DNA from: a virus
Taxonomy: Duplodnaviria; Caudoviricetes
Length of the DNA: 35,374 nt
Virus record (IMG/VR): IMGVR_UViG_3300020042_013011
Location: 1 to 35,374 of that record
Strand: one strand, 5' to 3'
The translations under genes and the position numbers were made by a program. Of this stretch, positions 1 to 35,374 are shown one piece after another (the first letter of the stretch is position 1; each line of letters opens with the position of its first letter). The notes beneath the pieces are model-generated. The model ran no database searches. It was given only the letters and a program-made list of their open reading frames with translations, and was not told where the DNA came from.

Positions 1-1
1 G

Positions 2-76
2 ATAAATGATGATAATCTAGTTGACTTGTTACAATATTATGATTTAATTAATGAATTAGAAACTGTAAATGTCTAA
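2..76 (+). CDS. 3' end of an upstream gene (partial), hypothetical protein
   Basis: Frame 2 is open from the window edge (INDDNLVDLLQYYDLINELETVNV*) to TAA at 74-76, overlapping the ATG at 69. Confidence 0.7.
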   Translation: MNDDNLVDLLQYYDLINELETVNV

Positions 77-572
77 ACTTAAAGAAATAATTCGTAAAAA
101 ACTCAAAGAAATGAGTGCTACCGGAATGGGTGGTGCTTCATTTTCTCCTGGAGAAGGAATGAATTATGCTACACCTAAAGCATTTAAAAAAACAAAAAGT
201 ATTGAAGAAGGTCCTGGAGCTAGTTTAGGAATGGGTCCTAAAGCTGGTTCTGAAGGTGTAAAAGATAATGCTTACGTGAAACAATTTAAATATAAATTAG
301 TTCCTAATAAAATTAAAGGATCTGGTTTAGAAGTTAAACAACTTTGGGAAGAAGATACATTAAATGAAGTAAACGAATTCCAACAAAAACGTTTAGACGC
401 ATTAGAGGAAATTGAAAAACTAATGAACGAAATTAGCCCATTAATTTCAAACGCTAAAAATGAAACCATTGAACTATATAGCGGAAACGCAGGTTCGTAC
501 GATATAACAAAACCAATTGAAATGGTAAAGAGTTATCTCCAAGACATAAAACAACTATTATCAGAAAAATAA
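69..572 (+). CDS. Hypothetical protein, putative internal head/prohead core protein
   Basis: 167 aa ORF in the head module; several L/I-x-E motifs (LKE, IEE, LNE); TAATG coupling to the next gene. Confidence 0.6.
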   Translation: MSKLKEIIRKKLKEMSATGMGGASFSPGEGMNYATPKAFKKTKSIEEGPGASLGMGPKAGSEGVKDNAYVKQFKYKLVPNKIKGSGLEVKQLWEEDTLNEVNEFQQKRLDALEEIEKLMNEISPLISNAKNETIELYSGNAGSYDITKPIEMVKSYLQDIKQLLSEK

Positions 573-2434
573 TGAAAAAGACACTACAAGATCAGTATTT
601 GTTAATTAAAGAAGGTAAAGGACATAAAGGTGTTTTCTTATCAGAAGCAAAACGTCAATTCCCAGATATCGTTCGCAACGCAGCTACATTTAATGAAGCA
701 GCAGCTTCTCTTATTACTAAAAAAATCATTGCAGAAAATGTAATTGGTTTAGGAGCTATTAATTCTCCATTTGAGCCTAAGAAAAAAGAATCATATGAAT
801 TAGCATATGAATCATTTTTAGCTGAAGCTAAGAAAAAAGAAAACGAAGACGAAAAAGTAAAAGCTGAAGAAAAAAAAGTGTCTAAACCTGTTGAAGAAGA
901 TTACGCACGTAACTTTGATCGTAAAGACGATAAAAACATAGACAACTTGATTTTTGATCAAGTAATGACTGGATATTACGCTGAAATGAAAGATCCTAAA
1001 AATGCAGATAAAACAATGCAAGAATTGAAGGATATCGTAATGAAAAACTTACAAAAAGATCCTATTTTCTATACAAAGGATGGTCAATTTGGAGTTAAAG
1101 GTTTAGGATACACAACTGAAGCACCTGGATTAGGTACTCCAAAAGAAGCTAAAGGAAAATACAAATCAAGCGGATATGGTGACTTAAAAGAAGGTGTAGA
1201 GAAATTTGTATCGGATATTAAAGATGCTGTAACTAAAAAAAGCGATAAAAAATTCTCGCCTGAAGAAATTAAAGCTAAGCTAAAAAAGAAACGCGAAGAA
1301 GAACTTGAGCGTAGAAAAAAAGCAGGTGAATCACTTGAAGAAATTACATTACGTAAAGCTATTCAAGAAATGATTGATGAAGAATTAAATTCTGGCGAAT
1401 TTGAAGATACTCTTTTTAAACTTGAACAACCACATTTAGGTGATAAAGAAGCTTTAACTACAATTCAAAAAATATATTCTCGCCACAGCCAAGGACTTAA
1501 TTCAGCGGCTCAGAACATAGAAGAAAACGAAGTTGAAGAAGCATATCAATTATTTAATATTGAGCCTGTAAAAAGCGATAAAGAAAGAAATGAAAGAGAT
1601 CCTCAACCATTTCTTACAACATATATTGATCCTTCAGTAGTAGATTCACTTACTAAAAATCAACACTTAAGAATCCTTAGAAATCCTTCCAACCCGGAAA
1701 ATGTTACACTTGCTATTCGTGCTACATTAGCTCCAACCTCAGATAAAAATTTAGGGAAAACAACAGATAATTTAAATAAACTCCCATTAGATATTCCTAC
1801 AGAATTAAAAAGTTTTTTAACTGATACAAATAATTTAGGTGGAGAAAAAAAATTACCAACAAGAATAGGTGAGATGGTAACATATAAAGTACTTAATAAT
1901 GCTACTTTAAATAAAAACGGAAGCTTAGTAATTAAGGTTCCAAATCCAAGATACCAAAAAACACAAGAATCTTTACGTGAAGGTGTAGAAAAAGATTTAG
2001 CTGCTATCAACAAAGAAGCAGAACATGAAGTTCTACAATCCAAAATGGAAAAAATTCAAGCACTCATCGATAAAAAACAATCACAAATTTCAAGATTGGA
2101 TGAAGATGAGGATATGAAAGATCTTACCGACGATAAAAAAGTTAAAGAAATTTCAAAAGATATTAAATCTCTAGAAAAAGCAAAAGCTAAATTAGAGAAA
2201 ATAATGTCCAAATTCAAAGGCAAAAAACCAGAATTTAAAAAAGTAATCGATGAAACTGAGGAAGAAGTAGAAGATGAAACAAATGCTGATTATGAGGATT
2301 ATGAAGGGGATGCTAATAGACGTCAAGATATGGGGCAAAAAATAGATTCTATTTTATCAAATTATAATAACTTATCATTTAATGAGAGAGTTAATTTAAG
2401 AGGTGAATTAGAAGCTAGAAAAGAAGACCAATAA
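572..2434 (+). CDS. Large Lys/Glu-rich hypothetical protein, putative internal head protein
   Basis: 620 aa, highly charged with a coiled-coil-like C-terminus, directly upstream of the prohead protease; many L/I-x-E motifs. Confidence 0.6.
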   Translation: MKKTLQDQYLLIKEGKGHKGVFLSEAKRQFPDIVRNAATFNEAAASLITKKIIAENVIGLGAINSPFEPKKKESYELAYESFLAEAKKKENEDEKVKAEEKKVSKPVEEDYARNFDRKDDKNIDNLIFDQVMTGYYAEMKDPKNADKTMQELKDIVMKNLQKDPIFYTKDGQFGVKGLGYTTEAPGLGTPKEAKGKYKSSGYGDLKEGVEKFVSDIKDAVTKKSDKKFSPEEIKAKLKKKREEELERRKKAGESLEEITLRKAIQEMIDEELNSGEFEDTLFKLEQPHLGDKEALTTIQKIYSRHSQGLNSAAQNIEENEVEEAYQLFNIEPVKSDKERNERDPQPFLTTYIDPSVVDSLTKNQHLRILRNPSNPENVTLAIRATLAPTSDKNLGKTTDNLNKLPLDIPTELKSFLTDTNNLGGEKKLPTRIGEMVTYKVLNNATLNKNGSLVIKVPNPRYQKTQESLREGVEKDLAAINKEAEHEVLQSKMEKIQALIDKKQSQISRLDEDEDMKDLTDDKKVKEISKDIKSLEKAKAKLEKIMSKFKGKKPEFKKVIDETEEEVEDETNADYEDYEGDANRRQDMGQKIDSILSNYNNLSFNERVNLRGELEARKEDQ

Positions 2435-2435
2435 C

Positions 2436-3068
2436 ATGAACAAACAACTATTAATAGAGACCAGACACTTCAGCCCTAAACCACTTTCGTTATTGGAAGG
2501 GATGAAAACTAATGGAAATGTTTTCGTTGAAGGTATATTGGCTACTGTTGAAGTTAAAAATGGTAATGGTCGCTATTATTCTAGAGAATTATGGGAACGT
2601 GAAATTGACAATTTTACACGTAAAATCCAACAGAAATCAACTGAAACATGTGGTGAATTGGACCATCCGGACTCGCAAGTAATTAACCTTAAAAACGCAT
2701 CTCATGCGGTGCGTGAATTGTATTGGAAAGGTGATGAAATTTGGGGTAAAGTAGAAATTTTCGCTGACATGGGTGATTTAGGTACTTCATCTGGTCGTAT
2801 AGCAGGTGCATTAGTTAAAAATGGCTTACTGATCGGAATATCTTCTCGTGGAATGGGTTCATTAAAAGAAATAGGTGGAGTAATGGAAGTACAAGACGAT
2901 TTCGAATTATTAACTTGGGATTTAGTTTCCAACCCATCTAACCCAGATTCATGGATGAAAAACGGTGCGTTAAACGAATCACGTACTACATTCTTGGATC
3001 CATACGCTAAAACAAACTCACTTATTACCGAAATTTTATGTGCTAAAGGTACATGTCCGATATTTTAA
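2436..3068 (+). CDS. gp21: T4 gp21-like prohead core protease
   Basis: Motifs NGNGRYY, GELDHP (catalytic His), GISSRGMGS (catalytic Ser) and WDLVSNPS; lies upstream of scaffold and capsid genes. Confidence 0.93.
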   Translation: MNKQLLIETRHFSPKPLSLLEGMKTNGNVFVEGILATVEVKNGNGRYYSRELWEREIDNFTRKIQQKSTETCGELDHPDSQVINLKNASHAVRELYWKGDEIWGKVEIFADMGDLGTSSGRIAGALVKNGLLIGISSRGMGSLKEIGGVMEVQDDFELLTWDLVSNPSNPDSWMKNGALNESRTTFLDPYAKTNSLITEILCAKGTCPIF

Positions 3069-3091
3069 AATATGCAAATCGGTGAATAATT

Positions 3092-3116
3092 AGCTCTCAT
3101 TTGAGGGCTTTTTTTT
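3092..3116 (+). terminator. Rho-independent terminator
   Basis: AGCTCTCA-TT-TGAGGGCT hairpin followed by a T run, just after the protease stop. Confidence 0.75.
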
Positions 3117-3254
3117 ACCTTGCGACTTTGAGTATATCAACACATACATATAACCCGAATATGCCACCCCCCTCAATATATGTGGTATCAATTAAACGAA
3201 TTCTATTACGTTTTATAATAAACGTACTTTCCCAACAAAATTAATTTAGGAAAA

Positions 3255-4469
3255 ATGGCAACAAACAGAGAAATGCTTAAAGAAGCAATCGCTGACGCTA
3301 AAGCTGTTAAAGAAACTGCAATAGCAAACGCAAAAGCTGCTCTAGAAGAAGCCTTCGCACCTCAATTGAAATCAATGTTATCAATGAAACTTCAAGAAAT
3401 GGAAGAGATGGAAGAAATGGAAGACAAAATGTACGAAATGGAAGACGAAAAATCTATGGAAGAAGGACATGATGAAAAAATGATGGAAATTGATTTGGAA
3501 GAACTTTTAGCGGAGCTAGAATTAGAAGAAGGAGATATGGAAGGCCTTAACGAAGCTGAAGAAGAGGAAGAAGACGAAGAGTCTGAAGAATCTGAAGAAG
3601 GTGAAGAAGAAGGTGAACCAATCGAACTCGAAGACATGACAGACGAAGATCTAAAAGACATGATCGAAGATGTTATTAAAGACATGATTGCATCCGGAGA
3701 ACTTGAAGCTGGTCACGAAGGTGAAGAAGGCGAAGAAGAAGGTGAAGAATCAGAAGAAAGCGAAGAAGAAATCGACTTAGCAGAATTATTAAGAGAAATC
3801 GAAGAAATGGATGAACCAGTAGACGAAGGTCTTAAATCATTCCTTTACGGAGATCCAAAAGAAGATGTAAAAGCATTTGCAAAATATCTTGAAGGTAAAG
3901 GTAAAGATGCTTCTATGGCACAAGCTATCTTTAACGAAAAAGATAGAGCTGCTAAAAAAGACATGCTTGCAAATCTTGATATCGACATGTCTGACATGAC
4001 TTCACGTTTTGGAAAACGTACAAAAGATGTATTATTCAGCTTAGGTGCAATTACAAAAGATGAAAGAGATGCTAACCGTAGCGCTGGAGATTTAATTAAA
4101 TTTACAGAATCTAAAATGGACGATGAATTAGCTGAAGCTTATTCAACAATTAAAACTCTTAAGTCTGAATTAAACGAAATTAATTTGTTAAATGCTAAAT
4201 TGCTTTATACAAATAAAATCTTCAAAGCTAAAAACTTAAATGAAAGTCAAAAAGTAAAAGTGTTAAGTTCTTTTGACAAAGCTAAAAACGTAGGTGAAGT
4301 GAAAATGGTATTTGAAACATTAAACGAGGGTATTAAAGTTTCTAAAAACATTATTAAAGAAAACCTAGGTAGCGCATCAAAAACAACTATGACACCTAAC
4401 GTTAAAAAACCAATCGTAGAGTCAAACGATGCATTCTTACGTATGCAAAAATTGGCTGGAATTATTTAA
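3255..4469 (+). CDS. Prohead core scaffolding protein (gp22-like position)
   Basis: 404 aa, very acidic E/D-rich centre and coiled-coil ends, located between protease and major capsid gene. Confidence 0.8.
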   Translation: MATNREMLKEAIADAKAVKETAIANAKAALEEAFAPQLKSMLSMKLQEMEEMEEMEDKMYEMEDEKSMEEGHDEKMMEIDLEELLAELELEEGDMEGLNEAEEEEEDEESEESEEGEEEGEPIELEDMTDEDLKDMIEDVIKDMIASGELEAGHEGEEGEEEGEESEESEEEIDLAELLREIEEMDEPVDEGLKSFLYGDPKEDVKAFAKYLEGKGKDASMAQAIFNEKDRAAKKDMLANLDIDMSDMTSRFGKRTKDVLFSLGAITKDERDANRSAGDLIKFTESKMDDELAEAYSTIKTLKSELNEINLLNAKLLYTNKIFKAKNLNESQKVKVLSSFDKAKNVGEVKMVFETLNEGIKVSKNIIKENLGSASKTTMTPNVKKPIVESNDAFLRMQKLAGII

Positions 4470-4495
4470 TTTAAACTAAAAACAAAAAAACAAAA

Positions 4496-6220
4496 ATGTC
4501 AAACATTAATTCTCTTTTAGAAAGTGCGGCATCTGGATGGAAAAACATGCAGAGTGACGCAGCTCGAATGTCCTCAAAATGGGGTAAAACGGGATTATTA
4601 GAAGGATTAGGAAGTGAAGTTGAGAAAAACAACATGGCTTTAATCCTTGAAAACCAAGCAAAACAATTAGTTGTTGAGCAATCTTCAAATCAAGTTGGAG
4701 GTGGGGGATTTACAACAGGTCAAGGTGAATCTTGGGCTGGAGTAGCTCTTCCATTAGTACGTAAAGTATTCGGTTCTTTATCATCTAAAGAATTCGTTTC
4801 TGTACAACCAATGAATTTGCCTTCTGGACTTGTATTCTTCTTAGATTTCCAATATGGTGGTGCTTCTGCTAAAGCTGCTCCAACTTTACCATTTGGTCCT
4901 GCTGGCGATACTTACGCTTCAGGTTCATCTATGTATGGTAATACAAACCCAGGTGTAGCTAATGATCCTAATGGTGGTCTTTATGGTGCAGGTCGTTTTG
5001 CTTACTCTATCAACCAATTCTCAGCTTCTGTTCAAGTATCTCGTTCAGCTGCTCTTTGGTCTGATGTAGATTACGATACTACATTATCTGCTTCTGTTGC
5101 TGCAGGTGATGTCCAAAAAGTAACTTACTTTGTTGGTACAGGTACTAACGTTCTTTACCCAGATTTTAAAGGTGTTCGTGCTTTCGTTCCTGGTTCAAGT
5201 TCAGTTTCCATCCCAGCTACTGAAACAATTAACCGTTTATACCCTCAGTACACATTTACTAACGGTACAACCCAAATCTCCTTTATTTTCTCTGGTTCTG
5301 CAGCGAGTAATATCTTTATCCCAGGTACAGGTTCAGTTCACGGCCCAGCAGCAAATACATTATTCTACAACGTAGCTCCACAAGACAACCGTCGTGGTGA
5401 TTTCGAAGATAATGCTGGTGCTGGTTATCCAAATGCTGAGTCTACATCTACAGATAACTTGGCTATTCCACAAATCAATATCCAAATGAAATCTGAGGCT
5501 ATTGTTGCTAAAACTCGTAAGTTGAAAGCACAATGGACACCAGAATTTGCTCAAGATTTGAACGCATACCAATCTTTGGATGCTGAAGCAGAATTGACTT
5601 CAATCATGAGTGAATATATCGCATTGGAAATGGATCTTGAAATCATCGACATGTTGATCCAAGATGCATCTGCATGGGATGAGTACTGGTCAGCTAAAAA
5701 CAACAACTACTTGAATAGTGGCAAAACAGCTTGGGCAACTGATGCTGGTTACTACAACACACAAGGTCAGTGGTTCCAAACTTTAGGTACTAAAATGCAA
5801 AAAGTTAGTAACAAAATCCACCAGAAAACTCTTCGTGGAGGTGCTAACTTTATCGTATGTTCTCCAACAGTTGCAACTATCTTGGAATCAATCCCAGGAT
5901 TTGCTTCATCTTCTGATGGTGATGTAACTAAAGCATCTTACGCATTTGGTATCCAAAAAGCGGGTCAAATGAATAACCGTTACACAGTTTACAAAAACCC
6001 TTACATGACAGAAAACTTGATGTTGATGGGTTATAGAGGAGCTCAATTCCTTGAAACTGGTGCGGTATTTGCTCCATATGTACCATTAATCATGACACCT
6101 CTTGTGTACGATCCAGATACATTTACTCCACGTAAAGGTCTCTTAACTCGTTACGCTAAGAAAATGATCCGTCCGGAATTCTTCGGTCGTATCTGGATCA
6201 ACGATTTGAACGTACTTTAA
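4496..6220 (+). CDS. gp23: Major capsid protein, T4 gp23-like
   Basis: KW..TGLLEGL, ILENQ, VSVQPMNLPSGLVF, AKTRKLKAQWTPEFAQDL, FAPYVPL and FTPRKGLLTRY are characteristic gp23 motifs. Confidence 0.96.
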   Translation: MSNINSLLESAASGWKNMQSDAARMSSKWGKTGLLEGLGSEVEKNNMALILENQAKQLVVEQSSNQVGGGGFTTGQGESWAGVALPLVRKVFGSLSSKEFVSVQPMNLPSGLVFFLDFQYGGASAKAAPTLPFGPAGDTYASGSSMYGNTNPGVANDPNGGLYGAGRFAYSINQFSASVQVSRSAALWSDVDYDTTLSASVAAGDVQKVTYFVGTGTNVLYPDFKGVRAFVPGSSSVSIPATETINRLYPQYTFTNGTTQISFIFSGSAASNIFIPGTGSVHGPAANTLFYNVAPQDNRRGDFEDNAGAGYPNAESTSTDNLAIPQINIQMKSEAIVAKTRKLKAQWTPEFAQDLNAYQSLDAEAELTSIMSEYIALEMDLEIIDMLIQDASAWDEYWSAKNNNYLNSGKTAWATDAGYYNTQGQWFQTLGTKMQKVSNKIHQKTLRGGANFIVCSPTVATILESIPGFASSSDGDVTKASYAFGIQKAGQMNNRYTVYKNPYMTENLMLMGYRGAQFLETGAVFAPYVPLIMTPLVYDPDTFTPRKGLLTRYAKKMIRPEFFGRIWINDLNVL

Positions 6221-6245
6221 TAGTAGATAACAATCGATAATAAAG

Positions 6246-6270
6246 AGCCGGACGGAAGTCCGGCTTTTTT
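6246..6270 (+). terminator. Rho-independent terminator after the capsid gene
   Basis: Perfect AGCCGGAC-GGAA-GTCCGGCT hairpin with a GNRA loop plus T tract. Confidence 0.9.
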
Positions 6271-6282
6271 AGTTTCCTTCCA

Positions 6283-6290
6283 ATATTTAT
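6283..6290 (+). promoter_or_regulatory. Putative late promoter motif ATATTTAT(A), first of 13 intergenic copies
   Basis: Copies start at 6283, 7008, 11813, 12331, 14428, 17612, 22363, 24786, 26261, 28055, 29812, 32616 and 34073; variants at 33003 (ATATGTATA) and 3144 (ATACATATA); each lies shortly upstream of a start codon. Confidence 0.7.
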
Positions 6291-6306
6291 TATCAAATAT
6301 AGTTAT

Positions 6307-7005
6307 ATGAACGATTTTAATAGAACGCCACAAGCACAAGAGGTTTTTAAAACAAAAAGAAAACCTAAAGGTCCCATCAAATTTGAAATCCAATTAAATG
6401 AGGAACAAAAGAAAGCAAAAGAAAAAATTCTCTACAACACCGTTACAGTATTAAAAGGTAAAGCAGGTTCCGGTAAATCGCTTTTAGCGGCTAACATAGC
6501 ACTTGACTTATTATTTAGTAGAGAAATCGAAAAGATTATCATAACTCGACCAACTGTAGTAGCAGGGCAAGACATTGGTTTCCTACCAGGAGATGTCAAT
6601 GAAAAACTTGCTCCATTTACTGCTCCGGTATACGAGAACATGCATCGATTATATAATAAAGAAAAAATCGAAAAATGTATATCCGAAGGTGAAATAGAGA
6701 TTGTACCTGTATCTTTTATGCGAGGTAGAAATTTTACTAACTGTTTAGTTGTAATTGACGAGGCACAAAACCTAACAGATACTCAAATGGAATTATTGTT
6801 GACTCGTATATGTCATGGTTCTAAAATGATATTCTGTGGAGATGCTGCTCAAATTGACTTAAAAGATCGTAAAACTTCAGGATTCGATGTTGTATGTAAA
6901 CATATGAAAGATGTACCTGGATTTGAAGTAATTACGTTAGAAAAAAATCACAGACATGAGATTGTAGAGTTTATCTTAGACGTATACAAGAATCTCAGAA
7001 GCTAG
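6307..7005 (+). CDS. phoH: PhoH-family ATPase
   Basis: Walker A GKAGSGKS, ITRPTV, IGFLPGD, FMRGRNF, IDEAQN and GDAAQIDL match PhoH motifs. Confidence 0.95.
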   Translation: MNDFNRTPQAQEVFKTKRKPKGPIKFEIQLNEEQKKAKEKILYNTVTVLKGKAGSGKSLLAANIALDLLFSREIEKIIITRPTVVAGQDIGFLPGDVNEKLAPFTAPVYENMHRLYNKEKIEKCISEGEIEIVPVSFMRGRNFTNCLVVIDEAQNLTDTQMELLLTRICHGSKMIFCGDAAQIDLKDRKTSGFDVVCKHMKDVPGFEVITLEKNHRHEIVEFILDVYKNLRS

Positions 7006-7029
7006 CCATATTTATAACAAAAATTAGAA

Positions 7030-7455
7030 ATGGCTAATCTATATGTAACTTTAACTGAAGAAATTACTCTACCAAATACACCAACACAGAAAACAAATGT
7101 GTTTAAAACTATTCCTAATATCAACTATGTTGATACTAGAATAATGAATTGTCCTTCTGGTTCTCAAACTTCTATATTTAATTTAAGTGCAAATCCTGGA
7201 GCGGGTACTTTTACAACAAGTAGCCTTCAATATGCTAGAATTACAAATGACTCAACAATTCCTGTAAAATTAATAGTTTCTGCTTCTTTATCAAAAGCAA
7301 GCTTTATGATATCTACAGGTAGTTCATTTTACCTATCAACTAGCCAATTTACAGGAAGTATAGACAATGCCCTTACTTTAGAAAACATATCAAGCGTTTC
7401 AATCCAACCATCAGGATCTAATGCTACAATTGAATATTTTATAGCAACAACTTAA
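7030..7455 (+). CDS. Hypothetical Ser/Thr-rich protein, probably a virion structural protein
   Basis: 141 aa, beta-rich composition, preceded by the late motif, within the structural module. Confidence 0.55.
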   Translation: MANLYVTLTEEITLPNTPTQKTNVFKTIPNINYVDTRIMNCPSGSQTSIFNLSANPGAGTFTTSSLQYARITNDSTIPVKLIVSASLSKASFMISTGSSFYLSTSQFTGSIDNALTLENISSVSIQPSGSNATIEYFIATT

Positions 7456-7465
7456 TTAAAATACA

Positions 7466-8614
7466 ATGAATATTCCAATTTGGCCTGGTTCAAGTTCATT
7501 TGCCCCTGGAGATACTCCATTTGGGTTTTATGACAATGATGTACAATTTCAAACAGATGCTGATAAATTTGCAAAATTCTCTTCACAACGTTTAGGTTAT
7601 CCTTTAGTAGAAGTTGAATTACAAGATATAAATTTTTATACAGCATTTGAAGAGGCAATTACAACCTATGGAAACGAGCTATATGCTTATCAAGTAGCAG
7701 AAAATTTGCTATCTTTTCAAGGTGCTTCTACAACAATACAATCCCCTAATAACCAAGTTATTCAGGAAAATATGTCTGCCATTGTTCGTTTATCTCAACA
7801 ATATGGAGAAGAAGCAGGTGTAGGTGGAACAATAACTTATCATACAGGATCCCTTCAACTTACCTCAGGTATACAAGATTATGATATGAATCAATGGGCT
7901 ATTGATAATAATATTCAAGGTCGAATTGAACTAAAACGTATATTTTACGAAGCACCCCCAGCAGTTACAAGATACTTTGATCCATATGCAGGTACGGGTA
8001 CTGGAATGATGCAAATGTTAGATAGCTTTGGTTGGGGGTCTTATTCACCCGCTATTAACTTTATGTTAATGCCTATCAGTTATGATATGCAAAAAATTCA
8101 AGCAATTGAATTAAATGATCAAATTAGAAAATCACAATATACATTTGAGTTAGTAAACAATCGATTAAGATTATTTCCAATCCCAATATCACATTACCAA
8201 TATTTACGTTTTGAGTATATTTTAGAATCTGATCGTAACAATCCATACATGAATAACAACGGTCAAAGTTTAATTACCAACGCCTCTAATGTACCATATG
8301 AGAATCCAACATATAACACGATTAACTCGATTGGTCGTCAATGGATATTTGAGTATGGTTTAAGTATTGTTAAAGAGATGTTAGGATATGTTAGAGGAAA
8401 ATATACTACAATTCCCATCCCTGGAGCAGAAATAACATTAAACCAAGGAGATTTAATTACAGCAGCAACAAACGAAAAAACAGCATTAATAGAACGTTTA
8501 AGATCATATTTTGATACAACTTCCCGCAAAACATTACTTGCTAATAAAGCGGAAGAAGCACAAAGTCAGATGAGTATTTTAACGGATGTACCAATGACAA
8601 TTTTTATAGGATAA
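7466..8614 (+). CDS. Neck/head-completion protein, T4 gp13-like
   Basis: RLGYPLVEVEL near the N-terminus and GKYTTIPIPGAEITLNQ near the C-terminus resemble gp13-type neck proteins; synteny fits. Confidence 0.75.
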   Translation: MNIPIWPGSSSFAPGDTPFGFYDNDVQFQTDADKFAKFSSQRLGYPLVEVELQDINFYTAFEEAITTYGNELYAYQVAENLLSFQGASTTIQSPNNQVIQENMSAIVRLSQQYGEEAGVGGTITYHTGSLQLTSGIQDYDMNQWAIDNNIQGRIELKRIFYEAPPAVTRYFDPYAGTGTGMMQMLDSFGWGSYSPAINFMLMPISYDMQKIQAIELNDQIRKSQYTFELVNNRLRLFPIPISHYQYLRFEYILESDRNNPYMNNNGQSLITNASNVPYENPTYNTINSIGRQWIFEYGLSIVKEMLGYVRGKYTTIPIPGAEITLNQGDLITAATNEKTALIERLRSYFDTTSRKTLLANKAEEAQSQMSILTDVPMTIFIG

Positions 8615-8615
8615 T

Positions 8616-9125
8616 ATGGCTCTTTTTGGCACCCAACGTGATGTTTCCCTAATTAGACACCTCAATCATGAGTTGCTATGGGATATTATTACACAAGAAT
8701 GCGTATATTATCAATTTAAAACTGCTGAAACTAAAACAAACATGTATGGTGAAGCAGCTGGTGCAAAATATTATGGAGCACCTGTTATCTTAAACATGCT
8801 TGTTGATAGAGGTGATAATGCATCTCCTACTGGAGATATGGGTGTAGATTATGCTCGTCCTATGACATTTAAATTCTTTAGAGACGATTTAGTAGATGCT
8901 AGTCTAGTCCCTGATGTAGGCGATATCATCATGTGGTATGAAGGATATTGGGAAGTTGAAAATACAAATGCTAACCAATTCTTTGTAGGTAAAGACCCAG
9001 CATATCCATACAATACAAATCCATTAAATCCTGGATTAGAAAACTTCGGTTCCAATTTATCAATTATGTGTGTATGTCATTATGTACCTGCTGATAGTGT
9101 ACAAATTACTAAAGAAAGGATATAA
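8616..9125 (+). CDS. Neck protein, gp14-like
   Basis: Lies between gp13-like and gp15-like genes; NMYGE and PDVGDII motifs. Confidence 0.6.
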   Translation: MALFGTQRDVSLIRHLNHELLWDIITQECVYYQFKTAETKTNMYGEAAGAKYYGAPVILNMLVDRGDNASPTGDMGVDYARPMTFKFFRDDLVDASLVPDVGDIIMWYEGYWEVENTNANQFFVGKDPAYPYNTNPLNPGLENFGSNLSIMCVCHYVPADSVQITKERI

Positions 9126-9128
9126 GAT

Positions 9129-10454
9129 ATGCCATCAGTTAGAAAACCTAACCCAAAATCCCAACAACAAATCTCAAATGATTATGTGGATCCGTATATT
9201 TTCCCTGAAACTGGTGAATCTTTAGGTAATCCAAACATACCAAGCGAATTCAATCAATTTACTTCAACACAACAAAACGGTGTTTCATTTAACCGTTCGG
9301 GGCAAATGTCTTTTAAAGACGATACAACAAAACCATTTACAGTTGGATTACAGGATATAGATGAGTCAATAATGTACTATTTCCAAAACGTAATTAAACC
9401 TACTGTAATACAAAATGGTGTTCGGATAGCAGTTCCAATTATTTATGGTGCCCCTGAACGTTGGAAATCTGTACAAAAAGACGGATACTATAAAGACAAA
9501 AACGGGGCGATTATGTCCCCATTGATTATGTTTAAAAGAGATACAATGGATAAAAACCGTTCTCTTACAAACAAATTAGATGCTAATTCCCCCAATTTGT
9601 ATACATCTTGGACAAAATCATACAACTCTAAAAATGACTACTCAAATTTTAGCGTATTAACAAATCGTATACCTGTAGAACAATTCGTGGTAAATGTAGT
9701 ACCGGATTATGTTAATTTAACATATAGTTGTGTTATTCAAACGTATTATGTTGAGCAACTAAACAAAATAATTGAGGCATTAAACTATGCCTCTGATTCA
9801 TACTGGGGCAATCCTGAACGCTTTAAGTTCAAAGCATCTATTGATTCATACTCTACAGTTGTAGAAATTAGTGATAACACATCCCGTGTTGTAAAAGGTA
9901 CATTTACCATCAAATTATTTGGATACATTGTACCAGACACAATTCAAAAAGAAGTAACAGCTATTAAAAAATACAATAGTAAAGCTCAAGTTATTATTGG
10001 AATTGAAACAGTAAATGGTTTAACAGAATTTGTAACATCAACAAAGAAAAAATCTCCTGTTATCATTCCATCAACTGGTGGAGGAGGAGGTGGAGGAAGT
10101 ATTACTACTGCTACTTTAATTTACTTAAATACTAACACTCAATTATTAGGTACTTTTGTAAATTCAACAACAGTAACCTTTGCCAGCAGTTGGCTTTCAT
10201 CCCCAACAGGACTTCCTGCAACATCTGTTAATAATTTCTCTATATTCTGTAACGGTACTTTAATTGAATTAGCAGCTATAGTTTCATTTACAGAAAGTGG
10301 AGGTATAACAACATTAGTAATTAACCCAACTCAATTGGGTTATGGTTTTGATATAAATGATGAAGTAATTGCTATTGGTAAGTTTTCTTCATCAACTCCA
10401 CCAACACCATCATCAAATTCATTTTCAAGTGCTTTTTCTAATGCTTTTAGCTAA
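9129..10454 (+). CDS. Tail terminator/sheath stabiliser (gp15-like) with a C-terminal extension
   Basis: VPIIYGAPERW, PLIMFKR and VPDYVNLTY...EQLNKIIE resemble gp15; a Gly7 linker is followed by a ~120 aa beta-rich extra domain. Confidence 0.65.
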   Translation: MPSVRKPNPKSQQQISNDYVDPYIFPETGESLGNPNIPSEFNQFTSTQQNGVSFNRSGQMSFKDDTTKPFTVGLQDIDESIMYYFQNVIKPTVIQNGVRIAVPIIYGAPERWKSVQKDGYYKDKNGAIMSPLIMFKRDTMDKNRSLTNKLDANSPNLYTSWTKSYNSKNDYSNFSVLTNRIPVEQFVVNVVPDYVNLTYSCVIQTYYVEQLNKIIEALNYASDSYWGNPERFKFKASIDSYSTVVEISDNTSRVVKGTFTIKLFGYIVPDTIQKEVTAIKKYNSKAQVIIGIETVNGLTEFVTSTKKKSPVIIPSTGGGGGGGSITTATLIYLNTNTQLLGTFVNSTTVTFASSWLSSPTGLPATSVNNFSIFCNGTLIELAAIVSFTESGGITTLVINPTQLGYGFDINDEVIAIGKFSSSTPPTPSSNSFSSAFSNAFS

Positions 10455-10468
10455 TAAATAAATAAAAC

Positions 10469-11797
10469 ATGTCACAACAAAACAAAACCACATTACAAGC
10501 AGCTATTAATACTCAATTAGCCGATAACACTTCAGGTGATATATCTGCGGCTGATATAAGAGATAATCTTATTAATGTAACTGATAGTTTACTATTTAAT
10601 AGTGGCTCTCAAGGTATTACTGGATCTTTAACAGCAACTTCATTTACAGGTTCATTACAAGGAACAGCAACTACTGCTTCTATTGCAGATGTAGCTACTA
10701 AACTTACTATTACTGGAGCCGGTGGAGTTGGAATTCTTTACCCAACATTAGTAGGTATATCTGCTGGTAATCTTGATGTATCAACTAAATCATCTAACTT
10801 GTTTTTTACCCAAACAACAAGCCAATTATTTGCTACTTCAATTTCAAGCTCATTTACAGGTTCATTGCAAGGAACAGCTTCGTATGCTACCGTTGCTCAA
10901 ACTTTATTAGGAAGTGTTACTAGTGCTTCATATGCTGCTACCGCATCTGTATTATTAGGAAGTGTTACTAGTGCTTCATATGCTGCTACCGCATCTGTAT
11001 TATTAGGAAGTGTTACTAGTGCTTCATATGCTATTACTTCTTCCTTATCTGATGAAACTATAGGAGCTGGATTATATGGAGGTGAAATTCAATTTAGAAA
11101 TCTTAGTGATGGAAGAAATACATATGATTCTTCATTTTCATGGAATGTATATACTAGTGGTTTAAATGTAGGAGATCCTAATAGCACTGGAGGTACTGGT
11201 GCTTATTATTTAGCCGTTGGTGTTGAATCTCTAGCAAATGGGAATTATTCAGTAGCATTTGGTTCTAGTTCATTAGCATCAGGTATAGGATCATTTACTC
11301 ATGGTAAAACAATTACAGCCGCTGGAGAATATTCTCATGCTGAAGGTGCAAATACATTAGCTAGTGCTAGTTTTTCACATGCTGAAGGTCGATTAACCAT
11401 ATCTAGAGGACAATATTCCCATACTGAAGGATACTTTACTACAGCATCAGGTCTATATTCTCATGCTGAAGGATCAGGTTCAATAGCTTTGGGATTAGCT
11501 TCACATGCTGAAGGTCAATTCACTATAGCATCTGGATCTTATCAACATGTAGAAGGTAGATTTAATACTCAAGGAGATTCAACTTCATTAATGATTGTAG
11601 GGAATGGTACTTCTAATGCATCCCGTTCAGATGCCTTTAAAGTAAAAATGTCCGGTTCAATTGTTTTACCAACTACTCAATCAATTGCACCATCATGGAC
11701 TGGTACAGATGGAGAAATTGTTCCTGCAACTGTATCAGGTAACTATTTCCTTTATATGTGGATGAGTGGTGCCTGGAGATCAGGATCATTTGTATAA
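10469..11797 (+). CDS. Fibre/adhesin-like protein with YadA-head-like SHAEG repeats
   Basis: TGSLQGTAS(Y)A stalk motifs and 14-aa (Y/F)SHAEG repeats; C-terminal domain shared with 24809..25957. Confidence 0.7.
   Translation: MSQQNKTTLQAAINTQLADNTSGDISAADIRDNLINVTDSLLFNSGSQGITGSLTATSFTGSLQGTATTASIADVATKLTITGAGGVGILYPTLVGISAGNLDVSTKSSNLFFTQTTSQLFATSISSSFTGSLQGTASYATVAQTLLGSVTSASYAATASVLLGSVTSASYAATASVLLGSVTSASYAITSSLSDETIGAGLYGGEIQFRNLSDGRNTYDSSFSWNVYTSGLNVGDPNSTGGTGAYYLAVGVESLANGNYSVAFGSSSLASGIGSFTHGKTITAAGEYSHAEGANTLASASFSHAEGRLTISRGQYSHTEGYFTTASGLYSHAEGSGSIALGLASHAEGQFTIASGSYQHVEGRFNTQGDSTSLMIVGNGTSNASRSDAFKVKMSGSIVLPTTQSIAPSWTGTDGEIVPATVSGNYFLYMWMSGAWRSGSFV
10904..11032 (+). repeat. 48-bp exact tandem repeat (~2.7 copies), coding LLGSVTSASYAATASV
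   Basis: Units start at 10904, 10952 and 11000. Confidence 0.9.
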
Positions 11798-11826
11798 TAT
11801 AGTTAACGTTTAATATTTATAATAAA

Positions 11827-11970
11827 ATGGCAAAAGCAAAATTACAAGCAACAGTTTCATTCTTTAAAAAACCTAAAAAGAAAAATCCAGGTGTTCACGC
11901 AAAATCAAAATCAAGTAAAAACAAAAATAGTAAAAACTATACAAAAACCTATACAGCCCAAGGTAGATAA
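11827..11970 (+). CDS. Small basic protein (47 aa), absent from the ORF track
   Basis: MAKAKLQATVSFFKKPKKKNPGVHAKSKSSKNKNSKNYTKTYTAQGR*; late motif at 11813; TAATG overlap with the next gene. Confidence 0.8.
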   Translation: MAKAKLQATVSFFKKPKKKNPGVHAKSKSSKNKNSKNYTKTYTAQGR

Positions 11971-12323
11971 TGGCAATAATTAAACCATCACAATTAGCAT
12001 CAGGTTCATACAATATAACGGGCTCGTTATTTGGAACTTCGTCATTTGCAAATTATGCAACTTTTGCATTGACTGCATCTTATGCTTTAAATGGTAGTGG
12101 TGGTGGAGGTGGAGATCCTTTTAGAATTACTACAGGAAGTATTTCAGCTAGTGTAAATATAGGCCCTACTATATTTTTAATTACTCAAAATAATATACCT
12201 GTTTTAACAGTATCTCAAAGTGGAGTAGTAATATTTGCTACGCAATCTCAAGAACTTACAGGTACTGCACCCAATGGTGGAATTTATTTTACATCTTCAT
12301 CATTCTTTATCGGTTTAGATTAA
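11970..12323 (+). CDS. Short fibre-associated structural protein
   Basis: TGSLFGTSSFA motif, poly-Gly linker, SGS-rich like its neighbours. Confidence 0.6.
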   Translation: MAIIKPSQLASGSYNITGSLFGTSSFANYATFALTASYALNGSGGGGGDPFRITTGSISASVNIGPTIFLITQNNIPVLTVSQSGVVIFATQSQELTGTAPNGGIYFTSSSFFIGLD

Positions 12324-12362
12324 AACACATATATTTATAATAAAATAAAATAAAAAAGAAAC

Positions 12363-13946
12363 ATGGCAACTTGGAAAAAAGTAATAGTCTCGGGTAGTAC
12401 AGCCAATCTGGCCGCATTACAAGTAGACAACTTAACATTAGGACAGGTAGTAATTGGTGGTGGTACAGGTAACTTATCTACTACAGCAATTAACGGTACT
12501 GGTAATATCGTAGCAACAACTGGTGCTACAGTAAATATGTCCGGTTCATTTAGTGGATCATTCGTTGGTAATGGTGCTGGATTAACAGGAGTTACCGCAA
12601 CTGCAGTATTCCCTACCACACAAGTAACTAACCTTGTAAGTCAAGATAAATTCTTCATTAGTCAATCAACAGGGCAAGAATTTGTTACCTATGGTAACTT
12701 ATTAAATGACTTAGCAGGTACTAATTTAGTAACTGAATCTAATGATAGTTTAACCCTAGCAGCACAAATTTCAGTAACAGGAGTTACAGCATCATTTTTA
12801 GGTAACTTAACAGGTACTGCTTCATTTGCTACTTATGCTACTAACGCTGGTACAGCTGCAACATCATCATTTGTTTTAAATGCAGTAAGTGCATCATACG
12901 CAACATTTGCAGCAACTGCTACTAGTGCTTCATTTGCTACTAATGCTGCAACTGCTACAAGTGCTTCATTTGCTACTAATGCTGCAACTGCTACAAGTGC
13001 TTCATTTGCAACCCAAGCCGCTAATGCCTCTAATGCTACAACAGCTGTAACATCTATTTCTGCCTCTATAACAGACACAACAACAGGTGGTATTCATTTC
13101 TTAGTATTTACTACAGGGTCAACAGGTAACCAATCATTAAGAGTTGATTCAAATGGTCCTACAGTTAATGTTACCCAAAACTCAATTTCTGCATCATCAT
13201 TTACTGGTTCATTATTAGGTACAGCAACAACAGCTTCATATGTTTTAAACGCAGTAAGTGCTTCATTTGCTACTACTGCTGCATCTGCTACAACGGCATC
13301 CTATGTTTTAAATGCAGTAAGTGCTTCATTTGCTACTACTGCTGCATCTGCTACTAGTGCTTCATATGCAACATTTGCTGCAACTGCTACTAGTGCTTCA
13401 TATGCTACAAATGCCTCAACCGCTACTAGTGCTTCATTTGCGAGTGCTGTAGCAAGTATTGCAGCCAACGTTACTAACAATACAGATAATAGAGTATTAA
13501 CAGCAACTGGTGGTAGTACTATTAATGGTGAAGGAAATTTAACATTTGATGGTACTACATTAACAGTAACAGGAAATGAAGTAGTTACAGGTAACTTAAC
13601 AGTACAAGGTACAGCTTCATTCCAAAACACAACTAACTTAGAAGTAGCCGATAGATTCGTATTATTTGCTTCAGGTTCAAACACAGCTGGAGATGGTGGT
13701 ATCGTTGTTCAACAAGGTATTCAAAACGTAGGTGAATTATTTGGATATGAAAACTCAGTTAACCGTTGGGGCTTTACCTCATCATTTAACGCCGGTTCTC
13801 CTTCATACACAGCTGCAGCCTTTGTAACAACTACAGAAACAAGTATATCAGTTCCATCAGCCGCTCCAGTTTATGGAGGTGCTTCAAATGGATTTGGTAA
13901 CATACATGTTAAAACAGATACAGGAGATATTTATATTTACGCTTAA
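12363..13946 (+). CDS. Long Ala/Ser/Thr-rich tail fibre-like protein
   Basis: 527 aa with many SAS(F/Y)A repeats; N-terminus MATWKKVIVSGS is paralogous to that of 14507. Confidence 0.7.
   Translation: MATWKKVIVSGSTANLAALQVDNLTLGQVVIGGGTGNLSTTAINGTGNIVATTGATVNMSGSFSGSFVGNGAGLTGVTATAVFPTTQVTNLVSQDKFFISQSTGQEFVTYGNLLNDLAGTNLVTESNDSLTLAAQISVTGVTASFLGNLTGTASFATYATNAGTAATSSFVLNAVSASYATFAATATSASFATNAATATSASFATNAATATSASFATQAANASNATTAVTSISASITDTTTGGIHFLVFTTGSTGNQSLRVDSNGPTVNVTQNSISASSFTGSLLGTATTASYVLNAVSASFATTAASATTASYVLNAVSASFATTAASATSASYATFAATATSASYATNASTATSASFASAVASIAANVTNNTDNRVLTATGGSTINGEGNLTFDGTTLTVTGNEVVTGNLTVQGTASFQNTTNLEVADRFVLFASGSNTAGDGGIVVQQGIQNVGELFGYENSVNRWGFTSSFNAGSPSYTAAAFVTTTETSISVPSAAPVYGGASNGFGNIHVKTDTGDIYIYA
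12912..13010 (+). repeat. 36-bp tandem repeat (~2.7 copies, ATATSASFATNA)
   Basis: Units start at 12912, 12948 and 12984. Confidence 0.85.
13239..13354 (+). repeat. 63-bp tandem repeat (~2 copies, YVLNAVSASFATTAASAT..)
   Basis: Units start at 13239 and 13302 and are nearly identical. Confidence 0.8.
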
Positions 13947-13952
13947 TATAAT

Positions 13953-13983
13953 GGGGTGGGTATAATGTCCACCCCTATTTTTT
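13953..13983 (+). terminator. Probable Rho-independent terminator
   Basis: GGGGTGGG-7nt-TCCACCCC hairpin followed by TATTTTTT. Confidence 0.7.
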
Positions 13984-13994
13984 AAATTAATGTT

Positions 13995-14183
13995 ATGGGA
14001 TTACTAGATAGAATTACACCAAAACCAACACAGCCAGAATTGGCTCCAAACCAATTATCTATTCAAGAAATAGAAGTTTTACTTTCTATGGTAAAACGAA
14101 CAAACTTCCTTGGAGAAGATATAGAACCTTTATATAATTTAGTCGTTAAGCTACAAAGCCAATACCTAGAACAGACTAAATAA
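13995..14183 (+). CDS. Small hypothetical helical protein
   Basis: 62 aa ORF with an A/T-rich leader, downstream of a fibre gene. Confidence 0.65.
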   Translation: MGLLDRITPKPTQPELAPNQLSIQEIEVLLSMVKRTNFLGEDIEPLYNLVVKLQSQYLEQTK

Positions 14184-14189
14184 TAATAT

Positions 14190-14426
14190 ATGAATTTATT
14201 TTCCATTGATTTTTCCCACGCAGAACTAAATTTTCTACGTCAAGCCCTAGAAACTGTTCCTATCCAAGGAAAAGACGCTAAATTTTGTGCTTCCATTCAA
14301 ATTAAACTAGAACAAGAACTAGATGAAATTGTTCGAATGATTAAAGCTGAAGAAGAAGCTAAAACAATTGGTCTTCAACAGATTCTTGAAAACGAAGAAG
14401 TTAAGGCAACTAGAAAAAGATCATAA
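14190..14426 (+). CDS. Small hypothetical coiled-coil protein
   Basis: 78 aa ORF tightly packed with the previous gene. Confidence 0.65.
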   Translation: MNLFSIDFSHAELNFLRQALETVPIQGKDAKFCASIQIKLEQELDEIVRMIKAEEEAKTIGLQQILENEEVKATRKRS

Positions 14427-14440
14427 TATATTTATTACCG

Positions 14441-14497
14441 TATTATAGGCTCGTAAGAGAAGTGGGCACCGCATATTTGGTGTAACCAACCGTAATA
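14441..14497 (+). ncRNA. Candidate structured cis-regulatory leader RNA (three-way junction)
   Basis: P1 UAUUAU(A)GG/CCGUAAUA; P2 CUC-GUAA-GAG; P3 UGG..CACCG-loop-UGGUG..CCA; lies between the late motif and ATG 14507. Confidence 0.5.
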
Positions 14498-14506
14498 AAC
14501 ATATAA

Positions 14507-15280
14507 ATGCCAAACTGGAAAAAAGTCATTACATCGGGCTCGAGTGCTGCCCTTACCTCAGTCACTGCAACCGCAGGATTTACAGGTTCACTCTCAGGAA
14601 GTGCTACTTCAGCAACTTCAGCTTCGTATGCAACTACATCTTCATATACTTTTACAGCTTTAACAGCATCATATGTTAACCCCCTTAACCAAAATGTAAT
14701 AATTACAGGTTCGGTTAATATTTCACAAAACATAACCGCCTCTAGAGCATATTTTTCAGCATCTAATGGTACAGTTAACGGTCCCACTTTAACAATATAT
14801 GGTTCGGGTTCAGCTCAACCAGTACTTACAGTACAAGGTTCACAAGGTGAACTATTCTCAATAACAGACAGCCTCTCAGGCTCATTATATTCAGTAAACG
14901 ATATTTCAGGTTTACCTATTTTAGAGGTATTCTCAGATAATACTGTATTGATTGGTAACTATCAAGATCCAATGTTGATTACAACTGCAAAAGTTGTACA
15001 AACAAATTCCGGATCTTTTACAGTATATAGTTTACCAACTGCTTCATACGATACAGCCTTCTTCGAATATTCAATTAAGTCAGGTTCAAATGCACGAGCG
15101 GGCACAATTATGGCTATTCAAGCAGGATCATCGGTTAATTTTACCGAAACCACAACAACAGATATTGGAAACACAACAGCGGTTTCGTTTACTGTACTAG
15201 TATCAGGTTCAAATCTAGCTTTAACAGGATCGTCAGCAACTGGATCCTGGACAATCAAATCAATAGTAAGAGGTATATAA
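14507..15280 (+). CDS. Fibre-associated structural protein
   Basis: MPNWKKVITSGS N-terminus, TGSLSGSA and SASYA motifs, beta-rich C-terminal domain. Confidence 0.65.
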   Translation: MPNWKKVITSGSSAALTSVTATAGFTGSLSGSATSATSASYATTSSYTFTALTASYVNPLNQNVIITGSVNISQNITASRAYFSASNGTVNGPTLTIYGSGSAQPVLTVQGSQGELFSITDSLSGSLYSVNDISGLPILEVFSDNTVLIGNYQDPMLITTAKVVQTNSGSFTVYSLPTASYDTAFFEYSIKSGSNARAGTIMAIQAGSSVNFTETTTTDIGNTTAVSFTVLVSGSNLALTGSSATGSWTIKSIVRGI

Positions 15281-15283
15281 GTT

Positions 15284-15988
15284 ATGGCATTTAATTATTC
15301 ACCAAAAATAGTAACCGATGGATTGATACTTGCACTAGATGCAGCTAATACAAGATCTTATCCTAGTACTGGAACTACATGGACTGATTTAAGTCGAGGT
15401 GGTAATAATGGAACATTAGTAAATGGACCTACCTTTAATACAGAAAGTGGAGGAAATATTGTTTTTGATGGCACTAATGATTATTGTAATATACCAATAC
15501 CAGCTGTCCCAACCGGTAGCCAAGCTACAGTATCATTTTGGACTAAATTCAATATTACCCAAGCATCATCAATATTTTCAGCATATAATTCTGCAGGTCA
15601 AAGACAAATAAATATACATTTAACTTGGAGTGATAGTATTGTGTATTGGGATTGTGGGGCAAGTGGTGGTACATATGATAGAATAAATAGTAGTACATTA
15701 ACTATAGCACAAAAAACTGGATGGCATAATTGGATCTTTACTAAAAACGCGACAACAGGTACTATGGTTATTTATTTAGATGGTATAAGTTTAGTTTCCG
15801 GTACTGGAAAAACTAATACAATAGGAGTCATTAGTACAGCATCAAAAAGATGTGCAATTGCTAGTTTTGATGATACATTGTATTATTCTGGTAATATAAG
15901 TAGTATGTTATTATACAACCGTGCCCTAAGCGCAACCGAAGTTCTCCAAAACTATAACGCAACTAAAACCCGATTTGGACTTATATAA
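15284..15988 (+). CDS. LamG/concanavalin A-like lectin domain protein 1
   Basis: IVTDGLILALDAAN, WTDLS..GNNGTLVNGPT, FDGTNDY, WHN, IYLDG and YNRALSATEVLQNY. Confidence 0.85.
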   Translation: MAFNYSPKIVTDGLILALDAANTRSYPSTGTTWTDLSRGGNNGTLVNGPTFNTESGGNIVFDGTNDYCNIPIPAVPTGSQATVSFWTKFNITQASSIFSAYNSAGQRQINIHLTWSDSIVYWDCGASGGTYDRINSSTLTIAQKTGWHNWIFTKNATTGTMVIYLDGISLVSGTGKTNTIGVISTASKRCAIASFDDTLYYSGNISSMLLYNRALSATEVLQNYNATKTRFGLI

Positions 15989-16629
15989 TGGCAGGAACAG
16001 TAGCACCAGATATAGTAACTAATGGTTTAGTGTTGTATTTAGATGCAGCAAATACTAAGTCATATGTAAGTGGTAGTACCTCATGGACTGATATAGCTAA
16101 TCTTACTAATGGAACTTTAACAAATGGACCAACGTTTAATTCTGCAAATGGAGGTTCTATAGTTTTTGATGGAGTAGATGATTATGCAGTTTGGTCAAGT
16201 AATCCTTTATCTTCATTAACATCTGCTAAAACATATGATCTTTGGATTAAATTTAACCAAAGTAACTTAAATGCATTTACACTTTCATGTGGGACTATAA
16301 TGGTATATATTGAAAGCGGCAATACATGGTATGTAAATCAGTCTGGGGCAACAAATTCTTACCTAGGTTGGACATATAATTCAAATTGGAATAATTTTAT
16401 TTATTCATTTGATGGGACTAATCATTTATGTTATATTAATGGTACTTCAAGAACCATAAATTTTGGTAGCGGGCTAAGTTCTCAAACTAATTTATATATC
16501 GGAAATAGAATTAATTTAGATAGCCCAATGAAAGGAAATATAGCCTCTACCAAAGTATATAATAGAGGACTTTCAGCTCAAGAAATGCTTCAAAACTATA
16601 ACTCAACAAAAACCCGATTCGGAATATAA
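15988..16629 (+). CDS. LamG/concanavalin A-like lectin domain protein 2
   Basis: Same terminal motifs (IVTNGLVLYLDAAN, FDGVDDY, YNRGLSAQEMLQNY). Confidence 0.85.
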   Translation: MAGTVAPDIVTNGLVLYLDAANTKSYVSGSTSWTDIANLTNGTLTNGPTFNSANGGSIVFDGVDDYAVWSSNPLSSLTSAKTYDLWIKFNQSNLNAFTLSCGTIMVYIESGNTWYVNQSGATNSYLGWTYNSNWNNFIYSFDGTNHLCYINGTSRTINFGSGLSSQTNLYIGNRINLDSPMKGNIASTKVYNRGLSAQEMLQNYNSTKTRFGI

Positions 16630-16632
16630 AAT

Positions 16633-16896
16633 ATGGAAACACAAGAATACGACAACAGAGAATTCATGATATTCAATGTATCTGAATTACCAGAAATTAA
16701 CTTTACACAAGTACTAGAAACTTCAGAAGACACAGTACGTAAAAGTGTAGATGGTACAAAAACATTTGTAAAATGGGATGGTGAAATACCACAATGTGTT
16801 GCATATTTAGATACTAAAGAAGGACCATACACATATGATGAAATTTTAGCTATTTTAGCTACACCAGAATGGAATTATCCTGACCCAACGATATAA
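16633..16896 (+). CDS. Small acidic hypothetical protein between LamG genes
   Basis: 87 aa ORF in a tightly packed operon. Confidence 0.7.
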   Translation: METQEYDNREFMIFNVSELPEINFTQVLETSEDTVRKSVDGTKTFVKWDGEIPQCVAYLDTKEGPYTYDEILAILATPEWNYPDPTI

Positions 16897-16901
16897 GAAT
16901 A

Positions 16902-17609
16902 ATGGGAACGGTAACAGGTGGGCAAGGCAATATTGTAACTAATGGACTAGTACTTCGTTTAGATGCATCTAATCCAAGATCATATGCTCCTCCATATGAT
17001 GGAACTGCTTGGACTGATTTAAGTGGAGTTGGAAATAATACAACCCTTGTAAACGGTCCTATTTATTCATCGGATAAAGGAGGATTCATTACTTTTGATG
17101 GTACAAATGACTATGGAAGTATTAGTAATCAAACTTCAATGTTAACACCTACATTTACAATATGTAGTTATGTAAATGCTGTAAGTTTTACAAATGCTGT
17201 AGTGTTTACTAGAGAAAGTGCACGTTTAAATTTAGGTATATCATACGGAGGCTCTCAAGGTGCATATTTTTTTGTTAGAGGAAACAATTACCCTGCTGCT
17301 GAATTTAACGGTGTTCAACAATCTTATGGTTTTCAACTAAACACCTGGTATCATGTTACATTTATAGTAGACATCCCAGGAAATAATTATGGAATGTATG
17401 TAAATGGATCTCAAATTTGGTCTTCTAATGCAGTTTTAGGAACAGATTTTCAAAATCCTGGAATTTCTGGGGTAATAGCCTCTAGATATGGTGGTGCTGC
17501 AAATAATGCAAATATTAGATTAGGATCTTTTTACTTTTATAATCGTGCTCTTTCAGCAATTGAAGTACTTCAAAACTTTAACGCAACAAGAACACGTTTT
17601 AACATTTAA
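16902..17609 (+). CDS. LamG/concanavalin A-like lectin domain protein 3
   Basis: IVTNGLVLRLDASN, FDGTNDY, NTWYHVT, MYVNG and YNRALSAIEVLQNF. Confidence 0.85.
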   Translation: MGTVTGGQGNIVTNGLVLRLDASNPRSYAPPYDGTAWTDLSGVGNNTTLVNGPIYSSDKGGFITFDGTNDYGSISNQTSMLTPTFTICSYVNAVSFTNAVVFTRESARLNLGISYGGSQGAYFFVRGNNYPAAEFNGVQQSYGFQLNTWYHVTFIVDIPGNNYGMYVNGSQIWSSNAVLGTDFQNPGISGVIASRYGGAANNANIRLGSFYFYNRALSAIEVLQNFNATRTRFNI

Positions 17610-17660
17610 CCATATTTATAACAAACATACTATTAACATACTCTTGGACAGGGAAAAGAT

Positions 17661-20600
17661 ATGGCAAACGAATTTAAAATAAAGAATGGTTTCTTCTCAG
17701 AAGGATCATCAAACGTAACCGGATCATTTAATGTATCCGCAGGTATAACTGGATCACTTTTAGGAACTGCATCATTTGCAACAACAGCATCTTATTGGAC
17801 GGGAACTGTTACAAGTGCATCATATGCAACAACGGCTTCTTACGTTTTAAATGCTGTTTCTAGTTCATTTGCTACAAGTGCTTCATTTTCTCAAACTGCT
17901 CAAACAGCTTCATATGTCTTGAACGCAGTATCTAGTTCCTTTGCTACATCTGCTTCGTTTGCTGTATCTTCTTCAAGAGCGGTAACTGCTTCATTTGCAA
18001 TATCTGCTTCTTGGGCACCTGGAGGTGGAGGAGGAGGCCCAGCATTCCCCTTTACAGGTTCAGCTCAAATAACAGGATCATTAGGTGTTACCGGTTCAAT
18101 CAATAATTTACTTATTAGTACGGGTAATGGTAACGTTTCAACAAACGTTTCAATTGGTTCAACTACTGCATTTAGTGGATCAAATACTGGAACACATAAT
18201 ACTGCAATTGGATCTGGTTCATTATTTTCTAATACAACAGGTATTTCTAATACAGCAATAGGTATTAATGCTTTAAATGCTAATACAACAGGTCAAGATA
18301 ATATTGCAATTGGTCGTGAATCTTTAAAAAACAATGATTATGGAAGCTATAACATTGCATTAGGAGGTGCTTCTTTAAGAAATAACGTTTCTGGAAATAA
18401 TAACATTGCCCAAGGATACCGCTCACTTTATTATAATACTTCAGGTGAATCCAATATAGCAATTGGACGTCTTACTTTATATAGAAATACTTCAGGTATT
18501 AATAACACAGCAATAGGTAATGAAGCTTTACGTCTTAATACAACAGGAACCGATAATACAGCAATTGGTAACAATATTTTAACATATAATACAACCGGTC
18601 AATATAATATTGCAATTGGTAAACGTACATTAGAAGGAAATGGATATGGTAATAACAATATTGCTTTTGGACCAGGTGCTTTAAAATCCAGTGTTACTTC
18701 AAGTTATAATATTGCAATCGGAACAGATGCTTTAAATGCTTTTAATACAACTTCAACATATGCAACCAATATAGCAATTGGATTCCGTGCTTTACGAGGC
18801 CAACCAGGATATAGTACAGGTATTCAAAACATAGCAGTTGGAATAGAAGCTTTAAAATCAACCACCAGTGGTAATAATAATACAGCAATTGGAACACAAG
18901 CTTTATTCTATAATACAACAGGTGCCAATAATACAGCAATAGGAAATCTTGCTTTAAAATATAGTACTATAAGTTATAATAATGTAGCAATTGGTACCGG
19001 TGCAATGTATTATTTTAATACAACTGCTACTGGTTATTCTAATACAGCAATTGGAGCATGTGCATTATTTGGCTACTCTGGCTACAGTACTGGATATCAT
19101 AATACAGCAGTTGGATTTGAAGCTTTAAAATATAATAGAGCAGGTACTTCTAATAGTGCACTTGGACATAAAGCTTTATTTGCAAACCAAACCGGAAGCA
19201 AAAACGTAGCAATTGGATGTAACTCCCTTAGTTCAATTACTGCAGGAACTGGAAGTGTTGCTATAGGAAATAATTCCGCTATTTTAGATTGTAATAACAC
19301 CCCAATATCAGGCCTATATAATTCAGTTATTATCGGATATGATGCTCGTGTTAAATCTAGTGGTGATCGTAATACAATTGTTATTGGATGGGGTGCTAAA
19401 GGAAATGGCTCTAATACAACTACAATTGGACGCTCTTTAACAGAGATAACCTGTTTCCCCGGTGGATGTGTACAGGCAAATAATTTCGTTGCAACTACTG
19501 GATCAGGTATAGGATTTCAAGGAACAGCTTCATTTGCAGTTTCTGCTTCTTGGGCACCTGGAGGTGGAGGAGGAGGCCCAGCATTCCCATTTACGGGATC
19601 TGCTCAAATTACAGGTTCATTAGGAGTAACAGGTTCAATTAATGATTTATTTATTAGTACGGGTAATGGTAACGTTTCAACAAACGTTTCAATTGGTTCA
19701 ACTACTGCTTTTGATAGTTCTGCTACTGGTACCTATAACATAGCAATGGGTGTTCGATCTTTACAATTTACTACAGTCGGAAGTAATAACACTGCACTTG
19801 GATCCGATTCTTTACGTTATAACACATCTGGATCTAGTAATGTTGCAGTTGGAAATGCTGCTTTGTTTAAGAACTCTACAGGAGTAGGAAATGTAGCTGT
19901 AGGTTCTGGTGCATTAAGAGGTAGCTTTAGTGCATTTTTAAGTGTAGGTTCAAACAACACAGCCCTAGGCACCTCAGCATTAAGCCAAAATATTTCAGGT
20001 TCTTGTAATATTGCTATTGGTTACCGCTCCCAATTTAACGCATTTTCAGGATCCAATAACATATCAATAGGTGCTTCGGCTTTACATAGTATTAGATCAG
20101 GTTCCCATAATATTGCTATTGGTTCTGGTTCTTTATATTGTGCTACTTTTGGTCACAATAATATAGGTTTAGGTGAGAATACTTTAAGACTTAATGGAAC
20201 GGGAAGTCATAATATTGCTTTAGGTCAAAGAGCATCATTTTCTAACACAACAGGAACTTATAATATTGCTTTAGGTCAAAGAGCATTATTTGCAAACTCA
20301 ACCGGAGGAAATAATGTTGCAATAGGTCAAAATGCTTTAACGAATAATTCATCTAGCAATAATATAGCATTAGGTCTAGATTCTTTACGTTGCAACACAA
20401 CAGGATTCCGCAATGTAGCAATAGGTCCAAGTGCTTTAAGTTGTAATACAACCAGTTGTTATAATATAGCAATGTCTTTTCAAGCTTTAATGTACAATAC
20501 AACGGGAAATGGCAATACAGCAATTGGTGGAACTGCTTTACGCAATAATACAACCGGACAACAGAATACAGCAATTGGTTATCGTGCTTTATGTAACAAC

Positions 20601-21485
20601 AGATCAGGATCATTTAATATAGCTATTGGCCCTAATGCTTTACGTACTCCTGCTGGGGCTTGTCATAATATTGCTTTAGGAAGTGGTTCTCTTGCTTTAA
20701 CTACAACAGGAACTGATAATGTTGCTTTAGGTCGAGTATCTCTTACTAATAATGCAATAGGAACTGATAATGTTGCTTTAGGTCAATGTACTTTATTTTG
20801 TAACAATAGTGGAAGCCATAATACCGCAATTGGTTATAGAGCTTTAAATAGAAATACAACAGGTAGCTGTAATATAGCTTTTGGTAGAGATTCCCTATAT
20901 ACTAACGTATCAGATTTTAATATAGGTATTGGTGCATGCACATTGCGTGGAAATACATCTGGTGATAATAACACTGCAATAGGCCAAAATGCTTTATTTT
21001 CTAACCAAACCGGTAGATGTAATATAGCAATAGGTACAAATGCTTTAATATGTAACACAACTAGTTGTAATAACATAGCTCTAGGCGTGGGTGCATTAAA
21101 CTGTAATACAACATATAATTCTAATATAGCTTTAGGTAATAGTGCTTTAAGATGTAATGTTCGTGGTTCAGATAATATTTCTTTTGGTTATAATTCCCTA
21201 AGACTAAACGTTTCAGGAAGCTGTAATATTGCTATAGGTAGAAATGCATTTTGTCTTAACACAGCTACAACAGGAAGTCATAACATTGGTCTTGGATACA
21301 ATACTCAATTTACCGGAAGCTTTTCAGTAATATTAGGTAAAGATGCAGTATCAACAGGAAACTGTCAGTTTGTAGTTGGAAGTACTGGTACTCCATTAGG
21401 CACAGTAACAACTGAAACATGTACATCAACTAGAACATGGTCTGTAGTTATTAATGGAGTTTCAAGAAAAATATTACTTGTATAA
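17661..21485 (+). CDS. Large tail fibre/adhesin with YadA-like ~14-aa N(T/I)AIG repeats, internally duplicated
   Basis: 1274 aa; dozens of N(T/I/V)A(I/L)GxxALxxNTTG repeats; two copies of the SASWAPGGGGGGPAFPFTGSAQITGSLGVTGS block. Confidence 0.8.
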   Translation: MANEFKIKNGFFSEGSSNVTGSFNVSAGITGSLLGTASFATTASYWTGTVTSASYATTASYVLNAVSSSFATSASFSQTAQTASYVLNAVSSSFATSASFAVSSSRAVTASFAISASWAPGGGGGGPAFPFTGSAQITGSLGVTGSINNLLISTGNGNVSTNVSIGSTTAFSGSNTGTHNTAIGSGSLFSNTTGISNTAIGINALNANTTGQDNIAIGRESLKNNDYGSYNIALGGASLRNNVSGNNNIAQGYRSLYYNTSGESNIAIGRLTLYRNTSGINNTAIGNEALRLNTTGTDNTAIGNNILTYNTTGQYNIAIGKRTLEGNGYGNNNIAFGPGALKSSVTSSYNIAIGTDALNAFNTTSTYATNIAIGFRALRGQPGYSTGIQNIAVGIEALKSTTSGNNNTAIGTQALFYNTTGANNTAIGNLALKYSTISYNNVAIGTGAMYYFNTTATGYSNTAIGACALFGYSGYSTGYHNTAVGFEALKYNRAGTSNSALGHKALFANQTGSKNVAIGCNSLSSITAGTGSVAIGNNSAILDCNNTPISGLYNSVIIGYDARVKSSGDRNTIVIGWGAKGNGSNTTTIGRSLTEITCFPGGCVQANNFVATTGSGIGFQGTASFAVSASWAPGGGGGGPAFPFTGSAQITGSLGVTGSINDLFISTGNGNVSTNVSIGSTTAFDSSATGTYNIAMGVRSLQFTTVGSNNTALGSDSLRYNTSGSSNVAVGNAALFKNSTGVGNVAVGSGALRGSFSAFLSVGSNNTALGTSALSQNISGSCNIAIGYRSQFNAFSGSNNISIGASALHSIRSGSHNIAIGSGSLYCATFGHNNIGLGENTLRLNGTGSHNIALGQRASFSNTTGTYNIALGQRALFANSTGGNNVAIGQNALTNNSSSNNIALGLDSLRCNTTGFRNVAIGPSALSCNTTSCYNIAMSFQALMYNTTGNGNTAIGGTALRNNTTGQQNTAIGYRALCNNRSGSFNIAIGPNALRTPAGACHNIALGSGSLALTTTGTDNVALGRVSLTNNAIGTDNVALGQCTLFCNNSGSHNTAIGYRALNRNTTGSCNIAFGRDSLYTNVSDFNIGIGACTLRGNTSGDNNTAIGQNALFSNQTGRCNIAIGTNALICNTTSCNNIALGVGALNCNTTYNSNIALGNSALRCNVRGSDNISFGYNSLRLNVSGSCNIAIGRNAFCLNTATTGSHNIGLGYNTQFTGSFSVILGKDAVSTGNCQFVVGSTGTPLGTVTTETCTSTRTWSVVINGVSRKILLV
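17988..19712 (+). repeat. Dispersed ~185-bp direct repeat within the large fibre gene (17988-18173 and 19527-19712)
   Basis: Offset 1539 bp (513 codons); long identical stretches, mostly synonymous differences. Confidence 0.85.
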
Positions 21486-21491
21486 GATAAC

Positions 21492-21522
21492 TTGGATATT
21501 TGAAATATTTTTATTACATTAT
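21492..21522 (+). promoter_or_regulatory. Possible Bacteroidota-type host-sigma promoter
   Basis: TTG (21492)-N20-TACATTAT, an imperfect match to TTTG-N19-21-TAnnTTTG; no ATATTTAT motif in this leader. Confidence 0.35.
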
Positions 21523-21541
21523 AGTAAACAAATAAAATTTT

Positions 21542-22363
21542 ATGGTACAAAAAGTTTTTTATAACGCATCGATGCCTCGAGCAGGTTCAACATTATTGCA
21601 AAATATTTTAATGCAAAACCCGGATATTTATTCAACTCCAACTTCGGGTGTGATTGAATTTTTATTAAATGCAAGAACAGTATATTCTGCGGGTGATGCT
21701 TTTAAAGCACAAGATCAAGATGAAATGAAAGCAGGATTTAAAAATTTCTGCAAAACTGGATTACATGGTTTTTTTGATGGGATTACTGATCGCCCTTATA
21801 TAATGGAAAAAAGTAGAGGATGGTTAGGTCACTTTAATTTTATTGAATTTTTTACGGATGAAAAACCTAAAATGGTAGTCATGGTACGAGATTTACGTGC
21901 TATTTTTGCTTCAATGGAGAAAAATTTCCGTAAACACCCCGATAAAGACCCAATGATTATTAATGGTGTTGAATTGAAAAATATGACTACAGCAGCACGT
22001 GTAGATCATTTCTCAGTTGCCCCACCAATTGGACCTTCAATGGAATGGTTATCTGAAGCAATCCATCAAGGAATAGATAAAGATATTTTATTTATTCGTT
22101 TTGAAGATTTGACAGTAGACCCTGAAACCGAAATAAAAAAAGTATACAAATATTTAGAATTACCGTATTTTAAACATGATTTTAACAATGTTGAACAATT
22201 AACTCATGAGAATGATGTTATTCATGGAATATTTGGTGATCATAAAATCCAACCTCAAGTAAAACCAGTATATGGTAATTTTATTGAAATTTTAGGAAAA
22301 GATCAATGTGATCGTTTACGCCAACATTATGATTGGTATTTTAGAGCTTTTAATTATATTTAA
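21542..22363 (+). CDS. PAPS-dependent sulfotransferase
   Basis: 5'-PSB loop SMPRAGSTLL, 3'-PB motif VRDLRAIFAS, and IRFEDL..DPE motif. Confidence 0.88.
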   Translation: MVQKVFYNASMPRAGSTLLQNILMQNPDIYSTPTSGVIEFLLNARTVYSAGDAFKAQDQDEMKAGFKNFCKTGLHGFFDGITDRPYIMEKSRGWLGHFNFIEFFTDEKPKMVVMVRDLRAIFASMEKNFRKHPDKDPMIINGVELKNMTTAARVDHFSVAPPIGPSMEWLSEAIHQGIDKDILFIRFEDLTVDPETEIKKVYKYLELPYFKHDFNNVEQLTHENDVIHGIFGDHKIQPQVKPVYGNFIEILGKDQCDRLRQHYDWYFRAFNYI

Positions 22364-22377
22364 TATTTATAAACAAA

Positions 22378-22620
22378 ATGGAAGAAACATATACCCCAGA
22401 ACAAATCCAACACCACATTAATGCAGCATTTGATTCAGTTAATCTGATCAACACTGAAATTACTCAAGAAGTAACTGATAACCGTAAAGACACTGTAAAA
22501 CGTAATGTTCAACATCTTGAACTTATGATCGGTAAAGATTGGTTTGAAGCAGGATGTACAGCACAACAAGTAACTGATATCAATGCATGTATTGCTGCTG
22601 GAAACACATACACAGCGTAA
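22378..22620 (+). CDS. Small hypothetical protein
   Basis: 80 aa ORF preceded by the late motif at 22363. Confidence 0.7.
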   Translation: MEETYTPEQIQHHINAAFDSVNLINTEITQEVTDNRKDTVKRNVQHLELMIGKDWFEAGCTAQQVTDINACIAAGNTYTA

Positions 22621-22637
22621 AACCAACTAAAAAAGTT

Positions 22638-23108
22638 ATGATATATTGGTTTACAGGGCAACCTGGACATGGTAAAACGGTTTTAGCATCTGCTTTAAAG
22701 CAAGAATTAGATAATACATTTCATATTGACGGAGATGACCTGCGTGCTATATTCGATAATAAAGACTATAGCGAGGCAGGCCGCCGCAAAAATATTGAAT
22801 TGGCTCAACAATTAGCTCATTTTTTACACAACAAAGAATGTAATGTAGTTGTGTCGCTAGTTTCTCCTTATCAAGATCAACGTGAGGAATTTAAAAATAA
22901 ACTTGGAAAATCTATAAAAGAGTTTTATGTTCATACTACCGAAATAAGAGGTAGAGAAAACTTCCACGTTGAAAATTACCAACAACCAACAGAAAATTAT
23001 CTTGATGTAGATACTACAAATATTTCGGTTGAAGAATGTTTAAATAAAATAAAAAGTTATGCAAAATTGGAGCAAAAAAGTACACGTACAATCATCACTG
23101 GAATCTAA
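22638..23108 (+). CDS. cysC: Adenylyl-sulfate (APS) kinase
   Basis: WFTGQPGHGKT P-loop, IDGDDLR, YSEAGRRKNI and VVVSLVSPY..QRE; start moved from 22587 to ATG 22638 to avoid overlap with the previous gene. Confidence 0.88.
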   Translation: MIYWFTGQPGHGKTVLASALKQELDNTFHIDGDDLRAIFDNKDYSEAGRRKNIELAQQLAHFLHNKECNVVVSLVSPYQDQREEFKNKLGKSIKEFYVHTTEIRGRENFHVENYQQPTENYLDVDTTNISVEECLNKIKSYAKLEQKSTRTIITGI

Positions 23109-23463
23109 ATCAAATCAATATGCAATGTTTATTGGTCGTTGGCAACCCTTACACCCAGGACATAAAGCATTATTTCAACAAGCTTTAGATGAAGGAAAAA
23201 ATGTTTGGATTGCAATTAGAGATGTTGAAACAACAGAATCAAACCCATTTGATGCTCAAGAAGTACTTGAAAATATTGGAAATGAATATAAAGAACTTTG
23301 TGGACAAGGTCGAGTTAAAGTTAGTATCATCCCTGACATATGTTCGGTTGAGTTTGGTAGAGGAGTTGGTTATGATATTATTGAACATATACCTCCCACT
23401 CAGATAGCAGAAATCTCAGCAACTAAAGTTAGAGAACAAATGCGTAAAGAAGGTAAGTTATGA
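23059..23463 (+). CDS. HIGH-motif (cytidylyltransferase-like) nucleotidyltransferase
   Basis: FIGRWQPLHPGH (HxGH motif), NPF and ISATKVRE (KMSKS-equivalent). Confidence 0.85.
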   Translation: MQNWSKKVHVQSSLESKSNQYAMFIGRWQPLHPGHKALFQQALDEGKNVWIAIRDVETTESNPFDAQEVLENIGNEYKELCGQGRVKVSIIPDICSVEFGRGVGYDIIEHIPPTQIAEISATKVREQMRKEGKL

Positions 23464-23906
23464 AAACAAAAATAAAAAAATTTCAAATTCGATTCAACGT
23501 TAATAGCCAAGCAGAACATGAACGTTGGCGTCTTATTGAAGATGGTAAAGAATATCTAGTATCTAATATCATCATTGATGGTCATACTTGTACTACAATG
23601 GATTGGATGGAAGATCTTCAAGATTATAAGTGGCATATTAGTTGTGAAGGATATGTTACTATCCAAAATAATACAGCATATGTTGTTACAGTAAAAGAAG
23701 ATTCGGTAATGACACGACATATCTTAAAAACATTTTCATACCGCATTTTAGGCACGTTAACAACAGTCCTTGTTGCCTATTCATTAGGCGCTTCAATTCA
23801 ATTATCATCCCTACTTGGAGTAGGTGAATTACTTATAAAACCCGTTATCTACTTTTTCCACGAACGAGTATGGTACAAATATCTTAGAATAGGAAACAAA
23901 AAATAA
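23460..23906 (+). CDS. Two-domain protein with a C-terminal DUF2061-like membrane domain
   Basis: C-terminal RHILKTFSYRILGTLTT...KPVIYFFHERVW with two hydrophobic segments; soluble N-terminal ~80 aa. Confidence 0.7.
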   Translation: MKTKIKKFQIRFNVNSQAEHERWRLIEDGKEYLVSNIIIDGHTCTTMDWMEDLQDYKWHISCEGYVTIQNNTAYVVTVKEDSVMTRHILKTFSYRILGTLTTVLVAYSLGASIQLSSLLGVGELLIKPVIYFFHERVWYKYLRIGNKK

Positions 23907-23907
23907 C

Positions 23908-24786
23908 ATGGAAGAAAAATATATAGTTTGGCATATCGAAGGTGGTTTAGGTAAAAACGTTGCTGCTACTGCTTTATTAAGTACTATCCAAGAAACATAT
24001 AGCGATAGAAAAATAGTTGTTGTTGCTTCATACCCCGAGGTGTTCTTAAATCATCCCGCGGCTTACCGCGTTTATAAAATGGGTTCTACGCAATATTTTT
24101 ATGATGATTATATCAAAAATAAAGATACGCTTATTTTCAAACATGAACCATATTTTGAGACACAACATATTTTAAAAAATAAACACTTAATTGCAAATTG
24201 GTGCAAACTTACAGGTATTGAATATACATTTCAAACACCTATCTTGAATTTTAATTTTGTTCAACAACGAAATTCTATCCAATGGCAAAGAGAAAAACCA
24301 ATTTTGGTAATCCAAACAAATGGAGGTCCTTTAAATAGTGCTTTAGAATACTCCTGGACACGAGATATTCCATTTAACATGTCAAACCAAATTGTTAACA
24401 AATATAGAGAAACACATCATATTATTCAAATATGTAAACCATCCTCATTAAAAATTGAGGGAGCTGAAGTAATTGATTCTCATCTTCAGGCAATGGAATT
24501 ATTTTCATTACTAGCAGTTAGTGATAAACGTGTTTTAATTGATTCAAGTTTGCAACATGCGGCCGCTGCTATGAATCTTAAGTCAACAGTATTTTGGATT
24601 GGTACATCCGCTAAAAACTTTGGATATTCAATTCATAAAAATATTGAAGCAAATCCACCCACAGATATAGTAAAACTTGTAGACTCTTACTTGTTTGATT
24701 ATTCATTTGAAGGCATAACTCATGAATGTCCATATTTTAGCTTAGAAGAAATGTTTGATATGCCTGAAATAATCAAAACTATATAA
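23908..24786 (+). CDS. Glycosyltransferase, GT9 (heptosyltransferase)-like GT-B fold
   Basis: N-terminal EGGLGKNV and C-terminal IDSSLQHAAAAMNLKSTVFW resemble the GT9 GIGD and DSGxxHxAAA motifs. Confidence 0.75.
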   Translation: MEEKYIVWHIEGGLGKNVAATALLSTIQETYSDRKIVVVASYPEVFLNHPAAYRVYKMGSTQYFYDDYIKNKDTLIFKHEPYFETQHILKNKHLIANWCKLTGIEYTFQTPILNFNFVQQRNSIQWQREKPILVIQTNGGPLNSALEYSWTRDIPFNMSNQIVNKYRETHHIIQICKPSSLKIEGAEVIDSHLQAMELFSLLAVSDKRVLIDSSLQHAAAAMNLKSTVFWIGTSAKNFGYSIHKNIEANPPTDIVKLVDSYLFDYSFEGITHECPYFSLEEMFDMPEIIKTI

Positions 24787-24808
24787 TATTTATAATAAAA
24801 TATATTAA

Positions 24809-25957
24809 ATGGCACTTACATTAACTAAAATAGGTATAACAACAGGTAATACTATTGAAGCATATCACGTAACTCAATCGATTGATGCTTTTACTAGTGC
24901 CGTTGCATACGACATTAGTCTTACTGGTTCATTTACTGTAACAGGTTCCATTTCTAATGGAGTTAGCAATAATGCATCTGGATTAAACTCACATGCTGAA
25001 GGACAATTCAATACATCATCAGGGGCTTATTCTCATGCAGAAGGCTATTTAACTCTTTCATCAGGCTCTTATTCACATGTTGAAGGTTATTCTTCCATAG
25101 CAAAAGGACAATACTCACATGCTGAAGGCACCAGCACAACATCTATAGGAGACTATTCACATACTGAAGGTTACCAAACTTCCTCCCCAGGAAACTACTC
25201 ACACGCCGAAGGTTCATTTACTATAGCCCCAGGGCAAAGTGCCCACTCTGAAGGATACTTTACATCAGCTTCAGGTGATTATAGTCATGCTGAAGGATCC
25301 CAAACCACATCCTCAGGCCAATACTCACATGCTGAAGGAATTTCAACACGAGCAGTAGGGATAGGTTCTCATGCTGAAGGATCAAGTTCCCTTGCTTCAG
25401 GTAATGGATCTCATGCTCAAGGATCTCAAACTACAGCATCAGGTCAATTTTCTTTTGCTGCAGGTGTTCAAAATAAATCATTAAGTATAGGATCGTTTGC
25501 TTTAGGTCTTCAATCAGTTGCAAATGGTCAATATTCAACATCCATAGGATATCTTTCTTATGCTGCAGGAATTTCTTCATTTGCTGCTGGATATTCCACA
25601 TCAGCATCAGGACAATATAGTTTTGCTATTGGTGATACTACAAATGCTTTAGGATATAGTTCATTTACTCAAGGAGGTGGTACTATAGCATCAGGTTCGT
25701 ATCAAGCAGTATTAGGTACTCACAATACACAAGGAGATTCAACTTCCACACTTATAGTAGGAATAGGCTTAACTGCAGTTTCTCGCAAAGATGCATTCAA
25801 AGTTAGAATGTCCGGTTCAATCGTATTACCAACTACCCAATCATCACAACCCGCTTGGACAGGTACCGATGGTGAAATGATATTTGCAACCGTAACAGGA
25901 AATCATATATTTTATGTATGGATGGCGGGTGCGTGGAGATCAGGTTCATTAGTATAA
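24809..25957 (+). CDS. Fibre/adhesin-like protein with SHAEG (YadA-head-like) repeats
   Basis: About 11 tandem 14-aa SHAEG-type repeats followed by SFAAG-type repeats; C-terminal domain paralogous to 10469..11797. Confidence 0.75.
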   Translation: MALTLTKIGITTGNTIEAYHVTQSIDAFTSAVAYDISLTGSFTVTGSISNGVSNNASGLNSHAEGQFNTSSGAYSHAEGYLTLSSGSYSHVEGYSSIAKGQYSHAEGTSTTSIGDYSHTEGYQTSSPGNYSHAEGSFTIAPGQSAHSEGYFTSASGDYSHAEGSQTTSSGQYSHAEGISTRAVGIGSHAEGSSSLASGNGSHAQGSQTTASGQFSFAAGVQNKSLSIGSFALGLQSVANGQYSTSIGYLSYAAGISSFAAGYSTSASGQYSFAIGDTTNALGYSSFTQGGGTIASGSYQAVLGTHNTQGDSTSTLIVGIGLTAVSRKDAFKVRMSGSIVLPTTQSSQPAWTGTDGEMIFATVTGNHIFYVWMAGAWRSGSLV

Positions 25958-25978
25958 ATTAAAAATAAAAATAAAATT

Positions 25979-26242
25979 ATGTCAACAGTTACAGAAAAAC
26001 AGTTTTTAACCGAGGAAGAATTAACCTCTTTAAAAAAAATTCAAGCGAATACACGAATGTTAATTGCAGAATTAGGTGAAATTGAACTAATTAAATTACA
26101 ATTAGAAAATCGCCATGATGCCGCTAAAAAATTTTTAAGTGAGTTAAGAATTAACGAACAAGAACTTACTAAGTCTATATCCGAAAAATATGGTAAAGCT
26201 AATGTTGACCCGGAAACTGGTGAAATTACACCAGTAGAGTAA
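25979..26242 (+). CDS. Small coiled-coil hypothetical protein
   Basis: 87 aa, heptad-like, ends KYGKANVDPETGEITPVE. Confidence 0.7.
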   Translation: MSTVTEKQFLTEEELTSLKKIQANTRMLIAELGEIELIKLQLENRHDAAKKFLSELRINEQELTKSISEKYGKANVDPETGEITPVE

Positions 26243-26287
26243 TCTAAATCAGAATACACCATATTTATAATAAAATAAACAATTACA

Positions 26288-28030
26288 ATGGCAGAAACAA
26301 TTGTATCACCTGGTGTATTAGCTATAGAAAACGATCAATCATTTGTAACTCAGCAACCTGTACAAGCAGGAGCTGCTATCATTGGCCCTGCAGTTAAAGG
26401 TAAAGTAGGTATTCCTACTATAGTAACAACATACAGTGATTATTTAAATAAATTTGGTGCTACTTTTCTTAGCGGAAGTAACACATTCACTTATTTTACC
26501 TCAATAGCAGCATATAATTACTTCAACAATGGGGGAGCGTCATTACTTGTAACTCGTGTAGTAACAGGTTCATTTACAGCCGCATCATCTTCATTTATAT
26601 CTGCTTCTGCACATGCTGCTGGTTCTCCTTACAATGCAGATGTATTTGTATTAGAGACAATCTCTAAAGGAGAAATCATGAACAGTACAGGACCAACAGG
26701 AAATGTTGGTACTTTATTAAGCGGATCAGCAGATAATTTCAGATGGCAAATCACCTCAGCTAATACAGCATCCGGTACGTTCTATTTATTAGTTCGTCAA
26801 GGTAATGATACAAATGTTTCCCCATCCATTTTAGAAACATGGGGTCCATTATCTTTAGATCCATATTCAAACGATTACATTGAAAAAGTAATTGGTAATC
26901 AAGTTGAAAATGTAGCAAGTGATAGTGGTGAATTTTATATTCAATTGTCTGGAAGTTATCCAAACAATTCATCTTATGTACGAGTTAAAACAGTAAACCA
27001 AACTACACCAAATTATTTCGATAACGTAGGTAATCCTAAAAATGAATTTACTGGTTCCATCCCATTAAATAATAGTGGTTCATTTGGTTCAGCAACAGGA
27101 AAAAATGTGATAGGGGGTAATAATAAATACTATGAACAAATTACTTCAGCAGATAACATCCAAGGATTAAATGCTAGTAACTACACACAATCAATTTCTC
27201 TATTAGCAAATAAAGATGCATTCAAATACAACGTATTAATTGCACCTGGGTTGATGTCAGATATGGGTGGTATAGCAGCAACTGCTATTACTTCAATGAA
27301 TACTGTAGCTCAAAATAGAGGAGATATGATGGTGGTATTTGATTCATCAAAATACAATTCCCAAATTACTTCAGTGTTATCAAACACAGTAGGATATGAT
27401 ACTTCATATGCTGCAACATATTGGCCTTGGGTAAAAACAATTGATCCAAGTACTGCAAACCAAGTTTGGGTACCTGCTTCAACTTTAATTCCTGGAGTAT
27501 ATGCATTTAACGATAACGTTGCTGCTCCATGGTTTGCACCTGCAGGTATAAATAGAGGTATTTTACCTACAGCTGTACAAGCAGAACGTGTATTGACACA
27601 AGGAAATAGAGATACGTTATACCAAGCAAACATTAACCCAATTGCTACTTATCCTAATGTAGGTGTAGTAGTATTTGGACAAAAAACATTACAAAAGAAA
27701 AAAAGTTCATTAGATCGTATCAACGTAAGACGTTTGTTGATCGAATTGAAATCATATATTTCTCAAGTAGCAGATACATTTGTATTTGAACAAAACGACA
27801 CTGTTACTAGAAATAATTTCTTATCGATTATTAATCCATATTTAGCTTCTGTTCAACAACAACAAGGTTTAACAGCATTTAGAGTAGTAATGGATGAAAC
27901 AAACAATCCACCATCGGTAGTAGATAATAATCAGTTAGTAGGTCAAATTTATTTACAACCAACTAGAACAGCTGAATTCATTCTATTAGACTTTAATATA
28001 TTACCTACTGGTGCAACGTTTCCTGCTTAG
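26288..28030 (+). CDS. gp18: Tail sheath protein 1 (gp18-like)
   Basis: SPGV..E.D, YAATYWPWV, PWFAPAGINRG, INPI, FGQKTL, DRINVRRL, FEQND and PTRTAEFI. Confidence 0.95.
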   Translation: MAETIVSPGVLAIENDQSFVTQQPVQAGAAIIGPAVKGKVGIPTIVTTYSDYLNKFGATFLSGSNTFTYFTSIAAYNYFNNGGASLLVTRVVTGSFTAASSSFISASAHAAGSPYNADVFVLETISKGEIMNSTGPTGNVGTLLSGSADNFRWQITSANTASGTFYLLVRQGNDTNVSPSILETWGPLSLDPYSNDYIEKVIGNQVENVASDSGEFYIQLSGSYPNNSSYVRVKTVNQTTPNYFDNVGNPKNEFTGSIPLNNSGSFGSATGKNVIGGNNKYYEQITSADNIQGLNASNYTQSISLLANKDAFKYNVLIAPGLMSDMGGIAATAITSMNTVAQNRGDMMVVFDSSKYNSQITSVLSNTVGYDTSYAATYWPWVKTIDPSTANQVWVPASTLIPGVYAFNDNVAAPWFAPAGINRGILPTAVQAERVLTQGNRDTLYQANINPIATYPNVGVVVFGQKTLQKKKSSLDRINVRRLLIELKSYISQVADTFVFEQNDTVTRNNFLSIINPYLASVQQQQGLTAFRVVMDETNNPPSVVDNNQLVGQIYLQPTRTAEFILLDFNILPTGATFPA

Positions 28031-28076
28031 TAATATATTTTAAAGAGAATATTCATATTTATAATAAAAATATAAA

Positions 28077-29795
28077 ATGGCAAATTTTACAGTATCCCCT
28101 GGGGTAGCAATTAGTGAGATAGACAACACGTACTTAACAGGACAACCTGTTCAAGCAGGTGCTGCTATTATAGGTCCAACGGTTAAAGGACCTGTTGAGG
28201 TACCAACATTAGTAACTACTTACTCTGATTTCGTAACGTTATTTGGAGATAGTTTTATTAGTGGTGGTAACGCTTATTCATACCTTACTTCAATTGCAGC
28301 TTACAATTATTTCAACTACGGTGGAACTTCATTATTAGTAGCACGTGTAGTAACAGGATCATATACACCAGCAACATCAACCTTCGTTTCAGGTAGTACA
28401 GCAGGAGCAGTTGCAAGTGGTAGTGCATTTACTTTAGAGACAATTTCTGAAGGTATTATCATGAACAGTTCAAGTTCATTAGATGCTTCTGGAGCTCTAT
28501 TACTTTCAGGATCCGCAGATAATATTAGATTTGAAATTACCAATTCAAATACTGGGTCAGGTACATTTAATGTAGTAATTAGACGTGGTAATGATATTAC
28601 AAACAATAAAGTTGTTTTAGAAGCATTTAACAACGTTAACTTAGATCCAAACTCAAATAGATATATTGCCGCTGTAATTGGTGATCAAACATTAAATTAC
28701 AATTCATCCACAGTACAGATGGAATTGTCTGGAAGTTATCCAAATATGTCAAGATATGTACGTGTTAAAGCTGTCAATAATAATACCCCAAATTATTTTG
28801 ATGCTAATGGAAACCCAGTAAGCGCATATACAGCATTTATTCCCATTAATGGAAGTGGATCATTTACAGGCGCTACAGGAAACATTTCAGGATCTACAGG
28901 AGCTACAATGTATGATAATATTGGTGCTACTACGCAAGGTTTAGTAGGTGGTAATTACGATAGTATGATTGCATTGCTTTCTAATGCAGAAGCATATCAA
29001 TTCAATGTATTGTTTGCTCCTGGATTAACAAATGACACTCATACAACACAAATCACAAATATTATCACAAACACTCAACAACGTGGAGATAATTTGTTTG
29101 TAGCAGATTTAACATTATATAGCGGAACAGTTGCTAGTGCAGTAACTCAAGCACAAACAAGAGATACTTCATATGCTGCAACATATTGGCCTTGGGTTCG
29201 CATTATAGATCCAGCAACAGGAAAACAAGTATATGTACCAGCTTCTACCGTAATCCCAGGTGTATATGCTTTCAACGATAAAGTAGCGGCTCCATGGTTT
29301 GCACCTGCAGGTATCAATAGAGGTGGATTATCTACAGTATTACAAGCTCAATTGAAATTAACTCAAGGAAACAAAGATACATTATATTCAAGTAATATTA
29401 ACCCAATTGCTACATTACCTAAACAAGGTGTTGTAGTATACGGACAAAAAACATTACAAAAAGCTCAATCTGCTTTAGATCGTGTAAATGTACGTCGTTT
29501 GATGATTGAATTAAAATCATATATCCGCCAAATTGCAGATACAGTAGTATTTGAACAAAACACTATTGCAACAAGAAATTCATTTGTAGCACGTGTTACT
29601 CCATTCTTAGAAGGAATCCAACAAAAACAAGGATTATACGCTTATAAAGTAGTAATGGATGCAACAAATAATGGACCAGCAGTAATTGATCAAAATCAAT
29701 TAGTAGGACAAATTTATATCCAACCAACGCGCACAGCTGAATTTATATCTTTAGATTTTATCTTAACTCCAACAGGAACTGAATTCCCAGGGTAA
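28077..29795 (+). CDS. gp18: Tail sheath protein 2 (gp18-like paralogue)
   Basis: Same full set of sheath motifs; full-length tandem paralogue. Confidence 0.95.
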   Translation: MANFTVSPGVAISEIDNTYLTGQPVQAGAAIIGPTVKGPVEVPTLVTTYSDFVTLFGDSFISGGNAYSYLTSIAAYNYFNYGGTSLLVARVVTGSYTPATSTFVSGSTAGAVASGSAFTLETISEGIIMNSSSSLDASGALLLSGSADNIRFEITNSNTGSGTFNVVIRRGNDITNNKVVLEAFNNVNLDPNSNRYIAAVIGDQTLNYNSSTVQMELSGSYPNMSRYVRVKAVNNNTPNYFDANGNPVSAYTAFIPINGSGSFTGATGNISGSTGATMYDNIGATTQGLVGGNYDSMIALLSNAEAYQFNVLFAPGLTNDTHTTQITNIITNTQQRGDNLFVADLTLYSGTVASAVTQAQTRDTSYAATYWPWVRIIDPATGKQVYVPASTVIPGVYAFNDKVAAPWFAPAGINRGGLSTVLQAQLKLTQGNKDTLYSSNINPIATLPKQGVVVYGQKTLQKAQSALDRVNVRRLMIELKSYIRQIADTVVFEQNTIATRNSFVARVTPFLEGIQQKQGLYAYKVVMDATNNGPAVIDQNQLVGQIYIQPTRTAEFISLDFILTPTGTEFPG

Positions 29796-29845
29796 AAAGG
29801 CAGATAGTTAAATATTTATAATAAAAGAAACTAAAATAACAAAAA

Positions 29846-30334
29846 ATGGCAATTTTAAATCCAAACGAAATATTTTTTACCGCGTTTGAACCTAAACAAA
29901 CAAACCGTTTTATCCTTTATATGGATGGAGTTCCATCATATTTGATAAAAGGAGTTGGAGCAGTTCAATTAACTCAAAACGTAGTTCCTCTTAACCACAT
30001 TAACGTTCAACGTTATGTAAAAGGAAAAACTACTTGGGGAACTATTCAATTTACAATGTATGAGTCAATCACTCCATCAGGTGCACAAGCAGTAATGGAA
30101 TGGGTACGTTTAGGACACGAATCAGTAACAGGTAGAGATGGATATTCAGATTTTTATAAAAAAGATTTGACATTCAACGTAATTGGACCTGTAGGTGATA
30201 TAGTTTCAGAATGGATTATCAAAGGATCTGTAATTACAGATGTTAACTTTGGAGAATATAACTGGGACAGCGATGGTGAAGCAGTAAATATCCAAGTAAC
30301 AGTTCAACCAGATTACTGTATCTTGAACTACTAA
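29846..30334 (+). CDS. gp19: Tail tube protein (gp19-like)
   Basis: 162 aa directly after the sheaths; EPKQTNRF, KGKTTW, YKKDLT and EWIIKG. Confidence 0.85.
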   Translation: MAILNPNEIFFTAFEPKQTNRFILYMDGVPSYLIKGVGAVQLTQNVVPLNHINVQRYVKGKTTWGTIQFTMYESITPSGAQAVMEWVRLGHESVTGRDGYSDFYKKDLTFNVIGPVGDIVSEWIIKGSVITDVNFGEYNWDSDGEAVNIQVTVQPDYCILNY

Positions 30335-30360
30335 GATAAATTAAACAACAAATACATAAG

Positions 30361-30385
30361 AGCTCCAAAGAAATTTGGAGCTTTT
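30361..30385 (+). terminator. Rho-independent terminator after the tail tube gene
   Basis: AGCTCCAAA-GAAA-TTTGGAGCT hairpin plus T tract. Confidence 0.85.
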
Positions 30386-30409
30386 ACTTTCTTTCAATAT
30401 ATTGGATTT

Positions 30410-32611
30410 ATGAAAAATCTATTAATATTCCTTTTATTGACTTTTGTAGGATATGGTCAATATTGTCCTGCTTTAGGACCCGATCAACTATTACCTTGTG
30501 GTGTAGGATCAACTACTTTAACCGCAAATTTAAGCCAATGTGGGACGGGCAATAACCCCAATCAAACCATAAATTACACCGTTGCTTCCATACCATATGT
30601 AGCCCAAACCAATACAGGAACATCTATTTTTATGACGGATGACTCTCAACAAGGACCATTTGCTATTGGATTTAATTTTTGTTTCTATGGACAAACATAT
30701 TCTCAATTCTATATTGGTTCAAATGGATGGATTTCATTTTCCGGAGGACAACCCACAACATTTACCTCTACCCCATTACCAACAGCAGGTGTATTAACAC
30801 CCAAAAATTGTATTATGGGACCTTGGCAGGATTGGCATCCTGGAATTGGAGGACAAATCAAATATCAAACAGTAGGTGTAGCCCCATGTAGAAAACTAAT
30901 TGTAAGTTGGATAAACATGCCTATGTTTAGTTGCACTACAAATCAAGGCACATTCCATATTGTAATTGAAGAATCCACCAACTATATCAGCAATTATATT
31001 CAGTCAAAACCTGCTTGTTTGCAATGGCAAGGTGGAACAGCTACTGAAGGAATACATAATGCAGCAGGAACTGTCGCAGTAACTGTACCTGGTAGAAATT
31101 CCACAGCTTGGACAGCTACTAACGATGCTTGGAGATGGACCCCAAGTGGACCTGTAGTCACTCCAACTTTAACCTGGTATCAAGTAGGAAATCCTGTAGC
31201 TATTGGAACAGGACCCACACTTACTGTTACCCCAACAGGACCAACACTATATACTTGCCATTTAGAATATCCAACATGTAATGCAGGATGGTCTTCATGT
31301 AATGCCGGAACAAGTTTAGGACCTGATACAGTACTAGTAGCACCTGGTCCTCCAAATTTACCTCCACCTACTATAATTCCATTTAATCCCAATTGTATTG
31401 GAAGTTGTGATGGGGCTATTAGTGTAATTTCAAGTGGTGGAACAGGCGTTCAAACGATTTCGTGGAATGGTCCTCAAACAGGATTTACCCCAATTAATTT
31501 ATGTGCTGGTGCATATAGTTTTACAATTGTTGATGCTGCTGGTTGTACGGTTTCGGGAACTGCTACGCTAACAAACCCTGCTCCTATTGTAGTAGGCCCT
31601 ATAATAGCGTCGGATACAGTGTGTTTTAACACAACCAATGAAGTGTATGATGTGCCCGATTTGGGAGCAGGATTCACATATACATGGAGCAGTATCGGTA
31701 ATATTGTTTCGGGTCAAGGCACAACTTCTATAACAGTAGATTATACCTCTATACCAGCAGGATTTATCCCTGGAGTAGTAAATGTTACAGCTTATAGCCC
31801 AAATGGATGTACAAGTATTCCTGCTTCATTCGATGTTACTGTATTTAATATCTTACCTGTAATTGATCCTGCAGGTCCGTTTTGTTCAAATGATGAATTT
31901 TCAACATTGAATGCTACTCCAATTGGAGGTGTATTTAGTGGAACAGGAATGATGGGTAATGATTTTTATCCTGCATTTGCTGATACACTAGATAATTTTA
32001 TAACTTATACCTATTTACAAAGTGGATGTTCATTCGATACTACAATTACTATTACTGTTTACGAACAGCCAACTATTACCCCAATTACACCGTATAATGA
32101 ATTCTTTGAACTATGTGATGGTGATTCTATACCAAGCATATATTCGGTAGTTGCTTCTTTACCCGGTTATAATGAATGGACTATATTAAATAATACCGTC
32201 CAAACAGAAACACTAAACATCGCTTGGAATGCGCCCGGAATGTTTGATATTTTGGCAGTACATTATTCAAATGGATGTGCTTCTCCTCCACAATTCAATC
32301 TAGTTACTATAGTACAATGTCCTGAACTGTTATTTTATATTCCAAATTCATTCACTCCTGATGGAGATGAAAATAATAACACTTTTAAATGGACGTTTAC
32401 AAGTGGGTTTGATCCATTTGATTTCCATGTAGAAATCTACAATAGATGGGGAGAAATAATATATGAAAGTTATGACCACACCGATTATTGGGATGGAACA
32501 TACTCTAACTTCCCAGTAACTCCAGGATTATACAACTATCAAATTCATTTTGGTAGTAAAAAAGATGATGGTGCATATGAATTTGCAGGAAGTGTTAATC
32601 TTATTAGATAG
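30410..32611 (+). CDS. Secreted adhesin-like protein with signal peptide, SprB-like repeat and T9SS type B (gliding motility-associated) C-terminal domain
   Basis: MKNLLIFLLLTFVGYGQ signal peptide; C..SCDGAI....GG...SW...NLCAGAYSFTIVDAAGC repeat; YIPNSFTPDGDENN..F, IYNRWGE, WDGT, PGLYNY and GSVNLIR C-terminus. Confidence 0.88.
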   Translation: MKNLLIFLLLTFVGYGQYCPALGPDQLLPCGVGSTTLTANLSQCGTGNNPNQTINYTVASIPYVAQTNTGTSIFMTDDSQQGPFAIGFNFCFYGQTYSQFYIGSNGWISFSGGQPTTFTSTPLPTAGVLTPKNCIMGPWQDWHPGIGGQIKYQTVGVAPCRKLIVSWINMPMFSCTTNQGTFHIVIEESTNYISNYIQSKPACLQWQGGTATEGIHNAAGTVAVTVPGRNSTAWTATNDAWRWTPSGPVVTPTLTWYQVGNPVAIGTGPTLTVTPTGPTLYTCHLEYPTCNAGWSSCNAGTSLGPDTVLVAPGPPNLPPPTIIPFNPNCIGSCDGAISVISSGGTGVQTISWNGPQTGFTPINLCAGAYSFTIVDAAGCTVSGTATLTNPAPIVVGPIIASDTVCFNTTNEVYDVPDLGAGFTYTWSSIGNIVSGQGTTSITVDYTSIPAGFIPGVVNVTAYSPNGCTSIPASFDVTVFNILPVIDPAGPFCSNDEFSTLNATPIGGVFSGTGMMGNDFYPAFADTLDNFITYTYLQSGCSFDTTITITVYEQPTITPITPYNEFFELCDGDSIPSIYSVVASLPGYNEWTILNNTVQTETLNIAWNAPGMFDILAVHYSNGCASPPQFNLVTIVQCPELLFYIPNSFTPDGDENNNTFKWTFTSGFDPFDFHVEIYNRWGEIIYESYDHTDYWDGTYSNFPVTPGLYNYQIHFGSKKDDGAYEFAGSVNLIR

Positions 32612-32629
32612 TACAATATTTATAATAGT

Positions 32630-33001
32630 ATGAAATTAGAAAGTCTACGTACGTTAGTAAAAGAAGAATTAAGCAGAAAGCTTAATGAAGAATACCAAGA
32701 CAAATTTAAAATGATTGGTATGATCATCACTAACATTAAAAAACGACCACAAAAAGAAATATTTTCAGATATTCGTTCACTCCCAGGTATTACAATTGCA
32801 TCTGCAAAAGAACCTATGGAATATAGTGAACAAAATACTGAGAAATTTCAAACTATAGTAACCATTAAAGTTGATGGTCATCCTTGGATTGTAAAAGGTG
32901 GATTTGACAGATCAAAAATGGAAGAAATACGCAAAGAAATATTGAAGGTAGAAGGAGTATTGTCATTTAATGTAAATCCTGATAATATTACTACTCTTTA
33001 A
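32630..33001 (+). CDS. Hypothetical protein, possibly head-packaged
   Basis: 123 aa; late motif upstream; N-terminal LVKEE...LNEE pattern like the head-module proteins. Confidence 0.65.
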   Translation: MKLESLRTLVKEELSRKLNEEYQDKFKMIGMIITNIKKRPQKEIFSDIRSLPGITIASAKEPMEYSEQNTEKFQTIVTIKVDGHPWIVKGGFDRSKMEEIRKEILKVEGVLSFNVNPDNITTL

Positions 33002-33042
33002 TATATGTATATAAGACAAATAAGTTATAATAAATAAAAATT

Positions 33043-33777
33043 ATGGAAGAATCAAAGTTTAAAATGCCAACGGAGACCGTTGAATTACCATCTAAAGGTT
33101 TACTTTACCCCGAAGACTCTGAATTAGCAAAAGGTGTAGTTGAAATTAAATATATGACCGCTAAGGAAGAAGATATCCTAACTAACCAATCATATATTAG
33201 AAACGGTACAGTTTTAGATAAACTATTAAAATCTGTAATAGTATCCAAAATCAATTACGATGATTTATTAATTGGAGACAAAAATGCAATTATGATTGCA
33301 GCCCGTATTTTAGGATATGGTGCAGATTACTCATTCGAATATAACGGTGAATCTCAAACAGTGGATTTATCTTTAATTGAAAATAAACCACTTAAAGAAG
33401 AATTATTTACCAATAATGTAAATGAATTTTCCTTTACTCTTCCTAGATCAAAAAATACTATTACATTTAAACTTTTAACCCACAAAGACGAACAAGATAT
33501 TAATCGTGAGTTAGAAGGTTTAAAGAAAATAAATAAAGATGCTTCACCCGAACTTTCAACTCGATTGAAATTTATGATCACATCAGTAGAAGGAATGAGG
33601 GATAAAAAAGATGTCCGAGAATTTGTCGACACGGCATTGCTCGCCCAAGATTCAAGAGCATTAAGAGAATATATTCGCGAGATTCAACCAGATGTTGATC
33701 TAACTTTTTTTCCCGACGAGAGCAGCAGTCGAATCAGTATCCCAATTGGGGTTAACTTTTTTTGGCCTGACCTATGA
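33043..33777 (+). CDS. Baseplate hub/tail assembly chaperone, T4 gp26-like
   Basis: VELPSKG, YMTAKEEDIL, LLIGDKNAIMIAARILGYG and a C-terminal FFWP; upstream of the tape measure gene. Confidence 0.75.
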   Translation: MEESKFKMPTETVELPSKGLLYPEDSELAKGVVEIKYMTAKEEDILTNQSYIRNGTVLDKLLKSVIVSKINYDDLLIGDKNAIMIAARILGYGADYSFEYNGESQTVDLSLIENKPLKEELFTNNVNEFSFTLPRSKNTITFKLLTHKDEQDINRELEGLKKINKDASPELSTRLKFMITSVEGMRDKKDVREFVDTALLAQDSRALREYIREIQPDVDLTFFPDESSSRISIPIGVNFFWPDL

Positions 33778-34057
33778 TTTAGCACCCCAAACTAGGGCAG
33801 CTATATTTACACAAATCCACGAAATAGTATTTCACGGTAAAGGAGGATATGATTGGCATACTGTTTACAATATGCCAATTTGGCTTCGTAAATTTACTTT
33901 CAAACGCCTTCAAAGTTTCTATTCTGAAGAAAAAGAAGCTCATGAAAATAAAGGCAAATCTGGATCCCAAACAGTAATTAATGCTGACGGTACTATTAAA
34001 GCACCTGATTTATTAAGAAATTCCCAGCCCTCCAAAAAACCCGTTAAATATGGGTAA
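33758..34057 (+). CDS. Tail assembly chaperone extension, probably translated by frameshift from the preceding gene
   Basis: Overlapping +1 frame (FFGLTYDLAPQTRAAIFTQIHEIVFHGKGGYDWHTVYNMPIWLR...) with no ATG until ~33872; T7 run at 33757-33763. Confidence 0.6.
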   Translation, partial: FFGLTYDLAPQTRAAIFTQIHEIVFHGKGGYDWHTVYNMPIWLRKFTFKRLQSFYSEEKEAHENKGKSGSQTVINADGTIKAPDLLRNSQPSKKPVKYG

Positions 34058-34095
34058 AAATATTAATCTTTAATATTTATAATAAAATACTTTAG

Positions 34096-35374
34096 ATGGC
34101 TAAAACTAATCCACAACAGATGGCGGATGAAAACAAGTCCTTAAAAGAGCAAATTGAACTTTTAAAGGCTCGTAATAAATTGCAAGAGGAATCATTTGAT
34201 ATATCCTCCTCTGCTGTTGACTCTTTAAAAGAAGTTTTAGGGATACAAGCTAGATCATCTACTTTTGAAAAAGCCACATTGAATGTTAATAAAGAAATTA
34301 ACAAATCAATAATGGATCAAAAGACTGGATTAAGTAATATCAACACTATCCAGAGACAAATCCAAAAGAATGGAGATTTACTTAATAAAAGTAGATTAAT
34401 TGAACAAGGTTTATTATCTTCTATAGGTAATAAATTATCTGATAATGCTACAAAGGTTACGAAGCGAATTGAAAAACAAGCAGAACAAAATAAGCAATTA
34501 AACGAATATAATAAAAGAATTGAAGAAGGTGTTTCTATTGACATGGCTTCTTATAATTTGTTAAAACAAAAAATAGCTCTTAGTGAAGAAACACTTTCAC
34601 AAGAATTTGGTAAATTATCTTCTTTAGAACAACAATTCATTGTTACCCAACAGAATACTAAAGAATTAGAAAAACAACAAGAAGTAAGAAAATCTGAAGA
34701 ATCCCTTCAGAAAAATATCGAGTCTAGACTAGGATTAGCCGGAAAACTTGCTAAAACCTTTGGAGCCATCCCAGGCATAGGACAATCTGCTGCTGAAGCT
34801 ATGGCTGAAGTTACAGAAGAAATCCAAAAACAAGTTGAAGCTACTGGTAAACTTCCAGGACGATGGAAAACCTTTAGTATGATTGTGGATAAAACTTTAA
34901 CCAGTATAGGAAAAAGTTTAGCAGACCCCGCAGTTGTAATAACTGGTCTTGTTTCTATACTTAAAGAATTAGATGATTCCGGAGAAAAATTTGCACGTTC
35001 GATGAACATGTCATATGAAAAATCCATTGAATTTAGAAACAATATGTCCGCAGTTTCAGGAGTTACTAAAGGACAACTATTAGAATCTATATCTGCTGTT
35101 GGAGAACAATTAGGATCTAATGCTGCTATTACCGCAAAGGATGCAGAAACATTTACTAAACTAAGAGAACTTGCTGGTTTAACTAATGAAGAATTGATGG
35201 GAATGCAATCAATTTCATTAGCTAATGGTAAAAGTTTAGAAAATAACACAAATCAATTTTTAGCACAAGCAAAAGCTACTGCAGCTACTAATGGAGTTGT
35301 GTTAAACGAAAAAAAATTATTAGCAGATGTAGGAAAAATATCTGCAGCTACAACATTATCATTAGGTAAAAATC
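34096..35374 (+). CDS. Tape measure protein (5' partial, runs off the window)
   Basis: Open frame from ATG 34096 (MAKTNPQQMADENKSLKEQIELL...) to the window end; helical, A/L/E/K-rich; follows tube and chaperone genes; late motif at 34073. Confidence 0.8.
   Translation, partial: MAKTNPQQMADENKSLKEQIELLKARNKLQEESFDISSSAVDSLKEVLGIQARSSTFEKATLNVNKEINKSIMDQKTGLSNINTIQRQIQKNGDLLNKSRLIEQGLLSSIGNKLSDNATKVTKRIEKQAEQNKQLNEYNKRIEEGVSIDMASYNLLKQKIALSEETLSQEFGKLSSLEQQFIVTQQNTKELEKQQEVRKSEESLQKNIESRLGLAGKLAKTFGAIPGIGQSAAEAMAEVTEEIQKQVEATGKLPGRWKTFSMIVDKTLTSIGKSLADPAVVITGLVSILKELDDSGEKFARSMNMSYEKSIEFRNNMSAVSGVTKGQLLESISAVGEQLGSNAAITAKDAETFTKLRELAGLTNEELMGMQSISLANGKSLENNTNQFLAQAKATAATNGVVLNEKKLLADVGKISAATTLSLGKN

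Follow-up and report, generated by a model that had tools for sequence, protein, structure and literature searches.

The 134-aa HIGH nucleotidyltransferase (P0001) encoded beside an APS-kinase-like gene in a large phage is very probably an ATP sulfurylase (ATP + sulfate to APS + PPi, reversible) that is not an ortholog of Sat or CysD, an activity predicted from its fold, invariant residues, gene fusions, gene order and co-occurrence patterns. To our knowledge, the recognised ATP sulfurylases are of two kinds, Sat and CysDN. We think it likely that P0001 represents a third, ~13-kDa class that evolved separately, from a NadM/CoaD-like enzyme, and that this class provides the missing Sat of SAR11 (ATP from sulfite via AprMBA), serves streamlined alphaproteobacterial sulfate assimilation, and forms a ~280-residue PAPS synthase with which large phages and haloarchaeal plasmids sulfate their own surfaces. 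In three contexts, the candidate family fills the APS-forming position in gene clusters without Sat and CysDN, and APS is the sole metabolite common to all three (APS kinase, AprBA and CysH).

The window, the whole stretch of DNA analysed, is a single 35,374-nt virus contig that makes up the entire record and is a fragment of a large myophage. It encodes a Gp23 capsid protein, a prohead protease, PhoH and two tail sheaths (Pfam scan of 35 ORFs), and the best cultured match of the capsid is to Flavobacterium phage immuto (56%), making a Bacteroidota host plausible. P0001 sits in a tight gene run flanked by fibre genes, in the order tail spike, sulfotransferase, 80-aa ORF, kinase, P0001, DUF2061, putative glycosyltransferase and YadA-like protein. 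The features, with the motifs inside P0001, are:

17661..21485, + strand: tail spike/fibre repeat protein, 1274 aa (phrog_4636 tail spike, phrog_6002 virion protein), directly upstream of the sulfotransferase-kinase cassette
21542..22363, + strand: sulfotransferase (PF13469 1.2e-13, PF00685 1.9e-12)
22378..22620, + strand: 80-aa ORF, present in 16 of 80 viral loci
22638..23108, + strand: APS-kinase-like protein with a shortened lid (PF01583, 54.7 bits); the longest ORF runs from 22587
23059..23463, + strand: P0001, 134-aa HIGH nucleotidyltransferase, candidate minimal ATP sulfurylase (ORF, Pfam, homologues, model, motifs)
23134..23163, + strand: GRWQPLHPGH motif, residues 26-35, a NadM-like start plus HxGH (G, R, Q, P, H and H invariant in 70 sequences)
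23356..23373, + strand: GRGVGY family signature, residues 100-105 (G in 151/151 and R in 150/151 aligned stretches, 150 representatives)
23413..23433, + strand: ISATKVR motif (S in 143/144, R in 142/142), aligned with ISGT..R of Sat and ISS of CoaD
23460..23906, + strand: N-terminal part without known family, then a DUF2061 membrane domain (PF09834)
23908..24786, + strand: putative glycosyltransferase (GT9-like lead; ESM Atlas 0.98, neighbour cluster 45% PF01075)
24809..25957, + strand: YadA-head repeat fibre-like protein (PF05658), directly downstream of the putative glycosyltransferase

The first-pass annotation had drawn on the lack of Sat and CysDN genes here. Pfam indeed finds none among the 35 ORFs, but the argument is weak because the contig is a fragment, and we do not use it as evidence. 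The GT9-like label survives as a lead through the ESM Atlas cluster, the putative glycosyltransferase having no Pfam or PDB match. The 80-aa ORF likewise has no family match in Pfam, NCBIfam or PHROG. Elsewhere in the window, three LamG/concanavalin-like proteins lie immediately 5' of the spike gene (15284-17609), and two tandem tail sheath genes (26288-29795) are followed by a 733-aa protein (30410-32611) whose SprB, PKD and CHU_C (type IX secretion signal) domains are unusual for a phage.

From the sequence, the kinase probably starts at 22638, because the AAAAGTT upstream of it is the same as that at 23059. Its ORF ends at 23108, which creates a 50-nt overlap with the P0001 ORF. Among viral relatives the overlap is most often 17 nt (17 loci), and otherwise 50 nt (10), 44 nt (2), 4 nt (2), 1 nt (2) or -2 nt (1), with 34 of 40 loci measurable; given this variation, we rejected the 50-nt overlap as a recoding signal. 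The name cysC given to this gene on first reading holds to the extent that the protein is APS-kinase-like: it exceeds the Pfam cut-off, its best PDB sequence matches are APS kinases (7yq0, 8a8h), and in alignment with canonical CysC it keeps the P-loop, DGDxxR, [FY]SxxxRxxN and SP motifs. However, it falls below the NCBIfam cut-off (TIGR00455, 61.6 vs 138.7), and the RDxKGxY...FTG lid of canonical CysC is shortened rather than intact. The lid is strongly reduced in the aligned phage and SAR11 versions.

The coordinates, length, HPGH motif and cysC overlap first reported for the P0001 ORF (23059-23463, + strand, 134 aa, GRWQPLHPGH at residues 26-35) are all borne out. HPGH (residues 32-35) is the HxGH that follows the first strand of a Rossmann-like fold, and we take ISATKVR to be the KMSKS-equivalent motif. 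P0001 passes the cut-off of Pfam CTP_transf_like (E 2.3e-6) and is a real gene, as all but four of the 7,999 candidates scored proved to be relatives, which gives at least 7,995 relatives. The family, at E 1e-10, comprises 1,159 clusters, some of which may be NadM; its domain of ~115 aa is widespread and carries no established name. Residues G26, R27, Q29, P30, H32, H35, R54, N62, P63, P92, G100, R101, V103, G104, Y105, S120 and R125 are invariant in 70 aligned sequences and nearly all are retained across 150 diverse representatives. The predicted structure is a single 134-aa HIGH domain (pLDDT 91.9), and the top 25 VIA rows from a structure search with this model are all HIGH-type enzymes. 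We found no description of a ~115-aa HIGH family in a literature search that placed subscription journals outside its scope, nor any mention of one in the accessible portions of PMC2211403, PMC5099947 and PMC8305020; a term search of two supplements of PMC5069961 gave no match.

Structure comparison places P0001 nearest to PPAT (Z 9.8, rmsd 2.9, 111 aligned) and NadM (Z 9.6, rmsd 3.1, 110 aligned), then Sat 1v47 (Z 7.5, rmsd 3.8, 114 aligned), with TagD (Z 6.7) and HldC (Z 5.9) lower than all of these. The comparison with Sat, NadM and HldE-type domains that had been proposed confirms the HIGH fold and a likeness to Sat, but sets P0001 closer to PPAT and NadM. Foldseek ranks NadM/PPAT first too; the Foldseek rows seen were a thinned output in which the absence of Sat is not evidence, and VIA does list Sat. 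P0001-like proteins are named NMN adenylyltransferase in NCBIfam and the ESM Atlas, and the NadM motifs GR[FW]QPxHxGH and NP[FW] are present in the family. Yet P0001 scores far below the cut-offs of all NCBIfam enzyme-family models, including those for NadM (31.6 vs 127; 27.9 vs 181.2) and CoaD/PPAT (21.9 vs 104; 17.3 vs 103.3), and the one NCBIfam model whose cut-off it reaches is TIGR00125, a generic domain model. There is no match to PF01747 at E 0.01, to PF01507/TIGR02039 (CysD PP-loop) in the Pfam and NCBIfam scans, or to rfaE/tagD models at E 0.1 in NCBIfam. Profile-profile probabilities are 26% against five Sat proteins and 92% against five CoaD proteins, in a low-powered comparison that used small Sat, CoaD, NadD and HldC/TagD sets.

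The span from HxGH to ISAT is 87 residues in P0001 (family median 86; 124 of 150 representatives measurable), compared with 117 in CoaD, 133 in the one of two NadM-like proteins that could be measured, 146 in NadD and 149 in Sat. The family core is 30-60 residues shorter than those of related NadM, CoaD and Sat enzymes, and the segment shortened in P0001 presumably corresponds to the location of the NMN pocket of NadM. Because scores are below cut-offs, the core span is short and the QXRN motif is absent, P0001 represents a distinct compact HIGH family and not a Sat. With Sat-type ATP sulfurylases (PF01747; T. thermophilus 1v47, A. vinosum 4dnx), it shares the HIGH fold, the HXXH motif (invariant H32 and H35), a C-terminal IS[AG]TxxR and, for the family, the predicted reaction and a gene position before aprMBA described in the available text of PMC3779200. 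Sat proteins are ~350 aa or more, and the N- and C-terminal accessory domains are missing from P0001, as is the QXRN sulfate/phosphate loop, in whose place stands GRWQ; QXRN binds sulfate in Sat, according to the same partial source (PMC3779200). Low-powered hhalign did not put the invariant GR(G/D/x)VGY of the family on the GRD loop of Sat. The identity of P0001 as a trimmed Sat is rejected on the missing QXRN and on a fold and sequence nearer NadM/CoaD. The family has its probable origin in a NadM/CoaD-like enzyme: NadM (M. jannaschii 1f9a, Synechocystis 2qjo) and CoaD/PPAT (4nah) are its nearest relatives by sequence and fold, from which it differs in a core shorter by 30-45 residues, new invariant RD and GRxVGY motifs and sulfur-gene contexts. 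CysDN, a PP-loop enzyme coupled to a GTPase, has the predicted reaction and a cys-operon role in common with the family and no sequence match.

The first context is PAPS supply. The fusions to APS kinase that the first-pass annotation suggested looking for in homologues exist, in both orders: they account for 39 of 53 representatives of at least 200 aa (11 HIGH-first and 28 kinase-first), and many contain canonical CysC. PF01583 occurs in 80 of the 120 longer homologues listed (217 in all), and phrog_10255 combines kinase and HIGH domains in a single protein. The other long representatives include proteins with DUF2061, a methyltransferase or DHHA1, as well as likely chimeras. Like PAPS synthases and Sat-CysC fusions (human PAPSS1 1x6v, Aquifex 2gks), these would be sulfurylase-kinase fusions in either order that feed sulfotransferases, but they are only ~250-340 aa and their HIGH domain is not Sat. 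In many ~320-aa homologues (P0123-P0145; viral loci such as L036 and L072), an N-terminal Cys-rich domain that by eye resembles a homing endonuclease is inserted in frame and separates the kinase from the HIGH domain; P0144 has a NUMOD3 domain instead.

Among the best 80 of 596 viral loci, a kinase is present in 77, DUF2061 in 75, a sulfotransferase in 59 and a homologue of the putative glycosyltransferase in 52; the three loci without kinase have ≤ 311 nt of upstream sequence. The glycosyltransferase might be taken to support the alternative first proposed, that P0001 activates a sugar-1-phosphate or polyol-phosphate for its neighbour, as do HldE/HldC or TagD. The gene immediately after the fusion is a GmhA-like SIS gene in 2 of 80 cellular loci (6 loci have one within 8 kb), and the long homologue P0218 is a truncated domain joined to NTP_transferase. 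This idea is hard to credit, however: only 2 of 80 cellular loci have the glycosyltransferase homologue nearby, the 53 long representatives include no PfkB, Nudix or glycosyltransferase fusion, the GxFDxxHxGH start of HldE/HldC/TagD-type proteins is replaced by GRWQP, HldC and TagD are structurally more distant than NadM/PPAT and Sat, and the apr and cysH contexts described below would go unexplained. We regard activation of either a sugar or NMN by P0001 as unlikely.

DUF2061 accompanies the family in phages, in a cysH operon (L207:7285-7548) and in fusions (P0276, P0358), and is a candidate sulfur-pathway membrane partner. The ~85-aa N-terminal part of the DUF2061 protein in the window is separate or missing in other loci.

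Outside phages, a sulfotransferase lies just upstream of a CysC-HIGH fusion in all three haloarchaeal plasmid loci read, of ten matches. These loci (L189-L191) have a recurring cluster of sulfotransferase, CysC-HIGH fusion and YqcI/YcgG gene. In Marinimicrobia, a sulfotransferase adjoins the family gene. Across 121 Marinisomatota, APS kinase is present in 81, and the family occurs in none of the 72 with a Sat or CysD-like gene; where kinase is found without Sat or CysD, the family is present in three of nine genomes and absent from six. A sulfotransferase is within ~3 kb in three of five further alphaproteobacterial fusion loci (44 longer ORFs scanned), and not in two.

Kinase-HIGH fusions also occur in two cultured phages, Xylella phage Sano (L082:6555-8324) and Stenotrophomonas phage DLP_6 (L081:5593-6324). 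In Sano, a weak sulfotransferase match (E 4e-4) lies two genes upstream, and a NADAR gene is also on the upstream side; in DLP_6, no sulfotransferase is among the 10 ORFs scanned. The acceptor in Sano may differ, because the cassette is away from tail genes. P0001, with the kinase as its partner, could instead adenylylate another small anion (selenate, a phosphonate or a sulfonate), at least in lid-shortened branches such as that of Sano, a notion for which the reduced lids of phage and SAR11 kinases and the weak or missing sulfotransferases of these two phages speak. We find it scarcely probable, as the same lid-shortened kinase occurs in a cysGIH operon and canonical CysC fusions carry the same HIGH domain.

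Large phages with cysC have been reported before: the accessible text of PMC10914622 describes 62 cysC as auxiliary metabolic genes of freshwater phages and reads them as assimilatory sulfate reduction, the word 'sulfotransferase' being absent from its main text. Unlike in that reading, as far as the source was available, the cysC of the window would be one gene of a self-contained sulfation cassette, which lies among the tail genes.

The second context is sulfite oxidation in SAR11. The GTDB sample consists of the best 80 of 551 loci, of which 58 are Pelagibacterales. A kinase lies within 1.5 kb in 48 and aprA within 4 kb in 29, with both in four and neither in seven. In 24 of the 80, the order is HIGH-aprM-aprB-aprA, with the HIGH gene directly first; AprA and AprB were confirmed by family scan, and AprM is named by position and hydrophobicity only. 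The available part of PMC3779200 places sat of A. vinosum immediately upstream of aprMBA, and that of PMC5069961 reports that P. ubique has AprBA and is missing cysDN and sat. Fifty of the 80 carrier genomes were tested: Sat was found in two and CysD above the cut-off in two, and neither in the 25 apr-linked genomes. Of 151 Pelagibacteraceae, 95 encode the family, 81 AprB and six Sat. The family is carried by 79 of the 81 genomes with AprB, often unlinked (78 of 80 without G189, a genome marked as unpublished), and is absent in 54 of the 70 without AprB; ten of the 16 exceptions are in long frames of fusion size. Sat occurs in four of the 81 AprB-bearing genomes and in five of the 95 family carriers. 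Fisher p values for co-occurrence (7e-24 and 0.001) overstate the association, since kin are not independent and most genomes are incomplete. Exclusion is not strict: Sat is also present in carrier G711, and CysD in G038, G046 and G668.

Several SAR11 observations stand beside these counts. In apr loci (L127:3033-3695, 7341-8831), a CADD-family (TIGR04305) gene comes before and a 116-aa ORF and TauE after, and L118 retains CADD-HIGH-tauE without aprMBA. The few Sat genes of SAR11 (L163-L168) are divergent (PF01747 E 8e-63 to 6e-25); one adjoins its own APS kinase and two, by eye, a pyruvate-kinase-like gene. The accessible part of a preprint (bioRxiv 10.64898/2026.04.03.716430) notes AprA-AprB as a conserved pair; 'sulfurylase' and 'adenylyltransferase' were not found in it.

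The SAR11 genomes also bear on whether P0001 is simply a minimal, NadM-like NMN adenylyltransferase or another cofactor adenylyltransferase (CoaD, RibL). NadM shares two motifs with P0001 and is its best NCBIfam, PDB-sequence and Foldseek match. Against this, all four SAR11 genomes checked have separate CoaD-type and NadD-type genes (one of each family-scanned), the neighbours are sulfur genes, the NadM score is far below its cut-off, the core is ~45 residues shorter than in the NadM-like protein, and the long representatives include no Nudix fusion. A cofactor role is thus quite improbable.

The third context is sulfate assimilation in a small-genome alphaproteobacterial family. Twelve matches, including G530 (marked as unpublished), came from 401 Alphaproteobacteria; two of them (L205 and L206) are weak and NadM-like and were rejected as family members. 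Two genomes encode a full assimilatory sulfate operon without Sat or CysDN, in which chelatase, cysG, cysI, cysH, DUF2061 and lid-shortened kinase genes precede the HIGH gene, which is last:

L207:3267-8401 (G480): cysGIH-type operon (gene order and family scan)
L208:1354-6536 (G597): cysGIH-type operon (gene order and family scan)

The CysH of these operons contains CCxxRK and SxGCxxCT, which we take to be marks of Fe-S APS reductase. Ten of the 11 genomes in this alphaproteobacterial family have the gene, in the order cysH-DUF2061-kinase-HIGH in nine of ten loci, the tenth being cut by a contig end. Sat is present in one of the 11 genomes and CysD above the cut-off in none.

HIGH enzymes move AMP from ATP and release PPi. 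We favor the ATP sulfurylase reading because this is the only AMP-transfer reaction required in all three settings. HxGH and ISATxxR would bind ATP as they do elsewhere in the HIGH superfamily, a large second substrate would not fit into the shortened core, and sulfate and phosphates may be held by the conserved Arg27, Arg54, Arg101 and Arg125; a short core and four conserved arginines would suit a small anion. The forward ATP sulfurylase reaction is unfavourable, which fits the persistent pairing with a kinase. In the phage, the kinase encoded by the overlapping gene would draw APS onward to PAPS, with the adjoining sulfotransferase as the likely PAPS consumer. The sulfated target would probably be a glycan made by the glycosyltransferase, possibly on fibres, a guess from gene position; the 1274-aa tail spike/fibre protein is a possible acceptor. 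In SAR11, the enzyme would run backwards after AprMBA and convert APS to ATP, and in cysGIH operons it would start sulfate assimilation.

It is also conceivable, with a small chance, that P0001 acts on APS or PAPS otherwise: it may be an APS phosphorylase (ADP sulfurylase), hydrolyse APS or PAPS, or bind APS and regulate the kinase as its partner. This would fit the aprMBA context, where APS needs discharging, and would explain the coexistence with Sat in a minority of SAR11 carriers. A cysGIH operon, or a kinase-sulfotransferase cassette that has no other APS source, would however gain nothing from the destruction of APS, the intact HxGH and ISATxxR indicate ATP/PPi chemistry, and known ADP sulfurylases are HIT/GalT proteins. 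Counting against an ATP sulfurylase are the greater nearness to NadM/PPAT, the absent QXRN, the seven of 80 GTDB loci with neither kinase nor aprA close, the minority of carriers that also have Sat or CysD, the truncated kinase lid in the window, and the weak or missing sulfotransferases of Sano and DLP_6. Overall, the sulfurylase activity suggested at the outset remains a prediction supported by fusions, the sat position in SAR11 and the cysGIH operon, but for an enzyme nearer NadM/CoaD than a reduced Sat; the HldE-type sugar activation offered with it is disfavored.

If correct, the assignment would fill a long-noted gap in SAR11, the most abundant ocean bacteria. AprBA without sat or cysDN in P. 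ubique, as given in the available text of PMC5069961, leaves the fate of APS open, and the family gene makes this gap testable. Pathway calls depend on Sat and CysDN; sulfate activation would be wrongly scored as missing from genomes that have the cysGIH operon. A PAPS synthase of ~280 aa that needs no GTP coupling would also be well suited to enzymatic sulfation. For the phages, cysC at these loci would serve a self-contained sulfation kit, in contrast to the host sulfate assimilation that the accessible text of PMC10914622 proposes.
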